Shown here: positions 1-64,000 of the stretch, one piece after another
How positions within the stretch are numbered: the stretch's first letter is position 1
How the letters are laid out: every line of letters starts with the position of its first letter
Virus record (IMG/VR): IMGVR_UViG_3300045988_154953
Length of the DNA stretch: 64,000 bases
Direction: 5' to 3' (one strand)
Source: a virus
Notes under the pieces: generated by a model
What the model was told of the DNA's origin: nothing
What the model saw: only the letters and a program-made list of their open reading frames with translations
Database searches by the model: none
Program-made: the position numbers and the translations under genes

Positions 1-2
1 AA

Positions 3-530
3 GGCTTAGATAACTTAGAGGAAGAAATAAAGAAAAATAATTGTAATTGGGTATCTATCTCTGGTGGCGGTGATCCACTGTGGAATTTCGAACGAAATAG
101 ATTTTGGTATTATAAATTTGCTGCGATTATTACTGGATTGGATGTTAATATTGAACTGCATACAAGTATTATTAATCCGCCTTCTTACATTGCATTATTT
201 AAAAGAATAGTTTACCATTTACATAATTTTGAACAATTATCATTAATTTATCGTTTGAATGATGAAATAGTTAGAGTTGTATTCGTAGTCACAGAAGACT
301 TTACAGAAGAATTAATCGACAAAATAGCAGCATTTTGTAAAGAATCTAAACAAATTGATGAACTCAGTTTTAGACAAATGGTTGATGATAACTATCAGAA
401 CACAGATTATTACAGAGATTATTTACGAGCTGGCCATCAAAAGGATTGGTGGTACATAGAACAATGTGATTACAATTTATATTACTGTGAGAACAAAATA
501 TATACAGAATACAGAATGATTGGAGAGTAA
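3..530 (+). CDS. radical-SAM-like protein, C-terminal part (5' end lies outside the window)
   Basis: The reading frame is open from nt 3 straight into the 138..530 ORF (..NCNWVSISGGGDPLWNF..). GGGDPL resembles the GGE/SAM-binding strand of radical SAM enzymes. Function is tentative. Confidence 0.4.
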   Translation, partial: GLDNLEEEIKKNNCNWVSISGGGDPLWNFERNRFWYYKFAAIITGLDVNIELHTSIINPPSYIALFKRIVYHLHNFEQLSLIYRLNDEIVRVVFVVTEDFTEELIDKIAAFCKESKQIDELSFRQMVDDNYQNTDYYRDYLRAGHQKDWWYIEQCDYNLYYCENKIYTEYRMIGE

Positions 531-532
531 AC

Positions 533-1369
533 ATGATAAAAATTGATGACGAGATTGTACAGATTGAAAAGTTTCCAGATGGTACACCTAGAATTAATAT
601 TGATACGAACGATATTTTAGAAAAGTATAATGTTGGTTGCGGATTTATTATAATCACATGGTTGTATGAAAATGATGCTGAGATGTTCTATCTGTTATTA
701 GTTAAGAAACACCTTGAAAGATTTTTTACTAATGTTGATTACTATTTATATCTTTCATATATACCAAATGCGAGGATGGATAGAACTAAATCAAATGATG
801 AAGTCTTTACATTAAAGTATTTCTGTGACTTTATCAATTGGTTAAAATTTTCTGTTGTTTATGTATTAGATGCTCATAGTGATGTTTCAGTAGCATTAAT
901 TAATAACTGCTTCAATGAAAATCCAAAGACTTATATCAATAATGCGCTTACTATAATCGCAAATAATGATATAATTCTATATTTCCCTGATGCTGGTGCA
1001 GCTAAACGCTACTCTGGATTATTCCCAGAGATTCCTTATTGCTATGGTGAGAAGAATAGAGATTGGAAAACAGGTAAAATCCTTGGACTTAACGTCAGAA
1101 CTAATGGTATTAAGCTTAAAGGAAAAGATATTCTGATTATTGATGATATTTGCAGCTACGGTGGTTCAATATTTTATAGTGCTAAAACATTAAAAGAACT
1201 TGGTGTTAATAAAATTTATGCTTATGCAACACATACTGAAAATTCAGTTCTTGACCATGAGAAAGGTACACTTATTAAATCATTAGAAGATGGTACAGTA
1301 GAATGTCTATTTACAACCAATAGTTTATTTACTGGTAAGCATAACAAAATCAGTGTTATGGAGGTTTAA
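533..1369 (+). CDS. ribose-phosphate pyrophosphokinase (Prs) family protein; candidate ADP-ribose pyrophosphokinase of a NARP1-type NAD+ reconstitution pathway
   Basis: Prs-like motifs are present: LSYIPNARMDR, DAHS and the PRPP-binding loop ILIIDDICSYGGS. It directly abuts the Nampt-family gene. Confidence 0.75.
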   Translation: MIKIDDEIVQIEKFPDGTPRINIDTNDILEKYNVGCGFIIITWLYENDAEMFYLLLVKKHLERFFTNVDYYLYLSYIPNARMDRTKSNDEVFTLKYFCDFINWLKFSVVYVLDAHSDVSVALINNCFNENPKTYINNALTIIANNDIILYFPDAGAAKRYSGLFPEIPYCYGEKNRDWKTGKILGLNVRTNGIKLKGKDILIIDDICSYGGSIFYSAKTLKELGVNKIYAYATHTENSVLDHEKGTLIKSLEDGTVECLFTTNSLFTGKHNKISVMEV

Positions 1370-1370
1370 A

Positions 1371-2840
1371 ATGAATAATATCTCATTTATGTTGATGGCA
1401 GATACATATAAAAATACAAATCCAGATGCAATGCCTCAAGGATTAACAAAATTAACATCATATATTACACCGAGAAAATCTATGTTTAAAAATATTGATA
1501 AAGTAGTTTTCTTTGGTTTACAGGGATTTATTAAAGAATTCTTGATTGATTTGGTGAATGATTCTTTCTTTAATAGAGATAGAAAAGAAGTTCTTAATGA
1601 ATATAAAACATACCTTGATGCACAGATTGGTTCTCATAGTTATGATATCCAACGAATCGCAGATTTATATGATTTGGGATATCTACCAATTGAGATGAAG
1701 GCGCTGCCAGAAGGTTCATTAGTATCAATGGGTGTTCCATGTATCGAACTTACAAATACTCATCCAGATTTTGCTTGGGTTGTGCAATGGATCGAATGTA
1801 TATGTCAGTCAGAAACTTTTGGTACATGTAATTGGGCTACTATGGCTCATGAGTATCGTAAATTAGCAAATGTATTCTACAACAAAACAACAGACTCTAA
1901 TCCTGCAATGGCAATGGCCGATTTTGGATTTAGAGGACTTGGTGTAGATAATGGTATTAGAGCTAGTAGTTCATGGTTGCTGTCATTTAACAAAACTTCT
2001 ACAATCCCGGCAATGCAGTATATTGATAAAATGTATTCTGCAGAATGCGCTAAAAATCATATTGGTATTGGTGCTGTAAGTCTTGAACATGCAACAGTTT
2101 GTGCTAATCTTGCTGTATGTGAAACAGAAGAAAATCTATTAAGAAGATTACTTACAACAGTTTATAAAGATACTTCGTTTAGTTACGTTTCTGATACATT
2201 CGATTACTGGTCTCTTATCAATGATACTCTCCCTAAACTTCGAAAAGAAATTGAAGAACATAATGGTAAATTCCTTGTTCGTCCAGATAGCGGTGATATT
2301 GTAGATATTTCTGTTAAAACAGTACAGAGATTATGGAAAATTTTTGGTGGAACAGTCAATCTAAAAGGTTATAAAGAATTAGATCCTAAAGTTGGCATCA
2401 TTTATGGTGATGGTTGTCAATATGAGAAAATTAAAGAAATTTGGACAAAGCTTGAAAGTTTAGGTTTTGCTGCAAATACAATTCTTTTTGGTGTTGGTGC
2501 ATTCTCATTTACAGCTATGTGTACTCCAGATGATGGTATGGTTTGTCTCACAAGAGATACATTTGGTTTCGCAATGAAAAGTACAGATTGTGTAATAGAT
2601 GATCGTGAACATACTATCCAAAAAAATCCTAAAACTGATCAGAATCATCTAAAAAAATCGCATAAAGGTTTATGTTGTGTAACAAAAGAAGATGATAAAT
2701 TTGTTTGTCATGATGGTTACACATCCGAAACCATTCCAGAAGATAATCTTCTTACAACAGTATTTAAAGATGGAAAACTTGTACGAGAAGATATATTTAT
2801 AAATATTCGTAATAGATTAAATGGAGAAAATGATGATTAA
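1371..2840 (+). CDS. nicotinamide phosphoribosyltransferase (Nampt/NadV) family protein; possibly the Namat partner of NARP1
   Basis: Nampt-family motifs are present: GFRG, LVRPDSGD and IIYGDG. A GGAGG RBS lies 8 nt upstream of the ATG at 1371; the track ORF starts at 1353. Confidence 0.8.
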   Translation: MNNISFMLMADTYKNTNPDAMPQGLTKLTSYITPRKSMFKNIDKVVFFGLQGFIKEFLIDLVNDSFFNRDRKEVLNEYKTYLDAQIGSHSYDIQRIADLYDLGYLPIEMKALPEGSLVSMGVPCIELTNTHPDFAWVVQWIECICQSETFGTCNWATMAHEYRKLANVFYNKTTDSNPAMAMADFGFRGLGVDNGIRASSSWLLSFNKTSTIPAMQYIDKMYSAECAKNHIGIGAVSLEHATVCANLAVCETEENLLRRLLTTVYKDTSFSYVSDTFDYWSLINDTLPKLRKEIEEHNGKFLVRPDSGDIVDISVKTVQRLWKIFGGTVNLKGYKELDPKVGIIYGDGCQYEKIKEIWTKLESLGFAANTILFGVGAFSFTAMCTPDDGMVCLTRDTFGFAMKSTDCVIDDREHTIQKNPKTDQNHLKKSHKGLCCVTKEDDKFVCHDGYTSETIPEDNLLTTVFKDGKLVREDIFINIRNRLNGENDD

Positions 2841-3360
2841 AATTATAGACGGTGATTTATTTAATACGAATGCTAAGTTCATCTGTCATCAAGTAAATTG
2901 TCAAGGACAGATGAATTCCGGTGTAGCTTTACAAATTAAACAGAAATATCCACATGCATACGAAGAATATATAAAACTTTTAAATCAAACATCTGGTGAT
3001 GTACTTAGTAAGATTCAAATCATACCAGTTAAATCAGAATATTTAGAATATGATTGTGGTAGTCTTGCGGTTCCATATACTGAGCAGTGGATTTGTAATA
3101 TGTTTGCTCAAGATAAATATGGTTATGATGGAAAAATGTATACATCTCTAGAAGCATTACAGAATTGTTTTACTCAATTGTATTGGCTTACATGTGAGAG
3201 GAATAATAATTTCAATGCTAAAATTGCTATGCCTTATGGGATTGGTTGCGTAAGAGGCGGAGCTGATTGGAACGTAGTATATAAAATGATAGAGGATACG
3301 TTCGTTAATAGAGAAGTAGAATTGTGGAGGTATGATAAAGATAATAGTAACAGAAGATGA
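2821..3360 (+). CDS. macrodomain protein (TARG1/OARD1-like ADP-ribose binding or hydrolase)
   Basis: IIDGDLFNT..FICHQVNCQGQMNSGVALQIKQKYP matches the GDLF / HC.s.d..MGaGIA..FK.kfP pattern of TARG1-like macrodomains. The start is ambiguous (2821, 2830 or 2833). Confidence 0.7.
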   Translation: MEKMMIKIIDGDLFNTNAKFICHQVNCQGQMNSGVALQIKQKYPHAYEEYIKLLNQTSGDVLSKIQIIPVKSEYLEYDCGSLAVPYTEQWICNMFAQDKYGYDGKMYTSLEALQNCFTQLYWLTCERNNNFNAKIAMPYGIGCVRGGADWNVVYKMIEDTFVNREVELWRYDKDNSNRR

Positions 3361-3967
3361 AATTGGAAAAATATATGGATGTTATAAAGTAATAGGTATT
3401 GCTAACGATAGAATTTCTCCTCAAGGTCAAATTAAAAAGTATTATAAATGTAAATGCATAAATTGTGGAAATACAAAAGAACTTAATGCTTATAAGGTTC
3501 GCCATAACAATTATAAATATTGTGAAAAATGCAGACCGAAACATAAAGAAACAAAAACTAAAATTGGGAAAAAATTTGGTCATTTAACTGTAGTTGAACG
3601 AGCAGATAATTATATTCAACCAAACGGTTCTATAAAAGTTGTATGGAAATGTTTATGCGAGTGTGGAAATACAATTAATGTTACGGATACACATTTAAAA
3701 TCTGGCCATACAACAAGTTGTGGTTGTTTTCACAAAAAGATAATGCAGGATTTTTTAATAAAAGATATTAGCGGTCAAAAATTTGGCAAATTGACAGTAT
3801 TGGAAAAAGCATATATAAAAAACGGGAGACAGTATTGGCATTGTAAATGTGATTGTGGGAAAACTTGCATTGCATATACGACATCTTTGTTATCTGGGAA
3901 AAGAAAATCCTGTGGTTGCCTCATATCTAAAGCAGAATATGAATTAAGTTTATATTTAGACAAATAA
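3332..3967 (+). CDS. zinc-ribbon repeat protein, probable N-terminal part of a frameshifted homing-endonuclease-like gene
   Basis: There are three repeats of FG.LTV....W.C.C.CGN....L.SG...SCGC (YKCKCINCGN, WKCLCECGN, WHCKCDCGK). The ORF ends at a TAA that one nt shift would bypass. Confidence 0.6.
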   Translation: MIKIIVTEDEIGKIYGCYKVIGIANDRISPQGQIKKYYKCKCINCGNTKELNAYKVRHNNYKYCEKCRPKHKETKTKIGKKFGHLTVVERADNYIQPNGSIKVVWKCLCECGNTINVTDTHLKSGHTTSCGCFHKKIMQDFLIKDISGQKFGKLTVLEKAYIKNGRQYWHCKCDCGKTCIAYTTSLLSGKRKSCGCLISKAEYELSLYLDK

Positions 3968-4064
3968 TATTCCATATGAATCACAATATAAATTTGACGA
4001 TTGTAAAGATATAAGATGTTTACCTTTTGATTTTGTTATATTTGATAAAAATAAAAATATAACA

Positions 4065-4298
4065 ATGGCTATCGAATTAAATGGTGCACAACATTATCAT
4101 CCTTTTACATATTCCAATGAAGATAAAGTAACTCAAATATTGAATTTAAAAGACAGGCAGAAAAAAGATAAAATTAAACGAGATTATTGTCTCAAAAATA
4201 ATATTCCGTTATTAGTAGTTAAATACACAAACTTTAATAAAAAAGAAGAACTTTTTGATAATTTCTATAAAAATATTGTAGGGGAAAAATATGCATAA
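4065..4298 (+). CDS. PD-(D/E)XK (DUF559/Vsr-like) nuclease domain, probable C-terminal part of the same split gene
   Basis: The frame is open from 3960 (..NNIPYESQYKFDDCKDIRCLPFDFVIFDK..AIELNGAQHY). The PFDF..AIE.nG.QH pattern is typical of restriction-endonuclease-fold domains. The first ATG is at 4065. Confidence 0.55.
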   Translation: MAIELNGAQHYHPFTYSNEDKVTQILNLKDRQKKDKIKRDYCLKNNIPLLVVKYTNFNKKEELFDNFYKNIVGEKYA

Positions 4299-5037
4299 CT
4301 TTAACGTAAAAAATGTGACAGATGATGTTGTTAAATGGGTTAAAAATTTATTTGAAAAAAACTTTCCTGAAAAAAATTGTTGCATTGCTTTATCTGGAGG
4401 GAAAGATTCTAGTGTTGTAGCCGCTATTAGTGTGAATGCATTAGGGAGAGATAAGGTTAAAGCTATAATGTTGCCGCAGCACGAACAAGCAGATATTGAT
4501 TATAGTATTTTATGTGCAGAACATTTAGGAATTGAATACAAAATTATTAATATTGGAGAAACTGTAGATTCTATTATATCTGAAATGAAATCCAACGGAG
4601 TAAATATTACAGAACAAGCAATTACTAATGTTCCTGCAAGAATACGAATGGCAGAATTGTACTTCTATGCTCAATGTAACAACGGCATTCCCAGTTGTAA
4701 TTGCAATCTTTCAGAAGATTGGGTTGGATATGCAACTTATGGTGGTGATGGATTTGGATCTTTTGCACCATTGTCAAATCTTACTGTAACAGAAGTCAAA
4801 GCAATTGGCAGAGAGCTTGGACTTCCAAAAGAACTGATTGAAAAAATACCAACAGATGGCTTATGCGGGAAAACAGATGAAGATAACCTTGGATTTACAT
4901 ACGATGTACTGGATAAATATATCAGAACCGGTAAAATTGACGATTTGTCAGTAAAAGAAAAGATTGATTCTATGCATGAAAAGAATCTGTTTAAGTTACA
5001 ACCAATGCCATACTTTAAATATACGCCAAATAATTAG
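4291..5037 (+). CDS. nadE: NH3-dependent NAD+ synthetase
   Basis: It has the PP-loop ALSGGKDSSVVAA. The 248-aa size and overall layout are typical of NadE. Confidence 0.8.
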   Translation: MHNFNVKNVTDDVVKWVKNLFEKNFPEKNCCIALSGGKDSSVVAAISVNALGRDKVKAIMLPQHEQADIDYSILCAEHLGIEYKIINIGETVDSIISEMKSNGVNITEQAITNVPARIRMAELYFYAQCNNGIPSCNCNLSEDWVGYATYGGDGFGSFAPLSNLTVTEVKAIGRELGLPKELIEKIPTDGLCGKTDEDNLGFTYDVLDKYIRTGKIDDLSVKEKIDSMHEKNLFKLQPMPYFKYTPNN

Positions 5038-5052
5038 TCCAGGTAGTTTATT

Positions 5053-5253
5053 ATGACAGAAGAAAAGTTTAAGAAATGTAAAGATTTAGACAATGATATA
5101 AGAATAATGAACAAACTTTTCGAAGAAAGAAACTATTCAAATTATGATCTTCTTGTGAACATTGCACATTTTTCTTCGAGGTTTAAAGATGAATTTTTCG
5201 AGTGGTTAGATGAAACACAACGAAAATATATGAAAGAATTCAAGGAGTTATAA
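5053..5253 (+). CDS. hypothetical protein
   Basis: ORF in the operon, tightly packed with its neighbours. Confidence 0.55.
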   Translation: MTEEKFKKCKDLDNDIRIMNKLFEERNYSNYDLLVNIAHFSSRFKDEFFEWLDETQRKYMKEFKEL

Positions 5254-5445
5254 ATGACTATAACAAATGTATTGTTTGTAATGATTATGACATTGTTCAT
5301 ATCTTCAGGTATCGCAACAATTATTATTGAACTTTTTTATGAAGACGAAAACGTAATCGCGTTGTTTGGCTTTGGAATAACGGGAAATCTCATAGCGTTA
5401 GTTTTATATGTAATAAGAGGAATGTATGAAAGATTTAAAAATTAA
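5254..5445 (+). CDS. small membrane protein (two predicted TM helices)
   Basis: It has two hydrophobic stretches, and its ATG abuts the stop codon of the previous gene. Confidence 0.55.
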   Translation: MTITNVLFVMIMTLFISSGIATIIIELFYEDENVIALFGFGITGNLIALVLYVIRGMYERFKN

Positions 5446-5905
5446 AAAATATGAAAAACCTTTAGATATAATAATTCATAAAATTGATTATTCTGAGGGT
5501 GGAAAAGAATCTGATGTATATTGGATGAATCAAGGATTAGGTAATGCACATACTCATGGAATGGGGCAATATGGTTTTATTGATATATGTTTAGGTATAG
5601 ATTTAGAAGAAAGAAGAACATACTTTATTTTGAATACGATTTGTGAATTAATTTGCGATCCAAATGAAGAATTTGATTTTTCAGTAAAACATATTGTTTA
5701 TGACAAAAATGATGAGATACAATTTGAATTCCATTTAATTCCAGCATTTTGTTATAATGAACCAAGTTTTTTAGTTATACTCGCTGATGAAGATGGTCAT
5801 TATCCAACTGATTTAATCTGTAAAGAACCTTATAATTTACAATACGTAAATCATTGTGATATTGAAATAATCCATAAAAATTACATGTATAGCTGCAATA
5901 ATTGA
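5426..5905 (+). CDS. hypothetical protein (weak DUF4262-like pattern)
   Basis: ORF in the operon. NAHTHGMGQYGFIDICLGIDLEE loosely resembles the DUF4262 core. Confidence 0.5.
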   Translation: MKDLKIKKYEKPLDIIIHKIDYSEGGKESDVYWMNQGLGNAHTHGMGQYGFIDICLGIDLEERRTYFILNTICELICDPNEEFDFSVKHIVYDKNDEIQFEFHLIPAFCYNEPSFLVILADEDGHYPTDLICKEPYNLQYVNHCDIEIIHKNYMYSCNN

Positions 5906-5921
5906 TTACAAGGAGAAGAAT

Positions 5922-6578
5922 ATGATTAAACTATTTACTCATAGTGACAGAGATGGACAAGGGTGCGCTGTTTTAGCTAAATTAGCTTTTGAAGACAATG
6001 TAGACATTGAATATTGTAACTATGACGATATTAATGATAAAGTAAAAGATTTTTGCGCTAATTATTGTAGAGATAGAAACGTTAGAGAAAAATATGAACA
6101 TGTTTATATTACAGACATTTCTATTACAGAAGAATTAGCTAGAAAAATAAATAATTTATCTCTATTTGAACATATCACATTATTAGACCATCATCCCACA
6201 GCTTTAAAATTGAATAAATTCAGTTGGTGCAAAGTTTCTGTTGATAATTCAGAAGGATTAAAGACATCTGGTACAGAATTGTTCTACCAGTGTCTACTTT
6301 CAACAAACTGCTTTTCTGATAAATTAAAAAGCAGTGAATACTTGAAAAGATTCGTTGAATTGACAAGGGATTATGATACCTGGAGATGGACAACTCTTGG
6401 TGAAAACGGGCTTATTTGTAAACAGTTAAATGACCTGATGTACATTTATGGTATGGATAACTTTACTGATTGGTGTATAAAAGGAATATTAAATAAATCA
6501 TTTCCTAGATTATCATTAGAAGATCAAATTGTTCTCAGTATTAGACAGCAGGAGATTGAAAATTTATTTAGGAAATAA
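5922..6578 (+). CDS. DHH-family phosphoesterase, DHH domain only
   Basis: Motifs THSDRDGQG (DHH motif I/II-like) and LLDHHPT (the DHH motif) are present. No DHHA1 domain follows. Confidence 0.6.
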   Translation: MIKLFTHSDRDGQGCAVLAKLAFEDNVDIEYCNYDDINDKVKDFCANYCRDRNVREKYEHVYITDISITEELARKINNLSLFEHITLLDHHPTALKLNKFSWCKVSVDNSEGLKTSGTELFYQCLLSTNCFSDKLKSSEYLKRFVELTRDYDTWRWTTLGENGLICKQLNDLMYIYGMDNFTDWCIKGILNKSFPRLSLEDQIVLSIRQQEIENLFRK

Positions 6579-6637
6579 TGAGTATAAAAATGAAATTATT
6601 CAACAACTGGATTAAAGCCACAGTATAGAGGTGTAAC

Positions 6638-7900
6638 ATGAAAAGTAATATTTTTATTCCAAAAACGATTAATGTTGGATATCAAAATCGAAATGATACA
6701 TATACTGGTAAACTTGCTTATGTTATTTATTACGATGAGAAAGGTAAGTTGAGAAAAGAGACATCTTGGAATAGTTGGCGTAATAAAGATATTCCAAATG
6801 ATGAGTTTGAAAATGTTCCAACTGAAGGTTTTGTTCTCAATAAGAAAGCAGGTGATTACTCTACAGGATGGGATCACAGACATGCATATTGCAGAGTATA
6901 TGACCCAAGAGGATTTGAATTTGAAATTACCATTGAGAATTTATTGTACATTCTTGAAAATGCAACTTGTATTCCAGGCAAAGGATTACAAGGCGAATTT
7001 GTGTATGGATGGGATGGTACAGATTTAGTTCTTATGCCAGTTGTTGCACCTGACTATAAGCAAATCGCAGCTTATAACAAGATTGTGCATAATAACGAAT
7101 CTATAAAGACAAGGGACTTGCTTCTAGGTGCCACATATCTTACGAAAGAAAATACTGAATGGATCTATATGGGACGTTTTGAAACATATGGATATGGATA
7201 CAAATTTGTGCAAGATGGTAAAATTATGAGAACTAAGCGATACAGTGATCTCCCGACAGAAGGAAGTTATATGGGACGCAAAGTAATTTCTCATAAAAGT
7301 ATTAACAATCTTCCATATGGGAAGATGCATTGGTTCGCAATATTATACAATGATAAATATGTATTTGAGCAATTCAAAAGTGTTCCTAAAAATAAACTTA
7401 TCAGTTGTGTTGATGATAAATGCACTTCTAAATATTCTGAAATCTATGATGAAATGGAATCATCTTATCAGTTTTCTCCAATAGATGACAGTAAGGATAA
7501 AATCATAAATATTCCATTTGAAGATTTTTATGCAAAAGCAGTTAATACATACGTATATGACGATGAAACAAGAAAATATGTTGATGTGCAGTTTATGGCT
7601 AATGCTAATGGAGAATACACCAAATATGAAATGAGAACGCCATATAGATCAGAAGATAATGGTAAATATATTGTTTATAAATATAGAAAAACAAATATGT
7701 ATTATGGTGATGAAGAACTTATTGATATCTTCCCGACACAAGAGAAGGAAGTAACAGATTCTTATGGAATAAAGAGAATAGAAACGCATATGATTCCAGT
7801 TTCTATTGAAACAGTTTTTGAAAAATTAAAGCCAGTGTGCAAACAAAAATATTTAGCAAATGGCAGGGAATATAACAAGGAGTTTTTGTTTAATGAGTAA
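6638..7900 (+). CDS. hypothetical protein
   Basis: 420-aa ORF preceded by an AGAGGTG RBS. No motif was recognised. Confidence 0.7.
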   Translation: MKSNIFIPKTINVGYQNRNDTYTGKLAYVIYYDEKGKLRKETSWNSWRNKDIPNDEFENVPTEGFVLNKKAGDYSTGWDHRHAYCRVYDPRGFEFEITIENLLYILENATCIPGKGLQGEFVYGWDGTDLVLMPVVAPDYKQIAAYNKIVHNNESIKTRDLLLGATYLTKENTEWIYMGRFETYGYGYKFVQDGKIMRTKRYSDLPTEGSYMGRKVISHKSINNLPYGKMHWFAILYNDKYVFEQFKSVPKNKLISCVDDKCTSKYSEIYDEMESSYQFSPIDDSKDKIINIPFEDFYAKAVNTYVYDDETRKYVDVQFMANANGEYTKYEMRTPYRSEDNGKYIVYKYRKTNMYYGDEELIDIFPTQEKEVTDSYGIKRIETHMIPVSIETVFEKLKPVCKQKYLANGREYNKEFLFNE

Positions 7901-8309
7901 AAATGATGATAGAATTTTAGAACTAAAGAAGCAGATTGATGAAAAGAAAAAACTATTGGCAGATAAAAATACAAGATTTGTACCAGAGACAAATTGCGTA
8001 TTAACGATGAATAAAAATAGTACAAATATTAATGTGTGTTCTAACGAAGAATTGAAGTTGCTATTAATTTCATTGAATGCATATTTAATGTCCGCAAAAG
8101 ACCTTGGTATGAACGACTTCGAAATCTCTGGATATAGCGTAACATCATGGATCAAAGATATTAAAAATAAATTAGATATTTTTAATTTGAAGAAACAGCA
8201 GTCAGATTTGAAAACAATGGAACAAAAGCTAGATAAACTTCTTTCTGATGATAAGAAAACTGAGCTTGAATTAAATGACATTGCTGCGCTGTTAAAATTG
8301 GAGAAATAA
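7893..8309 (+). CDS. hypothetical coiled-coil protein
   Basis: The ATG at 7893 lies 10 nt after an AAGGAG RBS and overlaps the upstream stop codon. The track start at 7860 is less likely. Confidence 0.6.
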   Translation: MSKNDDRILELKKQIDEKKKLLADKNTRFVPETNCVLTMNKNSTNINVCSNEELKLLLISLNAYLMSAKDLGMNDFEISGYSVTSWIKDIKNKLDIFNLKKQQSDLKTMEQKLDKLLSDDKKTELELNDIAALLKLEK

Positions 8310-8391
8310 TATGACCAAAAATAAAGAAAATTTTATATTCTGATGGAACGATAAAATTATATGAAAGTGGTGATTTGACTTGAATCCTATT

Positions 8392-8547
8392 ATGTATTTA
8401 ATAGTTATTGTGGATGCTATTATAGTTTGGTTTCTATTAACGATTGTGTTTAAACCATTAGGATCAATTATTTCTAAGATATGGGATGACACATCTAAAA
8501 CATTAAATGAAAAAGAAGAGAAAGAAGAGGATAACAAGAATGGCTAA
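8392..8547 (+). CDS. small single-pass membrane protein (below the ORF-track length cutoff)
   Basis: It translates as MYLIVIVDAIIVWFLLTIVFKPLGSIISKIW... An alternative TTG start at 8380 follows GTGGTGA. Its stop overlaps the ATG of the SPFH gene (ATGGCTAA). Confidence 0.4.
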   Translation: MYLIVIVDAIIVWFLLTIVFKPLGSIISKIWDDTSKTLNEKEEKEEDNKNG

Positions 8548-9481
8548 AAGAAAAGGATTAATCGGTGGCGTTGGATTGGCAGTATTAATCATTGGTGGTT
8601 TGTTTGTTGGAATTTCCTGTACAGAGAAAATTCCGGCGGGTTATGTCGGTGTAGTTTATAACTCACTAAACGGTGGTGTTGATGGAGAGGTTATCACACA
8701 GGGATGGCATCTCGTATCACCTACAAAGAAAGTCACTACATATTCAATCGGTATTGAACAGTCTTATCTCACATCAGAAGAGAAAGGTGATTCGCCAGTT
8801 GACGAAAGTTTTTCAACACCAACATCTGACGGTAAATCATTAACAGTTGATTTGGAATTTTCATACAAGTTTGATCAGGATAAGATCGCTGATACATTCA
8901 TAAAATTCAAGGGGCAATCTGGAAACACTGTTAAAGATACATTTATTAAACCTAAGATGAGAGCTTGGACACAGGAAGTTACAGCAAAATATCCTGTTAC
9001 TGATGTTTTTGGTGATAAGAGACAGGAATTAAACGAAGCACTTGATGTGTATCTAAAGCAGAAGTTTGAACCATATGGTATTATTATTGACACTGTGAAC
9101 TTCACAAATATCTCCACTGATTCAGAAACTGCAGAAGCAATTCAGAAGAAAGTTACAGCGCAGCAGGAATTAGAACTGGCAACTATTGAAGCTAAAACAG
9201 CTAAAGTACAGGCAGATAAAGACAAAGAAGTAGCTCTTATTGCAGCTGAACAGGAAAAAGAAAAAGCAGCTATTGTTGCAGAGCAGAAGAAAATTCAGGC
9301 AGAAGGCGAAGCACAGGCTACAAAGATTAAAGCTGATGCAGAAGCAGAAGCAAATGTAAAGATTGCTAAATCACTTACACCGGAGCTGATTGAAAAGCAG
9401 AAGATCGAAAAATGGAATGGTTCTGTTCCTACAGTCCAGGGTAGTTCAACACCTATTGTCAATATGAGTGATGATAAATAG
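8540..9481 (+). CDS. SPFH/band-7 (prohibitin/HflC-like) membrane protein
   Basis: It has an N-terminal TM helix, GYVGVVYNSLNGGV..ITQGWHLVSP typical of SPFH domains, and an Ala/Glu/Lys-rich coiled-coil tail. MAKRKG at 8540 is the likely start; the track starts at 8507. Confidence 0.75.
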   Translation: MAKRKGLIGGVGLAVLIIGGLFVGISCTEKIPAGYVGVVYNSLNGGVDGEVITQGWHLVSPTKKVTTYSIGIEQSYLTSEEKGDSPVDESFSTPTSDGKSLTVDLEFSYKFDQDKIADTFIKFKGQSGNTVKDTFIKPKMRAWTQEVTAKYPVTDVFGDKRQELNEALDVYLKQKFEPYGIIIDTVNFTNISTDSETAEAIQKKVTAQQELELATIEAKTAKVQADKDKEVALIAAEQEKEKAAIVAEQKKIQAEGEAQATKIKADAEAEANVKIAKSLTPELIEKQKIEKWNGSVPTVQGSSTPIVNMSDDK

Positions 9482-9539
9482 TTTTAGAAAACGAATTTGT
9501 TTGGTTATGGATTAAAATTTGATTCATAACCAAACGATA

Positions 9540-9663
9540 AAGTAATCAGTATATTAAGTATTATTACTTGATATCTGCAGGTGATTTTGCACCTGAAAAG
9601 TGAGGTTAATAACACTCACTAAAATCTGTGTAATTAGATTCGAAATGTACATGTGAATTTGAG
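9540..9663 (+). ncRNA. putative tracrRNA-like scaffold, upstream module (U)
   Basis: Stacked hairpins are present: aagtaat/attactt at 9540-9569, caggtg/cacctg at 9578-9595 and gtgag/ctcac at 9600-9619. A 14-nt block cactcactaaaatc (9613-9626) is identical to one in the downstream scaffold. It is followed by an 11-nt anti-repeat tctgtgtaatt (9625-9635). The 5' boundary is uncertain. Confidence 0.5.
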
Positions 9664-9765
9664 GTTTTAGAGATATATTAAATTACATAGATACAAAACT
9701 CATGGACTCTATAAGATAAGTATGGTGTGGTTTTAGAGATATATTAAATTACACAGGTACATAAA
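9664..9765 (+). CRISPR. mini CRISPR array U: 2 repeats, 1 spacer
   Basis: The repeat is GTTTTAGAGATATATTAAATTACATAGATACAAAAC (9664-9699). The second copy (9730-9765) is identical for 24 nt and then degenerate. The spacer is 30 nt (9700-9729) and the period is 66 nt. Confidence 0.6.
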
Positions 9766-9825
9766 TAAGTCTATAGATTTACATAATTATAAAATAATTA
9801 TAAATATGAAGGATAACAAATAGCA

Positions 9826-11556
9826 ATGAATACAATAAAAAATACATATATACGAACATTAAAATTTAATTTAAATTTAACACCAAAATTCGAAACAGAA
9901 GAAGATAATAAAAAATATATAAATGATGTGTATTCATATCTAAGAGATGCTATATGGGCACAAAATAGAGCTATGAATATTGTTCTTGATCGAACTAAAG
10001 AAGCTTATACACTTGGACGAGGGATGAACAGGGTTAAAGAAATATATTATTCATATTCCCATCAAAAACCAATTAGTAATGACAAAAAAGAAAGCTTCTT
10101 AGAATCATTGTTGCAGTATGCACCTATAGACGATCAATTTGTAAAAAATGAAGTTAAAAAATTACGTAAATTCTATGAATCTAAAAAGAAACCACCAAAA
10201 GAAGAAACTGTTTCTAAAAATTGTGAAGCTTTAAAAAATAAGTACATAAAATATGTTGGTAAATCAAAAGATGATGTCAAACGAGAATTAGATTTACTTG
10301 AAAATTATTGTGCATATCCAGAAGATATTTATGAAAAATTTGCTAACGGATTAAGCACACCTGCATATATAAAACAGAAAGTAGAATCTTATTGGAAACA
10401 GGATGGAATAAAAACAAAAGTTATTTACTCGATGGATGAAAATCTCAGACGAATAAAAGATGCTCCATTGTTCATACCACCAAATGTTTTTTACAATAAA
10501 AAAGATGAATTAATCGGTTTGGTATATGATTATACTGACTATATATCTTTTTTAGAAGATTTAGAAAATAAACGAAATGTAAATATATATTTAAGTATTC
10601 CATATAAAAAAGGTGAAGATAAATTAAAATTCAAATTAGTTCTAGGGAATCCACATAAGTCTCGTGATTCTAGATTATCCATAAAAAGAATTTTTGAAGA
10701 AGAATATAGAATTAAAGGCAGCAGTATTGGATTTACGAAGAATAAAGAAACTGGCAAAAATACAAATTTAACTTTATATCTTACTGTTGAAGTCCCACAA
10801 AATAAAGATAATACTCTTGATGAGAATGTAGTTGTTGGAGTAGATGTCGGCATCGCTATTCCATGTGTATGTGCTTTAAATAACGATAAATATACAAGAG
10901 AAAATATTGGAAGTTATGATACTTTATTTGCTAAAAGAACCCAGTTTAAAATGCAGAGAAGTAGATTGAATAGTCAATTAAAATTATCAAAGGGTGGACA
11001 TGGAAGAAAAAGAAAGTTAAAGAAATTAGAATTACTTTCAGGAAAAGAGAAAAATTACGTTGATACAGAATGTAGAAAGTATGCAAGTGATGTAATTAAA
11101 TTTTGTTTAAAACATCATGCTAAATATATTAATTTAGAGCACCTAAAAGGATATCGAGAGAATCCTAAAGTATTAGCTGGATGGAGTTTTTATAAAATCC
11201 AAACATATATTGAACAAGCAGCTGAAAAACATGGAATTATTGTAAGGAAAATTAATCCATGTTATACATCACAGATTTGTAGCGTATGTGGAAATTGGCA
11301 TCCAGAGAATAGACCAAAGGGTAAATTAGGGCAAGCATATTTTAATTGTCATAATATTGATTGTAAAACTCATAATACAGATTTGTATAAATATGGTATT
11401 AATGCAGACTTTAATGCTGCTAGGAATATAGCAATGTCAACATTATTTATTACCGATTCTGATGAGATCACAAAGAAACATTGGAAAGAAGCCAGAGAAT
11501 ATTATGGTATAGATGAATCGGATGATAAAGAAGAAAAATTAAATAAAGTAGCCTAA
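9826..11556 (+). CDS. cas12f: Cas12f (Cas14)-like / TnpB-derived RuvC nuclease, 576 aa
   Basis: The split RuvC triad is intact: VVVGVD340VG, INLE438HL and NAD528FNAARNIA. A zinc ribbon is present (C485xxC488 ... C508x4C513). GHGRKRKLKKL and the motif order are collinear with Cas14a1/Un1Cas12f1 as I recall it. Confidence 0.8.
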   Translation: MNTIKNTYIRTLKFNLNLTPKFETEEDNKKYINDVYSYLRDAIWAQNRAMNIVLDRTKEAYTLGRGMNRVKEIYYSYSHQKPISNDKKESFLESLLQYAPIDDQFVKNEVKKLRKFYESKKKPPKEETVSKNCEALKNKYIKYVGKSKDDVKRELDLLENYCAYPEDIYEKFANGLSTPAYIKQKVESYWKQDGIKTKVIYSMDENLRRIKDAPLFIPPNVFYNKKDELIGLVYDYTDYISFLEDLENKRNVNIYLSIPYKKGEDKLKFKLVLGNPHKSRDSRLSIKRIFEEEYRIKGSSIGFTKNKETGKNTNLTLYLTVEVPQNKDNTLDENVVVGVDVGIAIPCVCALNNDKYTRENIGSYDTLFAKRTQFKMQRSRLNSQLKLSKGGHGRKRKLKKLELLSGKEKNYVDTECRKYASDVIKFCLKHHAKYINLEHLKGYRENPKVLAGWSFYKIQTYIEQAAEKHGIIVRKINPCYTSQICSVCGNWHPENRPKGKLGQAYFNCHNIDCKTHNTDLYKYGINADFNAARNIAMSTLFITDSDEITKKHWKEAREYYGIDESDDKEEKLNKVA

Positions 11557-11713
11557 GTGCTACTAAACCAGTCGAAAGACTGCGGTGTGTTTTGGTGTGT
11601 TTATATAGCCTCAAATATAAACACCGCTATTGTGGATACAATAGTACGCCGAAAGGTGAGGATTCGTCACTCACTAAAATCCATGTTAAAACTTGTATCT
11701 ATGGTAATTTGGG
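11557..11713 (+). ncRNA. putative tracrRNA-like scaffold, downstream module (D)
   Basis: It starts right after the cas stop codon. Hairpins: cagtc-GAAA-gactg (11569-11582), a roughly 10-bp stem at 11597-11624, ctattgt/acaatag (11627-11644), and gtgag..UUCG..ctcac (11656-11674). Then come the conserved cactcactaaaatc (11668-11681) and the anti-repeat tccatgttaaa (11680-11690). Confidence 0.55.
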
Positions 11714-11881
11714 GATTAAGAAGTATATCATTTAACATGGGTACAAAACTCTATAGAGATACACTGTATATTTAGTTATGATTAAGAAGTATATCATTTA
11801 ACATGGGTACAAAACTCAGCACTGCATTTATTTTTAGGCAGGCACGATTAAGAAGTATATCATTTAACACGAATATAAAAA
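11714..11881 (+). CRISPR. mini CRISPR array D: 3 repeats (last one degenerate), 2 spacers
   Basis: The repeat GATTAAGAAGTATATCATTTAACATGGGTACAAAAC occurs at 11714 and 11780, with a degenerate copy at 11846. The period is 66 nt. The 30-nt spacers are at 11750-11779 and 11816-11845. Confidence 0.7.
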
Positions 11882-11899
11882 TGAAACGGAGACAACTAA

Positions 11900-12448
11900 T
11901 TGATTATTATTATTGGTAAAACCGCATCTGGTAAAGACACAATTGTAAAAGAGTTATGTCTAAATCATAATTTCAAAAAGATTGTTACATATACAACCAG
12001 ACCAATGCGAGAAAATGAAATTGATGGCACTACATACCATTATATATCAAATGAAGAATTTAAGGGAAAAATTAATGAAGGATTTTTTGTAGAATATAAA
12101 TCCTACCAATCTGAATTCGGTGAATGGTTCTATGGAACATCTGAAGAGAGCATTCTAAATTCTGATGACAAATCTATTATAATTCTTACACCTCAAGGGT
12201 ACAAAGATATCTTATCTAAATATCCCAATCTTAATTATAAATCCATTTATTTATATGCAAGTAATAGAACAATTAGAAAACGTTTAATACAGCGTGGAGA
12301 CGATGAGGCAGAAGCAAAGCGAAGAGTTAGACATGATAAGAAAGATTTTAGAGGTATTTATAAAATAGTAGATAAAGTTATTTGTAATAATCAAAATAAA
12401 CAATTTGAGAAGGTAATAAAAGAAATATTGGATGTGATTAAAGAATGA
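11900..12448 (+). CDS. gmk: guanylate kinase
   Basis: It has the P-loop GKTASGKDT and TTRPMRENEIDGTTYHYIS. The TTG start lies 7 nt after a GGAGA RBS. Confidence 0.75.
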   Translation: MIIIIGKTASGKDTIVKELCLNHNFKKIVTYTTRPMRENEIDGTTYHYISNEEFKGKINEGFFVEYKSYQSEFGEWFYGTSEESILNSDDKSIIILTPQGYKDILSKYPNLNYKSIYLYASNRTIRKRLIQRGDDEAEAKRRVRHDKKDFRGIYKIVDKVICNNQNKQFEKVIKEILDVIKE

Positions 12449-12882
12449 TAAATAAAATGACAAATAGAATAAACGTATATCTTTCTGGAGCAATTAAGAA
12501 TACAGACTATAAATTCCAAGATTGGAGAGAATATTGTTCTGATTCCATTTTAGCTGGTTTTTATCCACATTTAAATATTATTGATCCCAATAAATTTTTC
12601 AATTATACCGATAAACAACCAAAAACAGATAAACAATGTATGGATTTGTTTATGTATCTATTAAAGAAAAGTGATGTTTTATTGGTTAATTTGGATCAAT
12701 CGAATAGTAGCGTAGGTACCGGCATGGAAGTAGAATATGCAATTTGTAATAACATTCCTATTATTGCATTTGGTAATAAACCAGAGACTTGGTATAAGTG
12801 GGTTGAGATAAGTGCAGCAGTTATATTAGAAGATGCAGAGGAAGCATTAGAGTATATTGATAACTCATACGGAGTTATTTAG
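12445..12882 (+). CDS. nucleoside 2-deoxyribosyltransferase-like protein
   Basis: VYLSGAI...W and GTGMEVEYA match the family pattern. Confidence 0.55.
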   Translation: MINKMTNRINVYLSGAIKNTDYKFQDWREYCSDSILAGFYPHLNIIDPNKFFNYTDKQPKTDKQCMDLFMYLLKKSDVLLVNLDQSNSSVGTGMEVEYAICNNIPIIAFGNKPETWYKWVEISAAVILEDAEEALEYIDNSYGVI

Positions 12883-12930
12883 TATAAATGAAACATGATG
12901 ATTATAAATAAATTAAGAAAGGATGATTAA

Positions 12931-13806
12931 ATGAAAGTAGTCAAGAGAGATTGTACGCTGGTAGATTTTGATAAAAATAAAATTTACACAGCGATAATGA
13001 AAGCGATGAAGGATGGATCAGGAATTGTGAAGCCGAAGGTAGCAGAAGACATCTCAAATGAGATATATGAAATGCACAAAAATGACGATGAAATCGACAT
13101 TTCAACCATCGAATCAGAGGTCTTCGATAAATTGATTACAAAAAAACAAAGACTTACTGCCAGAGCTTATGAAGGATATAGAAGTAAACGAGAGCTGCAA
13201 CGAGAATATAACACTATAGATGATGAAATAATCGGCCTTGTCGAAGATAAAAATGAATATTGGAAAGATGAAAATGCAAACAAAAATCCAATATTAAATC
13301 CAACGAAAAGAGATTATATTGCCGGTTCAGTAAGTACAGATGCAACAAAAAGATATTTATTATCACCAGAAATAGTACAAGCTCATATGGATGGTATTAT
13401 TCACTTTCATGATGCAGATTATTTTATTCAACATATGCATAATTGTGATCTAGTTAATCTTGAAGATATGTTACAAAATAACACTGTAATTAGTGGAGTA
13501 TTAATTGAAAAACCACATTCTTTTTCTACTGCTTGTAATATAGCTACACAAGCCATTTCACAAATAGCAAGTAATCAATATGGGGGTCAAAGTGTTTCTT
13601 TGGCACATCTCGCTCCTTTCGTAGATATTTCAAGACAAAAAATAAGAGAAGAATTAGTAGAAGAATTTTCTTTATTGGGTTTCTCTAAGGGTGGAATTAT
13701 AGACGAAGATTTTAATGCAGTTGTAGAAAAACGTTTAAAGAAAGAAATTGAAAAAGGTGTTCAGACTATTCAATATCAATTAGTTACACTTATGACAACA
13801 AACGGT
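12931..13806 (+). CDS. nrdD: anaerobic ribonucleoside-triphosphate reductase, exon 1 (ATP-cone and N-terminal part)
   Basis: MKVVKRDCTLVDFDKNKIYTAIMKA is an ATP-cone. The ORF ends ..LMTTNG, directly before an intron-like sequence. Confidence 0.85.
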
Positions 13807-14861
13807 TAATTTTGGCTGTTGTAAAATCTTGTGAACCATGCCAATGGGTGTCTAATAAATTAGGCTAACGGTCAACTAACCTCAAGGGTAAGGTGGTAAG
13901 AGAACCTAAGTCCTGTAATAAGGATATGGTAATACCGTGTTAAGCGTTTTGTTTATAAAAATAAAAAAAGAAAGGGGGGGAATGAAAAATGTATGGATAT
14001 ATATATTTAACTACAAATCTAATCAACGATCGAAAATATATAGGAAAACATAAAAGTGAATTTTATGACGATAAATATTATGGGAGTGGAAAGATTCTTT
14101 TGCAGGCTATATCAAAATATGGTATTGAAAATTTTACGAATGAAATATTATACGAAGCGGATTACGCAGAAGAATTAAATAAAAAAGAAAAAGAATATAT
14201 TTCATTATATAGAGGAAAATATGGAAAACAAATGTATAATATAGCGTCTGGAGGAGACGGGGGAGATACATACTCATCTAAATCTGAAGAAGAAAAAGAA
14301 GATTTTGTTAAGAAAATGGAGAAAATAAATAGAGACAGATGTTCTTCGAAAGAATTTAAGATACAAGCTTCTGAACGTTTAACTAAAAAATATTCCAACA
14401 TTGAAGAAAGAAAATTACAATCCGAAAGAATTAAAAAAGCTTGGGATAATGAGCAATTAAAGGAAGATCAGAGCGAGCGATTAAAAAATTATTATAAAAC
14501 ACATAAAAAAGAAAATTCATATAATAACATTCCATGTGGGATTAAATTTAATGGGGTAAAATATGAATTTGAAAGTGTTAAGCAATTAAAAAAATTCATA
14601 AAAGAAGAGTTTAATTTTGTCCCAGGAAATTCAAAGATAAAACAGATGATGATTGATGGGACTAATGGTATTCCATATGTTTCTTTCTTTAAAAAATACA
14701 GTAATTTGAATGGCGCGTTACTTTATTATAAACAAAACGAAAATGTAGAGACTATGGGTGATGAATGTAGCCCAGTAGAGCATGAGATAGGCACATGCTC
14801 CAAGTGCAAGACTGAAATAGAAGAGATAGTCCGCTCTGCATAGAAATATGCAGATGGGGTG
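13807..14861 (+). mobile_element. group I intron in nrdD carrying a GIY-YIG homing endonuclease gene
   Basis: The last exon nt is T (ggT|taatttt) and the last intron nt is G (ggggtG|caagcc). Joining gives ..TTNG|QAPFITIF.. in frame. Structured GC-richer segments flank the ORF. Confidence 0.8.
13989..14843 (+). CDS. GIY-YIG homing endonuclease (intron-encoded)
   Basis: MYGYIYLTTNLINDRKYIGKH..YYGSG is the GIY-YIG motif. The gene lies inside the nrdD interruption. Confidence 0.85.
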   Translation: MYGYIYLTTNLINDRKYIGKHKSEFYDDKYYGSGKILLQAISKYGIENFTNEILYEADYAEELNKKEKEYISLYRGKYGKQMYNIASGGDGGDTYSSKSEEEKEDFVKKMEKINRDRCSSKEFKIQASERLTKKYSNIEERKLQSERIKKAWDNEQLKEDQSERLKNYYKTHKKENSYNNIPCGIKFNGVKYEFESVKQLKKFIKEEFNFVPGNSKIKQMMIDGTNGIPYVSFFKKYSNLNGALLYYKQNENVETMGDECSPVEHEIGTCSKCKTEIEEIVRSA

Positions 14862-16229
14862 CAAGCCCCTTTTATTACAATTTTCATGTATCTTAATGAA
14901 GCCAAAAACGAACAAGAAAAACACGATTTAGCTTTATTAATCGAAGAAATGCTTCATCAAAGAATCAAAGGAGTAAAAAATAAAGAAGGAGTTTATGTAG
15001 CACCTGCATTTCCTAAACTAATTTATGTTTTGGAAGAAGATAATATTCATGAAGATTCAAAATATTGGTATTTGACAAAATTAGCTGCGGAGTGTTCTTC
15101 TAAACGTTTAGTTCCAGATTATATTTCAGAAAAAATTATGCTTGAAACAAAAGGTGATGTATACACCTGTATGGGATGTAGATCATTTTTAACAGTAGAT
15201 AGATTTTCTGATAAAGTTTCTAACATTGCCAATGCGAAAAATTACGAACCTGACAAACACAAATATTACGGACGCTTCAATCAAGGTGTAGTTACACTTT
15301 CACTACCAGATATTGCTTTATCTTCAGAAGGTGATTTCGATACATTTTGGAAAATTTTTGAAGAAAGAACTGAATTGTGTCATAAAGCACTTAGAATCAG
15401 ACATGAAAGATTGCGCGGTACATTATCTGATGTTGCTCCTATATTGTGGCAAGATGGTGCTCTTGCTCGATTAAAAGAACATGAAAAAATCGATAAACTT
15501 CTTTATGATGGTTATTCAACTATATCTTTGGGATATGCCGGTTTATATGAATGTGTAAAATATATGACTGGACATTCTCATTCTGATGAAGGTATTGGCG
15601 AAGAGTTTGGATTAAAAGTTATGCAAGCTCTTAATGATAAGTGTGCTCAGTGGAAAAATGCTGAAAATATAGATTATAGTTTGTATGGTACGCCTCTCGA
15701 AAGTACAACGTATAAATTTGCAAAATGCTTAAAGGCTCGTTTTGGTAAAGATGTATTTATTAGATTGGATGGATTTGATAGAAATTATATAACTAATTCA
15801 TATCATATTCCAGTGTTTGAGCCAATTACAGCGTTTGAAAAACTTAGAATAGAAGCAAAATTCCAATTATTAAGTCCTGGTGGAGCCATTTCTTATGTAG
15901 AAGTACCAAGCATGTCTCATAATATTAATGCTTTGATCGAAGTTATCAAATTCATTTACTATCACATTCAGTATGCAGAAATTAATACTAAAAGTTGCTA
16001 CTGTGAAAAATGTGGCTATGATGGAGATATTCCTCTTGTACTAGATGAAAATGGTAAATATAGATGGGAGTGTCCACAATGTGGCAATATAGATAATACT
16101 ACCATGGATATTGCTTTTAGAGTCTGTGGTTACATTGGTACTGCAAAAAATGGTGGTAATCAAGGACGATATGGTGATGTACATGATCGTGTATATCACT
16201 TAGATGATATAGAATATAATGAGAAATAG
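14862..16229 (+). CDS. nrdD: anaerobic ribonucleoside-triphosphate reductase, exon 2 (C-terminal part with glycyl-radical site)
   Basis: It begins QAPFITIF. It contains the C-terminal Zn site CEKCG..CPQCG and the glycyl radical motif RVCGYIG. Confidence 0.85.
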   Translation, partial: QAPFITIFMYLNEAKNEQEKHDLALLIEEMLHQRIKGVKNKEGVYVAPAFPKLIYVLEEDNIHEDSKYWYLTKLAAECSSKRLVPDYISEKIMLETKGDVYTCMGCRSFLTVDRFSDKVSNIANAKNYEPDKHKYYGRFNQGVVTLSLPDIALSSEGDFDTFWKIFEERTELCHKALRIRHERLRGTLSDVAPILWQDGALARLKEHEKIDKLLYDGYSTISLGYAGLYECVKYMTGHSHSDEGIGEEFGLKVMQALNDKCAQWKNAENIDYSLYGTPLESTTYKFAKCLKARFGKDVFIRLDGFDRNYITNSYHIPVFEPITAFEKLRIEAKFQLLSPGGAISYVEVPSMSHNINALIEVIKFIYYHIQYAEINTKSCYCEKCGYDGDIPLVLDENGKYRWECPQCGNIDNTTMDIAFRVCGYIGTAKNGGNQGRYGDVHDRVYHLDDIEYNEK

Positions 16230-16231
16230 TT

Positions 16232-16705
16232 ATGAATATAAATTATAATTTTAGAAATATACACAATACATACAAAAAATGTTCCATTTTAACATATGAT
16301 GAAGATGAAAATTATGAAGAATATGACGGAAACGAAGAAAATTACGAAACTTTTACAATTACGTCACATCACAGAGAAGTAATCTTAACGAATGAGAAGC
16401 ATCATCAATCTATAATTTTTCATGAATATAGATATAATGACGAGTCTAAATTAGATGATGTTTGTGATATTGCAAATTACATTAATGATAAAGCATATAC
16501 GTATCTTTGTAATGTTTTGAACACAACTGATAGCGTGACTGTATTCTGGAGTCAAATATTTGGAACAACAAGTGATTATACAATTATCTATGATAATTAT
16601 TTTACTGATGGTGAAGAATGTAGAAATTATTTAGAACAAAACTATGATTATTGCTCTTATAAGTATGTTGAAATATTAGGAAATGAACGTAGAAAATGTT
16701 TTTAG
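16232..16705 (+). CDS. hypothetical acidic protein
   Basis: ORF between nrdD and nrdG, rich in Asp, Glu, Tyr and Asn. Confidence 0.6.
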   Translation: MNINYNFRNIHNTYKKCSILTYDEDENYEEYDGNEENYETFTITSHHREVILTNEKHHQSIIFHEYRYNDESKLDDVCDIANYINDKAYTYLCNVLNTTDSVTVFWSQIFGTTSDYTIIYDNYFTDGEECRNYLEQNYDYCSYKYVEILGNERRKCF

Positions 16706-16717
16706 GAGAAAAAGTAA

Positions 16718-17296
16718 ATGAGATTTGCAAGTATCAGATCCATGGACATTAGCAATGGAGAGGGTGTGGGTGTCGCCCTCTTCGTTCAAGGATGTCATTT
16801 GCATTGTTATAATTGTTTCAATCAAGAGACATGGGATTTTAACGGTGGCAAGGAATGGACAGAAGATATAAAAAATAAATTTATAAAACTAATTGATCAT
16901 CCATACATAAGTCGAGTTAGCTTTCTTGGCGGTGAACCATTGGCGGATGAAAATGTAGAAACTGTATTCAAAATTATAGAAGAGATTCAATCTATATATC
17001 CAAACAAGAAAATTTGGATATATACAGGATATACCTTAGAAACTATTAAGCAAACACTTGATAGTTATACTAAAATACCTGATTATTTATCTCTTTGTTT
17101 AGAACCAATACCAGTAAACGCAATTTATGATATCAAACGTTGGAAAACAATCGAATTATGTGATGTATTAGTAGATGGTCAATTTATTGATAGTCAAAAA
17201 AATATGAATTTAAGATTTAAAGGATCATCTAACCAAAGAATTATTGATGTTCAGAAATCATTAAAACAGAATAAAGTAGTTTTATATTACAATTAA
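16718..17296 (+). CDS. nrdG: anaerobic ribonucleotide reductase activating protein (radical SAM)
   Basis: GEGVGVALFVQGCHLHCYNCFNQETW carries the CxxxCxxC cluster. It lies adjacent to nrdD. Confidence 0.85.
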   Translation: MRFASIRSMDISNGEGVGVALFVQGCHLHCYNCFNQETWDFNGGKEWTEDIKNKFIKLIDHPYISRVSFLGGEPLADENVETVFKIIEEIQSIYPNKKIWIYTGYTLETIKQTLDSYTKIPDYLSLCLEPIPVNAIYDIKRWKTIELCDVLVDGQFIDSQKNMNLRFKGSSNQRIIDVQKSLKQNKVVLYYN

Positions 17297-17309
17297 TAGG
17301 GTGATAAAC

Positions 17310-18008
17310 ATGTCAAGATATTTAATGAAATTTGTCGGTAAATATCGTGTAAAAGCCAATCTTGATTTAGAAACAAATGATGTACCAAGAGATGAGCATG
17401 GAGTAATTGATCCAGACTTTGATGACATCTACATCAAGTGTGCTAAAAATGCACAGATATATCATTATGGTGATGATGTCATTATTGGTTATATTCCATC
17501 TCTTGGGCGCGCACATAATATACTTATTGCAATGGCAAAAGATTTACACCTTATTCCAGAAGAGTCTATATCTCGTGATTATGAGGCATTGTACTCTATA
17601 TTAAATCAAGATGGAACAATATATGATATACGTGAGAATTCAGAAGAAATAGAATTTAAATTCAAAGATGAAAATATAGAATTTGTAGCAAAATATTTAC
17701 AACCGCAAACATCTGGCGCTAGTATTTCCCCATTTTCTTCAAAGAACCTTCCTAAAACATCCTATGTAATTCCTACAGAAGATTTAGAAGAATATTTAAA
17801 TATTACAAGTGTAATTCAAAAAGAGGATAAGCTAAAGGTTGGTCGTTTACAAAATCAATTTCTCAGAAATATTCTCTCAAATGAAGAACAGTATAAAGAT
17901 ATTGATTTTAAGTCCGATATGAAGAAGAAGATGTTAAAAGGAAAGGAATATATTCATTCAATTGGTGCATGGGATAAATATCTAAAATATTTGCAGCAGG
18001 AATTATAA
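17310..18008 (+). CDS. hypothetical protein
   Basis: The ATG at 17310 lies 6 nt after AGGGTGA. The track gives a GTG start at 17301. Confidence 0.6.
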   Translation: MSRYLMKFVGKYRVKANLDLETNDVPRDEHGVIDPDFDDIYIKCAKNAQIYHYGDDVIIGYIPSLGRAHNILIAMAKDLHLIPEESISRDYEALYSILNQDGTIYDIRENSEEIEFKFKDENIEFVAKYLQPQTSGASISPFSSKNLPKTSYVIPTEDLEEYLNITSVIQKEDKLKVGRLQNQFLRNILSNEEQYKDIDFKSDMKKKMLKGKEYIHSIGAWDKYLKYLQQEL

Positions 18009-18020
18009 GGGGAAATATTT

Positions 18021-18218
18021 ATGAAAAAGATTTCAAAAATATTTGAGGCGATACTACAAGCATTAATATATTTTGTAATTGTGATGTTCATTGTTGGCTT
18101 TTATTATTTGTTAGTTTATTGCCTTACATTTTTTGTTGGTAAGCTAATAGCGAATATCATTCTCAGCATATTAGTGTTTGTATTTATCGTATGGTGTATA
18201 TATCAAAATAACAAGTGA
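18021..18218 (+). CDS. small membrane protein
   Basis: It has two hydrophobic helices and a GGGGAAA RBS upstream. Confidence 0.55.
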   Translation: MKKISKIFEAILQALIYFVIVMFIVGFYYLLVYCLTFFVGKLIANIILSILVFVFIVWCIYQNNK

Positions 18219-18231
18219 AAGGTGATAAAAT

Positions 18232-18855
18232 TTGAAAACAATTTTTAATTGGATTGGTGATGATTGGAAAAGAGTAAAAAATCATTGCCGTACTACAGAT
18301 AATAAAGAATTTACCGAAAAAGATGCAACTGATACATTTAAGAAAAAGTTACTTATTTCAGAGCATTCACCCATCAGATTACTAGAATTTGATTGGTCTT
18401 GGAAGAATATTTTTTACTGGGTTTCTACAGAATGGAGTCGTCATAAATTTGAAAAGTTTATTAGCACTCAAAGAGATGATCGTTTAAAAGATAATACTCC
18501 AAGAGGAAAGAAAACGCAAGATACATTGGTTAATTTTGATGGATACGCGAATATGCAAAATGCTATTGATGGTTGGCGTAAAAGATTATGCAGAATGGCT
18601 ACTGATGATGCAAGAGAACTAGGAGAAGATTTTAAAATAGAATTACATAAAACACATCCGTATGAATCTGATGTTCTGGTTCCAAATTGTATATATAGAG
18701 CAGGTTGTCCAGAATTTAGTTGTTGTGGCTTTATTTCTGAATTTATTAAATGGGCAAAAGATAGTGGGAAAGAAATTAATTGGTTAAATATTCAGGATAG
18801 ATATGATTTATATAATGAATATTTTTATGAATTACATAAGGAGGAAACATGTTAG
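18232..18855 (+). CDS. thyX: ThyX-like flavin-dependent thymidylate synthase (divergent)
   Basis: EHSPIRLLEFDWSW..STEWSRHKFEKFISTQRD resembles the ThyX core (HxSxxE..RHR..S). It sits directly upstream of dut. The start codon is TTG. Confidence 0.5.
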   Translation: MKTIFNWIGDDWKRVKNHCRTTDNKEFTEKDATDTFKKKLLISEHSPIRLLEFDWSWKNIFYWVSTEWSRHKFEKFISTQRDDRLKDNTPRGKKTQDTLVNFDGYANMQNAIDGWRKRLCRMATDDARELGEDFKIELHKTHPYESDVLVPNCIYRAGCPEFSCCGFISEFIKWAKDSGKEINWLNIQDRYDLYNEYFYELHKEETC

Positions 18856-19382
18856 ATATTACAAAAATAAACTATACACCGACTGGTATACACAATAAAA
18901 GACTACGTGGATTTGAAGTAATTAGTCCAAAAGAATACAATCGTTCATTTGAACCAGACGAAGAAATTCAGGTTAAGTTACCAAAACGTTCTACAAAAAA
19001 GGCAGCAGGATATGATTGTTTTTCTCCATTCGATTTTACTTTGCAGCCAGGAGAAGATATTAATATTCCAACTGGTATAAAGGCTTATATGCAGGATGGA
19101 GAAGTACTTATGGTATTTCCTAGAAGCGGATTGGGATTTAAATATTATACAAGACTTTCAAATTCGACAGGTATTGTGGATGGAGATTACTATTCTAATC
19201 CAAATAATGATGGTCATATTCATGTAAAGATTCGTAATGAAGGTACTAAACCATTAACAGTTAAACAAGGTGAAGCATTTTGTCAGTTTATCTTTATGCC
19301 GTTTCTTATTGCCGATGGAGACAATTTTAATACAGGAGATGATAGAATTGGCGGATTTGGAAGTACAACAAGAGAAAAATAA
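18849..19382 (+). CDS. dut: dUTP diphosphatase
   Basis: Motifs AAGYDCFS, RSGLGFKY, GIVDGDYY and RIGGFGSTT are present, with an AAGGAGG RBS. Confidence 0.85.
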   Translation: MLDITKINYTPTGIHNKRLRGFEVISPKEYNRSFEPDEEIQVKLPKRSTKKAAGYDCFSPFDFTLQPGEDINIPTGIKAYMQDGEVLMVFPRSGLGFKYYTRLSNSTGIVDGDYYSNPNNDGHIHVKIRNEGTKPLTVKQGEAFCQFIFMPFLIADGDNFNTGDDRIGGFGSTTREK

Positions 19383-19578
19383 TTTAATAGAACAAAAGAA
19401 ATTTTTAAGTTTAAATGACCTATATGATGTACTTCCTTTTGGAAAGACTAAAATTTTAAAATTGATCGCTGCCAATGAGTTACCTGTTATGAAAGTTGGT
19501 AAAGATTACATTACAACATATAATATATTAGAAAAATGGGTTGAAGAACATATAGGTGATGAAATATATTTTGAATAA
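19339..19578 (+). CDS. excisionase-like helix-turn-helix DNA-binding protein
   Basis: LSLNDLYDVLPFGKTKILKLIAANELPVMKVGKDYIT resembles the HTH_17/excisionase family. It lies immediately upstream of int. The start is uncertain; the track ORF begins at 19270, inside dut. Confidence 0.55.
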   Translation: MIELADLEVQQEKNNLIEQKKFLSLNDLYDVLPFGKTKILKLIAANELPVMKVGKDYITTYNILEKWVEEHIGDEIYFE

Positions 19579-19586
19579 TTAAGTAA

Positions 19587-19616
19587 TTGTGAATAATGTA
19601 AGGTGTGTGCTATAAT
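19587..19616 (+). promoter_or_regulatory. candidate sigma-70-type promoter upstream of int
   Basis: TTGTGA, an 18-nt spacer, then TGcTATAAT (extended -10) at 19608-19616. Confidence 0.4.
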
Positions 19617-19621
19617 TAAAT

Positions 19622-19641
19622 TATAATTAAGTATGCCCTTG
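19622..19641 (+). repeat. left copy of a 20-bp perfect inverted repeat (tataattaagtatgcccttg)
   Basis: Its exact reverse complement occurs at 21206-21225. The repeat contains a TATAAT hexamer. Confidence 0.9.
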
Positions 19642-19669
19642 CATTATTCTATTTTGGAGGTGTTTTTTA

Positions 19670-20857
19670 TTGAATAATGTGAAAGCAATTATAAAAGGAA
19701 TGACATTATATAAACGCAGCGATGGCCGATATGAAGGCCGTATCACGGTTAATGGCAAGCGTAAGAGTTTTTATGGTACAACGAAAGTTGAGGTGAAGAA
19801 TAAAGCCAAAGAGTATTTAACAAAAGTTGAAAACGGCTATGTTGAGCCTACTAAAATTATATTCAATGAATACATAGAATACTGGCTGAAAACTTATAAG
19901 AAGAATAAGATTCAAGATTCGTCATACAGTCGTCTGTACACAACATATTTACATCAAATTAAACCAACAATAGGTCAAATGAAGATGGGGAACATTAAGA
20001 CGAAAGACATCCAAAATCTGATTGATGAATATGCTAATCCAACCAGTGCTGATGTAAAACCTTTGTCGCTGTCTGGCTTAAAGAAGCTTACGCATCTTAT
20101 AAGGCCATGTATGCAAATGGCTGTTACAGAAGGACTGTTGCAAAAGAATCCCTGTGATAATGTGGTCTTTCCGCAAGAAGACTGTATTCAAGTAGATACA
20201 AAGCAGCAGTACAGTTTGTCAGATGATGAATTGAAAAGAATTAGAATGGCAGCGTTGACGAAGTATAAAAATGGACGGTATCGCAGTCGGGATTGGATTG
20301 TTCTTTTGATTATGTTGAACACAGGTTTACGTGTCGGTGAAATGTTGGCTCTGACATGGAAGGATATTGATTTTGAGAATCGAACAATGCATATCTGTAA
20401 GACGCTTCAAAGTAACATTAGAAACTATGATGATTTAGAACATGTTGTTTATTATTCGAAGATTAAGAAGTCTGCAAAGACAAAGAACGGTGTCAGATAT
20501 ATTTCATTGAATACGCAGGTTCTTCAGTATCTTCAGATGTTAAGGGGCTTTGATGAAGAGAATAAAATCAAATCCGATTATGTTGCATGTACAACTGTAG
20601 GGACTATGAATTGTTCAAGAAATCTACAAAGAAGTCTTGACAGATTAGTAAAATTTGCAGGAATACAACCAGAGTCACATGTATCATTACATACTTTAAG
20701 ACATACGTTTGGATCAACATTATTAAGACATGGGATAGGTATCGAAGTTATTAGCAAACTAATGGGACATGCAAATATTACTATTACATATAACAAATAT
20801 ATCCATGTCATACAGGAAGAGCAGGCCAAAGCAATGAATTTAGTTAATGTGTGCTGA
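19670..20857 (+). CDS. int: tyrosine integrase (phage integrase family)
   Basis: Catalytic pattern: LRVGEMLAL, HTLRHTFGS and LMGHANITITYNKYIH. It has an N-terminal SAM-like/arm-binding region. The TTG start follows GGAGGTG. Confidence 0.9.
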   Translation: MNNVKAIIKGMTLYKRSDGRYEGRITVNGKRKSFYGTTKVEVKNKAKEYLTKVENGYVEPTKIIFNEYIEYWLKTYKKNKIQDSSYSRLYTTYLHQIKPTIGQMKMGNIKTKDIQNLIDEYANPTSADVKPLSLSGLKKLTHLIRPCMQMAVTEGLLQKNPCDNVVFPQEDCIQVDTKQQYSLSDDELKRIRMAALTKYKNGRYRSRDWIVLLIMLNTGLRVGEMLALTWKDIDFENRTMHICKTLQSNIRNYDDLEHVVYYSKIKKSAKTKNGVRYISLNTQVLQYLQMLRGFDEENKIKSDYVACTTVGTMNCSRNLQRSLDRLVKFAGIQPESHVSLHTLRHTFGSTLLRHGIGIEVISKLMGHANITITYNKYIHVIQEEQAKAMNLVNVC

Positions 20858-20879
20858 AAAGGTACATTTTTGTGGTCAA

Positions 20880-20906
20880 AATGTGGTCACGTCAAAATGC
20901 AATGTT
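20880..20906 (+). repeat. arm-type repeats TGTGGTCA(A/C), two copies, left of the attP core
   Basis: tgtggtcaaaa is at 20880-20890 and tgtggtcacgtcaaaa at 20891-20906. The same 11-mer occurs twice at 21088-21110. Confidence 0.6.
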
Positions 20907-20941
20907 TAAAAAATACAGATATTATAAGGGGTTTAAGGGTT

Positions 20942-20975
20942 GGACGGTTATCTCGACTCCCCGCAGGTCCATCGA
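20942..20975 (+). other. attP core candidate: mimic of a tRNA/tmRNA gene 3' end
   Basis: ggacggttatctcgactccccgcaggtccatcga contains tcgactccccgcaggtcca. That reads as T-loop/T-stem (CCCCG), a 7-nt acceptor strand and a discriminator A, and resembles tmRNA 3' ends (GGACG..TTCGACTCC..CCA). Confidence 0.55.
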
Positions 20976-20981
20976 CCTAAA

Positions 20982-21014
20982 CCTCTGTAAATCGCGTATT
21001 TACAGGGGTTTTTC
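20982..21014 (+). terminator. intrinsic terminator directly after the tRNA/tmRNA-like end
   Basis: The stem is cctctgtaaat / atttacagggg with a 5-nt loop, followed by ttttt. Confidence 0.7.
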
Positions 21015-21040
21015 TTTGCTTAAAATGCGAAAAATAGTCG

Positions 21041-21080
21041 TTTTAGACCGTTTTGAACCGTTTCAGACCGTTTCAGACTG
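21041..21080 (+). repeat. four tandem 10-bp repeats (ttttagaccg ttttgaaccg tttcagaccg tttcagactg)
   Basis: Read directly from the sequence. The repeats are phased with the DNA helix and lie between the attP core and the right arm repeats. Confidence 0.8.
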
Positions 21081-21087
21081 CTGGAAG

Positions 21088-21110
21088 TGTGGTCAAAAGT
21101 GTGGTCAAAA
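21088..21110 (+). repeat. arm-type repeats TGTGGTCAAAA, two copies, right of the attP core
   Basis: tgtggtcaaaa is at 21088-21098 and again at 21100-21110. Confidence 0.6.
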
Positions 21111-21205
21111 AATTGAACTATTTTTAGCAGAAAAATCACCCGTTTTACAACTTTTAACTCTTAAATAACAACTTTTTACAAGTTTTTGGACGAAAATGCT
21201 AATTT

Positions 21206-21225
21206 CAAGGGCATACTTAATTATA
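21206..21225 (-). repeat. right copy of the 20-bp perfect inverted repeat
   Basis: caagggcatacttaattata is the reverse complement of 19622-19641. Confidence 0.9.
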
Positions 21226-21556
21226 CATCAATATACATCTTGAATTATACGTTATATTAGCTTTAATGAATTTCCATGGAAAGATTTATCCGGTTATTAA
21301 AATAACATTTTGTAATCATTATATAAGACGTTAATTTATCTATCTCTTCCTGAGAGATGATTTGAGACATTTTAATTATTGATATTATAATTTATTCGAA
21401 TGTAATATAAAAACGTCTCAAGTCGAAGATTAGAAGCCTTGTAATTAATTTTATTGATATTTTATATAATTATTACAATCATTCACAAAGAATATGTTTA
21501 TCTTTTAGATTCTTGGTCATATTACAATTATAAGAATCAAGGAGGCTAATATAATT

Positions 21557-21829
21557 ATGTCTAGAGTAAGACGTACAAAAATAGAAGTTGTACAGCAGAA
21601 GATAGCAGATATTGAATTGAAGATTAAAAGTACGGAAGATAAATTAATTGGTTACAAGAAACAGCTCAACGAATTAAATAACGAGATGAAAAAGATTATA
21701 GCAGCAGAAGAGAAGTCTAAAGAAAAAGAAAAACTCAATGAGATTATGAATCTGATTAAAAATAGTTCTATGAATTTAGATGAAATTAAGATCATGATCA
21801 GTAAAGAAATACACGATGTACAGGAGTAA
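21557..21829 (+). CDS. hypothetical coiled-coil protein
   Basis: Strong AAGGAGG RBS. The ORF is followed by a hairpin terminator. Confidence 0.65.
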   Translation: MSRVRRTKIEVVQQKIADIELKIKSTEDKLIGYKKQLNELNNEMKKIIAAEEKSKEKEKLNEIMNLIKNSSMNLDEIKIMISKEIHDVQE

Positions 21830-21835
21830 AAAAAT

Positions 21836-21861
21836 GGGAGAGTCCGTAATTGGATTCTCCC
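21836..21861. terminator. bidirectional hairpin terminator between convergent genes
   Basis: The stem gggagagtcc / ggattctccc has 10 bp including one G-U pair. An A7 run lies on the left (a U-run for the minus-strand transcript) and a T-rich stretch on the right. Confidence 0.65.
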
Positions 21862-21871
21862 TATAATTATT

Positions 21872-22852
21872 TTATATAATTTCTGCGTAAATATTTTTCC
21901 AGTAATTAAATCTACCTTTTACAGACTGTGAGCTACGTGTACCGCCTTTAGAGTAGATTTCCTTGTATGCTGTATTATCCTTATATGTATCTGAAAATTC
22001 TTTAATTGCTGCTACAAGTTTATCAAAATTTTTTCCATCTCTCAAACACTGTACACCGATGTAAAGAATCATTGGAATAGAAGCATATAGGTAAGGTGTC
22101 TTATCCATCTTTTCATCCAATAAATCGAGAACATCTACTATAGCAGTTGCGTCAGATTCATCAATATTACCTGCATACCAAACTACAAACTTGTCAAGTG
22201 TCGGTTTAGAGAAGCTTAACGTTTCTTTATCATCTGTTATACTAAGTAACATAAGCGTTTCTCGTATAAGATCTCTGTTGTTATCGCCCAATAGTTGTTT
22301 TGGACTCAAAATCTTCTTGAAGAATGGATGTTCAGCAAGTGGAAATACAATATCACTAACTACTTTAGGTTCAATAGCTGTACGTTTCTGAGTAGCGGTG
22401 AGTGCTTTACCGTTGTTTTGTCTTCGGTACATCTCTCTGATTTCTTCGTCAGTTGCATTTGTGAATATGTAAAGTGTGATTTCAAAATTTAATATTTTGT
22501 CTTGGAGTACAGGATCCAATTCAGAAAATTTCTTACCAGCTGTATCATACGGAACATTATCTATAAGAACTGGTAGATTGTTATTGGATAATGCAAATCC
22601 ATCCTCTATATATTCTGCAAAAGACGTACTACGTTGTATACCATCAAATATACACCTAATATCATCTAATACAGCAGCTCTTATTGGATCGATTAAGAAA
22701 TCACGAAAGATAGAATCTATCAAAAGACATTTCTGAGGTTTTGTCCATTGATCTTCTTTTCTCTGCAAATAATGATGTAGATTATATTTCTTTTCATCTC
22801 GAATATCTTTAGTAAAATTTGCTAATAGTCGTTTTTCACTTTTACACTCCAT
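21872..22852 (-). CDS. DUF262 (ParB-like/GmrSD N-terminal) domain protein
   Basis: YLQRKEDQWTKPQKCLLIDSIFRDFLIDPI and DGIQRSTS (the DGQQR motif) are present. No DUF1524/HNH domain follows. Confidence 0.7.
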   Translation of the reverse strand: MECKSEKRLLANFTKDIRDEKKYNLHHYLQRKEDQWTKPQKCLLIDSIFRDFLIDPIRAAVLDDIRCIFDGIQRSTSFAEYIEDGFALSNNNLPVLIDNVPYDTAGKKFSELDPVLQDKILNFEITLYIFTNATDEEIREMYRRQNNGKALTATQKRTAIEPKVVSDIVFPLAEHPFFKKILSPKQLLGDNNRDLIRETLMLLSITDDKETLSFSKPTLDKFVVWYAGNIDESDATAIVDVLDLLDEKMDKTPYLYASIPMILYIGVQCLRDGKNFDKLVAAIKEFSDTYKDNTAYKEIYSKGGTRSSQSVKGRFNYWKNIYAEII

Positions 22853-22889
22853 AGATACACCTCCAAAAATTTTAAAATTTTATAAAATA

Positions 22890-22918
22890 TAAATATCATA
22901 AAATTTTTTAAAAGTCAA
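22890..22918 (-). promoter_or_regulatory. candidate promoter of the DUF262 gene
   Basis: On the minus strand: TTGACT, a 17-nt spacer, then TATTTA preceded by TGa. Confidence 0.3.
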
Positions 22919-22943
22919 TGATCGATTTTACATTTTTTGAGAG

Positions 22944-22985
22944 TAAAAAAATAGGGGAAATAACTGGTTATAGTCATTTCCCCTA
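22944..22985 (-). terminator. intrinsic terminator after the second recombinase gene
   Basis: The stem is taggggaaat / atttccccta, followed on the minus strand by a T-run. Confidence 0.65.
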
Positions 22986-23075
22986 TATGTAATATTCGGT
23001 TTTATAAGTATGAGAACACTAAGCTGAATTAAATAAGTACCTCGTCAAATTTATTGTTTTAAGGAATAATGTACG

Positions 23076-24083
23076 TTAAATGCCAAACATTGAATTTATT
23101 GTATCTTCCGAATGATCTTTTAAATATCCTTGTGTAGTACTTGGATCTGAATGATGTGCAAATATCTGTATCTGCTCTAATGGATATTTTTTAGGATTTC
23201 CATTTTCGTCAAGCAATCTTAAATCAGTTCCTTGCGAAAGACATTCCAATCTACTATGTCGCATTGTATGAGTAAATATATTGCATGGTTCACCACGTAC
23301 TTCTGATAAAATTTTAGATATACTTACGATTCTATCATATAATACATTCGAATTTGAAATAGGCTCTTTGTGATCTCCTGAACCTTTAATCCACAATGAA
23401 TCAATATCATCATCACCACGCCATTCAAGATATTTCTTAATTAATTCTCTTGTATCATCTAAATATACAAGAGGAAATTTTTTCCCACGTTTACCGATAA
23501 CAATATTGGTTTTATTTCCGTCAAGTAACCCATGCTTTTGGATTTGAAATAATTCATTTTTTCGCCCAGCAGAATCAAAACCAATACTCCATAATACGGC
23601 TAGCTGCCATTTTTCTTCAGCAACAAGAATATCTCTAACCTTAACAAATTCATCATATGTAAAAAAGAAATCATCTTCATCATCTTTAACACGAGACTTT
23701 GGAATACCTTTTACCTTTTTCGCATAGTTAATTTCATATTCATAATCATCATCATCTTCACAGAACGTAAGAAGACTATTGATTGCACTTTTGAGTCTAT
23801 TTGTTCTGGCAGCAGACATTTCACATTCTTCTGTGAAATATAAACTAAGATTACGAAAATCCTTCTTTTTTAAATCGAGAATACAACGGTTATCTAACTC
23901 TCGAAGCACATAAATCAAGATGATTCTTAGATCGTTACGATAGCCTGATATCGTTCCTTTGCTCTTTTTTCTCTGTTTATACTCTTGAAGGAAATCGTCC
24001 ATTATTCTTTTATTCTCTTTGTTTACCTGTTCCCACAATTCTTCTGTATAAAAATTATGATAGATACGTCCTCTAGTAGCCAT
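23076..24083 (-). CDS. second tyrosine recombinase (XerC/D-like)
   Basis: Catalytic pattern: DSAGRKNE (Arg), HTMRHSR (H-x-x-R), AHHSD and TQGYL (Tyr). Confidence 0.8.
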   Translation of the reverse strand: MATRGRIYHNFYTEELWEQVNKENKRIMDDFLQEYKQRKKSKGTISGYRNDLRIILIYVLRELDNRCILDLKKKDFRNLSLYFTEECEMSAARTNRLKSAINSLLTFCEDDDDYEYEINYAKKVKGIPKSRVKDDEDDFFFTYDEFVKVRDILVAEEKWQLAVLWSIGFDSAGRKNELFQIQKHGLLDGNKTNIVIGKRGKKFPLVYLDDTRELIKKYLEWRGDDDIDSLWIKGSGDHKEPISNSNVLYDRIVSISKILSEVRGEPCNIFTHTMRHSRLECLSQGTDLRLLDENGNPKKYPLEQIQIFAHHSDPSTTQGYLKDHSEDTINSMFGI

Positions 24084-24107
24084 TAAATCACTGTCCTTTC
24101 AATCAAA

Positions 24108-24144
24108 ATAAAAAAAAGAATAGGAGAGTAATTCATCCTATTCT
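24108..24144 (-). terminator. intrinsic terminator ending the late (structural and lysis) transcript
   Basis: The stem is agaatagga / tcctattct (9 bp), followed on the minus strand by a T8 run. Confidence 0.7.
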
Positions 24145-24217
24145 AAAAATCCTACTGCCAGCTATTACACCGACAGTAGATAAAATTTAATTCCATTAAA
24201 ATTACACTATTTTTACA

Positions 24218-24631
24218 CTATTTTCTCTTCGGTAGCCAGAATAATATCTTTCTATTCAGTAAATGATAATGAGGTCTTTCATTATCAGTTCTCAACACGT
24301 AATAAACCAAACAATCCTGTAATACAATACAAACAATTGATAAAATTGCCCATGCTACACAGAAAAAGACATTACATTGTCCAAAGAAGAATGTACCCCA
24401 AAGATTAGAATAATCCCATATATCTAATCCCAGGAATACATTCAAAATAATACCTGCAACTCCCTCAAACACTGTTGCAAAATATGTTCCAACAAGTATC
24501 TGTAAATCTAATGGCATTTCATACGAGAAAGTATCATTTAACCCACCTATTAAGACCGCGATGATCCCTGTCAAAACAACCATCGCCCAATGACTATATC
24601 CTCTATATAAGATTTCAACACCATAATACAT
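24218..24631 (-). CDS. polytopic membrane protein (CmpB/PF06541-like)
   Basis: It has four hydrophobic segments and the WDYS motif typical of that family. Confidence 0.5.
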   Translation of the reverse strand: MYYGVEILYRGYSHWAMVVLTGIIAVLIGGLNDTFSYEMPLDLQILVGTYFATVFEGVAGIILNVFLGLDIWDYSNLWGTFFFGQCNVFFCVAWAILSIVCIVLQDCLVYYVLRTDNERPHYHLLNRKILFWLPKRK

Positions 24632-24696
24632 TAATCCAAATACAACGAACGTAGAAATGCTTACTAATAATTTTTTTATAATTCATAAAACAAATC

Positions 24697-25005
24697 TTAA
24701 GACTCCTTAGAGCCTCCAAATTGGCCTATAGCTTGTTTAACCTTGTCAAATCCGACCATACTAACAAGACCGCTAGAAAGCCCCATCAGAACCATATAAA
24801 TAATATTATTAGTTGTGAATGGTATGGTATTTAACTGATAATATAAGCCGCAACCAACACCACCAACAATCAAAGCTACGATTAGTGCTAATACGTTATA
24901 TGAAAAGTTTGTTTTCTCTACAATAAGTTTCTTAATTGCTTCTGTAACTAATCCACTAATAACTGAAAAAGCTGTTAATAAAAATAAAAAATCTGTTGTT
25001 GTCAT
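24697..25005 (-). CDS. holin (A118/Hol118-like)
   Basis: It has three TM segments. GLVTEAIKKL resembles the Hol118 VFVQAIKK pattern. The C-terminus is charged. Confidence 0.6.
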   Translation of the reverse strand: MTTTDFLFLLTAFSVISGLVTEAIKKLIVEKTNFSYNVLALIVALIVGGVGCGLYYQLNTIPFTTNNIIYMVLMGLSSGLVSMVGFDKVKQAIGQFGGSKES

Positions 25006-25007
25006 AT

Positions 25008-25358
25008 CTAATTGTCCTCACTTTCATTATTTTCTGTTATATCAATATCATCACTCTGTGTTTCATCACAGCTATCATTTTGTCCAGATTCAATCTGGAA
25101 TTTTTCACGGTCAAATTCTAATTGTTTTTCTGCTTTAGTTTCAAGAAAACTTTTTGCACAATAAACAGCAAACTCAAGTACAAGAGTTAAACAAGAGCCA
25201 ATAGCAGTGGTAATTAATACGTCTAAGGCTTCGAGATTGTCCAATACAAACATTGCGTACATTGCATAGAATTCAATCATTAAGCTATTGACTAAAATAA
25301 ATACCATAAGAATAGCAGCAATAATTTTAGTCGTTTGTATTTTCTTTTTATTGTTCAT
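25008..25358 (-). CDS. membrane protein with an acidic C-terminus
   Basis: It has two or three TM segments and lies in the lysis region. Confidence 0.55.
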   Translation of the reverse strand: MNNKKKIQTTKIIAAILMVFILVNSLMIEFYAMYAMFVLDNLEALDVLITTAIGSCLTLVLEFAVYCAKSFLETKAEKQLEFDREKFQIESGQNDSCDETQSDDIDITENNESEDN

Positions 25359-25359
25359 T

Positions 25360-25938
25360 TTAATCGGCTCCTAAAATTTCTTGATTGTATTTTGCACGAA
25401 TAAATTTAATAGATTCTTCTACAAATCCATTTGTACGGTTTAATTCTTTGATAATTTTTTCATAATCATCATAATCGCGAAACACATTTTCATATCGTTC
25501 CCTGTCAACATAACAACTATTGTGTCTGATTTCATCAGCAAGATTTAAAATATTCCATCTTTTACGTTCCATTTTTTCTTCTAAAATATCTACTTTTATT
25601 TCTGATAATACGTTCGACATAGCCGAAAGATTATCCATTAAATTTTTCTGTATTTCGAAGCTTTGTTCACGATCATGCACACGATTATCAACAAATTGTT
25701 TATCATTTTTTCTAAGTTCTTTTATTTCTTGTTTTAAATCATCAATCTTTTGTTTAAAATCTTTGATATCTTCATCGCGTTTTTTTTCTTTTAGTGTCTG
25801 TTTTGTTTCTATTCCGAAGAAATCATGAATATAACGCAGAGATTGTAATAATCCAATTATAAGAACAATAAGAAAAAGGAATATTACAACAACATTTCCC
25901 CATCCAATATTTGTTAAATTTTGAAATGCTTCTATCAT
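25360..25938 (-). CDS. N-terminally anchored coiled-coil protein
   Basis: It has one N-terminal TM helix followed by Lys/Glu-rich coiled coil. Confidence 0.55.
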   Translation of the reverse strand: MIEAFQNLTNIGWGNVVVIFLFLIVLIIGLLQSLRYIHDFFGIETKQTLKEKKRDEDIKDFKQKIDDLKQEIKELRKNDKQFVDNRVHDREQSFEIQKNLMDNLSAMSNVLSEIKVDILEEKMERKRWNILNLADEIRHNSCYVDRERYENVFRDYDDYEKIIKELNRTNGFVEESIKFIRAKYNQEILGAD

Positions 25939-25970
25939 GTCATAATTCCCGTTCCTTTCTTAATTAGAAT

Positions 25971-26441
25971 TTACGCAAGTTTAACAACACTATAGCCAAC
26001 ATAAGCATTAAGCTTTGTTCCGCTAGTTTGTTTAACGTTAACATAATATGTTGTTGTCGATGTCGGTGTAAGAATTATAGGAAAAGAATTCTTTACTGTG
26101 TCTCCATTTACAGGTGGGAATGTTACTGTATTAAATCTATTCTCATTATGATTTCTTCCAGAAGCATCGCTTATTCCTACGTATCTTATACCAGATGAGT
26201 TATTAGAAAAACCACCAGTTACAATAACTAAATAAATACCTGCCTCCAACGAAAAATCCATAAGTTTAGTCCATGTATTATTTGAGGTCTCAACTGTATC
26301 TGAAGGACTTTGATTTTTTATTAATTTTAATTTAGTATTATATTTATCTTTGAGATTTGTCCCGTTTTCTTGTATAGTAGTAGCAGATAACACATCAGCA
26401 GTTAATGTGCCATCTACAGTTGTATCTTTTAATTGAGCCAT
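25971..26441 (-). CDS. hypothetical tail-fibre-tip-like protein
   Basis: It has an AGGAGGAAG RBS and follows an intrinsic terminator, so it probably has its own transcript. Confidence 0.55.
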   Translation of the reverse strand: MAQLKDTTVDGTLTADVLSATTIQENGTNLKDKYNTKLKLIKNQSPSDTVETSNNTWTKLMDFSLEAGIYLVIVTGGFSNNSSGIRYVGISDASGRNHNENRFNTVTFPPVNGDTVKNSFPIILTPTSTTTYYVNVKQTSGTKLNAYVGYSVVKLA

Positions 26442-26456
26442 AACTTCCTCCTTTTC

Positions 26457-26488
26457 AAATAAAAAGAGTTGTATTAGTCTACAACTCT
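26457..26488 (-). terminator. intrinsic terminator (minus strand)
   Basis: The stem is agagttgta / tacaactct (9 bp), followed by tttttattt on the minus strand. Confidence 0.65.
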
Positions 26489-26621
26489 ATGTCGAATATT
26501 GCGATATATGATTATTTACCATCATTGATTCTCATGGTATGCTATACATGATTTAACATTTTACCTCTCGCAACACGCCCCACGAAAGCAACGTGTGTAT
26601 AATTTTTGTGGGGCGTTTCGA

Positions 26622-27230
26622 CTATCGTAAACATATATTAAAATAACCAGTAAACTTATCTATATATTTTTGCCATCCCATAAAATTATAACGTTTATGA
26701 AAATCTGGTTTTAAAATAGTAGATTCTTCAATAGTTTCCGGTTCTGTTTCGATTACCGTTTCTGATTCAGTTTCCTGTACATCAGATTCTGTTTCTTTCG
26801 CCAAATCAATCGGATGTTCTTCTAACCATTTCTTAGCAGCATTTTCACATGCTTTGTCAATATCTTTACTAGGTTTATATTTAATTTCTGATGGAGGGGT
26901 TAAATCACCCCAAATATTTGAATAATCATACTGCGGTGTACAACCGAATACTGGAGCTGTCGATGCAATCTGAGCTTCTGTTTCAGTTTCGGTTTCGATA
27001 GTTGTTTCAGTTTCTTTTGTTTCTTCAAGTTCTGTTTCTATTTCAGTTTCAGATGATGGACTTGAAATCTTAATATTCTTAGCAGTGTTTTTGCCTGCTT
27101 CATATGCCGCATCATACGCACTTTGAAGATCTGGCATCTTCAAATCAAGTCGTGGGGTACAAGCTAACGCTGGCATCGCAATTGTAACCATAATAGCAGC
27201 AGTTAAAAAAATTCCTATTAATTTTCTCAT
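26622..27230 (-). CDS. secreted or lipoprotein-like protein with acidic TETE repeats
   Basis: It has a signal peptide MRKLIGIFLTAAIMVTIAMPALAC, a duplicated CTP(R/Q) motif and ETETE low-complexity sequence. Confidence 0.6.
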   Translation of the reverse strand: MRKLIGIFLTAAIMVTIAMPALACTPRLDLKMPDLQSAYDAAYEAGKNTAKNIKISSPSSETEIETELEETKETETTIETETETEAQIASTAPVFGCTPQYDYSNIWGDLTPPSEIKYKPSKDIDKACENAAKKWLEEHPIDLAKETESDVQETESETVIETEPETIEESTILKPDFHKRYNFMGWQKYIDKFTGYFNICLR

Positions 27231-27243
27231 AATTCATTCTCCT

Positions 27244-28551
27244 TTATTTCTCTATTAATTCTGTAAATTTAAAATTATTTTTACTAATACTCATTACGCT
27301 TCCTTCGATAAATTCCGGTGCAACTATTGTTCCAGTTGAATAAAAAGCAATTGTATCACCTTCTATAAAATCCATTGCTTTGCATTTTCCAGAAGAATAA
27401 ATCAATATATCAGTATTAGCGTATATGGCATATAAGGTTATGGTTCCTCCATTTTGAATTACATCAAATGAAGACAATGGATAATATGATTTTCCAGTAC
27501 CATCAGATTTTGTATTCCATCTTTTAAAAATATAATTGGTTTTAGTTGGTTTTGTTTCAGGAATTTGGATAGGAATATCACCAGATTTAGTTACACTTGA
27601 TGGAGCACCAGTGCCTCCATTTGCATCAAATGTTAAAGTATAAGTCCAAGGTGTCCATACGGCATACAGAATTAATCCTGCGTCTTTAGAATATGTTGCA
27701 CCAGGATTATAAGCAACTGTTGTCGAAGTAGAAGAGGTTGCCCATCCTTTAAATGTATATCCTGCTCTTGTTGGTTTGGTGTTTGACAAAGTAATAGAAG
27801 TTCCTTCTTTTTTGAATTGAGCAGCAGGAGCACCAGTACCTCCGTTTGCATTATAAGAAATTCTATAAAGAACTACAGTTGTGGTTTTCCTCCATACAGC
27901 ATATAATGTAACAGACTTATTTGCTTTATATATTCCACCGGCTTCATAATTAACAGTCGAACTATCACTAGATTCACTCCAACCGTCAAATGTATAGGTA
28001 TTACCGTTATCATCCTTTGATCTAGTTGGTTTAGTAGTACTCAAAGTAAGATCTACGCCATATTTTTTTGTTTGAGCAGCAGGAGCACCAGTGCCTCCAT
28101 TTGCATTATAAGAAACAGTATAAGTAGCAGTAGAAAGCGCGAGAGTAGATGAAGTTAATGTACCTTGCGGATTATAAGATACAGATGTTTCTTTGAATTG
28201 CCACGAGAATTTTATACTTCTTGCACCATCTGAACCGTGTACAATGTTAACAGTTTTGGTAAATAATTTATAATATGAATTTGTAGATCGTGTATCATAT
28301 TTAGTTTTGAACGAAGCGGAATATTGTGTTTTATTATCTTCATCTATAATTTTTAATGTGTTGGAAGCACCATTTTCTAGGTTATATGCACCATAAGAAC
28401 TATTGATACTTCTTATGTATCCAATCATTTTTACATCTGTTGAATTATTGTCTTTTTTTGTTGTACTAACTTCTAATTTTAATTCATAAGTATTAGATAT
28501 TGTTGAACTACTCGAAACAGCATTAATTTTAGTTGTATAAGTTGTTGCCAA
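27244..28551 (-). CDS. tail-associated protein with three Listeria-Bacteroides (Flg_new) repeats
   Basis: There are three repeats of Y.V.YNANGGTGAPAAQ.K..G....LS.TKPTR.G..F.GW. The TTG start follows AGGAGGTGA. Confidence 0.7.
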   Translation of the reverse strand: MATTYTTKINAVSSSSTISNTYELKLEVSTTKKDNNSTDVKMIGYIRSINSSYGAYNLENGASNTLKIIDEDNKTQYSASFKTKYDTRSTNSYYKLFTKTVNIVHGSDGARSIKFSWQFKETSVSYNPQGTLTSSTLALSTATYTVSYNANGGTGAPAAQTKKYGVDLTLSTTKPTRSKDDNGNTYTFDGWSESSDSSTVNYEAGGIYKANKSVTLYAVWRKTTTVVLYRISYNANGGTGAPAAQFKKEGTSITLSNTKPTRAGYTFKGWATSSTSTTVAYNPGATYSKDAGLILYAVWTPWTYTLTFDANGGTGAPSSVTKSGDIPIQIPETKPTKTNYIFKRWNTKSDGTGKSYYPLSSFDVIQNGGTITLYAIYANTDILIYSSGKCKAMDFIEGDTIAFYSTGTIVAPEFIEGSVMSISKNNFKFTELIEK

Positions 28552-28564
28552 ATTTTTTCACCTC

Positions 28565-28909
28565 CTATACAAAAGAAATTATAAGAGTATTTTCAGAGGA
28601 ATTATAAGTTAAAACAGCATTTCCTACTTTAAATGACGTTGCGGTTAAACGTCCAGCAATTCTATCTAAATAAACACCTGTGTCAAAAATCTGTGTTCCT
28701 GTATTAGTAGAAGAGGAAGTTGTACCTGTAACGTATGCTTTAGTAGTTGTGTTGAGTGTATTTGTTACCTTAGTATCGGCATCTGATTGTTCAGGTGTCA
28801 TATAAATTTCATTTTCGTTGATTTCACCATTTGATAAAGCCGTTTTATAAGCCGATTCAGATAGATAATTTATTTTTAAAGTTGATATATCTGTTTCTGT
28901 TTTTGCCAT
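28565..28909 (-). CDS. short fibre-like protein sharing a module with the 884-aa fibre
   Basis: TKVTNTLNTTTKAYVTGTTSSSTNTGTQIFDTGVYLD is nearly identical to a segment of the 35581..38235 product. Confidence 0.6.
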   Translation of the reverse strand: MAKTETDISTLKINYLSESAYKTALSNGEINENEIYMTPEQSDADTKVTNTLNTTTKAYVTGTTSSSTNTGTQIFDTGVYLDRIAGRLTATSFKVGNAVLTYNSSENTLIISFV

Positions 28910-28933
28910 TTATTAATACTCCTTTTATTCGTT

Positions 28934-30070
28934 TTATGTACCAAATGCATACCATGTATAACCAGAAGAAACAGTAGTACTTCCTTTAAATAATGCATTT
29001 TTTAACTCAGTTGCAGTATATGTTACTGTCCCTCCATTTGTACTAAATGTTCCAGCACTTGAAGAAGGATTTGAAAGATAACTAGATGTACTAATACCAG
29101 ATCCTCTAGCTTTTTCACCGTCCCATATTAAAACATTCGTACCATTAGACCCTGTATTAAAAGAATCTTTTATAATGATTACTTTTTCTACACTTGTAAG
29201 ACCAGTATCAAAACTTACTGGATTAGTTGTCCCAGTTCCTGTTATTTGTCCTGTAGTATATCTTGTAGATTGTACAATACCTGTACCAGTTACTTTAATG
29301 CCTGCGGCAGAAGTAAATGTTTTGCCAGCAGCTACATCAGCAGTTGTTGCATCACCAAGATTGGTCAGAGGTGTTTTTAATGTTTGCCAACTTCCGATGC
29401 GACAAAGAACATCTTCCGTTCGTTTAAAGTTAAATTTAATAACATCAGCACCATCATTTGTTATTGTTGCATTTGATAAAATGTCACTATAATTACTTTT
29501 GACTTCTTTTACTGTACCAGTTATTTTTTTGCCATTTACATAGCTTGTTTTACCTTCAGCTATATCGCTAGATGTTGCTGTTGCATCAGAAGTATCAACA
29601 CCTGACCCAGATCCACTTCCGACATATGTACCAGTTACACCAAATATAGAAGTTCCATTTTTAATATTTTCGGCTATTAAATTTGAGTCACCTTTGATTG
29701 TTTGAGTTCCGGTAAGATATGTTCCAGATGCGATAGTTTGAGAAAATGTAGAAGGAGTAATAGTTGTGGTAGATTTTGTTGTAAGTTGTTTTGTACTATT
29801 TTTCGTACCAGATGTAACGTAGCCAGCTGATTGAGTGGAAGATGCTGTGATTAATCCAGAATTAGAAATAGAAATGGATGGAGTTGCTTGAGTAACAGTG
29901 TTAATTGCGTTAACAGTAACACTAGACAAGCCGTCATAATTATTATCTGCTTTTATGGTTTGTATACTTGTTGATGGAGTAACAGTTTTATCTTGTAATG
30001 ATATATCACTTAGTAATACTTTTGTGCCACCTTTCGTACAAACTTTATTTTCACCTAAGTAAACTGCCAT
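28934..30070 (-). CDS. tail fibre or receptor-binding protein
   Basis: The ATG at 30070 overlaps the upstream stop codon (TAATG), 8 nt after GAGGTGG. The protein is Thr/Ser/Gly-rich. Confidence 0.65.
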   Translation of the reverse strand: MAVYLGENKVCTKGGTKVLLSDISLQDKTVTPSTSIQTIKADNNYDGLSSVTVNAINTVTQATPSISISNSGLITASSTQSAGYVTSGTKNSTKQLTTKSTTTITPSTFSQTIASGTYLTGTQTIKGDSNLIAENIKNGTSIFGVTGTYVGSGSGSGVDTSDATATSSDIAEGKTSYVNGKKITGTVKEVKSNYSDILSNATITNDGADVIKFNFKRTEDVLCRIGSWQTLKTPLTNLGDATTADVAAGKTFTSAAGIKVTGTGIVQSTRYTTGQITGTGTTNPVSFDTGLTSVEKVIIIKDSFNTGSNGTNVLIWDGEKARGSGISTSSYLSNPSSSAGTFSTNGGTVTYTATELKNALFKGSTTVSSGYTWYAFGT

Positions 30071-31575
30071 TAATTCCACCTCACAATCTTTACCCCTGTA
30101 CTAGGCATTGTAATTTTACCTGTTGTATCATTACCTTTTGTATACGTAATATCTTGTCCATTTACAGATAAATTTTTAATATATGTAGAAGAAATTGTTT
30201 GATTTTTATCATCTTTACTTGCTTTCCCGGCAAGAATATTACTAGTAGATATTGATCCTAATTCATAACCATTCCAAGATGCTAACCAAGAAGTTGATGT
30301 TTGAGCAGCTTTAGAATATGTAATAGAAATGTCTTTATTGTTATTTGAATCCTTAACTTTTATAGCTCTATCAGAAAGACTTGCACTTTGAACGAAACCA
30401 GCATCAGATCCAGCAACGATATTCGTATAATCTTGAGAGTGAATAGCAGTACCAGCAGCTGCAATTGTTGCATAACATTCTGTAGACGTTTTTGCGTCAG
30501 ATGTCGTTGTATTATTTGCTTCTGATGAATTAACTAGAACTATTTTATTTCTCCCTATATTCGCACGTTTTCCCTCTAAAGCTCTAACGCTAAAGCCTGC
30601 GTATGTACCGTCGGATTTATAGAAAATATCTGCATATGTTGCACCGTTAACGTTATATAAACCCACTTGTATAGAATCCGTAGCTAATCCTTTTCTGATC
30701 AACCATTCTGCATTTGCGGTAGATACATTAGATCCACTATTTGTTCTAATTGAAACTCTAATTAATCCAAAACCACCACCAACATAATCTTGTGTTACAT
30801 AAAATAGAGCGGTATTATCTTCAAAATTATTTGTAATTACATCTGTTTTAGCAATCCTATGATAAGGATAGTTGTTGGTATTGTTGACACTTGCTGTACA
30901 ATTATAAATATAACTATTAACTGTAATGTCTTTACTTCCATCAAAAGAATAAGATCCCGTTAAATCGCCGCTATTTGAAATAGTTCTGGCTGTAGCTAAT
31001 TTTGTTGTGGTTGCTGCTTTTCCGTTATAATCTGAAGCTGTTAAACCTAAAACACTACTTATTTTATTTTTTATATAATCCCATAATGCTGTCATTGAAC
31101 GTCTGTGATAAGTTGTAGTTGTAGTTCCACCACCAGCATATTGAGATATATAATAATCGTTATCAGTTGGAGTAGCACTAGCTGTATCTAAACTATTGAT
31201 AAAGTAATTAGCACTATCTTTAGCATTTGTATGTCCTGTACCACCATTGAAAATTGGAAGAGTACCAGTTATACCAGGTGTGATATTAGCAGAACCATCA
31301 AATGAAGCAGTAGATGTAGAACTTAAATTTGTTTGTATTGTCCGTGCTGTAGCTAATGTGGTAGCAGTGGCTGAATTGCCAGTGCAGCTAGAAGCATTAT
31401 TCGCATTGTTGTAATACAATTTACTCCATTTTGTTGATCCATCACCAATTTTAAAAGCTCGTTTGTCGCTGCTAATGGCAATTTCTCCAAGTAACAGTAC
31501 TGGATCAACTGATTTCCAATTGGCTTCGGTATCAGTTTTTTGTTTAATTTGTACATTTAAAACATTATTCGCCAT
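30070..31575 (-). CDS. tail fibre protein with an Mtd_N-like N-terminus
   Basis: LNVQIKQKTDTEANWKSVDPVLLLGEIAISSDKRAFKIGDGSTKW matches the R.DT.ANW...NP.L..GE.....D....KiGDG pattern. Confidence 0.7.
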   Translation of the reverse strand: MANNVLNVQIKQKTDTEANWKSVDPVLLLGEIAISSDKRAFKIGDGSTKWSKLYYNNANNASSCTGNSATATTLATARTIQTNLSSTSTASFDGSANITPGITGTLPIFNGGTGHTNAKDSANYFINSLDTASATPTDNDYYISQYAGGGTTTTTYHRRSMTALWDYIKNKISSVLGLTASDYNGKAATTTKLATARTISNSGDLTGSYSFDGSKDITVNSYIYNCTASVNNTNNYPYHRIAKTDVITNNFEDNTALFYVTQDYVGGGFGLIRVSIRTNSGSNVSTANAEWLIRKGLATDSIQVGLYNVNGATYADIFYKSDGTYAGFSVRALEGKRANIGRNKIVLVNSSEANNTTTSDAKTSTECYATIAAAGTAIHSQDYTNIVAGSDAGFVQSASLSDRAIKVKDSNNNKDISITYSKAAQTSTSWLASWNGYELGSISTSNILAGKASKDDKNQTISSTYIKNLSVNGQDITYTKGNDTTGKITMPSTGVKIVRWN

Positions 31576-31608
31576 TTACAAACCTCCTTTTATTGTTTTT
31601 ACATAATT

Positions 31609-31632
31609 AAAAAAGAGAGCACTAGGCTCTCT
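31609..31632 (-). terminator. intrinsic terminator after the depolymerase-like gene
   Basis: The stem is agagagc / gctctct with a 5-nt loop, followed on the minus strand by a T-run. Confidence 0.6.
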
Positions 31633-31672
31633 TACATTGCGTATTTCATATGCGATGTTTTTACATCATTCT

Positions 31673-34336
31673 TTATTTTTTTTGAATTAATTGGTACAGG
31701 GCATTTCCAAATTCTTCTGGAGATCCGGTATAACCAGCCTTGGCAGCACCAATGTAGATGCTTCCAGCAATATCTACTTTCACACCTTTCAAATCATAAC
31801 AGTACATTCCACCTTTTTCAGTTATATATAAAGCGTTTCGCATCTTCGATGGGGTAAGTTCTTCCTGCTTCTCGTTAATTCTGCAAAGACGCAATGATGC
31901 ATTGGTAGAATCTTTTCCTCGTATAGATACTTCTTCTCCCAGATCATACATATACACATCTTTGAGGGATAGCGTCACTGTAGTCGCAAATCCGTAGCTT
32001 TGAAAACCTATAACCAAGCTGGTCGCATCATTTGGAATCGTATACTTCAAACAGCATATTTTTTCGCCATCCCAAACCGCTGATTTATTCTGAGTATTCG
32101 CATACAACCGTACCGTATTAGGGTTATCGGTATTTACGCCAATTCCAAACGCATAGTTTACCCATCCATTTGCAGTATTTCCCACACCTGTCTGTCCATT
32201 TGAAAATGCCATTGACGTACAGCCAAGCTCTATCGTATGTCCTCTTAAGGCTATTAATTCATCACCTGTATATTTATATTTTGTCCATCCCCATGCATTT
32301 GTATGAGATACCAGAAAATCATATACCTTCCATCCCTGCTTTTCGGCAACCGTCATTTTTGCAGTCATGGCTGATGAATTATTAAAATTTGTCGGGAATA
32401 TATTCGTATACCATTTCTTCGATATCTCGTCCGAGTGTTCCCCTAGATCAATCAGATATACATTTTTAAGCGTAACAGTGCCGTTAAAATACTTTCCTTC
32501 TGGCGCATGAAACCAAACTCGGATATTATAAGAAGTAAATATATCTTTGGAAGTTTTCGTATAATGCCCGGTTGACGTGCCGAGGTCGCTGCCTATGCCG
32601 TCAATTTTATATTCCGCAACTGTTTCCCCATTTAACGGCGACTTTTCTGTATAAATATAAAAAGATGGTGTTGACCACAACCATTTTGCATCATAGACGG
32701 TACCATTAGGAAGTGTCCAACTGTCGTCAGACATATCAAATATGACGTCCGAAAAACCAAACTCCAGGCCTTCTCCTGTTTGTTCAAAATCCTCATAATT
32801 CGAAGGACGTATCACACTCAGGTAGATTCCGCCCTGGCTTAATTCTGTATAAGTACATACGATATCACACGTTCCATCAGAATTACGCACTAATCGCATG
32901 GTTCCTCCAGAAATATCATGTATCTCCGGATCTACTGGTATCAAGTTTGTGTAATCAGAAAATGTCAGTGATGCGTTCCAGTCATCTATGCTCATTCTCC
33001 AGTAAGAAATTGCATTTTTTCGGTTGTCGTCACTAACTGTATCCAATCGCTCAGATACATTATCAATTCTCTTCGATAATTCCTGCTCGACCACTGGTGC
33101 TGTCAGAAATCCATTATTGAAAACTTTCCCATCCAAAATATAGTAGTTCTTGTCAGCCGTTTCTTTTGATACTTGCCCAGACAGGCTTTTCCACTGATGA
33201 ACTTCTAAGGTATGAGTATTTACCTTTAGTTGATATATGTTGTCATCTATCTTTTTTATAGTTTTCTGATTGCCATTAGAAAATAAATCTACAAATGCCG
33301 GCTTTTCAATGCATTTGAATGCTCCCATTGATACATACCCACCACCACAGGCAAGTGTCATAGCACACAGATACGTAAGAACAATTTCCTTATAATCTTC
33401 CGCATTGCTCGGAAAATAATTCAAAGTCCACAGCTTTGCTTTGCACTTTCCATTGGAATACCAGTTTGCATAATAATCGTATACTTTTTTCTGGCCTGCT
33501 TGCCATGTGAAATCATCTTTATAGTTCACTGATGAAATCAGGCAGGATTCCAGACATATGATGTCATTCTCATCAAGGTATGTATACCAGTCTCCAACGC
33601 TAAAAGGCATACCCCCATTAGTGATAAGAAACAGCCCTCTGTCATGACAGGCATCTATCAACATGATCCATTTTTGATTTAAGGCTACATTTTTATCCGT
33701 ATAGTCATTCAAAGACAGTCCCATCTGGTAACAGATATCTTCCTTTGTGAAGTCATATCCCCAATCATCAAAAAACACTCCATCCGTTCCTGACTCTTTA
33801 AAATAATCCAACCAGTCACATATTTGCTGATAAGTATATATTCTTGTGCATCCAGACAAATCTGCTGTTGATCCTTCCCAAGAACCGTCTGAATTCAGAT
33901 GTGCATGGTCTCCATTATATGTAAAATCTGTACGTCCACTCTCTGACTGGAGATATTCAAATGTTCTTAACTTTGGGTTCAGTTCTTTGGCACGTTTCAA
34001 TATCTTTACAGTATTTTCTGTAAACAGTGGTTTTGAGTCTGCCAGACTGTACAAATTTAACCTCTGCATTCCTACGATGTCATGCTTCGAAAACATAATT
34101 GCATCATTTTCAATACCGTTCCCACGTTCAATATTATTGCTCCATCCCAGCCATGCTAGACCTAATCCTTGATCTTCAGGTTGTTTCGTTCTTAATATAT
34201 CATAATTTAATATTTCATCTAATCTAGTACCTTCATCGTCTGCTTGTACCGAATGTGCTGATATGAGAGGAAAGTCTTGATTATTTGCTGGAGTAATACC
34301 AGAAATTAATTCTATTGAACCTTTGTATTTTGCCAT
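31673..34336 (-). CDS. tailspike-like protein with a TIM-barrel glycoside-hydrolase-like domain (putative polysaccharide depolymerase)
   Basis: 887 aa. GTDGVFFDDWGYDF and the surrounding pattern resemble GH114/GHL-type barrels. The assignment is tentative. Confidence 0.55.
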   Translation of the reverse strand: MAKYKGSIELISGITPANNQDFPLISAHSVQADDEGTRLDEILNYDILRTKQPEDQGLGLAWLGWSNNIERGNGIENDAIMFSKHDIVGMQRLNLYSLADSKPLFTENTVKILKRAKELNPKLRTFEYLQSESGRTDFTYNGDHAHLNSDGSWEGSTADLSGCTRIYTYQQICDWLDYFKESGTDGVFFDDWGYDFTKEDICYQMGLSLNDYTDKNVALNQKWIMLIDACHDRGLFLITNGGMPFSVGDWYTYLDENDIICLESCLISSVNYKDDFTWQAGQKKVYDYYANWYSNGKCKAKLWTLNYFPSNAEDYKEIVLTYLCAMTLACGGGYVSMGAFKCIEKPAFVDLFSNGNQKTIKKIDDNIYQLKVNTHTLEVHQWKSLSGQVSKETADKNYYILDGKVFNNGFLTAPVVEQELSKRIDNVSERLDTVSDDNRKNAISYWRMSIDDWNASLTFSDYTNLIPVDPEIHDISGGTMRLVRNSDGTCDIVCTYTELSQGGIYLSVIRPSNYEDFEQTGEGLEFGFSDVIFDMSDDSWTLPNGTVYDAKWLWSTPSFYIYTEKSPLNGETVAEYKIDGIGSDLGTSTGHYTKTSKDIFTSYNIRVWFHAPEGKYFNGTVTLKNVYLIDLGEHSDEISKKWYTNIFPTNFNNSSAMTAKMTVAEKQGWKVYDFLVSHTNAWGWTKYKYTGDELIALRGHTIELGCTSMAFSNGQTGVGNTANGWVNYAFGIGVNTDNPNTVRLYANTQNKSAVWDGEKICCLKYTIPNDATSLVIGFQSYGFATTVTLSLKDVYMYDLGEEVSIRGKDSTNASLRLCRINEKQEELTPSKMRNALYITEKGGMYCYDLKGVKVDIAGSIYIGAAKAGYTGSPEEFGNALYQLIQKK

Positions 34337-34344
34337 ATTTCCTC

Positions 34345-35085
34345 CTATGTTACTTTAATAGTTTGATTTCCTAAATTACAATTATCTGAACGATAAATTG
34401 CATATGATTCTATATATCCATTTGAATTTTGAAACTCTAACGTTGATATTTTTGAGAATCCACCACTAAATCCACCGACATTAAATACAGGCGTTCCATA
34501 CTTATTTGGGATACCATACCACACATATTGATTTTCTCCACTACTTATAGAAAACGTTTTACTTCTATTCTTTTGTAAAGATTTGGTCAAAGTATTTACA
34601 AAAGCACTGTTTATGTTTTCTGGGATAACTGAAGTACCATAATAAACACCGTTACAAAATATAATGCTTGTATCTTTTTTGTCTATTTTTCCCTTTTCGT
34701 CAGTAACCGATAAAGTAAATATTTTATCTGTATTTAAAGCAGCATTTTTAATTATTGCTGATTGCTCAATTTTTAATTCCATGTTATCTATAGGAACATT
34801 ATTTATATTTACTTTTGTTGGAATTTTATTTAAATTCCACGTTAATAAGACTTCGTTTATAACCCCACCAATTTCAAAAACATTTATATTATTCATAAAT
34901 GACAATATTTTGATTGGTGTATATTCCAAATCAAATAATCTATTTTCTAATTGTTCAATAGATATTTCTAATGAGTTTATATTATTTTCTATTGTATTAA
35001 CACTTGTTCTAACATATTTATCAACAATTTCAAAAATAGGAGAATCATTAATTTGAAATGAGGACATTGTTTTATTTAAACTCAT
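34345..35085 (-). CDS. hypothetical tail-fibre-locus protein (paralogous N-terminus with the next gene)
   Basis: The N-terminus MSLNKTMSSFQINDSPIFEI resembles MALKQMKTFSINNSPIYEI of the 35565 gene. Confidence 0.6.
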   Translation of the reverse strand: MSLNKTMSSFQINDSPIFEIVDKYVRTSVNTIENNINSLEISIEQLENRLFDLEYTPIKILSFMNNINVFEIGGVINEVLLTWNLNKIPTKVNINNVPIDNMELKIEQSAIIKNAALNTDKIFTLSVTDEKGKIDKKDTSIIFCNGVYYGTSVIPENINSAFVNTLTKSLQKNRSKTFSISSGENQYVWYGIPNKYGTPVFNVGGFSGGFSKISTLEFQNSNGYIESYAIYRSDNCNLGNQTIKVT

Positions 35086-35099
35086 AACTATTAATCTCC

Positions 35100-35565
35100 T
35101 TACTCATATTTTAAAATTATATTATTAACCTGCTCTATATTTTCAGCTTTCTTATCAAATTCTGTAGCAACTGGATAAGCTGTACCATCATCGTAACGTT
35201 TATAGTTACAGTAACACCACTCGAATAAAGGATAATGACCATTAAGGTAATCATCCTTTCCTTCCACAGTATCGATTGATGGAACAAATTCTAATCCTGC
35301 ATTATCTAACAGTTTTTCACCTGTTGATGTAGGATTCGTTGCAAATTTCCAAATTTTTGTTTGATACACTTTACCAGTACGTTGCATATTGTAATATTCA
35401 GATGTTGTTGCAACGTGTGGGGGGGTTCTTTTGCATATCACAGATTGCACTAATTGGTGCCTTATCTGTTTGAAGAGATGAGATGGCAGTTCTTGCCACC
35501 TCATCAGTAATTTCATAAATAGGAGAGTTATTGATTGAAAACGTTTTCATTTGTTTCAATGCCAA
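35100..35565 (-). pseudogene. fibre-locus gene split by a frameshift at a C7 homopolymer
   Basis: TTG at 35565, 9 nt after AGGTGA, opens MALKQMKTFSINNSPIYEITDEV..CDMQKNPP. That frame stops shortly after the C7 run (G7 on the plus strand, 35419-35425). The track ORF 35100..35516 continues as ..PPHVATTSEYY.. in the +1 frame. Confidence 0.6.
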
Positions 35566-35580
35566 TTAAATCCATCACCT

Positions 35581-38235
35581 TTACATATGTAAAACAACAT
35601 TACCTCGGCCATCGTCCATTACAGATATATTTTCTCCTAAAATATTTGTTGTTCCATCCGCATCATTTACAGTAGATTCTCTTGTGCTATTTACAACAAC
35701 ATTTCCGTCATTGTTAGATACAAGAGTTGAGACATTGGCAGAAGCTGTACCACAATCAAGAATAAGAACATTATCTCCATTTACAAGATAATCTGTATTA
35801 ACAGAAGATACAGGAATAGATATATCTTTAGTTCCGTCAAATGCCTGAGCAGTACCATTAACACCGCCACTAAGACTAATATTTCTTGCTGTTGTCAACT
35901 GATCTGCCTTTGTCGCTTTTGAGGCTGTAGAAGCATTACCGCTTAAGTTACCCTTGAATGTAGAAGCAACAAGTGTTCCTGCTGTAGTATCCAGGTAAAC
36001 GCCTGTATCAAAAATCTGAGTACCAGTGTTTGTTGTAGCGTTTGTTGTACCTGTAACGTATGCTTTTGTAGTTGTGTTGAGTGTGTTTGTTACCTTAGTA
36101 TCTGTATTAGTATCTGTATTGATATCACCAACTAATTCGTAGTTTGTACCATCATATACAAATTCATAAATTCTCTTAGCAGCAAGAACACCAGTAGAAA
36201 TAATAGCACCTCTGTACATAATTGCCTTAGCACCAGTGTTATTGATGTTTAGAGTTGGAGAAGCAGCAGTATTTGTTACTGTAAACTTAACCATTGCTTT
36301 TGCACCTGTAGCAAGCGTGAAGCCTGTTAAACTAACTACTTTTGCGGCAACAGCAGCCTCAGTGTTACATGTACCATAATGTGTAATAGCATCTGTACCA
36401 TTGAAAGATACGCCATCTATTGTTCGTGCCGTTTGTAATTTAGTTGCACTTCCTGCGTTACCAGTTATGGTAGAAGGAGCAGCAGGCATTGTCATTGTAG
36501 TTGTACCCTTACCTGTAATATGACCCTGAGCATCATATGAAACAGTAGGCACTGTAAATGTTCCACCAAATGCTAAAGTTTTACTAGCATCGCCCTGAGC
36601 TGTACCTGCGGTTACACTATTTGTATGCTTAATAACAGTGCCGTCTACTTTGATACCTGTGTTTGCTGTATAAGTTGTATCTTTTGCGGAGATAGTGATT
36701 TTCTTGTCAGTTGCATCTGGTGTAATTGTAACATTAGAACCTGCAACTACGTTTAAAGTGTCTGTTTTTGTTCCAGCTGAAACAGTAGTGGAGCCAATAG
36801 TTACTTTACTAAAAGCATTTTGATTGACTTCTGCACCTGCTGCAATACCAGAGAGTTTTGTTCTTTCATCAGCTGTAATATGCACATTACTATTACCAAC
36901 ATGATCAGAGATTGTTTTGTTAACAGTTGTAATTTGATCATCAACTAATACTGCAACTGCCTTAGATGTTGGAAGTTTAGTTGAAGTTGAGCCAGATGCA
37001 ATAGAAGAATCAATCTGTTTTGTAGCTGCTTCACCTAAAATAATAGAGCCAGTTTTAGCAGAAGTAGTCAAATTTTGTGTTGTGGTACTATATGAAATTG
37101 TTGTTTCATTTTCATTACCAGATGGTACATAAGCCCAGTTATCTGCAGTTGCTTTTGGAGAACCACTTGTTAATGCAATGATTAAATCACCAACTTTACA
37201 TGCTGAACCAGCATATGTACCGGCTGTAATAATCTTGTATGTATCACCTTTTACAACGTTTGTAGTAGGGACTTCAGTAATTGTACCGTTTGTACCTAAT
37301 GTACCTTTAAATACCATTGCATCAGATGCGGCAATCTTAGATGTAATTTGAGAATCAACATACTGTTTTGTTGCGGCACCAAGATTTGCAGTAGGATCTG
37401 CATTTAACGTAACGTCTCCTGTAAATGTGCCACCAGATTTTGGCATAGCGTTATCTGCTTTTTTACCCTGTGTGGCTGTAGCGTATGCAGAACTATCTGT
37501 GTATGCTGCACTTCTAAGTCCCTTTACAGCAATGTTATCTGTAGCAGTACCATCAACGGTAAGTTTTACTGTACCATTGTTTGTACCAGAAGCTAAAGAT
37601 ACAGAACCAACTTTACTATCAGCGGTTTTCTGAGCCGCAGCAGCTGCTTTGTTTGCAGTATCGGCCAAATCATAGGCTTTCTTAACAGCAGCAGGAGTAG
37701 CAGCAGTTGAAGTTGATGTACTTGCTACACCATCTGTTAACTGAACTAAACCTTTTTCAGATGTAGAACCATTTGCAACACCGATTGTTATTTTATCGTT
37801 TGTGACATCTGGAGTGATTGTTACGTTAGAGCCAGCGAGAGTTAATGTATCTGTAGCTGTATCAGCTTCAATTGTTGTATTTCCAACAACAACTTTGCTA
37901 AATGCGTTCTGGTTAACCTGTGCACCAGCAGAAATACCATTTAACTTATTTAACAGAGCTTCTGTAAACGATGCTGTAGTTGCATCAAGAATAGCTTTGT
38001 TGCTATGAGAGTGTTTAGAATCATTTAATCCCGCAATGATAGTATTGATTTCTTCTGGTGTAAGAGTCATATATTTTAAGTCTTTGTAAGTGTTTACACC
38101 GTCTCCGAGTTTGCATTTTCTAGAATCTTTCTCAATACATAATTCTCCAGCAAGAGGGATTAATGTGCTGGCAGCCCAATTTGCAGCTGTGTCATTTTTT
38201 AATATAATTCTAGTATTAAGAGTATTTGTGGCCAT
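35581..38235 (-). CDS. long tail fibre protein (Mtd_N-like N-terminus, internal repeats)
   Basis: The N-terminus is LNTRIILKNDTAANW..AGELCIEKDSRKCKLGDG. Repeated NQNAFSKV.(V/I)G.TT..A.T.TDTL...AGSNVTITPD units are present. Confidence 0.75.
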   Translation of the reverse strand: MATNTLNTRIILKNDTAANWAASTLIPLAGELCIEKDSRKCKLGDGVNTYKDLKYMTLTPEEINTIIAGLNDSKHSHSNKAILDATTASFTEALLNKLNGISAGAQVNQNAFSKVVVGNTTIEADTATDTLTLAGSNVTITPDVTNDKITIGVANGSTSEKGLVQLTDGVASTSTSTAATPAAVKKAYDLADTANKAAAAAQKTADSKVGSVSLASGTNNGTVKLTVDGTATDNIAVKGLRSAAYTDSSAYATATQGKKADNAMPKSGGTFTGDVTLNADPTANLGAATKQYVDSQITSKIAASDAMVFKGTLGTNGTITEVPTTNVVKGDTYKIITAGTYAGSACKVGDLIIALTSGSPKATADNWAYVPSGNENETTISYSTTTQNLTTSAKTGSIILGEAATKQIDSSIASGSTSTKLPTSKAVAVLVDDQITTVNKTISDHVGNSNVHITADERTKLSGIAAGAEVNQNAFSKVTIGSTTVSAGTKTDTLNVVAGSNVTITPDATDKKITISAKDTTYTANTGIKVDGTVIKHTNSVTAGTAQGDASKTLAFGGTFTVPTVSYDAQGHITGKGTTTMTMPAAPSTITGNAGSATKLQTARTIDGVSFNGTDAITHYGTCNTEAAVAAKVVSLTGFTLATGAKAMVKFTVTNTAASPTLNINNTGAKAIMYRGAIISTGVLAAKRIYEFVYDGTNYELVGDINTDTNTDTKVTNTLNTTTKAYVTGTTNATTNTGTQIFDTGVYLDTTAGTLVASTFKGNLSGNASTASKATKADQLTTARNISLSGGVNGTAQAFDGTKDISIPVSSVNTDYLVNGDNVLILDCGTASANVSTLVSNNDGNVVVNSTRESTVNDADGTTNILGENISVMDDGRGNVVLHM

Positions 38236-38318
38236 ATTTTCCTCCTTATTTTAATTTGTAGTTTCAGAAACAATAGACAATGAACCAAACCTATTTAAAT
38301 ATCAAATAAATTTAAATA

Positions 38319-38600
38319 TTAATCAGTACTATTACCACCATCTATCATGTCAATTTCGTTATAATCAGAACCAATGCAATAATATTTTATTTCATTATCA
38401 TCCCAACGATAGGTTTTATTTGCTGACTTATCTATATAAATATAATTTGAGTTACCAACATTTGGGAAGTTATAGATAGAATCATAATAAGTAATAATTT
38501 CTGAAACTTTTTTGTCAGTATAATCTTTTAAACATTCAACAATTTTATCTTTTAAATAGGAAGTACCGAGCAGATCTAGAAATTTCTTTTCCTCTGCCAT
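38319..38600 (-). CDS. hypothetical small fibre-associated protein
   Basis: The N-terminus KKFLDLLGTSYLKDKI resembles that of the 662-aa protein (IKYLDYVGLRQYDGLI). Confidence 0.55.
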   Translation of the reverse strand: MAEEKKFLDLLGTSYLKDKIVECLKDYTDKKVSEIITYYDSIYNFPNVGNSNYIYIDKSANKTYRWDDNEIKYYCIGSDYNEIDMIDGGNSTD

Positions 38601-38675
38601 TTATAAAAGCCTCCTTTCTTTGGAAAACATTGGAACATTATCTTATTTAATGATTTCTATATAATTTGGATGTTT

Positions 38676-38710
38676 ATATAAAATAAGAGTATAGAAATCT
38701 ATACTCTTAT
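38676..38710 (-). terminator. intrinsic terminator (minus strand)
   Basis: The stem is ataagagtatag / ctatactcttat (12 bp) with a 4-nt loop, followed on the minus strand by ttttatat. Confidence 0.65.
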
Positions 38711-38718
38711 TAAAAATA

Positions 38719-40707
38719 TTATATTTCCGCCGTAAATAAAGCATCGATATCCTCTTTGGTAATTGCTGTAATTGCCCCGACAGATTTCTGAAGTGCACTA
38801 ATGGCATCAGAATTTGATGTGATATTTTTTTCTGCGGTTGCTAATTTTGTATTCAATCCAGATATAGCGGTAGTATTTGTCTTTACTGCACCATTCGCTA
38901 ATGTATCTGTATAAGATTTTGCAGCAGTGAGTGTTTCTGTGTCTTTTCCATCAGCATAATCTTTAGCCTGTTTAAGAATACCAGTCGTTGGATTATTTAT
39001 AGCTGTTATTGCGTCTGTATTCTTTTTGATATCTGCTTTGATTTCTGTATCATTGTATTTGGCAGCTTCTTTAGCCGCATTAGCTTTTGCATCAATATAT
39101 TCAACGATTGTTGTCTCTTCACCAACAGGTGTAAATGTACCAACATATGTTTCAAGTGAATCTACATCTTTCTGTGCAGTGTCAGCAACTTTCTTTGCAT
39201 TATCAGCACTTGTTTTTGCTTCGCTTGCTGCTTTTTTTGCACCATAAACTGTATTTTTATCCGAAGTATCGCTTTCTGAACCTAATACTTCAGCAGCAGC
39301 TCCAGATCTATCATATGCTGAAGATTCTGTATATGCGGCTGAACCTAAGCCTTTAATAGCTACTTCTTCTCCATCCACAGAGATTGTTCCGTTTGTTTTG
39401 CCGGTTTTTATTTCTTGAACAGCACTATTTGCTTTAGTGAGAGATGCTTGAACTGTAGCTTCTAATTTATCTTTGGTTACATTTCCATTAGCAATCTTTG
39501 CTGTAGTAACAACTTCATTACCTAACTCTTTTGTACCGATAGATCCTTCAAGAAGTACAGCACTAATTTCTCTTGTTGAATTATCAACAGTAATTTGCAC
39601 TTGCGTTGCATTTGCTTTAGCGTTGTAAATATCAACTAATGAACCAACATTAATAAATAAAGGTTTTGAAGAATTCGCAATTACAAGTTTAATATACGTA
39701 CCTTCTGGCATATCTTCAGGATTGGTTACAACAGAACCTTCTTGTACAACAAGATCTTTCGGAATATCAATTGTTCCAATTGTATTCTCACCCTGTTTAA
39801 TTGTATAAGATTTTAAATAACCATCTGTTGTTTTACTTGTATCGATAGATATAAGAGCTTCTGTACCACCTGCCGAAACTGCAGCTCGTACCTCATTGAT
39901 AGCACTTACAAGATCAGTCTTTGCATTTGTTGCAAGTTTAGAAAAGTCACCTTCAGCGCCTTTGGCTCTTGTAACTTCTGCTTCAATACTACTTTTGTTT
40001 GCAGCAATACTTGCTTTTATGGCCGTGTCATTATATGTAGCTGCTTTTTGAGCGTCAGAAATCATTTCAACAACTGTTTTTCCTTCAGTTACGTTTCCAA
40101 TTTTTCCACTGATTTCATCCACTCCAGTTTTAGCTGTATTTGCAGTAGATTGTGCTGCTTTAGCGGCTGCTTTTGCACCATATACAGTATTGGCATCTTT
40201 ATCATCCATATCCGTACCAAGAATCGCATCCGCTGCACCTTTGACATCAAATGAATCAACATCTTTATAAGCAGCTGTCCCAAGATTTTTTACTTTAACA
40301 TCTGTACCATCTACAGAAATAGTACCGTTTGCACCACCAGTTGTAATTGTTTGTACAGCTGTATCTGCTTTCTTACCTTGAGCAGTTGTAGCAAAATCTG
40401 AAATTTTCTTTCCTGAATCAACAACCTGTCCATGTGCATCTAATGTAGCAATATTACCAGCTGTAGCTGATTCAACAAGTTTCATTACAGTACTTAAATC
40501 TGTTTCTGGAAGAGTGATTTGATAAGCAGGGGAGAGACCATCTGTAATTGGATCAGCTCTATAAAATTTGAGTACATGACCTTCAATAGATACAGCCTTA
40601 AAAGATTTTGCATCTACTTTAGTATCTGCTTCGTCAATATACTTTTTGATCAAACCATCATATTGTCTTAATCCGACATAATCTAAATATTTAATTGTTT
40701 CTGCCAT
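38719..40707 (-). CDS. fibrous structural protein with an internal duplication of about 140 aa
   Basis: Ala/Lys/Thr-rich coiled or fibre sequence. Two copies of ..NGTISVDG..V..K.LG.AAY....NTVYGAK.A...A.... Confidence 0.7.
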   Translation of the reverse strand: MAETIKYLDYVGLRQYDGLIKKYIDEADTKVDAKSFKAVSIEGHVLKFYRADPITDGLSPAYQITLPETDLSTVMKLVESATAGNIATLDAHGQVVDSGKKISDFATTAQGKKADTAVQTITTGGANGTISVDGTDVKVKNLGTAAYKDVDSFDVKGAADAILGTDMDDKDANTVYGAKAAAKAAQSTANTAKTGVDEISGKIGNVTEGKTVVEMISDAQKAATYNDTAIKASIAANKSSIEAEVTRAKGAEGDFSKLATNAKTDLVSAINEVRAAVSAGGTEALISIDTSKTTDGYLKSYTIKQGENTIGTIDIPKDLVVQEGSVVTNPEDMPEGTYIKLVIANSSKPLFINVGSLVDIYNAKANATQVQITVDNSTREISAVLLEGSIGTKELGNEVVTTAKIANGNVTKDKLEATVQASLTKANSAVQEIKTGKTNGTISVDGEEVAIKGLGSAAYTESSAYDRSGAAAEVLGSESDTSDKNTVYGAKKAASEAKTSADNAKKVADTAQKDVDSLETYVGTFTPVGEETTIVEYIDAKANAAKEAAKYNDTEIKADIKKNTDAITAINNPTTGILKQAKDYADGKDTETLTAAKSYTDTLANGAVKTNTTAISGLNTKLATAEKNITSNSDAISALQKSVGAITAITKEDIDALFTAEI

Positions 40708-40753
40708 TTTTCATCCTTTCCGTTCTATCATCGAGAACTATTTGTTGATATAA

Positions 40754-41353
40754 TTAAAAAAGACCGGTTATATCAGAACTATTTACGTTTGATAAATCAC
40801 CAGACTTTAAATATCCTACATCATTTTCTAAATCAGACATCTTTGTAGGGACGACAATTTCATTTTTTAGTTGTTCGTATAAATTTTTAATAGCTTTGGT
40901 GACATAATCCTCAGAAGTATATCTTTGAGATAACACCCACGATTGAGTTGCATATTTATCAAATTTAACTTCGTTAGAAATAAGATTTATGACATATGTA
41001 TCTATGCCATTCGCACCTAATTTTGTGATATATTTATTATTTTCATCGGATTCAATTAAAAACATTACTTTTTGTGAACTATCAAAAATTGTCTCTAAAT
41101 CACCACCAATTTGATATTGACCAGATATTAAATAAATACCGTTATCTAAATCTGAAAGCATGACAGGAGCTGTAATTTCTCCATGCTTATTAATAAATTG
41201 ACTGTAATATAATCGTTCATCTTTATAATCAAAAGCAATTCTTTCTGAATCTCTGATGAAAATTATTTGACCATTCTTAATATCTAAATTATTAATTCTA
41301 TCGGAGGTAGTAGTACATAGTGATAAAAATGTTTTATTTGTTTCAACTTCCAT
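40754..41353 (-). CDS. hypothetical structural protein
   Basis: ORF in the late operon. Confidence 0.6.
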   Translation of the reverse strand: MEVETNKTFLSLCTTTSDRINNLDIKNGQIIFIRDSERIAFDYKDERLYYSQFINKHGEITAPVMLSDLDNGIYLISGQYQIGGDLETIFDSSQKVMFLIESDENNKYITKLGANGIDTYVINLISNEVKFDKYATQSWVLSQRYTSEDYVTKAIKNLYEQLKNEIVVPTKMSDLENDVGYLKSGDLSNVNSSDITGLF

Positions 41354-41367
41354 ATGAAATACCTCAT

Positions 41368-41751
41368 TTAAAATTCTGCAATCTCAAGAGAAGAATGCAC
41401 TTCTTTAATGGCCGTTTCAAAATTATCTACCTTTTCTTTTATTTCTGTAACATCCGTTGGCTCTGACAATGGAATACATTTACTTTTCTCCTTATCCCAA
41501 ATATATCCATGCTTTTCAAAAATATAAACAACATTTTCATCACCACTCTCAGTTGGTAATTCGTCCACATGAATAATTTGGTCTTTATTTTGAGCTATGA
41601 CTTTATTTCCATCTTTATCAATCCAACCAATCCGAGCAACATCACCGTCTTTTAAAAATAAAATATCATATGCATCAATTTTGCCATCGGCAATTGCCTG
41701 ATCAACATTTGCTAATGACCCAAATGCATGTTTAGCTTTTAAATCCGACAT
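41368..41751 (-). CDS. hypothetical structural protein
   Basis: ORF in the late operon with an AAGGAGG RBS. Confidence 0.6.
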   Translation of the reverse strand: MSDLKAKHAFGSLANVDQAIADGKIDAYDILFLKDGDVARIGWIDKDGNKVIAQNKDQIIHVDELPTESGDENVVYIFEKHGYIWDKEKSKCIPLSEPTDVTEIKEKVDNFETAIKEVHSSLEIAEF

Positions 41752-41779
41752 ATTTTTCCTCCTTGTAAAATTTACAATT

Positions 41780-42469
41780 TTAAAATTCTACAATGTTTTG
41801 AACAGTTTCCAAATCATTAGTTCCATTTTTTGAATCTATATCTACAATTGGATCACCATCTTTATCACATTCGTCTTTAATTCGATTGCCAATTTCTTTT
41901 CCATCTGATGTAAGATAAATCTCATTGGTTTTTGCATCTTTTGCAATATTATCTGCTTTAGTTGATAATATGTTTTGAGTTTCTTCGATCATCTCTTCGT
42001 GAGCTTTCTGACTCATCATGATTTGAATAATTCTTTGATCAACTGCATCTAACATTGAATCTGCGATACTAGAACTCCAATCAGTACTATTTGATATATG
42101 TATTACACCATTAGTTGTTTTTCTCACATATTGAATATCTTTTGATTCTCCGTCCATTTCAACATTATAGAATTTAATTTCAAATTTCACGTCTCCTGCC
42201 TCAGATGTTAACCATGTATCTACAGGAATTAAATATTCAACATATTTATCTTTATAAAGTTCTTCAGATGGTGTTAAATCTTTTGGTTTCCATTCTTTAC
42301 TTATAGGTAATTGATAATACATAATCGCCTGACAATCGGACATATTGATTTCATTATATTTGTTAATAACAAATATCTGAATTGTATTAACCAACTTTGA
42401 TCTTTGTACAATTCGTTCAGAATTTGTCGTAGTTATATAGTTATCTTTGCCAATTAGAAAAGTATACAT
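41780..42469 (-). CDS. BppU_N-like baseplate or fibre attachment protein
   Basis: The N-terminal beta-rich domain resembles the N-termini of the 50190 and 42982 gene products. Confidence 0.55.
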   Translation of the reverse strand: MYTFLIGKDNYITTTNSERIVQRSKLVNTIQIFVINKYNEINMSDCQAIMYYQLPISKEWKPKDLTPSEELYKDKYVEYLIPVDTWLTSEAGDVKFEIKFYNVEMDGESKDIQYVRKTTNGVIHISNSTDWSSSIADSMLDAVDQRIIQIMMSQKAHEEMIEETQNILSTKADNIAKDAKTNEIYLTSDGKEIGNRIKDECDKDGDPIVDIDSKNGTNDLETVQNIVEF

Positions 42470-42490
42470 TTTCAGCCTCCTTCCTAAAGT

Positions 42491-42622
42491 TTATTTATTA
42501 TTGACTATATACTCGTATTCATCTTGATTTATTTTTTTATTACTTAAAAGTTCTTGAATTTTATTTAAATTAATTCGCTTATATTCATATAATCTTTTTA
42601 AACTCTGTACGAAAATACTCAT
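42491..42622 (-). CDS. small hypothetical protein (43 aa, below the track cutoff)
   Basis: It has an AAGGAGG RBS. Its ATG overlaps the TGA of the upstream gene (ATGA). It translates as MSIFVQSLKRLYEYKRINLNKIQELL.. Confidence 0.45.
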   Translation of the reverse strand: MSIFVQSLKRLYEYKRINLNKIQELLSNKKINQDEYEYIVNNK

Positions 42623-42933
42623 AATATTCCTCCTTCAATAAGCGAGAGAGTATAATTATCTATAACTTCTTGATACGTCATAAGATTTAATTTTTTAAGA
42701 TTATTGTATTCATAGATATTTATTTCTTCGATTTCAACCGTATCATATCCATCGACCGGAATAGTATGAAGTGATGTTAAATGCCAAGCATAATCGCCAG
42801 AAGAAGATAATATTGCTTGAGCATTTTCTTCATTAGATAAAAGCATACGATTATGTTTTTTCTGATATTTTAAAAAGACAAGTTTATCAAGAACATCTAT
42901 TACTTTTCCGTCTTTTAAAATTTTGTAATACAT
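42619..42933 (-). CDS. hypothetical protein
   Basis: The ATG at 42933 (MYYKILKDGK) follows GAGAGG. The track start at 42969 is less likely. Confidence 0.55.
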   Translation of the reverse strand: MYYKILKDGKVIDVLDKLVFLKYQKKHNRMLLSNEENAQAILSSSGDYAWHLTSLHTIPVDGYDTVEIEEINIYEYNNLKKLNLMTYQEVIDNYTLSLIEGGIL

Positions 42934-42981
42934 GATAACCTCTCTTTCAAATAATAGAGGCAGAAACATCTGCCTCTATGT

Positions 42982-45900
42982 TTAAATGTTCAATTCTATT
43001 ACAACACCATAAGATTCTGATGGTTGAGCAAATCCACTATAACTACCATCTGCTTTAACATAATAATAATAAGCAGCATAGCCAACATTAGGAGAACGAG
43101 TAATATAATCAACAGCTATATTGTTTGAATCTTTTCGGATTCTATCTTCATCATTGATCATATAATCAATTGGATCGTCTTCGTTAATATATGGTTCAGT
43201 TGATATAGTTGATGATCCCAATTCATAAATGGCTGGTATATACACATAGCAATCTGTTTCAGCAATGTTATTTTTATTATTTTTGTCCATATCAGCATAT
43301 TTCACTTTAACCTTTTTTACGAGTTGTTTAATTTGAACTGGTAAACCTTTGTAAAATCTTGTATTAAGCCAAGTACTTAATTGTGTTCTTCCCCATCCAC
43401 CTTCATTAGTATAAGAGTTATCTATCGATCTCTTAATGTTAAGTGTGTGAGAAGCTAAAAATGTCATGGATGATCGCTTTCCAGAACCATCGGAAAGATA
43501 TTTACGTTTAAAACCACACATTTGTACATTCACTTTTTCATGAATATATTCTGCAAGATTTTTACATGCTTCTTCGCCAAGATCCGTATACCAAAGTTTT
43601 GACCAATGAATAGTACCTTTAGCATAACGTTCATAAGAACCATCATCAGCTTTGACACAACCAAACACTAATGTAGAAGAAGAAATAGTAGATTTATTTC
43701 TTTCTAATTTAACCGTATTAACAGATGTACCGGAAAGATTTGACATGTAAACATGTAAATTATTTTCACCTTTAACATGTCTCAATACTAACATTTCTCG
43801 ATTGGTACTTGTTGCACATTGAGCAGAAGATGTACCCCATTGAATTTTTGGTGTACTGTTATATACTAATTTAAAACCATCACTACCATCTGATTTAAAA
43901 CATTGCATAAGAGTAGAGTTATTTGTATTTCCTGTAGCAAATTCAAAGTCTACTGCAAATACAAAATCTCGGTCAATGTCCATTATAGCAACATTAGTGT
44001 CGATATAATTATTCCCAGTAAACACTGTTTTTTCATTGATGAAAGTTTTACTTTGGATATCATCATAATCATAATCATTTCCGGTTGTAAAATTAAAATC
44101 ATCCATTAATTCAACGATGCTTTGTTCTATTCCAACTTTTGTCAATGCATACATTTCAACAGGTGTCATTTCCGATAAATCCTTATTATCGAAATATCCG
44201 CTTGAATATGAACATATATCAAACACAGCGTTAATCGTTTTATCACCATCTACATATCCAGATTTATCCCAACGATTAAAAAGATAATATTTATACGCAG
44301 TTTCCTCACCGGTATAAGTAGGAATATCACCTGTATAAAATACAGTAGTTCCATAAGGAGCACTTGTTTCTTGCATAACAGTAGATTTAGATACAAATTT
44401 TATCGTGTAATTTCGGATAGTTTTAGAATATGTCGCTGTAAAAATCATGTTCTCAAACATATTAACAAAATTAGTATCCCATCCTTTAAATGTGTAATTA
44501 TATTGAATCGTACTCTTTTGAGTAGGAGTTTCAATAGGATCAATTTCTCGTGTAATAGGATCTACAGGTTTATTACCTTTATCAACATATTGGATATCAA
44601 GAATTGTTCCATCTGTATTTTTGAATGTAGCTGTAAATTGTTCAATAATGGAATCATAAGTTACATCTAAATCATTCCATGCATCATTATATCTTTTAAG
44701 TTCTTGTTGTCTTATAACTGGTACATGAACATTACCTGTCAATACAGATTGATCAGCGTTATATCCATTTTTATCAATACCACCCATTTTATAAATACGT
44801 TCAAGAAGAGAAGTATTATCAAGCTGCCAATCTATACCAATGATTCTTGCTCTGTTAATTCTAGGAGATTTTTCAAGCAAATCTTTTACATTGATTGTGT
44901 TACAGTTTTCTAAGATAACTGTGCTAATTGAATCGTATCCAGCAATAGAAAGATTGGTTAAATAAATTAAGTTTCTCATGTTTATAGAGGTGAGGGTTTC
45001 CGGTAAAAGAGCAGTTCTGATATTACCGCCATTTGCAAATAAAATACCTCTTAATCCTGATCCTGTTGCATAAAATTCTCTAAGATTCATACATTTGGAA
45101 AGATCCAAACTACTTACTAAATTAGGTGTATTTCGAACATCCAATTTTTCAAGAAGTTTATTATTCCCAATGACAAGATTTGTTAAGAATGTATTAGAGT
45201 AACCTGTAGTTGTGTTACCAACAATTAATTCCTTTAATCTTTCTGCTTTTGAGAAATCGTTATCATGGATATAACATGCAGATACATCACCAACAGATTG
45301 AATTCTAGATGCACCATAAATTAATACAGCAGTATCATCCATTGTACTATATGGGCATGTGATATTATATTGTCGACCAGCTTTTGCACGTATCTGAGTA
45401 GGAGATGAGTTACCAAACATAACTGACAAATACATATCAGAGAAAGGTGTTAAATGAAGAGTGTAATCAGGTTTAACAATAGCATCTTTTGGAGTATTAC
45501 ATCTAAACATAATTTGATCAGATGTAATTGTATTACCAATGAACTTAGTAGCCATATAAACTTCTTGGTCACGTTCGAATTGTCGTCTTTGGTATTTCTT
45601 TTTGCCGTTCATCATCTGTTCAAGGAATCGAGTGTTTCCATCTCTATATGGACGTTCGTATTTACGTACATAGTCAATTCGCCATAATTCTTCTGGCCAT
45701 TCATTTTGTATCTCGTCAAATTGATTAATTAACGAAGATGCACTCCAGCAGTTTTTACTTTCGCGTGATATATATGTCTTTTGTAAATCTGATTTCATTA
45801 AATCACGAATTCTACAGAAGAATACTGATTCAGCTGCATTAAATATATATCCAGATGATGGATCTCCATCTGTACGATAGTCAGTATCTTCCTTACCATA

Positions 45901-48900
45901 TGTCATAGTAAGCTCGCCGCTGTTATTGATTCCAAGAGAACTATCGTTATCATAATCCCACAGATCATAGCGATAGCCATTATTAATACTTGCAGCAGTA
46001 TCATCTATTGTATAATAATTTGCTTTTTCACCCATCTCAGCAGCTTCACTTGTAGAAATATAATGTTTAGCCCAATGCCAAAATGTATTTTTACTTCTAT
46101 TATCTATCATCGTATATCTAAGTGTGAACAAATAAAAATACAAAGCCGAATCAACAATAAACCAATCTTGAAGTTTATTTTTGAAATCCTCATCACTAGA
46201 GGTAATTACAAACTCATAAAAATCTCTCCAAATTTGTCTGTTTTTAGTTCTAATCTTTTCTTTCTCTTCATCCGTAGATGTTGGATCACCGTCTTTAGAA
46301 TCTCCGCAACAATCATATCTAAATTCGAATGAGCCATCCCAATTGTTATAAAGATTGTCATATGCTTCGTTTCCAGTTGTCCATTCAGCTTTAGAGATAG
46401 GATATTTCATAGAACTATCTGAATTTGTTACGCCTGTTTGGAAAGTTGAGTTTGGAAGAGTATTGTCACTTATTTCGATACAGAATTCATTCATATCATC
46501 TGGATCATAAGCTCTACTTACATCTGTCTTCTTAGAGTCACCGATGTTACCCAACGCATAATAATGCCATTCACAATCCTGGAATTCTCTATGAGTAGAA
46601 ACATCAGGATCGCTTTCTTTAATAAATACAACACAGTTCACAAATTCCATATCATTTTTAACTCTTGGATCACGTTTCTGAGCAGGAGATGTATATGGAA
46701 GATAGGTATTATAACGTTTCTGTAAGTACGCATTATTGACCATTTCAGATGAAGCCACGTTCACTTTGATATTGAACCAGTTATTTGGAATAGATGTTCT
46801 AGTTAAAGAAATTTTACCTGTTCCATCGTTATATTCTGTTCCATCACCCAAAATTAATTTAGTAATATAATTTGGATCTAAATCTATCTTACTTGTAACT
46901 TGATGTTTACCATCGAATCCACAAATAACATCTATATTACGTCCACTAGCACCATATTCGTTACTAGTCGTACCTTGTCCTGAATGATACGCATTGATAA
47001 ATTTCCAATTATCAAGAATTGGATCACCGTTTTTGTAAATACATTCAACGGAAGTGTCTTTTATGAAATCTTTTTTATTATTTGTAAAGTGAGGAGCTTC
47101 GATTTTAATGACTCTCATATTAGGACATGCGTTTGCAACTGAATCAGGAGTTAAAAGATTATTTTCATCGTAAATTTGATTTCTTGTATAACGATTGATC
47201 ATTTCCGTTGCTGTACGTGCATCTGCAATGAAGTTAGAAAGAATAGCAGAACTCGTAAGACTCGTATTATAAGCCTTCATACGATAGATTGAAACATCAC
47301 AATCAGGAGAACCGATAGTGATTGGAACAGGAGATTCCTGAGTAAATGAATAATCATTTGTATAACTCATTGGTCTACACGGTGTACCATCTTCATACGA
47401 CATAACAATAGGAATATCCGTATCTTTATTAATGTTGAATTCCCACTCGATAATATCTTCTTCACTATATGGAATATAAAGGGATTTTGCGCTAGATTTA
47501 ATATATGCTTCATGAACATTCATTTGAAGACCAATTGAAGTTACATCTCCAGATTGACATGTTAAGAAAGTAGCATTACTTTTAGCAACACTTGTTGTTT
47601 TAAAAATAAATTTAAATTCTTTACCATTTTTTCTAGCATCATCCGCAAATAGATTGTACGAGATAGTAGCAGTGGTGCCAGCTTTTACTCCAAAATATTG
47701 ATCACCATTCCCATCAATCTGATAACCACCATTGACCCAATCAAAGTTTTCAGATACTGTCATCTTAATATCTGGATTATCTTTATCTACCCATAGTCTA
47801 TCTGAATCACTATTAGATTTACCTGTTGGATTAAAGTCAAACATGAGACCAGCTGTTACTGGTTCTACATCTATATCAAGTTTTTCAATTGTAACAGTAA
47901 GAGTTTTGACCGTTTGTCCACAAGTGATAGTCAATGTATGTTGACCAATATCAGATGATTTATATTGCCATGTTTGAGTATTGCTATCAATTGTAAGAGT
48001 AGATGTAACTTTTCCATCGACAGCTAATGTAATTTCTGGTGTTTCTGTCGTTGGATCATAAACAGTATAAACAATGTTTGTTGCATCATATTGTTTAGCT
48101 GTAAATTTTTGCTGTACACAACCAATCACAGGAATTGTACTCTGACTATCATACCAAATAATATCTTTTGTGATATGATTTGATTCAATTGTATTACCAT
48201 TTATTTCAGCTGTCATATATACGTCTAACAAATGTGATCCATGAGATTGAGTCGGAAGAGAATAGGACATTGGAACACCAGATGAAGATGTTGTAACTTT
48301 TCCAATTTCTTTATTGTCAAGAACAAAATGAACATCTTTTACTACAGCACCATATGGAGTATAATCAAATGCTACATTGTCAATTGGATAAGTTAATTTA
48401 TCGTTAAAAGTAGATTCTAAACGAACATCGACTTTTTGTACCGTCCAATTCTTTGATACTAAAGTACCCGCATCGTCTGTAATCTGAAGACTTACCTTTT
48501 GGCTACCAATTGTAATAAAGTCAGTAACATCAAAAGAATTTTCGCCAGAAATAGCTGTATTTGTAGCTACAATAGTACTGCCAACTTTCCATGTAGCCTT
48601 ACCTTCAAGAACTGGATCACCTGAAGAATCTACACCAGAAAAATTGTATTTAATAATAACTTTGTCTGTTAATGTAACAACAAGAGGTGTTTTTGTTACG
48701 TATTCAATTTTTAATGTACTTGTTGTACCTCCACCACCAGATCCGCCAGTAATAACCATTTTTGCTTTAACAGTTCTTTCTTCATTCTCTTTACCTTCAT
48801 TTTTGATTTCGAAAAAAGCTAAAGTGTTTTTACCGACATTTTCATCCTCTTCATCATTGTATTTGATATCGTATGTTAAACGTGGATCTTTATCTATTCC

Positions 48901-50163
48901 ATCTACTTCTGTCTGCAAATTTGAGAGAGTAGTACTTAACTTAGAAATATTTGTTGTATTTGTTTTAATTGATGAATTAAGAGTATTTTCCTTATTATCA
49001 ATTTCATTCTTTGAATAAACATTTTCTGTTTTTGCATAATCAGTTAATTGATCTGTAACATCAATGCTTGATATTTTTTCATCTACTTGGGTCTTAGTAT
49101 AATATTCTTTTAACTGTTCAGATACATCTACCGCGGCCACTGCTTCGTCAACATAAGAAGTTGTAGCCATATTTTCAATATCTGATTTTGTCGCATATGC
49201 AGAAGCTGCGTCAGAAGATTTTAAATAACCTACATCATCAGTAAATTGTGATAATTTTGTCGGTAGATCACTTCTAGTAATATATCCAGAATCATTTGTA
49301 AGTTCGCTTGTTTTCTTTGGAAGCTCTGTTTTGAGAGCATAATTTTTCAACTGACCAGAAATGTCTACTGATTTAATAGCACTGTCTACATAACTTGTTG
49401 TAGCATATCCTTTTGTTGCTAAAACATTTTCAACAGTATTTTTTGCATTGTTTGCTGATGTTTTGGCTTCTTCTGCATATTGTTTGGCTTTATCCACCTG
49501 GTCTCCAATTTGAGCTTGAGCCACTTGTTTTGCAACTTTCTCAGATACACTTTCAACGATTTCTTGAACCCAAGAATCATTTATATTAATAGTTCCACCG
49601 CAATCAGTGCCACATATAGACTGTAATACGTTTAAAGTATCATTTGATTTTGTTTTCCATACATATGCATATGATTTTCCTGAATTATCATAAATAGAAC
49701 CAGCCGCATGTATTTCAAAACTTACTTGTCCTGCAACACCAGTAACACTTCCATCAATTAACCATGCAAACCGAATTTTTTCGTTGTTGTATTCTACATT
49801 AACAGCTTTTGATGAAGCATGTTTTCCATCACTTCTACTGTAATGAATTGATATGGCATAATTTGTTAAATCTATACCATCGTAATATCTCGACATTTCA
49901 AATGGTATAAATTGGGAATTTTCTTCTTGAGTAATATTAATCTGTTTACTATTTAATGAAATATTTTTTTCATCGTTAACCGTAGATATGTTATCATCTC
50001 TATAATCAAACCACTTGTAATTATTATCCCTTGTCCAGGAATCTGAATATGTAGAAATATCATCTAACTCAGATGCTACTACAGGGGTGGCTTCATCCGA
50101 AGAAAAAGTTGATATTTTTTTTGAATCCTGCGTTGCATTTTTTAAGGAATCTGCAAAAGACAT
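42982..50163 (-). CDS. giant (2393 aa) multidomain tail adhesin or receptor-binding protein
   Basis: Domains in order: an N-terminal BppU_N-like domain, fibre repeats (TTSYVD.A..VD.S.QL), a large central domain, BspA-type leucine-rich repeats (LEKLDVRNTPNLVSSLDLSKCMNLREF..), Flg_new-like repeats (YNYTFKGWD) and a DUF6273-like C-terminus. Confidence 0.75.
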   Translation of the reverse strand: MSFADSLKNATQDSKKISTFSSDEATPVVASELDDISTYSDSWTRDNNYKWFDYRDDNISTVNDEKNISLNSKQINITQEENSQFIPFEMSRYYDGIDLTNYAISIHYSRSDGKHASSKAVNVEYNNEKIRFAWLIDGSVTGVAGQVSFEIHAAGSIYDNSGKSYAYVWKTKSNDTLNVLQSICGTDCGGTININDSWVQEIVESVSEKVAKQVAQAQIGDQVDKAKQYAEEAKTSANNAKNTVENVLATKGYATTSYVDSAIKSVDISGQLKNYALKTELPKKTSELTNDSGYITRSDLPTKLSQFTDDVGYLKSSDAASAYATKSDIENMATTSYVDEAVAAVDVSEQLKEYYTKTQVDEKISSIDVTDQLTDYAKTENVYSKNEIDNKENTLNSSIKTNTTNISKLSTTLSNLQTEVDGIDKDPRLTYDIKYNDEEDENVGKNTLAFFEIKNEGKENEERTVKAKMVITGGSGGGGTTSTLKIEYVTKTPLVVTLTDKVIIKYNFSGVDSSGDPVLEGKATWKVGSTIVATNTAISGENSFDVTDFITIGSQKVSLQITDDAGTLVSKNWTVQKVDVRLESTFNDKLTYPIDNVAFDYTPYGAVVKDVHFVLDNKEIGKVTTSSSGVPMSYSLPTQSHGSHLLDVYMTAEINGNTIESNHITKDIIWYDSQSTIPVIGCVQQKFTAKQYDATNIVYTVYDPTTETPEITLAVDGKVTSTLTIDSNTQTWQYKSSDIGQHTLTITCGQTVKTLTVTIEKLDIDVEPVTAGLMFDFNPTGKSNSDSDRLWVDKDNPDIKMTVSENFDWVNGGYQIDGNGDQYFGVKAGTTATISYNLFADDARKNGKEFKFIFKTTSVAKSNATFLTCQSGDVTSIGLQMNVHEAYIKSSAKSLYIPYSEEDIIEWEFNINKDTDIPIVMSYEDGTPCRPMSYTNDYSFTQESPVPITIGSPDCDVSIYRMKAYNTSLTSSAILSNFIADARTATEMINRYTRNQIYDENNLLTPDSVANACPNMRVIKIEAPHFTNNKKDFIKDTSVECIYKNGDPILDNWKFINAYHSGQGTTSNEYGASGRNIDVICGFDGKHQVTSKIDLDPNYITKLILGDGTEYNDGTGKISLTRTSIPNNWFNIKVNVASSEMVNNAYLQKRYNTYLPYTSPAQKRDPRVKNDMEFVNCVVFIKESDPDVSTHREFQDCEWHYYALGNIGDSKKTDVSRAYDPDDMNEFCIEISDNTLPNSTFQTGVTNSDSSMKYPISKAEWTTGNEAYDNLYNNWDGSFEFRYDCCGDSKDGDPTSTDEEKEKIRTKNRQIWRDFYEFVITSSDEDFKNKLQDWFIVDSALYFYLFTLRYTMIDNRSKNTFWHWAKHYISTSEAAEMGEKANYYTIDDTAASINNGYRYDLWDYDNDSSLGINNSGELTMTYGKEDTDYRTDGDPSSGYIFNAAESVFFCRIRDLMKSDLQKTYISRESKNCWSASSLINQFDEIQNEWPEELWRIDYVRKYERPYRDGNTRFLEQMMNGKKKYQRRQFERDQEVYMATKFIGNTITSDQIMFRCNTPKDAIVKPDYTLHLTPFSDMYLSVMFGNSSPTQIRAKAGRQYNITCPYSTMDDTAVLIYGASRIQSVGDVSACYIHDNDFSKAERLKELIVGNTTTGYSNTFLTNLVIGNNKLLEKLDVRNTPNLVSSLDLSKCMNLREFYATGSGLRGILFANGGNIRTALLPETLTSINMRNLIYLTNLSIAGYDSISTVILENCNTINVKDLLEKSPRINRARIIGIDWQLDNTSLLERIYKMGGIDKNGYNADQSVLTGNVHVPVIRQQELKRYNDAWNDLDVTYDSIIEQFTATFKNTDGTILDIQYVDKGNKPVDPITREIDPIETPTQKSTIQYNYTFKGWDTNFVNMFENMIFTATYSKTIRNYTIKFVSKSTVMQETSAPYGTTVFYTGDIPTYTGEETAYKYYLFNRWDKSGYVDGDKTINAVFDICSYSSGYFDNKDLSEMTPVEMYALTKVGIEQSIVELMDDFNFTTGNDYDYDDIQSKTFINEKTVFTGNNYIDTNVAIMDIDRDFVFAVDFEFATGNTNNSTLMQCFKSDGSDGFKLVYNSTPKIQWGTSSAQCATSTNREMLVLRHVKGENNLHVYMSNLSGTSVNTVKLERNKSTISSSTLVFGCVKADDGSYERYAKGTIHWSKLWYTDLGEEACKNLAEYIHEKVNVQMCGFKRKYLSDGSGKRSSMTFLASHTLNIKRSIDNSYTNEGGWGRTQLSTWLNTRFYKGLPVQIKQLVKKVKVKYADMDKNNKNNIAETDCYVYIPAIYELGSSTISTEPYINEDDPIDYMINDEDRIRKDSNNIAVDYITRSPNVGYAAYYYYVKADGSYSGFAQPSESYGVVIELNI

Positions 50164-50189
50164 TCTATTCCTCCTTCCTCTTGTTTATC

Positions 50190-51167
50190 TTAAGAAAAAC
50201 TAATTACTATTTTCTTTTCATCTTCATTGCTATCAAACGTAAAGGTAGCATCGCCTATAACTACTGTATTTAAAGCTTTAACATTTGATGTTTTAATTGT
50301 TTTTGAGTCTGGATTTAATGTAACTCCAGTGTTATAACAAGCACCTTTAAAATCACCAGTTGACGGAGTTTCTGATTTCGCAAAAAAGAGTGGATAATCA
50401 GCACCAGCTGTTCCTTCTATCTGAGTTATAGCATTTACTTTATCAACTGTACTAGAAAATTGCTCACATTTCGCAACAGCAGCATCTGCTTTATCTGCAG
50501 CATCATTTGCTTTTTGAATAGTGCTGCTCAAATTACCCGTTTGATTAACAAGATCTTCAGCTTTTTTTGCAGCCGCATTTGCTTTATCTACGGCAGCATT
50601 ACAATTGCTTTCGCGCTGTTTTTCCGCCTGCTCTCTTTTTGTTTCCGCTTTTTGTCTTTCATCTTCTTTGGTAGTAATAACTGTGACTTTAGCCATTGTA
50701 TTAACTAAAGCTTCATATTCACTTGTTGATGTTATGTTTTCATGTGCAACAGTAGTAGGTAATACATTTACATAAAACCGCATAGTTGAAACAACAGCTG
50801 CACCTAATTTAAAAATATCATCAACATTTGAAATATCATCTATGTCTAAATTTCCAGATGCAACAATTAAAAGATCTGCCGTCTGCATACCAGTTACAGC
50901 CAACATTTGTTGAGTTAACAATATTTGTATTGTTCCATCATCTTGAATTGTTGTATCATTAAAAATATCATTTCCATCAGATTTTTTATACCTAATAAAA
51001 GCAGAAACTTCACTGGAATTTAATGAAACTTTTTTTCCATAATCTGTACATGTTACATTAATATAACGTGATTCTGTATCATATTGTATAGCATTAATTA
51101 CGACTCGATTATTATTGTAAAAATCTAACGAAATGTTTTTTGTTGTTGATAATCCCAAATTATTCAC
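50190..51167 (-). CDS. baseplate upper protein (BppU)-like
   Basis: ISLDFYNNNRVVINAIQYDTESRYINVTCTDYGKKVSL fits the BppU_N pattern. A TTG at 51158, 8 nt after GGAGG, is an alternative start. Confidence 0.65.
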   Translation of the reverse strand: MNNLGLSTTKNISLDFYNNNRVVINAIQYDTESRYINVTCTDYGKKVSLNSSEVSAFIRYKKSDGNDIFNDTTIQDDGTIQILLTQQMLAVTGMQTADLLIVASGNLDIDDISNVDDIFKLGAAVVSTMRFYVNVLPTTVAHENITSTSEYEALVNTMAKVTVITTKEDERQKAETKREQAEKQRESNCNAAVDKANAAAKKAEDLVNQTGNLSSTIQKANDAADKADAAVAKCEQFSSTVDKVNAITQIEGTAGADYPLFFAKSETPSTGDFKGACYNTGVTLNPDSKTIKTSNVKALNTVVIGDATFTFDSNEDEKKIVISFS

Positions 51168-51175
51168 CTCCCAAT

Positions 51176-54100
51176 TTATGTAATACTTACTATGATTCCA
51201 TTTATTATTTTTAACATCTTATCTCCAATTTGATAATCACCTGATAATCCAGTTACAGTTGTACCATCTGTATTATTCAAAGATAAAGTACCGGTTATTG
51301 ATGTATTTGATAAAGTTTTATTTTCTAATATAGTTGATATCTTTGATGATTCGACTGTATCAATCAAATTATTATTTGTTCCTGTTATCTTTGAAGCATC
51401 AATATTTCCATTTATCTTTATAGCATCTATAGATTCGATTTGATCAGACTTAATTTTCCCATTAATATTTTCAGCATTTACACTTCCAATGTTGAAATTA
51501 TCAGGATCCGAAATCTGACTAACAGTAATAGAATCTATTTGATCAGATTTAATTTTCCCATCCATGGTATCAATATTCTGAGCTTTAACGTGAAGATTCT
51601 TAGCTGTAACTCCAACATCCTTTATAGCATCCTCAATAGCAGATGTACGTAAAACTAGACTATCTTTGCCATCATATGTAAATCCTCCACCAGCAAAACT
51701 AAAACTACCATTAGCAAGATCAATGTATGTTCCTTTTTCTTCTCCAGATTTATTACTATAATTATGAGAATAAATTTCCCCACCAACAATTGTTGAACCA
51801 CTTACATGACCAGCTGTAACAAATTCAGCTGTGTTTCCATAACCTGTTTTTTCACCCCAAGATTCAGATTCTTTATCATAAACCATATAGTTGTGATTAC
51901 CAATCATTTGCTTTACAGATTTCCAGTTGTTATCCGTAAATGCAATAGCGTTATGAACTAGTTTAAGTTGATCGTCACTGTATGTGCCTGTTATATCATC
52001 GTAGGCTCTACACAATAAACCATTCTTACCATAAGTAATTTCTTCATTTTTGCCATTTTTAATCTGAATAAGACCACTGTCTAAACCAGATTGTTTCCAA
52101 GATTCTATGTCGTTTTGAGCATTACTACCTTTATCAGCTTGTTTACTTACATATCCGTAGCTTGATGCCATTGATTTTGCTGATTGAATAATTTGTTGAG
52201 CATCAAACGCTACGCTTTTAATTTTTGAAACATTTGAAAATTCAACACTTAATGAATCTAGTGAATTAAAATCAAGACTATAACTGATCAATCGTAATTT
52301 AAATAATTGATTATCAACTTTTAATCTGATCCAATTGCCTAATTTAAAATATTTAATTATTGGTTTAAATTCTGGAAGAATTAATAGATTGTAAAGAGTA
52401 GAAGAGAGTGTCCATTGCTTTTCAGAAGATTTAATTAATTCATTTTTAGCAGTTTCTATAAATTCATTTGCATGTTTTAACATATCGGCATTATCAAGGC
52501 CATCTGATATATAATTCTCATTACTATACTCATCTTCGCGCCTATATGCACAAAATGTAACATATAAATCTCCAAGAAAGTCTTTGAAATTTAACTCTTT
52601 TTGTATTCTTGTAACATTATCCTGAGCTTCATTCAATTCTTTTTGAGCTTGATCTATTTCTGTTTGAATTGAATTTATGGCTTCTTGACAGGCTTGTAAT
52701 TTGTTATAATAAGGAATATACATTGATTCGTATAAATCAGCACTTTCTGTTGCTTGATCCATTTGAACAAGAACATCTAATGCACCTTGAATTGCATCAT
52801 AAAAAGATGTTAACCTATTTTTACAGTATAATTTTAAAGCATCTTTAAACTTATCTAAATCTTCTATGTTTAACACATCGAATATAGAACCTTTTTCATC
52901 TTCATTTTCATCCATTTGAGCAACCTGTTTTAAAACTTTTTGCTTTATGAATTCTTCATAATTATCATTTATTTGAATTGTTAATTTTTCCGTTGCTTTT
53001 ACATCTTCTGAATCAGAATAATTCGTAATTGTGAAACTACCAGTCCATGTACCGTATATAAATCCATCATCGTGCTTTCCATTATATGAAAACGCAGCAT
53101 CATTATTTGTTTCTATTTTTACGTATCCAGATTTTATATATACTTTTGCATAATTTTTTAAGGCGCTATTAACTGTTTCTACAGATGTCGATTCTGTTAA
53201 CTCAGTCAAAGCTGTTGGGCTTAAATTGTCAACTGTCAATTTAGCGGCTTCTGTTTCGGCAGTAATAGGAGATTCTTCAATTGTTGGCATTTTTTCAGAT
53301 GTAAGATTTAATATCTTATCTGTTTGATCGTATATTGTACTCACATATTTTTGATATTCATCTGTTTTGGAATTGTATAATTTGTCATAATCATTTAACT
53401 TTTGTACCAATTCACTAGACATATCAGATTTTTGTTCATCGGAAAAATAATATATATAATCAGAACCATTTTGATTTAACATTCGAATGGTAGCTGTCAT
53501 ATAATCATCACCAGCGACAAGTTTAAAACTATTTTTTATGCTGCTTACATCTGCTTCTAAAGTTATGGAATCAGTTAAGTTCGTTTTGTCAACTAAAATA
53601 GTAGTATCTTCTCCAAAATATTTAAGATTTGTACTTTCACATTTTGGACATTTGTCGTAGTAATCACCACGGTATCCACAATCATTACACGTTGTATATA
53701 AATCATAAACAGATATACTTCTATCAGCTGAATTAAAATCAAATAAACAATTATATTGTTCTGAACATTCCCCTGTCAAGAAGTCATATATGGAGGTTCC
53801 ATCAATGGTAAACTGACGAATGAATGATAAATTCTTTAACGATTCATCAACATATTTAATTGTGTAATGAGGTGCCTTTTCTAAAATTCTATGTAAAAGA
53901 GATGCTTCTGGATGATCTTCTCTATAAAAAGTAGTAGGATAATTTGCATCATAATCATCTCTAGCGATATCATTTTCGGTATTTATTTCTGTATTATACA
54001 ACATGGTTTGGCCCAATTCAGCTTCACACAACGATGTTCCTGTAATATTTTTAACAGTATCAGATGAATCTTCCGTTCTTACGTTTATTTCAAAATATTC

Positions 54101-54373
54101 ATTTAATTCTTTTACCCAAATGAGTTTTAGATCAATAATTTGATTCCATAAAGATTCTTTTACGTTTTTGTATTTATTATCAATCATTTTAAATTTACTT
54201 ATTGTAAAAGAAATTTCATCTGCACTATTTAGATTTTTATTAAGGTTTACATTTTGTATTCCGGTAATTTGACCAAGATGTCTTAAATCTCTTGAGGAAA
54301 GAACAATTGTATAATCTTGAATCATATTATGTATAACTTTTAATCCGTTTATATCATTGATCAGATTTTCCAT
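51176..54373 (-). CDS. tail-associated lysin-like or baseplate hub protein (Tal, prophage-tail family)
   Basis: 1065 aa, directly after the Dit-like gene with an ATGA overlap. The N-terminal region resembles the phage minor structural protein / prophage endopeptidase tail family. Confidence 0.65.
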   Translation of the reverse strand: MENLINDINGLKVIHNMIQDYTIVLSSRDLRHLGQITGIQNVNLNKNLNSADEISFTISKFKMIDNKYKNVKESLWNQIIDLKLIWVKELNEYFEINVRTEDSSDTVKNITGTSLCEAELGQTMLYNTEINTENDIARDDYDANYPTTFYREDHPEASLLHRILEKAPHYTIKYVDESLKNLSFIRQFTIDGTSIYDFLTGECSEQYNCLFDFNSADRSISVYDLYTTCNDCGYRGDYYDKCPKCESTNLKYFGEDTTILVDKTNLTDSITLEADVSSIKNSFKLVAGDDYMTATIRMLNQNGSDYIYYFSDEQKSDMSSELVQKLNDYDKLYNSKTDEYQKYVSTIYDQTDKILNLTSEKMPTIEESPITAETEAAKLTVDNLSPTALTELTESTSVETVNSALKNYAKVYIKSGYVKIETNNDAAFSYNGKHDDGFIYGTWTGSFTITNYSDSEDVKATEKLTIQINDNYEEFIKQKVLKQVAQMDENEDEKGSIFDVLNIEDLDKFKDALKLYCKNRLTSFYDAIQGALDVLVQMDQATESADLYESMYIPYYNKLQACQEAINSIQTEIDQAQKELNEAQDNVTRIQKELNFKDFLGDLYVTFCAYRREDEYSNENYISDGLDNADMLKHANEFIETAKNELIKSSEKQWTLSSTLYNLLILPEFKPIIKYFKLGNWIRLKVDNQLFKLRLISYSLDFNSLDSLSVEFSNVSKIKSVAFDAQQIIQSAKSMASSYGYVSKQADKGSNAQNDIESWKQSGLDSGLIQIKNGKNEEITYGKNGLLCRAYDDITGTYSDDQLKLVHNAIAFTDNNWKSVKQMIGNHNYMVYDKESESWGEKTGYGNTAEFVTAGHVSGSTIVGGEIYSHNYSNKSGEEKGTYIDLANGSFSFAGGGFTYDGKDSLVLRTSAIEDAIKDVGVTAKNLHVKAQNIDTMDGKIKSDQIDSITVSQISDPDNFNIGSVNAENINGKIKSDQIESIDAIKINGNIDASKITGTNNNLIDTVESSKISTILENKTLSNTSITGTLSLNNTDGTTVTGLSGDYQIGDKMLKIINGIIVSIT

Positions 54374-55188
54374 TATGCGCCACCTACCTTACGAATAGGA
54401 GAGTAGTTTATAAAAATTTCACACTTGGACGCTTGATATATGTTAGGACTATATATTTCATCAATCAATATATCAATATATTCATAATTGAAATCATTGG
54501 GAAGTGTAGAACTATGTTCCTCATTATCTGTTGTTATTATTTTATGTTCACCGTCCATAATTATAGTTTCGTTTGCTTTACAATTTTTTATAATTGTAGC
54601 TGTATCAGAAGTTATATTTACTATTTTCATATCTCCATCATATAATGATCGAATAGTGACGGTGGGATAGATGACACCAAGTTCGTCACTCTCTGGATAT
54701 ACTTCAAATGTATCATTATCATTTAAAATCATATATTTTAAATTATTCGGTTCAGAGAATCCATACGGAGCATTAGCTGTAAATGTTAAATGAAGACCAA
54801 AAATTTGATCTCCGAGCTGAACTTGCTTTATATTAAAGCTACCATAATAATATACATCTGATTCATCTGATATTTCGTTAATTGGTCTAAATTTCGCATA
54901 TTCCCGTCTATTTAACCATTTAATTAATTGTCTTACCTCAAGCGATGACAAATATATATTATCGGCATCTCCGCAAATATATTTCATTATTTCAAATTCA
55001 ACTGTATACACATCTTCATAAGATGATGAAGTAATACTGTGTATTGATGAATTTGAATTTGTAATTGTGTTAAATGTTATATTACTTCCAAGTTCAACAT
55101 CATCTACTCCGGCATCAGTATTAATGTGACATACTATACATCCAAAATCTGATAATCGTCTATCTGCATATTCAAAATCAAAAAACAT
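54373..55188 (-). CDS. distal tail protein (Dit)-like
   Basis: The assignment rests on its position between the tape measure and Tal genes, its 271-aa size, and an N-terminus typical of siphovirus tail component proteins. Confidence 0.55.
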   Translation of the reverse strand: MFFDFEYADRRLSDFGCIVCHINTDAGVDDVELGSNITFNTITNSNSSIHSITSSSYEDVYTVEFEIMKYICGDADNIYLSSLEVRQLIKWLNRREYAKFRPINEISDESDVYYYGSFNIKQVQLGDQIFGLHLTFTANAPYGFSEPNNLKYMILNDNDTFEVYPESDELGVIYPTVTIRSLYDGDMKIVNITSDTATIIKNCKANETIIMDGEHKIITTDNEEHSSTLPNDFNYEYIDILIDEIYSPNIYQASKCEIFINYSPIRKVGGA

Positions 55189-55222
55189 TTCTCCACCTCC
55201 CTATAATTCATAATCTATGTGA

Positions 55223-55573
55223 CTACATTGTTTCAATAGCGTGTTTCATATCCCACATTGCTGAAACGATTTTATCCTGGTATTCTTCACGTACATTTTG
55301 TGTTTTTAAGATTTCTTTTTCATATTTCAATTTTAAATTAGATAATTCGCTTATAAGATTGATAAATTCTTCTTGTCTATCTTCTAAATCAACCATCATT
55401 CTTTTTGCTTGTTCATAACCTTCTTTAGGTTTGTTTTTCTCGATTGTTAATTCATCTGTGAGTTTTGCTATCTGATCGTTCAATTCAACAATTTGTTGAT
55501 TTAATTCTTCATTTTCTTTATCCAATCGAAGAAGTTCTTGCTGTTGAATTTCTATCTTTTTATCTTTGTCCAT
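55223..55573 (-). CDS. hypothetical coiled-coil protein
   Basis: The ATG at 55573 (MDKDKKIEIQ) follows GGAGAA. The track start is 55606. Confidence 0.5.
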   Translation of the reverse strand: MDKDKKIEIQQQELLRLDKENEELNQQIVELNDQIAKLTDELTIEKNKPKEGYEQAKRMMVDLEDRQEEFINLISELSNLKLKYEKEILKTQNVREEYQDKIVSAMWDMKHAIETM

Positions 55574-55658
55574 ATTTTCTCCAATAAAATAAAGCGAAAA
55601 ATACATTCCGCTTTAATAAATATTCAATATTTAGCTTATATAATTAGACCAGGTATTT

Positions 55659-56303
55659 CTACTCTGGTCTAACAAATCTTTGTGTATATGTTTCTTTAGA
55701 TTTAGGTTTGATATTTTGAGATCGATGCAAAATATCATCATACAATACAACATGAGAATCTATTATGCCATTATATTTAGCGATAGACTGATGTTGAAAA
55801 TGTGCAATTACAACAGTTTTTCCTATATTATGTAGCGTCTCAATCACTTTAATATAATCTGTATCAGCAGACACAAGTATTGCTATGTCATAAGCATTTT
55901 GAAATCCTTTTGATAACATATGCGTTGCAAGGTTGATATCTGTTTCTTTTTCTATTGTTGTATAAGTATGATAATCATTGATATCCAAAGGTATTCCTTT
56001 TATGGGTCTGATTTCCTGTCGTCCTTCAATGACCTCGAAATATGGCGTATTACGCATAGTTGTTAGCCATGCATAATATTTGGAATAACGTTCTAATTTC
56101 ATCAGTTGTTCACATGGTTTGAACGCAAATAAATATGTTTTCATAACTTGAGAATAGAATGGTAATTTCTTATCTATTTCTCTTGCCAACATGTGATAGT
56201 TAATTGATTTCACAGTAGTTCTATCTATACCATTTTCTTTATAATGATATTGCAAATTGATATTGAAATTTTGATAATCTATGAATACCATTGTCCTTAA
56301 CAT
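55659..56303 (-). CDS. NYN/LabA-like (PIN-fold) putative RNase
   Basis: VFIDYQNFNINL, EKETDINLATHML and ILVSADTDYIKVIETLHNIGKTVVIAHF match the NYN domain acidic motifs. Confidence 0.7.
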   Translation of the reverse strand: MLRTMVFIDYQNFNINLQYHYKENGIDRTTVKSINYHMLAREIDKKLPFYSQVMKTYLFAFKPCEQLMKLERYSKYYAWLTTMRNTPYFEVIEGRQEIRPIKGIPLDINDYHTYTTIEKETDINLATHMLSKGFQNAYDIAILVSADTDYIKVIETLHNIGKTVVIAHFQHQSIAKYNGIIDSHVVLYDDILHRSQNIKPKSKETYTQRFVRPE

Positions 56304-56459
56304 GAATATACCTCACCGTTCATAATAATACATACAGTATATCACATGTTAATTTAAATTGATAGTTTTACCTAATATTGGTAATATCACAATGTTTTTC
56401 CATTTAACATACACCCTCGATAAATTTTTATATCTACCAAAAGTGTATGTTATTTTAGT

Positions 56460-56951
56460 TTAAATTTTAAATTTAGATAAACTATTATTACCCATCATTG
56501 AACCTAACGTCATCTGCTGTACAACTTTTTCAAATCGCTTATTATTTCTAAGTTCAGTTACAAAATCATCAACGTCATGAACGTTTGGAAGTTCAAGATT
56601 TAATACAATATCATTTTTTACCGTTCCAGAATTCTTTAAATAATTTGTCTGAGGAACCTTTACGAGATCTTTTACAAAAGAATCCATCGCAACAAACGTA
56701 TTTTTCATTTCTTTAATTTTATCAAGAGATAAAATTTCTTCACCAGTTTTTGCTAATACAAATCCATCTTCTCCAGATTGCTTAATAAGACTACCTATTG
56801 TACCGCCTGTTTTAAACCCATGAGATCTCATTTGTGAAACCATCCAAGAATTTTGACTTGCGGAACTCGTATATGTATCTTTTTTACCCATAGCTTTATA
56901 ATACTTAGCACGGGCGGAGAAGGATGAGTCAAAATCAAAGTATTTTAATCT
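56460..56951 (-). CDS. tape measure protein, exon 2 (C-terminal part)
   Basis: It begins RLKYFDFDSSFSARAKYYKAMG.., completing the SIVDxLK...DSSFSxR..Y.G.A.QN motif that starts at the end of exon 1. Confidence 0.7.
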   Translation of the reverse strand, partial: RLKYFDFDSSFSARAKYYKAMGKKDTYTSSASQNSWMVSQMRSHGFKTGGTIGSLIKQSGEDGFVLAKTGEEILSLDKIKEMKNTFVAMDSFVKDLVKVPQTNYLKNSGTVKNDIVLNLELPNVHDVDDFVTELRNNKRFEKVVQQMTLGSMMGNNSLSKFKI

Positions 56952-58260
56952 CAATTATACCCTCGGTTTCCCGATATTTATCTAGGGGTTTAGACTATAC
57001 CATATTTTATTTATTATAAATTTACGAAGCATACTCCCACAAATATCCCTCTAAGTATTTATTTTCTTTTTTACAAGCATAGATTATAGAATCAGAAGAT
57101 CTGTTTATGTATTCTGCAGCAGCTTTCACACTATCAAATTTTTGTATTACATTACCATTTTCATCTAATTGATTAACAGGCTTTACGTTTTTAGGTTGTT
57201 TTATAATACATGGTTCACCTTTATAAGCCCAAACATATCCTAACGCACTTGGTTTTTTACCATTACAACAATGCCAAATTAAAGTTGTTCCTTGTTTTTT
57301 ATTAAAAGCAAATTCTGCATCTCGTATACTTGGATATTCTCTTATAAAGTCTCCAGTTTTACTGTATTGTACTACTGGTTTGAAATGTGTGTTTTTTGAA
57401 ACAGCAAACTCTTCATCAATTAATTTTTCTCCATATGTCAATTTATCTGATTTAAATCTAAAAATATACCCACCAATTGACTTTACACGTTTTCTGCATA
57501 CAGAACTAATCGTCTCATTACTAATTCCTAGTTGTCTTTCTGCTTCCATAGCACTACAATATTCGTTTATAAATTCGCCAGTATTTCTATCATATTGATA
57601 TATTGGGCGAGAATTAGCCAATCCAATTTTTCTTTTAAGTTCATCTGTCATTCGGCCAATTGAATTTCCACCATTTTGTATATTGTACCCAAAATCTTGA
57701 TTGGTAGCGTTATATTTGGCAATTAATTCAATTTCTTTTTCTTCTGCCTCTTCCTTTGATAAATGTTCAAATAATATAATATGTTCAAAATTATCCCATT
57801 CATACTTTTTAATAGCATTTTTAAAATGATTATTATGATTATATTTTGCACCATTATGTCCCCACCTATCACTTGGATTTTCTTTGCTTGTAATACCAAT
57901 GTATACTTTATTATTTATTTTATTTTTATGCATATATACAGAATAACAATATGTATCTTTGGCGTTTTCCACACGTTCACCTTCTTTCTTTTTGTAATTT
58001 TTTGCAATAAAAAGAGCCATTAAAATGACTCATAAATTCATATTCATAATAAATAAAATCACCTATTATAGTCGTTGAACGTCTATCCTGTAAATTAATA
58101 ATTTATAGATATTTCGCTGCGTTTGATTACCCAATCCTTAACGATTTTACCATACCGATTCCGTTACTAATCGCCGCTATGTATGTCGCCATCATAGTTT
58201 GGTTGTTAAGGCTCTAAGGGACTTCCCGCAATTTAAGGTGTTTAATGTGGACAATATTCT
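56952..58260 (-). mobile_element. group I intron in the tape measure gene carrying a GIY-YIG homing endonuclease gene
   Basis: On the minus strand, exon 1 ends ..gtg gaT and the intron ends ..ggtataattG. Joining gives ..NNSIVD|RLKYFDFD.. in frame. Structured segments flank the ORF. Confidence 0.7.
57022..58020 (-). CDS. GIY-YIG homing endonuclease with repeated NUMOD/IENR-type DNA-binding modules
   Basis: YCYSVYMHKNKINNKVYIGITS..RWGHNG is the GIY-YIG motif. There are three repeats of the (I/V).QYd..G.fi.eY.S..eA......s.I..cC pattern. Confidence 0.85.
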   Translation of the reverse strand: MALFIAKNYKKKEGERVENAKDTYCYSVYMHKNKINNKVYIGITSKENPSDRWGHNGAKYNHNNHFKNAIKKYEWDNFEHIILFEHLSKEEAEEKEIELIAKYNATNQDFGYNIQNGGNSIGRMTDELKRKIGLANSRPIYQYDRNTGEFINEYCSAMEAERQLGISNETISSVCRKRVKSIGGYIFRFKSDKLTYGEKLIDEEFAVSKNTHFKPVVQYSKTGDFIREYPSIRDAEFAFNKKQGTTLIWHCCNGKKPSALGYVWAYKGEPCIIKQPKNVKPVNQLDENGNVIQKFDSVKAAAEYINRSSDSIIYACKKENKYLEGYLWEYAS

Positions 58261-61200
58261 ATCCACAATAGAATTATTCTTATCCAGTTCAGACTTCGAT
58301 CCAGTGTATTTCTTTTTAATAAACCAACTTCCCCATTTTGATGAACTAGTAGTTGATTTATTAGTTGATGTATGCTTTTTAGTTGAAGTATTAGTTGATG
58401 TATTCTTTTTAGTTGAAGTATTCGACTTGTTAGTTGAACTATCAGAAATCTTCCCTTTGATAGTTTTCTTCATCGTTACTTGTGGTTTTAAAGGATCATT
58501 TTGCACTTCTTGATTATGTGCTTTATTATTGCTATCACTGACCATATCAGAAATGAATTTTTTAATATCATTCAAAGTATTATTTGTGGTAGTTAACTGA
58601 GAAGAGAGATTATTTTGATAACCAGCAACAACAGAAGCATATTTACCGCCAGGAGACCAGATGGCATTCATTTCTTTTGAAAGAGATATACCTACATCTT
58701 GAGTTTCTTTGGATAATGTATCTTTAATGGTTGAAGCATTCTCATTTGTAGAAGCAATTACATCTTTTACAACAGCATCCAAATTATCTAATTTTTTATT
58801 GAAAAATTCTTCAGTGGAATCCTTTAAATTATCAAGGAGTTTGGATTGATCGGATATATACTGTTCATATTCAGTATCTTTCAGATTATCCTGAGCTTCT
58901 TTTAAGGATTCTTTCAACTGCTGAATAGTTGCTTTTGATTCCTCAGATGTATCAGCGCCATAAGCATTTAGCTGTTTCTGTAATTTAGAAATTTCTTTTG
59001 TCTGATCAGAAATATTCTTCTCATAATCATAGATATCTTTTTGTTCGGAGAGCAGGGACTCTCTCTTCTCAATGATTTTATCCATTACATCTAAGAAAGT
59101 ATCATATCCATCAGATACTAGATCCTTAATAGATTGTTTTTCATCTTCAGCGGATTTAATGTTATCTCTCTGTGCTTCTAACAGTTCTTTTCTACGATCA
59201 AGTAAATCCTGATTATATGGGTCATTTGCTAGATCTTTATCAAGATTCTTTATTTCTTTTGCATATTCATCAGCCTGACGCATATAAGCATCATAATTCA
59301 CAGCATGAAGTCCAAGAGTAGCTTGACCTTGTTCAGTAATCTTACCTGTATCTTCATCATACATCTTACCATTAGACATAAGATCAATTAAGAAATCTGA
59401 TTCAGTTTGAACCTGAGAAAGCATGTCCTGTGTCTTGTCAAATATATCCCATTTTAATTGACGAATAGCATTTTGATATTCAACAGTAGCTGCTTTAGAC
59501 TCTAAGATGGATTCTGATACTTCATTGATTGAAATTGTCATTTCATACCATTCATCGCTATATTTCTTAATTGAACCATTTTTAACTAACTGATCCCTAG
59601 TTGTAATAAGATCTTTATATTCAGAACGAAGTTTTACATAATTGTCCTTTTCTTGTTTGAGTAAATTAGAATAAAGATTTTGACTGACTAAATAACCCTT
59701 GCTTTCAATTAAATCAATAGAAGACTCTAAGAGATTCTTTTCATGTTCAATTAAACTAATCTGATTTTCAAACTCTGTGCTTATATTGTTGAATTTAGTT
59801 TGTGCAAGTTCTTTTAATTTATCTTTCAAATCATCAACAGCATCGATACAATCTAAATATTTTTCATACCATTTCTGATAATTTTCTATGTTCGTTTTTA
59901 CATCTTCATCTTTAATGCTTTGAATATTGATTGTTCCTTCACGAACACGTTTCTTGTACTCTGAAGACAAATTTACAGAATCTGCTTCTTTTTTATATCG
60001 TTCTGCAGATTTTTGTTGAGCAACGATTTCTTTTTGAACTTGAGCAATAGCCTTGTTTGTTGAGTTTTGCTTATTTAATAAACCAACTTGTCGCTCAATA
60101 GCATCTATCAGTTTATTAGTGATACGTTCTTGTCTGCTAAGATATATTTCAATCCAATCTATAATTTCTTTTGAATCATCTGACGAAGATGAGCTAGAAG
60201 AGGACTTTGATGAAGAAGATTTGGAAGAAGATGAAGATTTTGACGATGACTTGCTGGATGAACTTGATTTAGAAGATGATGATTTTGAAGAAGAAGAGGA
60301 TGAATCATCATCATAGAATCTGCCACCGGAGCCACCATAATAGCCTCTCATTAGTGTTGAAAGACCATTTAAAGTACCTTCGGCAAAACCATTTCCAATT
60401 AGTTGACCACGACCACCGTTTGAAGTAACGTAACCAGTTTTTTGGAGTTCATCCATCTGAGTACTATTAAAGATGATATCCCCTTTGCGAAGATTCATTG
60501 TATGAGCGCCACCAGGAATTTCATATAATATACCATCACGAAGTAAACCTTCTGTACCAACTTCATTAACAAGAGCAGTTTCATCATGACGTAAAGATAC
60601 ATTTGTGCCAGTAGCATAGCCATGGAATGTACCATTAGCTTGAACGCCAATGCCAGGAATACCACCAACTGTTTTAATATTGTAAGTTAATGTAGCTGTT
60701 TTATTTGCATTCCAATTAGCTACATCATTTTTTGCTTGGGTTAAGTTTGCACCAACTTGAATCTCTCCTGTTGCCGCATTTATATCGGCAATGATATTAT
60801 CAAGTTGTGCTTTTGCTTTATCATCATTGGCATCAATCGCTAATTGTGGATCAACATTAGCAACAGTTGTTTTTATCGTGTTTAAATCGTTCTCGTCTAT
60901 GGAAGCGTGAGCTGTTATTTTAGCTTGGACAGAAGCAGCCTCTTGTTGAATCTCATCTGTGTTGATATTCAAATCAGCAGTTATATCTGGTGATAAATTC
61001 TTTACATCTGCAAGAGCAATACTTAATTCAGATTCTAATTGAGAAGTATCTGCACCAGGTACAACATTCGCCTGTTCAATTTGGTTAATAATTTCTTGAA
61101 CTCGTTGAATCTTCTGAACCGCATCAGCAACTTCACTATCTAGTTCAGACGAATCTAGTTGCATAATGGCCGGTTCTTCAGCTGCTTGTTTTTCTGCAAG

Positions 61201-63666
61201 TAATGCTTGCATTTTCTTTACGGCTTCTTGAACTTCAGAATCATCCATGTTTAACTTTCCGTGATTATTTTGAGATAACTCATTAAGTTTGGACTGTGCT
61301 TTATCAATGTCTGATTCAATTTCCTCTATTGATCTAGCTACAAGTACATCGCCATCTGCTGTAAATACAAATTTTACATTGTATTCTCCCTCATATTGAC
61401 TCATTGCGGATTTAAGTGCAGATTTCTGATCTTCATCAGTTGTACCTTTGTATTGGTCGATTAATGCTTGAGCACCTTCTATGGCACCAGTATCTTTTGG
61501 TTGTTTTTCTTCAGAATTACGTAAATCATCTATACCTTGTTTAAGGTTGTTTACTTGTTCTGTAAGACTCTTTACTTTTTCTTGTTGAGCTTCATATTCA
61601 GTTCCTTGATTTGGATCCATCGTTGCCAATTTGGCTTTAGCTTGAGCCAATTCAAGTGATTTAGAAGAAAGTTTATCTAATCCTTCTTCCATTGTTCCGA
61701 AATATGAATCTGTAAAACCATAAGACTGTAAATTTTGAAGAAGAACTGATACCATCTCTAATGGCATATGTAATTGCTCTGCCATATACTGCATATCTTT
61801 AAGATTTAAATCAAAACCCTCGCCATCGTCACGAAGTTTCGCAAAAGGAGTACCATCAGGATATTCCAGCCCTTGTAATGTTTTTACAAATTCTTTAGCA
61901 CCAGATGAATCTTCTGTAAAATATTTTCCAAGATAAGCAAGATTTTCATTCCAATCATCTATATCATCCATCCCATTTTCAGAGAATGCGATAGCTGCCT
62001 TTTTAAATTCTTCTGTACCAATTTTACCGGCCTTAGCTAATTCTTTAGCGGAATTCATCATCGCAACATATGAATCATAGTCATCAGAAGTAGAACCACC
62101 TTCTTTAGCTGTATTATAAGCATCAAGATTTGTCCTGGCATTAATATCTATTTCGTTTGATGCAATAGCTTGTGTTTCTAAGATTTTGGCCTTCATTTCA
62201 TCGAAAGTCATATCTCCAACGTTTTCAAGTTTGTATGCTATTTCTAATTGATCTTTAGATAAAGTTTTGAGTTTATCTCCAAAACGCGAATATAATTCTT
62301 TATACTGATCAGACTGAATTATACCGACATCTTTTAATTTACTTACAATATAATCAGCAGATACATCATATTGATTTGCAAGTTTTTGTACCTCATCGGT
62401 ACTTTTTACCTGTTCTTCAGTTAAATCACCATATGCTGTTTTAATCTTTTTTAAATCCAAAAGAATAGAAGAAACGTTATTATCAACATCATTATCAAAA
62501 TTCATCTGCTTCATAGCAGTATTAGTGGATTCGAATAAATTTGAAAAATATCTTTTTGTAGAATCAGATGTTGCAATACTATCAATCTGATCATAATATT
62601 TTTTATAATTATTCAAAGATTCTTGTATCGCATTTTTGTCACCAGAAGTCAATGCCTCCTGGTATTTATCTTGAGCATTTGTTAAATCCTGATAGAATTT
62701 TTTTAGATTAGTATTAGAAGGATCAAGTACTTCCTCATAAAATGTATTAGAATCATAAGCATCTTTGTTGTCACTATAAAAATCTTCGGCTTTAGTAAGT
62801 GTATTCTCTACAGATTTTGCCCACTTGTCATATTTCTCAGCATTTCCTGGATCAGTACGTTTCAAGTCATCAACTTTAGCTTTTAAATTTTCGGCCGCTT
62901 GAGCAGCACCTTCTGCATCGCCTTGAAATTTTAAAGTAGCCACACCATAGTCGTCTATTGTTTTTTCAAATCCAAGATTTTCAGCATATTTTGCAATTTT
63001 TATAGGCATTCCAGAATAATCAAGACTCATATCATAGTTTTCAAATTTATTCTTCATCTGGTCAAATTTTGATACGCCAATATTACCAGTGAAGAAGTCA
63101 GAAACATGATCACCCAAATCTTTTTTATTATATTCGTCTTTTTGTTCTTTGAATTCGTTTGCACCAATTTTTTCAAGTATAGCAGCTTGATCTTCCAATG
63201 AACCGTTAAGTAAATCTACACCTTCGGCTTCCGAGCCATATTTATCAATCAATTCATTCTGAATAGATAAAAGTTCTTGCCTAGCACTTGTAACTTCTTC
63301 AATAGTAGAAGACGAATCAGACATTGTTGCTCTAAGAGATTCTATTTTATCTTTATAAGAATCGAGAGTAGATGCACTAGATTTAATATTGTCGGCCATC
63401 TGAGAAGATGCTTTATTCATATTCTCTTCGTAATTTACTGTTTTCTCAATTCCACTTGCGAGTGCTTCCACACCAGCAGAGATAACAGCAGTAGCGAGTG
63501 CATTCCCAGCCATTGCAAGCCCCTTAAGCGCAACTTGCCCGGCTTTTGCACCAAGAGTCATAGATTTTGCATTTGTAATCAAAGTTTCTAATGCTGTAGC
63601 ATCATTTTTACATTCTTTTACATGCTCTTTTGCCGCAACAGAACATTTCTTCATAGTTTTTGCCAA
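58261..63666 (-). CDS. tape measure protein, exon 1 (the frame remains open upstream to 63915)
   Basis: It encodes about 1800 aa that are alpha-helical and Ala/Glu/Lys-rich. It contains a poly(Ser/Lys) tract. Its position is upstream of Dit and Tal. The first candidate start is TTG at 63666. Confidence 0.8.
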
Positions 63667-63905
63667 GGCTTCACCTGTAGAAACACCTGACTTTATTTGT
63701 CTAGTATATTCTTCGATTTGAGGTATATCACTTTTTTTAAAAGTATCTTTGCCACTAAAAAGAGAATATAACGTACCTTGACCAGAATTTAAATCTAGTT
63801 TAATATTATATATACTTTTATCTCGTACAGTTACTTTCTTTTCAACGGCTTGCTTTTTAGTGCCTTTTAGTACAGATTCTTTTGTATCATTAGATAATCC
63901 AAATA

Positions 63906-63934
63906 TTGTTCCGAATATCGTACTGTGTTATAAT
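63906..63934 (+). promoter_or_regulatory. candidate sigma-70-type promoter facing the window end
   Basis: TTGTTC, a 17-nt spacer, then TGtTATAAT (extended -10). Confidence 0.45.
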
Positions 63935-63985
63935 ATATTATATGTTTGATCTATAATATATTTTATTGGGGGATTAAATTAAGAA

Positions 63986-64000
63986 ATGAGAAAAAAAAAT
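63986..64000 (+). CDS. start of an unidentified plus-strand gene (truncated by the window end)
   Basis: ATG AGA AAA AAA AAT lies 12 nt after GGGGGA. Only 5 codons are visible. Confidence 0.3.

What the first reader, a model, noticed from the sequence alone, without database searches (positions are those of the whole stretch)
11691..11749. Second anti-repeat abutting the first repeat suggests a cis-folded, omega-RNA-like natural single guide and cross-talk between modules
The last 23 nt of scaffold D (acTTGTATCTATGgTAATTTggg, 11691-11713) match the antisense of the U-type repeat at 17 positions with a single 1-nt insertion. The antisense of the U repeat reads GTTTTGTATCTATGTAATTT. The same segment also pairs with positions 23-33 of the D repeat: 11 bp, two of them G-U. 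Because it lies only 3 nt before repeat 1, the primary transcript could fold back on repeat 1. That would give scaffold, duplex and guide in one RNA, as in TnpB omega RNAs, while later repeats would need pairing in trans. Scaffold U has a more degenerate equivalent (TGTACATGTGAATTTGAG). This arrangement could represent an intermediate between an omega RNA and a tracrRNA plus CRISPR array.
Basis: partly seen in the sequence, partly recalled or inferred. Interest (0 to 1): 0.65.

Follow-up and report, generated by a model that had tools for sequence, protein, structure and literature searches.

The report
Spare anti-repeat in phage Cas12f tracrRNA
The 23 bases are the tail of a guide-scaffold RNA (tracrRNA) gene of a phage-borne miniature CRISPR nuclease (Cas12f), and they carry a real but probably spare second copy of the sequence that pairs with the CRISPR repeat, while the working pairing is made by a different segment just upstream.

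Summary
11691-11713 matches the antisense of the upstream (U) repeat at 17 of 18 positions. It can pair with repeat positions 23-33 of its own (D) array: 11 bp, 2 G-U. Both are beyond chance.

The context is a phage Cas12f gene (9826-11556; closest solved relative CnCas12f1). It is flanked by two self-contained "tracrRNA + mini-array" cassettes.

Covariation across about 70-80 related cassettes defines the working guide:
- an upstream anti-repeat (AR1, 11679-11690) pairs with repeat positions 18-29;
- a pseudoknot joins tracr GUUUUG (11589-11594) to repeat positions 31-35.

Its target overlaps both working contacts, it shows no compensatory changes, and the validated Al3Cas12f single guide omits that region.

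It is most likely a degenerate duplicate or extension of the anti-repeat, a recurrent feature of this family. A role as a competing fold on repeat 1 is not excluded.

A natural single guide in cis is plausible, but through AR1, not AR2. Cross-talk between cassettes is not conserved in near-identical relatives. The "omega-RNA to tracrRNA" intermediate idea has been proposed for other lineages and is not specific to this locus.

The parts
9482..9663 (+). Scaffold U: tracrRNA gene of the upstream cassette
   Evidence: Same plan as scaffold D and as the validated Al3Cas12f single guide. The fold z-score with repeat 1 and spacer 1 is -7.0.
9577..9595 (+). Pseudoknot hairpin of scaffold U; loop AUUUUG at 9584-9589 pairs with repeat positions 31-35 (CAAAA)
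   Evidence: The loop 5-mer is the reverse complement of repeat 31-35 in 8 different sequence classes across cassettes.
9600..9619 (+). Conserved hairpin GUGAGG...CACUCAC of scaffold U
   Evidence: Present in every cassette recovered. It corresponds to UUUGAGGUG...CACUCAAA in the Al3Cas12f guide.
9624..9635 (+). AR1-U, the working anti-repeat (ATCTGTGTAATT)
   Evidence: -13.4 and -14.7 kcal/mol with the U repeats, against -7.3 with the D repeat. Covaries with the repeat across cassettes.
9636..9663 (+). Linker U, with the degenerate second anti-repeat (9646-9663) and the junction motif TTTGAG
   Evidence: RNAduplex with U R1 gives -10.0 kcal/mol, p = 0.05. It pairs better with the terminal U R2, -15.5.
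9664..9765 (+). U mini-array: R1 9664-9699, spacer 9700-9729, degenerate terminal R2 9730-9765
   Evidence: the repeat finder families D3 and D5; sequence.
9826..11556 (+). cas12f gene (576 aa)
   Evidence: NCBIfam guided_TnpB 2e-36; Pfam Cas12f1-like TNB domain. A profile of this protein and its homologues hits CnCas12f1 (8HR5) at 5e-107 over the full length. The residues I read as the RuvC triad (D340/E438/D528) and the zinc-finger cysteines (C485/C488/C508/C513) are invariant.
11557..11713 (+). Scaffold D: tracrRNA gene of the downstream cassette, starting right after the stop codon
   Evidence: fold z-score -3.2 with repeat 1 and spacer 1.
11589..11594 (+). GUUUUG, pseudoknot partner of repeat positions 31-36
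   Evidence: Covariation of this motif with the repeat 3' end across cassettes.
11655..11674 (+). Conserved hairpin GGUGAGG...CACUCAC of scaffold D
11679..11690 (+). AR1-D, the working anti-repeat (ATCCATGTTAAA); pairs with repeat positions 29-18
   Evidence: -14.4 kcal/mol with the D repeat against -4.1 with the U repeat. Three compensatory pairs in alignment A3; 1 of 500 shuffles as good.
11691..11713 (+). The finding: linker D with the second anti-repeat (core TTGTATCTATG 11693-11703, TAATTT 11705-11710, junction GGG 11711-11713)
11714..11881 (+). D mini-array: R1 11714-11749, S1 11750-11779, R2 11780-11815, S2 11816-11845, degenerate terminal R3 11846-11881

Best explanation
What it is. 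The 23 nt are the 3' tail of a Cas12f tracrRNA gene. Equivalently, they are the leader of its mini-array.

The locus. It is a phage-borne type V-F-like system. One cas12f gene is flanked by two cassettes. Each cassette is a tracrRNA scaffold that runs directly into 1-2 working repeat-spacer units and ends in a degenerate repeat.

The working guide (shown by covariation):
- scaffold hairpin ...CACUCACUAAAAU;
- then AR1, which pairs with repeat positions 18-29;
- plus a pseudoknot between a tracr GUUUUG/AUUUUG motif and repeat positions 31-35, next to the spacer.

AR2 (inferred). AR2 sits in the variable linker between AR1 and repeat 1. I read it as a degenerate second copy or extension of the anti-repeat. 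In this family the linker often holds a decayed tandem copy of AR1, or a continuation of the anti-repeat into the 5' half of the repeat. The D copy looks like an AR1 of the U-type specificity (ATCTATG-TAATTT).

What AR2 can and cannot do. It can pair with repeat 1 in cis about as strongly as AR1. That pairing occupies nucleotides needed for both AR1 and the pseudoknot. So it cannot build the active guide. At most it is a transient competing fold.

Natural single guide (inferred). For the first repeat, a scaffold-AR1-loop-repeat-spacer transcript is plausible, with the linker plus the 5' half of the repeat as the loop.
For: Identity of the system:
- The protein profile hits CnCas12f1 (8HR5) at 5e-107 over the full length, then Al3, Rh, Os, As and Un1 Cas12f (names confirmed).
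- The validated Al3Cas12f guide reads ...GCGCGUUGGAGCGCC..UUUGAGGUG..CACUCAAAAAAU-UCACUUGA-GAAA-UCAAGUGA-AUA-UCCAAC. It has the same order of elements and stops right after the AR1 equivalent.

Working contacts:
- AR1 with the repeat: positions 22-29 are paired in all 69 cassettes, positions 20-21 in 94-96%. Positions 25-29 show 3-4 pair types each. Pairing is partly by construction, because cassettes were selected on AR1 complementarity. The diversity of pair types is not.
- In the same 9 cassettes that carry AR2, AR1 has 3 compensatory pairs and 1 of 500 shuffles reaches its score.
- Pseudoknot: 8 matched sequence classes (TTTTG:CAAAA 46 cassettes, TTTCG:CGAAA 6 of 6, TTCAG:CTGAA 6 of 6, TTTGA:TCAAA 3 of 3, and others). 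Non-cognate CGAAA or CTGAA partners were found in only 1-2 of 75.

AR2 itself:
- 92.8% of cells paired, but 0 compensatory pairs. Variation is one-sided and absorbed by G-U. 500 of 500 shuffles do as well.
- Its target overlaps the AR1 target by 7 nt and the repeat's 3'-terminal segment ACAAAAC (positions 30-36), which holds the pseudoknot nucleotides, by 4 nt.
- In the scaffold+R1+S1 ensemble, AR1:R1 has probability 0.95 and AR2:R1 0.02.

Recurrence of such elements:
- Linker-to-repeat-1 complementarity reaches p < 0.05 in 35% and p < 0.01 in 16% of 75 cassettes.
- It is heterogeneous. Tandem AR1 copies occur in the L024-L037 group, L052/57/60/62, L068, L084, L001 upstream and L184. GTATCT-type linkers occur in about six groups. 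Extension into the repeat's 5' half occurs in L016, L040 and L082.

Layout in bacteria: three Bacteroidales loci (L109, L114, L116) and a Pseudobutyrivibrio locus (L105) also have the tracr abutting repeat 1. Published practice places the Cas12f tracrRNA between the nuclease gene and the array.
Against: - AR2:R1 (-13.8 kcal/mol) is nearly as stable as AR1:R1 (-14.4).
- When the folded transcript includes repeat 2, the predicted ensemble flips. AR2 then holds R1 (0.97) and AR1 holds R2 (0.94). A nested two-repeat fold is therefore thermodynamically credible.
- The core GTATCT is kept in about six cassette groups with different AR1 and repeat types.
- The enrichment of linker-repeat complementarity could reflect selection rather than origin.
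- No transcript data exist, so neither co-transcription nor dispensability is shown for this locus.
Confidence: 0.55

Rival explanations
1. AR2 is a selected cis-acting leader-repeat element. In the tracr-array precursor it captures repeat 1. This frees AR1 for repeat 2, giving a nested fold. Alternatively it marks the tracr/array junction for processing, or tunes how often spacer 1 is used.
For: - AR2:R1 is as stable as AR1:R1.
- With two repeats in the transcript, the ensemble gives AR2:R1 0.97 and AR1:R2 0.94.
- 12 of 57 cassettes show the same nested prediction.
- Linker-R1 complementarity is enriched about 7-fold at p < 0.05 and 16-fold at p < 0.01.
- Leader-repeat hairpins with a demonstrated role exist in type VI, and a type II-A precedent is cited there.
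Against: - No compensatory change in 9 cassettes.
- Second anti-repeat copies also occur in solo-repeat cassettes, where no second repeat needs freeing (L001 upstream; L093/L094/L096).
- Many cassettes have linkers of 5-13 nt with no such element.
- In this repeat-guide system, masking repeat 1 would silence a genuine crRNA. The known cases silence an extraneous one.
- Folding predictions on AU-rich RNAs of about 300 nt are noisy.
Confidence: 0.25
2. One reading: AR2 paired with repeat 1 is itself the repeat:anti-repeat duplex of a productive, omega-RNA-like natural single guide.
For: - It lies 3 nt from repeat 1, with an 11-bp pairing.
- The scaffold and array are contiguous on one strand.
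Against: - AR2 covers repeat positions 30-33, which include pseudoknot nucleotides, and 7 nt of the AR1 target.
- It lies 14 nt further from the CACUCACUAAAAU element than AR1 does, so the geometry differs from the validated Al3Cas12f guide.
- No covariation.
Confidence: 0.05
3. Cross-talk: the tail of the D tracrRNA pairs in trans with crRNAs of the U array, linking the two cassettes.
For: -18.1 kcal/mol with U repeat 1. No shuffle and no genomic 23-mer is as good.
Against: - The match needs CATAGAT in this window's U R1.
- The window's own U R2 and all three U repeats of L090 (nuclease 99% identical) read CACAG, which gives an A-C mismatch (-12.9 with U R2).
- L006 (98%) lacks the TAATTT half.
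- The two AR1s are orthogonal: -14.4 against -4.1, and -13.4 against -7.3.
- The U cassette has its own scaffold.
Confidence: 0.05
4. Chance similarity in AT-rich DNA.
For: For its own repeat alone the match is modest: p = 0.014, and 0.5% of genomic 23-mers do as well.
Against: - The match to the U repeat is unmatched in 25,292 23-mers.
- Homologous GTATCT linkers recur in several cassette groups.
Confidence: 0.03

Closest known systems
Type V-F CRISPR-Cas12f with tracrRNA (CnCas12f1, PDB 8HR5; Al3Cas12f/uCas of Alistipes)
   Same: - Nuclease homology.
- The tracrRNA lies between the nuclease gene and the array, on the same strand.
- The scaffold elements come in the same order as in the validated Al3Cas12f single guide: pseudoknot loop, UUUGAGG/CACUCAAA stem, anti-repeat, 3-nt connector, 6-nt pseudoknot tail.
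   Different: - Carried by large gut phages (contigs of about 50-210 kb).
- At most 43% identity to anything in 185,579 cellular species genomes.
- Two to four cassettes around one gene, each with its own matched tracrRNA.
- Mini-arrays of 1-4 repeats.
- No adaptation genes among the 12 neighbouring ORFs I checked.
- A linker with a spare anti-repeat copy.
TnpB omega RNA (reRNA) and TranC 'RNA splitting' intermediates
   Same: - A TnpB-family nuclease.
- Scaffold D starts at the stop codon, as omega RNAs sit at the 3' end of tnpB.
- The nucleotides next to the guide form a pseudoknot with the scaffold.
- Scaffold and first guide may be on one transcript.
   Different: - Repeats and spacers are present.
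- I saw no transposase gene or transposon ends near the locus; no dedicated search was run.
- The protein groups with Cas12f and carries its N-terminal expansion.
- The idea that tracrRNA plus crRNA arose by splitting an omega RNA is already published for other lineages (cited). The locus therefore adds no new principle.
Leader-first-repeat hairpins (type II-A, Liao et al. 2022; type VI-B and others, PMC13187072)
   Same: A segment just upstream of the array is complementary to repeat 1 and could fold on it in cis. It recurs in relatives more often than chance.
   Different: - Those systems have the guide-repeat order, so repeat 1 makes an extraneous crRNA that the hairpin blocks.
- The repeat-guide subtype VI-A showed none.
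- Here the order is repeat-guide and repeat 1 heads a genuine crRNA.
- The extraneous repeat is the last one, and it is disabled by mutation (11846-11881, 9730-9765).
- There is no covariation support.
Long native anti-repeat of Un1Cas12f1 (Cas14a1) tracrRNA, trimmed in engineered guides (my own knowledge of Takeda 2021 and Kim 2021; not checked here)
   Same: A native tracrRNA 3' region that pairs with more of the repeat than the active complex needs. Cassettes L016, L040 and L082 show such an extension into the repeat's 5' half.
   Different: In this window the extension no longer matches the repeat's 5' half (z = +0.9). Instead it matches the 3' half, which is already used by AR1 and the pseudoknot.
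Phage-encoded Cas12p ('Cas12 hacker')
   Same: A phage-borne miniature Cas12 with a tracrRNA and a conserved AAAC:UUUG pseudoknot.
   Different: A different protein family: PDB 9JFS matches only at 8e-5 over about 50 residues.

Membership tests
Type V-F CRISPR-Cas12f | Miniature (400-700 aa) TnpB-derived nuclease with a C-terminal RuvC domain and zinc finger, homologous to known Cas12f | tested here: met
   - 576 aa.
- Profile against the PDB: CnCas12f1 5e-107 over the full length; Al3, Rh, Os, As and Un1 Cas12f from 1e-86 to 1e-41.
- Pfam Cas12f1-like TNB domain at 1.9e-13.
- D340/E438/D528 and C485/C488/C508/C513 are invariant.
Type V-F CRISPR-Cas12f | Passes a curated Cas12f subfamily model | tested here: not met
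   NCBIfam Cas12f2 scores 84.8 bits against a cutoff of 450. Only the general guided_TnpB model passes (126 against 100). No Cas12f1-specific NCBIfam model appeared among the hits at E <= 1.
Type V-F CRISPR-Cas12f | Adjacent CRISPR array of direct repeats and unique spacers | tested here: met
   36-nt repeats with a 66-nt period, at 9664-9765 and 11714-11881. Spacers differ between near-identical relatives.
Type V-F CRISPR-Cas12f | tracrRNA with an anti-repeat, and a pseudoknot with the repeat 3' end | tested here: met
   Covariation of AR1 with repeat 20-29. Covariation of the loop 5-mer with repeat 31-35. Expression was not tested.
Type V-F CRISPR-Cas12f | Asymmetric homodimer on one guide; PAM-dependent double-stranded DNA cleavage | not testable with these tools
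   No protospacer was found, so no PAM could be inferred.
TnpB / omega RNA (OMEGA) element | TnpB-family protein | tested here: met
   NF040570 at 2.2e-36, above its cutoff.
TnpB / omega RNA (OMEGA) element | Sits in an IS200/IS605-type transposon with ends (and often TnpA); a single guide lies just beyond the right end | tested here: not met
   - The gene is flanked by repeat-spacer arrays.
- Its neighbours are phage genes (SPFH, guanylate kinase, nucleoside deoxyribosyltransferase, NrdD).
- The genomic context differs between relatives.
- Transposon ends were judged by inspection only.
TnpB / omega RNA (OMEGA) element | Scaffold and guide in one RNA molecule | not testable with these tools
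   Contiguity and same-strand layout make it plausible. The cis fold through AR1 is predicted. No RNA data are available.
TranC (transposon-CRISPR intermediates) | A TnpB-like nuclease that uses both a CRISPR crRNA and a transposon-derived reRNA; placed in defined TranC clades | not tested
   No TranC sequences were on hand. The protein's best matches are Cas12f structures. The family is known to me only through the citing preprint.
Leader-repeat hairpin regulators | A leader segment complementary to the first repeat, more often than chance across relatives | tested here: met
   35% of 75 cassettes at p < 0.05, 16% at p < 0.01. Window D: p = 0.007 with 300 shuffles, 0.014 with 5000.
Leader-repeat hairpin regulators | The hairpin is conserved with covariation and is the preferred fold of repeat 1 | tested here: inconclusive
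   No compensatory pairs. The preferred fold depends on transcript length: 0.02 without repeat 2, 0.97 with it.
Leader-repeat hairpin regulators | Blocks an extraneous crRNA that arises from the first repeat (guide-repeat order) | tested here: not met
   The order here is repeat-guide, by homology to Cas12f guides. The extraneous repeat is the last one, and it is mutated.

The most novel reading that the evidence does not exclude
These phage cassettes are cis-acting guide units. Each tracrRNA is made fused to its own mini-array and mostly serves that array. The spare anti-repeat next to repeat 1 acts as a built-in switch: it holds repeat 1 while AR1 engages repeat 2. This gives a compact nested precursor and sets which spacer is loaded. 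It would be a leader-repeat control element in a tracrRNA-dependent, repeat-guide system, and a living analogue of the omega-RNA-to-CRISPR transition.
Probability: 0.15. Interest if true: 0.6.

Novelty: new variant of a known kind. Interest (0 to 1): 0.4.

Why it matters
If the spare anti-repeat is only a relic, the finding itself is ordinary. The locus still has three uses.

- It gives a covariation-backed guide design for a new phage clade of compact Cas12f nucleases: scaffold up to AR1, repeat positions 18-36, then the spacer.
- It shows that one nuclease can be served by several mutually orthogonal tracrRNA/repeat pairs. That is a natural template for multiplexing without cross-talk.
- The tracr-fused, sometimes single-repeat cassettes make a question testable: do natural Cas12f guides start life as single molecules, as the RNA-splitting model of type V origins implies?

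If the spare copy proves functional, it would extend leader-repeat control of crRNA production to a type V system where it is not expected.

Tried and rejected
- Rfam. No family matches either scaffold.
- Junction motif paired to the upstream scaffold. In window D, ATTTGGGG can pair with CCUCAAAU in a hairpin loop. Across 69 cassettes none reached p < 0.05, so I rejected it.
- Junction tail AGATTT paired with AAAUCU at the start of AR1, which would make a closed tracr 3' hairpin. Only the invariant AAA:TTT pairs hold, and position 5 is paired in 29%. Rejected as a general helix.
- General extension of the anti-repeat into the 5' half of repeat 1. It is significant in only 3 of 77 cassettes (L016, L040-573, L082-3213) and not in this window.
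- Promoter or terminator at the junction. No sigma-70-like promoter or intrinsic terminator lies in either linker. A Bacteroides-type -7 motif (TAnnTTTG; consensus from my own knowledge) does not fit by eye. NrdD relatives point to Firmicute hosts, though this is weak.
- Spacer targets. No match in GenBank phages, none in IMG/VR for 22-nt seeds, and none in the fetched loci.
- The locus itself has no DNA match in GenBank phages.
- More GTATCT-type cassettes, to gain power for covariation. A pattern scan of IMG/VR gave only 10 stretches, mostly already held. Four more contig look-ups added cassettes of other linker types, including one further tandem AR1 copy in L184.
- Cas12p ('hacker') as the family. 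Rejected, because only the RuvC/zinc-finger tail matches.
Full report
**1. What is at the coordinates**

11691-11713 reads ACTTGTATCTATGGTAATTTGGG. It ends 0 nt before repeat 1 of a three-repeat array:
- R1 11714-11749
- R2 11780-11815
- degenerate R3 11846-11881 (period 66)

A second array lies 2 kb upstream: R1 9664-9699 and a degenerate R2 9730-9765.

- Against the antisense of the upstream (U) repeat, the segment aligns at 17 of 18 columns with one inserted G.
- TTGTATCTATG (11693-11703) pairs with positions 33-23 of the downstream (D) repeat: 11 bp with two G-U.

By RNAduplex the U match is far beyond chance. It scores -18.1 kcal/mol, with 0 of 5000 shuffles and 0 of 25,292 genomic 23-mers as good. 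The match to its own repeat is modest: -13.8 kcal/mol, p = 0.014, and 0.5% of 23-mers as good.

**2. What the locus is**

Between the arrays lies a 576-aa ORF (9826-11556).
- It passes NCBIfam's RNA-guided TnpB model and carries the Pfam Cas12f1-like TNB domain.
- A profile of it and its homologues hits the CnCas12f1-guide-DNA structure 8HR5 at 5e-107 over the full length. It then hits Al3, Rh, Os, As and Un1 Cas12f (names confirmed in PMC13186708).
- D340, E438 and D528, which I read as the RuvC triad, and the zinc-finger cysteines are invariant.
- It is not Cas12p ('hacker').

Homologues number 439 and sit mostly on metagenomic contigs of 50-230 kb. The best cellular-genome relatives share at most 43% identity: Anaerotignum, Erysipelotrichaceae, Pseudobutyrivibrio, then Bacteroidales.

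The neighbours are phage-type genes: SPFH, guanylate kinase, nucleoside deoxyribosyltransferase, NrdD and NrdG-like. NrdD is closest to Enterocloster phages and human faecal phage contigs. No adaptation gene was seen among the 12 flanking ORFs I checked.

**3. The cassette**

Each array is preceded on the same strand by a structured non-coding stretch: 9482-9663 and 11557-11713. With repeat 1 and spacer 1 the fold z-scores are -7.0 and -3.2.

The two stretches share a hairpin GUGAGG...CACUCAC, then UAAAAU, then a 12-nt anti-repeat (AR1):
- AUCUGUGUAAUU at 9624-9635
- AUCCAUGUUAAA at 11679-11690

I recovered 81 non-redundant cassettes of this form from about 100 related loci. Each has the order hairpin, AAAAU, AR1, linker of 5-108 nt (median 22) ending in TTTGAG, then repeat 1. 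Loci carry one to four cassettes around a single nuclease gene.

The validated Al3Cas12f single guide (PMC13186708, supplement) has the same order of elements:
- a hairpin whose loop GUUGGA matches the repeat end UCCAAC;
- the stem UUUGAGGUG/CACUCAAA;
- an anti-repeat;
- a GAAA loop placed directly after the anti-repeat;
- then the repeat part, a 3-nt connector and a 6-nt tail.

**4. Which contacts are real**

AR1 with the repeat.
- Across 69 cassettes, repeat positions 22-29 are paired in all, and positions 20-21 in 94-96%. Positions 25-29 show three to four pair types each.
- Pairing is partly by construction, because cassettes were selected on AR1 complementarity. The variety of pair types is not by construction.

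The pseudoknot.
- The repeat's positions 31-35 are matched by a 5-mer in the scaffold.
- In U-type scaffolds the 5-mer sits in a hairpin loop 16 nt upstream of the GUGAGG hairpin. In D-type scaffolds it lies further upstream.
- Eight different matched sequence classes occur. Non-cognate CGAAA or CTGAA partners are found in only 1-2 of 75 cassettes.

The mature guide therefore uses repeat 18-29 (AR1) and 31-35 (pseudoknot). In this window the pseudoknot partners are 9584-9589 and 11589-11594. The two AR1s are orthogonal: -14.4 against -4.1, and -13.4 against -7.3 kcal/mol.

**5. Where that leaves the second anti-repeat (AR2)**

AR2 lies in the variable linker. Its target, repeat 23-33, overlaps the AR1 target by 7 nt. 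It overlaps the repeat's 3'-terminal segment (positions 30-36), which holds the pseudoknot nucleotides, by 4 nt. The AR2 pairing and the active fold are therefore mutually exclusive on one repeat.

I aligned nine cassettes that share the GTATCT-type linker (A3).
- AR2:R1 is paired in 92.8% of cells but has no compensatory change. All variation is one-sided and absorbed by G-U. Every shuffle does as well.
- AR1:R1 in the same nine sequences has three compensatory pairs, and 1 of 500 shuffles reaches it.

Near-identical relatives do not help AR2 either. L090 and L091 (nuclease 99% and 97% identical) keep the tail unchanged while their repeats vary at positions 26-28. L006 (98%) changes AR1 together with the repeat (C-G to U-A). 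It keeps only CTTGTATCTAT of the tail and loses the TAATTT half.

**6. Is it part of a pattern?**

Yes, but a heterogeneous one. Linker-to-repeat-1 complementarity reaches p < 0.05 in 35% and p < 0.01 in 16% of 75 cassettes. Four linker types recur:
- a decayed tandem copy of AR1 just before GAG|R1 (the L024-L037 group, L052/57/60/62, L068, L084, L001 upstream, L184);
- a GTATCT-type element pairing with repeat 23-33 (window D, L006, L009, L001, L013, L021/L033);
- a continuation of the anti-repeat into the repeat's 5' half, which makes a long hairpin with AAUUUGAGG in the loop (L016, L040, L082);
- nothing at all, with linkers of 5-13 nt.

Both tails in this window parse as AR1-like copies with a 1-nt indel. 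The D tail reads ATCTATG(G)TAATTT, which is a U-type specificity. The U tail reads TGTG-AATTT against AR1-U TGTGTAATT.

The simplest reading is a by-product of duplication or extension of the anti-repeat. I cannot exclude that selection keeps it.

**7. Cis folding**

In scaffold+R1+S1, the minimum-energy fold and the ensemble put AR1 on R1 (0.95), with AR2 in the loop (0.02). Adding R2+S2 flips the prediction: AR2:R1 0.97 and AR1:R2 0.94, a nested fold. The same nested pattern appears in 12 of 57 cassettes, but these predictions are noisy.

Co-transcription of scaffold and array is plausible for four reasons:
- they are contiguous on the same strand;
- some linkers are too short for a promoter;
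- no promoter-like or terminator-like site lies at the junction;
- solo-repeat cassettes exist (L001 upstream; L093, L094, L096).

A natural single guide for the first repeat is thus credible, but through AR1. The linker plus the repeat's 5' half would play the part of the engineered GAAA loop.

**8. Cross-talk**

The 17-nt match to the U repeat depends on CATAGAT in this window's U R1. The window's own U R2 and all three U repeats of L090 read CACAG, which creates an A-C mismatch (-12.9 against -18.1). Cross-talk is therefore not conserved.

**9. Comparison with what is known**

- The cas12f-tracr-array layout is standard for Cas12f. It is seen in three Bacteroidales relatives and one Pseudobutyrivibrio relative.
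- The idea that tracrRNA plus crRNA arose by splitting an omega RNA has been published for TranC systems (cited).
- Leader-repeat hairpins are known in type II-A and type VI systems with the guide-repeat order, where they block an extraneous first crRNA. The repeat-guide subtype VI-A shows none.
- Here the order is repeat-guide. The extraneous repeat is the last one, and it is disabled by mutations in exactly the AR1 and pseudoknot targets.

Three features look new as a variant: the phage setting, several orthogonal tracr+mini-array cassettes per nuclease, and the spare anti-repeat in the leader. In six full-text searches on related topics I found no description of these, but absence from that library is weak evidence.

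**10. Verdict**

A cis single guide is plausible, but through AR1.
- Not supported: AR2 as the productive duplex, cross-talk between cassettes, and a special intermediate status.
- Most likely, AR2 is a spare, degenerate anti-repeat copy (0.55). A competing-fold or regulatory role remains open (0.25).

Noticed in passing
window 12931-16229: The anaerobic ribonucleotide reductase gene nrdD is split exactly at Pfam profile position 154/155. The N-terminal part is 12931-13809 and the C-terminal part 14859-16229. About 1 kb lies between them and holds a 284-aa ORF (13989-14843) with no Pfam hit. Rfam finds no intron there. This may be a mobile insertion or a split gene.
   Followed up: partly
window 9730-9765 and 11846-11881: The last repeat of each array is degenerate precisely in the AR1 target and the pseudoknot tail (..CACAGGTACATAAA and ..CACGAATATAAAAA). 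This would silence the extraneous crRNA that a repeat-guide array makes from its terminal repeat.
   Followed up: partly
window 9657-9664 and 11707-11714; all related cassettes: A junction motif (A)ATTTGAG|G directly precedes repeat 1 in nearly all cassettes, whatever the linker length or repeat type (TTTGAGG in 40 of 81, TTTGGGG in 5). It is not explained by pairing to the scaffold, by a covarying helix, or by a promoter or terminator. It resembles the 5' arm UUUGAGG of the Al3Cas12f scaffold stem and the first bases of many repeats.
   Followed up: partly
window 9638-9663 against 9730-9765: The tail of scaffold U pairs better with the degenerate terminal repeat U R2 (-15.5 kcal/mol) than with U R1 (-10.0). 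The tail's ATGTAC matches the mutated GTACAT of R2. The same tail and terminal repeat are present in L090.
   Followed up: no
L073, L082 (4 cassettes each); L001, L040, L052, L054, L057, L060, L062 (3 each): A single cas12f gene can be surrounded by up to four tracrRNA+mini-array cassettes, each with its own matched anti-repeat and repeat. The cassette looks like the unit of gain and loss.
   Followed up: partly
L001:2874-2975; L093, L094, L096: Some cassettes have a single repeat. In L001 the repeat is followed by 35 nt and then the cas12f start codon, so the 'spacer' is the gene's own 5' leader. In L093 and L094 the array has collapsed to one terminal-type repeat.
   Followed up: no
window 9577-9595 against 11583-11652: There are two scaffold types. 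In the U type the pseudoknot motif sits in the loop of a small hairpin 16 nt before the GUGAGG hairpin. In the D type the same stem (CGGUGU/ACGCCG) encloses the motif plus about 50 nt of extra hairpins.
   Followed up: partly
window 11557-11775: A 72-aa GTG-start ORF overlaps scaffold D and repeat 1. It is almost certainly not a gene, since it lies on structured RNA and a CRISPR repeat.
   Followed up: no
L184, L185, L187 (downstream of the cassette): In a sub-clade of 541-542-aa relatives, the cassette is followed by a PemK-type toxin gene. In L184 a phage integrase gene lies upstream. This suggests a different mobile context from the large phages.
   Followed up: no

What the first reader, a model, noticed from the sequence alone, without database searches (positions are those of the whole stretch)
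56460..63666. Tape measure gene interrupted by a second group I intron with a GIY-YIG endonuclease gene
The 1824-aa ORF runs ..ELDKNNSIVDR and then into a short out-of-context tail. The 164-aa ORF 1.3 kb downstream begins (M)RLKYFDFDSSFSARAKYYKAMG... Joined after ..gtg gaT and before aga tta aaa, they read SIVDRLKYFDFDSSFSARAKYY..Y.SSASQN. This reconstitutes, as I recall it, a conserved peptidoglycan-binding-like motif (SIVDxLK..DSSFxxR..Y.GTAxQN). The 3-nt ambiguity (aga on both sides) resolves uniquely under the group I rule of U at -1 and a terminal G. A GIY-YIG/NUMOD endonuclease gene lies in between. Introns in tail tape measure genes are far less familiar than those in nucleotide-metabolism genes.
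Basis: partly seen in the sequence, partly recalled or inferred. Interest (0 to 1): 0.65.

Follow-up and report, generated by a model that had tools for sequence, protein, structure and literature searches.

The report
Group I intron splitting a tape-measure gene
A phage tail-length ("tape measure") gene is interrupted by a 1.3-kb self-splicing group I intron that carries its own homing-endonuclease gene; the call is right, but introns in tape measure genes were first described in 2008, so this is a new example, not a new kind of element.

Summary
On the minus strand there is an 1824-aa ORF (63666..58192), a GIY-YIG/NUMOD1 endonuclease ORF (58020..57022) and a 164-aa ORF (56954..56460).

The 1309 nt at 58260..56952 have the full group I architecture:
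- P1 is UGUGGAU/GUCCACA, with U·G at the 5' splice site.
- The P3/P7 pseudoknot, P4, P5, P5a, P6, P8 and P9 are all present.
- The endonuclease gene sits in the P8 loop.
- The intron ends in G.

Nine related introns, including an ORF-less 327-nt copy at the same codon, support the structure. 99.1% of cells pair, 24 of 52 pairs show changes on both sides, and 0 of 500 shuffles reach this.

Splicing gives ...SIVD|RLKYFDFDSS.... Eight homologues read this stretch without a break. It restores Pfam DUF3597 above threshold and matches PDB 2GQB across the junction.

Rfam's group I model misses this intron, but it also misses annotated phage introns, so that negative result says nothing.

The "peptidoglycan-binding" label for the motif is not verified; DUF3597 has no known function.

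Group I introns in tape measure genes were described in Bacillus cereus-group prophages in 2008. This is therefore a new member of a known kind.

Two side findings: ribozymes with the same guide sequence sit in nrdD and recJ-like genes, and tape measure genes of this phage clade carry introns at three or more sites.

The parts
58261..63666 (-). Tape measure exon 1 (1802 codons if the TTG at 63666 is the start), ending ...NNSIVD. The last 7 nt, UGUGGAU (58267..58261), are the 5' strand of P1.
   Evidence: ORF list; coordinates; C-terminal part 66% identical to the 2127-aa tape measure ORF of L003; sits upstream of Dit and a minor tail protein.
56952..58260 (-). Group I intron, 1309 nt, from A58260 to the terminal G at 56952.
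   Evidence: Hand structure plus MFE fold of the ORF-deleted RNA; covariation over 9 homologues; 90-95% identical to the intron at the same site in L003.
58246..58252 (-). Internal guide sequence GUCCACA (3' strand of P1). It pairs with exon UGUGGAU, with U·G at the splice site. The preceding loop AAUAU pairs 4 of 5 with exon-2 AGAUU (P10).
   Evidence: for coordinates; helix 1 (U·G in 9/9; G-C changes to A-U in L013b together with its shifted site); loop sequences, with P10 pairing read from them by eye.
58236..58240 (-). P3 5' strand CACCU. It pairs with AGGUG at 58064..58060 and forms a pseudoknot with P7.
   Evidence: helix 2: 5 of 5 pairs change on both sides, 100% paired, six different helix sequences.
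58112..58230 (-). P4-P5-P5a domain: P4 UGCGGG (58230..58225) with UC..CGCA, P5 CCC/GGG, P5a CCUUAAC/GUUAAGG, A-rich J4/5 and J5/4.
   Evidence: (P5a: 6 of 7 pairs change on both sides). The motif AAUUGCGGGAA matches the Rfam group I consensus as displayed.
58080..58111 (-). P6 hairpin (UAUC...GAUA).
   Evidence: helix 7: 3 of 4 pairs change on both sides.
58065..58079 (-). J6/7 and the P7 5' strand (UUCAACGACUAUAAU). P7 GACUAUA pairs with UAUAGUC at 56999..56993.
   Evidence: (helix 8, invariant apart from one mismatch in L003).
58046..58059 (-). P8 5' strand AUUUUAUUUAUUAU. It pairs with AUAAUAAAUAAAAU at 57017..57004. The endonuclease gene lies in the P8 loop.
   Evidence: (helix 9: 6 of 6 pairs change on both sides).
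58014..58031 (-). Terminator-like hairpin GAGUCAUUUUAAUGGCUC followed by UUUUUAUUGC, just upstream of the endonuclease ribosome-binding site. It contains the ATG at 58020.
   Evidence: Hairpins with different stem sequences plus a U-run occupy the same place in L003, L009, L144 and L145.
57022..58020 (-). GIY-YIG / NUMOD1 homing-endonuclease ORF (332 aa from the ATG). The likelier start is GTG at 57972 behind GAAGGUGAA (316 aa).
   Evidence: Pfam; PHROGs homing endonuclease; 31-37% identical to the endonucleases in the L003, L009, L145 and L013 introns.
56952..56999 (-). P7 3' strand, P9 (CCC/GGG), P9b UCGG-GAAA-CCGA and the 3' end ...GGGUAUAAUUG.
   Evidence: 90-95% identical to the 3' ends of the intervening sequences in split DNA polymerase genes of Herelleviridae. 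The 19-mer occurs in at least 120 IMG/VR contigs.
56460..56951 (-). Tape measure exon 2: 163 codons plus stop, RLKYFDFDSSFSARAKYY...SKFKI.

Best explanation
Window 58260..56952 (minus strand) is a mobile, self-splicing group I intron in the 3' part of a phage tape measure gene.

Inferred mechanism, from the established group I pathway:
1. The guide sequence GUCCACA pairs with the last seven exon-1 bases UGUGGAU. This forms P1 with a U·G wobble at the cleavage site.
2. An exogenous guanosine bound in P7 attacks after U58261.
3. The freed exon-1 3'-OH then attacks after the terminal G at 56952. The 3' exon is held by a short P10 (AAUAU with AGAUU).
4. The result is an mRNA for a 1965-aa tape measure protein that reads ...NNSIVD-RLKYFDFDSS... 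through a DUF3597-type domain.

The P8 loop carries a GIY-YIG/NUMOD1 homing endonuclease. This enzyme presumably cuts intron-less tape measure alleles during co-infection and copies the intron in by recombination repair.

Shown here: the anatomy, the covariation, the similarity to introns of split phage genes, intron-less and ORF-less alleles, and domain restoration. Inferred, not shown: actual splicing, endonuclease activity and its target.
For: - **Anatomy.** P1 with U·G, P3/P7 pseudoknot, P4, P5, P5a, P6, P8, P9, P9b and a terminal G. Most of these appear unprompted in the MFE fold of the ORF-deleted RNA (coordinates).
- **Covariation.** Nine introns were aligned by fixed offsets from invariant anchors. 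99.1% of 468 cells pair and 24 of 52 pairs change on both sides. 0 of 500 shuffles reach any of the five measures, and slid controls give 28-43% pairing. P3 shows six different, always complementary sequences.
- **Same site elsewhere.** The same codon (IVD|RL) is occupied on independent contigs L003, L009 and L145, and L134, L136, L141 and L144 hold 5' parts of such introns. L138 carries a 327-nt ORF-less intron there.
- **Guide sequence tracks the site.** In L013 a related intron sits 15 nt upstream (NVN|ESIVD). Its guide is changed to GUUCAC, which matches GUGAAU.
- **Continuous homologues.** Eight homologues are uninterrupted across the junction. DNA of two such alleles is in L006 and L008.
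- **Domain restored.** The joined peptide passes the Pfam DUF3597 threshold (30.7 vs 29.8 bits); exon 2 alone gives 14.7. The family profile matches PDB 2GQB across the junction, E 1.3e-9.
- **Similarity to other phage introns.** The 3' 55 nt are 90-95% identical to the intervening sequences of split DNA polymerase genes in Herelleviridae. The 5' core is 70-79% identical to sequences in the AR9/PBS1 RNA polymerase beta gene (CDS joined from six pieces) and next to the lysin exon of a Twortvirinae phage.
- **Endonuclease.** GIY-YIG plus NUMOD1, homologous to the endonucleases of the sister introns.
Against: - There are no RNA data, so splicing is inferred.
- Rfam RF00028 gives no hit on the window even at E<=10, and only 12.5 bits on the ORF-less homologue. 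The model also fails on the Herelleviridae polymerase introns and on 18 other loci that carry the P9 motif. It is therefore insensitive to this subclass and not evidence of absence.
- Window-specific weaknesses compared with relatives:
  - The exon-1 reading frame runs 22 codons into the intron, through P1, P3, P4 and P5. Relatives have UAG or UAA at intron positions 1-3. Ribosomes could disturb folding.
  - P10 is 4 of 5 with a G·A mismatch, against 5 of 5 in L009, L138 and L145 (loop sequences).
- GAGGG lies 5 nt before the UUG at 56954. This looks like a ribosome-binding site plus start codon, so exon 2 could in principle be translated on its own.
- The covariation alignment was curated by hand (variable loops removed), although strands were taken at fixed offsets from anchors.
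Confidence: 0.9

Rival explanations
1. The ribozyme is a decayed or inefficient relic. The tape measure function is then supplied by two separately translated polypeptides: the 1824-aa product ending in the 21-residue intron-encoded tail, and a 164-aa product started at UUG 56954 behind the GAGGG in P9.
For: A GAGGG-N5-UUG arrangement precedes exon 2. Exon-1 translation runs 22 codons into the ribozyme core, and P10 is weaker than in relatives. Gene callers in public data annotate the 164-170-aa piece as a separate protein in several relatives.
Against: Every core helix of the window copy is intact. The GAGGGUAUAAUUG end is a conserved intron 3' terminus. It is also found in the polymerase introns of L001 and L002 and, in variant form, in the nrdD introns, so its resemblance to a ribosome-binding site is incidental. 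The junction lies inside a single folded domain (DUF3597 / 2GQB) that homologues encode without a break. The ORF-less copy in L138 has no reason to persist except as a splicing intron.
Confidence: 0.06
2. A free-standing GIY-YIG endonuclease gene inserted between two naturally separate genes, or split the gene without any ribozyme, as mobE does in the Aeh1 nrdA gene. The flanking non-coding DNA would have no catalytic role.
For: Rfam finds no group I intron. Free-standing GIY-YIG genes are common in phages (general knowledge).
Against: The about 230 nt upstream and about 70 nt downstream of the ORF are conserved, and they covary as P1-P9 across nine loci in three different host genes. An ORF-less version exists at the same site. 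The guide sequence changes together with the insertion site in L013.
Confidence: 0.02
3. Assembly artefact or chimera joining unrelated sequence inside a tape measure gene.
For: None specific. The window has no close match among sequenced phages.
Against: The same arrangement (tape measure exon, intron with GIY-YIG gene, 164-170-aa exon, then NYN, Dit and tail genes) is found on independent contigs from different samples and sources.
Confidence: 0.01

Closest known systems
Group I introns TMP-IVS1/2/3 in tape measure genes of Bacillus cereus-group prophages (Tourasse & Kolsto 2008, NAR 36:4529, PMC2504315)
   Same: Group I introns interrupt a phage tape measure gene. There are several insertion sites within one gene. 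Related ribozymes at different sites differ in their P1/guide sequence. Some copies have a degraded endonuclease gene or none. The clade studied here shows the same pattern: three or more sites, a guide sequence adapted in L013, an ORF-less copy in L138 and a decayed endonuclease gene in L013.
   Different: The host phage lineage differs: there was no megablast match to any sequenced phage. The tape measure protein and insertion site differ (inside a C-terminal DUF3597 domain). I did not compare the sequences with those introns directly. The published ones are classed IA1/IA2, whereas the present ribozyme has no room for P7.1/P7.2 between P3' and P8.
Introns of split phage genes: Herelleviridae DNA polymerase (SPO1 type), AR9/PBS1 RNA polymerase beta, Twortvirinae lysin
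   Same: The 3' 55 nt (P7', P9, P9b, terminal ...UAUAAUUG) are 90-95% identical to the polymerase intervening sequences. The 5' core (P3-P7) is 70-79% identical to the AR9/PBS1 and Twortvirinae sequences. All carry or neighbour homing-endonuclease genes.
   Different: The host gene is a structural tail gene. The polymerase introns have a td-like 5' half (ACGGG.../...CCCGU) and hold an HNH gene in a different loop, so the window intron shares only modules with them. Splicing of these reference introns is taken from the literature and from record annotation; it was not tested here.
Phage nrdD introns with the same guide sequence (IMG/VR loci L140, L142) and a recJ-like gene intron (L139)
   Same: Same ribozyme family: the window core is 75-80% identical to L140, about as close as to the same-site tape measure intron in L009. 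The guide GUCCACA and the exon heptamer UGUGGAU| are identical, and so is the P9b module.
   Different: Different host genes and 3' exons (nrdD ...RRTCG|Y..., recJ-like ...ILIIVD|SDCDGY...). Those loci are unannotated metagenomic contigs, and their host genes were identified only from translated motifs.
I-TevI / I-BmoI-type GIY-YIG intron endonucleases
   Same: N-terminal GIY-YIG catalytic domain followed by NUMOD DNA-binding modules, encoded in a peripheral loop of a phage group I intron.
   Different: No detectable sequence match to any solved structure. Target site and cleavage are unknown.

Membership tests
Group I self-splicing intron | P1 helix formed by an internal guide sequence and the 5' exon, with a U·G wobble at the 5' splice site | tested here: met
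   UGUGGAU/GUCCACA. U·G is present in 9 of 9 homologues, and a compensatory G-C to A-U change accompanies the shifted site in L013.
Group I self-splicing intron | Conserved core: P3-P7 pseudoknot, P4-P6 domain, P8, in the canonical order | tested here: met
   All helices are present in the canonical order. 99.1% of cells pair, 24 of 52 pairs change on both sides, 0 of 500 shuffles reach this, and slid controls give 28-43%. The MFE fold recovers P1, P4-P9.
Group I self-splicing intron | Terminal G at the 3' splice site, and P10 pairing with the 3' exon | tested here: met
   The intron ends ...AAUUG at 56952. P10 AAUAU/AGAUU is 4 of 5 in the window and 5 of 5 (AAUCU/AGAUU) in L009, L138 and L145 (sequences).
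Group I self-splicing intron | Match to the curated covariance model (Rfam RF00028) at the gathering score | tested here: not met
   No hit on the window at E<=10. The ORF-less homologue scores 12.5 bits against a threshold of 50. The control shows the model is blind to this subclass: no hit on the Herelleviridae polymerase introns or on 18 loci with the P9 motif. This is a detection tool, not a defining property.
Group I self-splicing intron | Guanosine-dependent self-splicing that yields ligated exons | not testable with these tools
   Needs RT-PCR, RNA-seq or in vitro splicing.
Group I self-splicing intron | Precise removal restores an uninterrupted, conserved reading frame | tested here: met
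   SIVD|RLK is continuous in eight homologues. DUF3597 scores 30.7 bits (threshold 29.8) only when the exons are joined. 2GQB matches across the junction.
GIY-YIG homing endonuclease | GIY-YIG catalytic domain plus DNA-binding modules, encoded within the intron | tested here: met
   Pfam GIY-YIG 34.9 bits, NUMOD1 83.3 bits, I-HmuI NUMOD-like 34.4 bits. PHROGs homing endonuclease, E 4e-26. Located in the P8 loop.
GIY-YIG homing endonuclease | Cleavage of the intron-less allele near the insertion site | not testable with these tools
   Candidate intron-less alleles exist (L006, L008), but no activity can be measured here.
Phage tape measure protein | Very long, largely helical protein encoded directly upstream of the distal tail (Dit) and tail tip genes; TMP-type domain | tested here: inconclusive
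   Size (1965 aa) and position upstream of Dit (phrog_33) and a minor tail protein (phrog_6211) fit. The corresponding gene region of relative L009 has PhageMin_Tail PF10145. The window protein itself has no significant TMP-family hit in Pfam or PHROGs.
Subgroup IA1/IA2 of group I introns | Extra helices P7.1/P7.2 between P3' and P8 (from memory of Michel & Westhof 1990) | tested here: not met
   P3' (58064..58060) abuts P8 (58059..). In the ORF-less L138 the whole P3'-P8-P7' segment is about 40 nt. The subgroup is left unassigned.

The most novel reading that the evidence does not exclude
One ribozyme lineage with an unchanged guide sequence (GUCCACA) sits in three unrelated phage genes: nrdD, a recJ-like gene and the tape measure gene. 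Each time it follows the exon heptamer UGUGGAU. The window's tape measure intron is about as close to an nrdD intron (75-80%) as to tape measure introns at the same codon in other phages (70-79%). This would be a natural record of ectopic intron transposition guided by guide-sequence/exon pairing (reverse splicing or illegitimate homing). It would also make the tape measure gene of this clade, with at least three insertion sites, a repeatedly colonised hotspot. The conserved terminator-like hairpin ahead of the endonuclease gene could be a shared device that limits endonuclease expression.
Probability: 0.35. Interest if true: 0.55.

Novelty: new member of a known kind. Interest (0 to 1): 0.3.

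Why it matters
**Annotation.** The two ORFs should be joined into one 1965-aa tape measure protein. The 164-170-aa "hypothetical proteins" beginning MRLK in public databases are exon fragments whose "start codon" is the last three bases of the intron.

**Methods.** The standard Rfam group I model misses an abundant phage intron subclass. The P9 19-mer alone occurs in at least 120 IMG/VR contigs, and none of the 18 loci tested was detected. Intron surveys of phage metagenomes that rely on this model will undercount.

**Biology.** This adds a well-supported case of introns in a virion structural gene. The set of sister introns (same site, shifted site, ORF-less copy, decayed endonuclease gene, same guide sequence in other genes) could be used to study how group I introns move to new sites. 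None of this overturns current understanding.

Tried and rejected
- **Rfam scans.** I ran the whole window at gathering and at E<=1, the region at E<=10, related loci, and the ORF-less homologue. There was no usable group I hit for this intron type. The only sub-threshold hit (30 bits, E 9e-4) was on a different, upstream intron of the L013 tape measure gene. I rejected Rfam as a test because it also misses the introns of annotated split phage genes.
- **Sequenced phages.** tblastn of the joined C-terminus against sequenced phages found nothing. Megablast of 24 kb of the tail region also found nothing. The phage has no sequenced close relative.
- **Host.** A search for relatives in bacterial genomes by protein failed twice. 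The guide-sequence DNA pattern gave only chance hits plus one Bacilli MAG. The host remains unknown.
- **Endonuclease structure.** A PDB sequence search found no hit.
- **Alignment.** MAFFT alignments of whole ORF-deleted cores (A1, A2) put the variable P5 and P6 extensions out of register. I replaced them for pair counting with an anchor-defined 172-column digest.
- **Considered and rejected.** Intein (the insert has stop codons in frame). Group II intron (no reverse transcriptase or domain V-like element seen). Programmed frameshift (the exons are 1.3 kb apart).
- **Promoter-like site.** I considered that the sigma-70-like site at 58094..58065 drives the endonuclease gene. It is not supported, because its -10 hexamer is simply the conserved GACUAUAAU of P7.

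Full report
**1.

On the minus strand, one search lists three ORFs:
- An 1824-aa ORF at 63666..58192. It ends ...SELDKNNSIVDR, then an unrelated 21-residue tail and a stop.
- A 332-aa ORF at 58020..57022.
- A 164-aa ORF at 56954..56460, starting (TTG)RLKYFDFDSSFSARAKYYKAMG.

Pfam assigns the middle ORF to GIY-YIG, NUMOD1 (three stretches) and I-HmuI NUMOD-like. PHROGs calls it a homing endonuclease.

The sequence shows ...auu gug gaU | aga aua uug ucc aca... at 58261/58260. It shows ...ggguauaauuG | aga uua aaa... at 56952/56951.

**2. The host gene**

The long ORF has no significant tape measure family hit of its own. Its context does fit:
- It lies directly upstream of an NYN-domain gene, a small gene, a Dit homologue (phrog_33) and a 1065-aa minor tail protein (phrog_6211).
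- Its C-terminal 800 residues are 66% identical to the 2127-aa ORF in the same position of contig L003.
- The corresponding gene region of relative L009 carries PhageMin_Tail PF10145.

I accept "tape measure gene" on size, synteny and relatives.

**3. Joining the exons restores a conserved domain**

- The joined peptide (...SIVD-RLKYFDFDSS...) scores 30.7 bits on Pfam DUF3597 (cut-off 29.8), covering profile positions 62-124. Exon 2 alone gives 14.7 bits.
- A database search with the joined C-terminus found 18 homologues.
- Eight of them (P0004, P0006, P0007, P0011, P0012, P0016-P0018) read ...SIVDRL(K/A)..(F/I/Y/K)D(S/N)S..(A/R)R..YY... without interruption.
- Five (P0001, P0002, P0005, P0009, P0014) start "MRLK", that is, they are split at the same place.
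- A profile of the family matches the structural-genomics protein PDB 2GQB ("conserved hypothetical protein") across the junction, E 1.3e-9.

So the junction lies inside one folded domain.

**4. The intervening sequence is a group I ribozyme**

*Hand annotation, with coordinates:*

| Element | Sequence and position |
|---|---|
| P1 | UGUGGAU (exon, 58267..58261) with GUCCACA (58252..58246); U·G at the cleavage site |
| P3 | CACCU (58240..58236) with AGGUG (58064..58060) |
| P4 | UGCGGG with UC..CGCA; A-rich J4/5 and J5/4 |
| P5 | CCC/GGG |
| P5a | CCUUAAC/GUUAAGG |
| P6 | UAUC/GAUA |
| J6/7 and P7 | UUCAACGACUAUA with UAUAGUC (56999..56993) |
| P8 | AUUUUAUUUAUUAU/AUAAUAAAUAAAAU; the endonuclease gene is in its loop |
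| P9 | CCC/GGG |
| P9b | UCGG-GAAA-CCGA |
| 3' end | terminal G at 56952 |

An MFE fold of the RNA with the P8 loop replaced by GAAA recovers P1, P4, P5, P5a, P6, P7, P8 and P9 without constraints. P3 cannot appear in that fold because it is pseudoknotted with P7. The motifs AAUUGCGGGAA and GUUCAACGACUA are those of the Rfam group I consensus as displayed.

*Comparative test.* I collected sister introns from three sources:
- Contigs that encode the homologous exon 2.
- An IMG/VR scan for GTGGAT..GTCCACA..AATTGCGGG.
- The P9 19-mer.

Complete introns at the same codon occur in L003 (1289 nt), L009 (1314 nt) and L145 (1820 nt). All three have a GIY-YIG gene in the P8 loop. L138 has an ORF-less 327-nt intron there.

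In L013 a related intron sits 15 nt upstream (..NVN|ESIVDRLK..). Its guide sequence is GUUCAC, complementary to the exon GUGAAU at that site. Here the guide sequence changed together with the insertion site.

Introns of the same ribozyme type and the same guide sequence also sit in two other genes. These are nrdD (L140 and L142, after ..RRTCG) and a recJ-like DHH gene (L139, ORF-less..ILIIVD|SDCDGY).

MAFFT misaligned the variable P5 and P6 extensions. I therefore cut each of the nine introns into fields at fixed offsets from invariant anchors. This gave a gapless 172-column alignment.

| Measure on that alignment | Value |
|---|---|
| Pairs / cells counted | 52 / 468 |
| Cells forming a standard pair | 99.1% |
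| Pairs with changes on both sides | 24 |
| Shuffles (of 500) reaching any of the five measures | 0 |
| Pairing after sliding the 3' partners by 1-3 columns | 28-43% |

| Helix | Pairs with changes on both sides |
|---|---|
| P3 | 5 of 5 (six different sequences: CACCU/AGGUG, CACAU/AUGUG, CGCUA/UAGCG, UCCCU/AGGGA, UAGGU/ACCUA, CCGAU/AUCGG) |
| P5a | 6 of 7 |
| P6 | 3 of 4 |
| P8 | 6 of 6 |
| P9b | 3 of 4 |

P4, P7 and P9 are invariant and therefore uninformative. The caveat is that the alignment was curated by me. Strands were taken by position, though, not chosen for complementarity.

**5. Similarity to introns of other split phage genes**

- The last 55 nt (P7', P9, P9b...UAUAAUUG) are 90-95% identical to the 3' ends of the intervening sequences in split DNA polymerase genes. 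These are in Aerococcus phage AVP and several SPO1-like Bacillus phages, each with a homing-endonuclease gene between the polymerase pieces.
- The 5' core is 70-79% identical to sequences inside the AR9/PBS1 virion RNA polymerase beta gene. That CDS is annotated as joined from six pieces and has an adjacent HNH gene.
- The 5' core also matches sequence next to the lysin exon of a Twortvirinae phage, and sequences in Listeria phages, Lak megaphages and others.
- A recent paper mentions a group I intron in the AR9/PBS1 RNA polymerase gene (PMC12350094).

**6. The Rfam negative**

RF00028 gives nothing on the window at gathering or at E<=10. It gives 12.5 bits (threshold 50) on the ORF-less L138 copy. 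It also gives nothing on the polymerase introns of L001 and L002, and nothing on 18 IMG/VR loci that carry the P9 motif.

**7. Mechanism**

*Shown:* the anatomy, the covariation, and the precise restoration of a conserved frame.

*Inferred from the established group I pathway:*
- Guanosine attacks after U58261.
- The exons are ligated after G56952, aided by P10.
- The product is a 1965-aa tape measure protein (1802 + 163 residues).
- Homing is driven by the GIY-YIG enzyme.

The endonuclease ORF is intact and 31-37% identical to those of the sister introns. Its likely start is GTG 57972 behind GAAGGUGAA, because the ATG at 58020 lies inside a hairpin.

*Features that might lower splicing efficiency in this copy:*
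- The exon-1 frame stays open for 22 codons into the ribozyme. Relatives stop at intron nucleotides 1-3.
- P10 is 4 of 5 here, against 5 of 5 in relatives.

Intron-less alleles in L006 and L008 differ at synonymous positions (GTAGAT|CGC, GTAGAC|CGC). These changes would weaken P1.

**8. Comparison with what is known, and novelty**

Group I introns in tape measure genes were described in 2008 for B. cereus-group prophages. That study reported three sites (IVS1-3), related ribozymes with guide sequences adapted to different sites, and copies lacking a complete endonuclease gene (PMC2504315). Introns in other structural genes are also on record: terminase in Moonbeam and LL-H (PMC4299906), and capsid and minor tail genes in Cluster J mycobacteriophages (PMC3706429).

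The present case is therefore a new member of a known kind, in an unsequenced phage lineage.

The clade repeats the 2008 pattern, with at least three insertion sites:
- *Upstream site.* L006, L008 and L013 carry a different group I intron further upstream. It has the motif AAUUGCUGG...CAGCAGCCAAG and an Rfam sub-threshold hit in L013.
- *NVN|ES site.* L013 carries a second intron here, with a decayed endonuclease gene.
- *IVD|RL site.* This is the site occupied in the window.

The mildly novel angle is that the same guide sequence and ribozyme family occur in nrdD, recJ-like and tape measure genes after the same heptamer UGUGGAU. In addition, the window core is as close to an nrdD intron (75-80%) as to same-site tape measure introns in other phages (70-79%). 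This hints at ectopic transposition. My search pattern required that heptamer, however, so the sampling is biased and this remains a hypothesis.

**9. Verdict**

The finding is real and correctly interpreted. It is well supported by computation and lacks only RNA-level proof. It is ordinary in kind. Interest 0.3.

Noticed in passing
window 12931-16229 (+), gap 13810-14858: The anaerobic ribonucleotide reductase gene nrdD is split. The ORF at 12931-13809 matches Pfam NRDD positions 1-154, and the ORF at 14859-16229 matches positions 155-562. A 284-aa ORF lies between them (13989-14843) and begins MYGYIYLTTNLINDRKYIGKH, which is GIY-YIG-like. The flanks look like a td-type group I intron (..acaaacggU|uaauuuugg.. 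and ..gauaguccgcucugcauagaaauaugcagauggG|gugcaagcc). Rfam does not detect it either.
   Followed up: partly
window 58014-58031 (-); also L003, L009, L144, L145 between the P8 5' strand and the endonuclease start: A terminator-like hairpin followed by U5-6 AUUGC sits just upstream of the endonuclease ribosome-binding site in every ORF-containing sister intron. The stem sequences differ (GAGUCAU/AUGGCUC, AGAACCAU/AUGGUUCU, AGAACAGU/ACUGUUCU, GAGAACAGC/GCUGUUCU). An intrinsic terminator inside an intron of an essential late gene is odd. It may limit endonuclease expression or act only at the RNA level.
   Followed up: partly
window 63667-63927 (-): The tape measure reading frame stays open for 87 codons upstream of the TTG at 63666, with no ATG, GTG or TTG in it (HSTIFGTIFGLSNDTKESVLKG...). 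For AT-rich DNA this is unlikely by chance. The true start, or a further upstream exon beyond the window end, is unresolved. The start of the L003 tape measure ORF is similarly unclear.
   Followed up: partly
IMG/VR loci L014-L133; 18 of them tested: The 19-mer TATCGGGAAACCGAGGGTA (P9b/P9 of this intron type) occurs in at least 120 viral contigs. It is often followed by an nrdD exon (..YIGTNFWN). None of the 18 loci scanned reached Rfam's group I gathering score, so this is a sizeable blind spot of the standard model for phage introns.
   Followed up: partly
L013 3884-4638 and 6223-7925; L006 about 5498-8000; L008 about 5877-8000: Tape measure genes of relatives carry further interruptions. 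One is an upstream group I intron of another type (Rfam RF00028 30 bits, E 9e-4 in L013; the same motifs in L006 and L008, with a 505-634-aa ORF showing faint DUF723/DUF4379 hits). In L013 the second intron's endonuclease gene is broken into 303-aa and 98-aa ORFs that lack the GIY-YIG N-terminus. L009 has a further 2-kb interruption after a PhageMin_Tail piece (813-2796) in which I found no group I motifs.
   Followed up: partly
window 58065-58094 (-): An 11-of-12 match to a sigma-70 promoter (TTTACA-18-TATAAT) lies inside the ribozyme. The -10 hexamer is the conserved GACUAUAAU of P7/J7-3, so this is probably coincidental.
   Followed up: no
window 9826-11556 (+): A 576-aa ORF with Cas12f1-like TNB and OrfB_IS605 domains (a TnpB-type transposon-associated nuclease) lies among the metabolic genes.
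   Followed up: no
window 533-5037 (+), 11900-19382 (+), 19670-24083: The gene content is unusual for a phage region. It includes NAMPT/NAPRTase, a phosphoribosyltransferase, a Macro domain, NAD synthase, guanylate kinase, nucleoside deoxyribosyltransferase, nrdD plus its activase, and dUTPase. These are followed by a tyrosine integrase (19670-20857), a GmrSD_N-domain protein (21872-22852) and a weak second integrase-like ORF. A tail-region ORF (30070-31575) has an Mtd_N domain (major tropism determinant), which hints at a diversity-generating retroelement target.
   Followed up: no
window 53680 (-), inside the 1065-aa minor tail protein ORF 51176-54373: Residues 225-250 of the tail protein match a PHROG annotated as anaerobic ribonucleotide reductase large subunit (E 7e-5). 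The DNA there reads ..tgtaatgattgtggat|accgt.. (CNDCGY), which is the same UGUGGAU heptamer recognised by the intron's guide sequence. It is not occupied by an intron.
   Followed up: no
public protein clusters P0001, P0002, P0005, P0009, P0014: Database 'proteins' of 164-169 aa that begin MRLK are exon-2 fragments. Their apparent TTG start is the last three bases (UUG) of the intron, so this is a systematic annotation artefact.
   Followed up: yes
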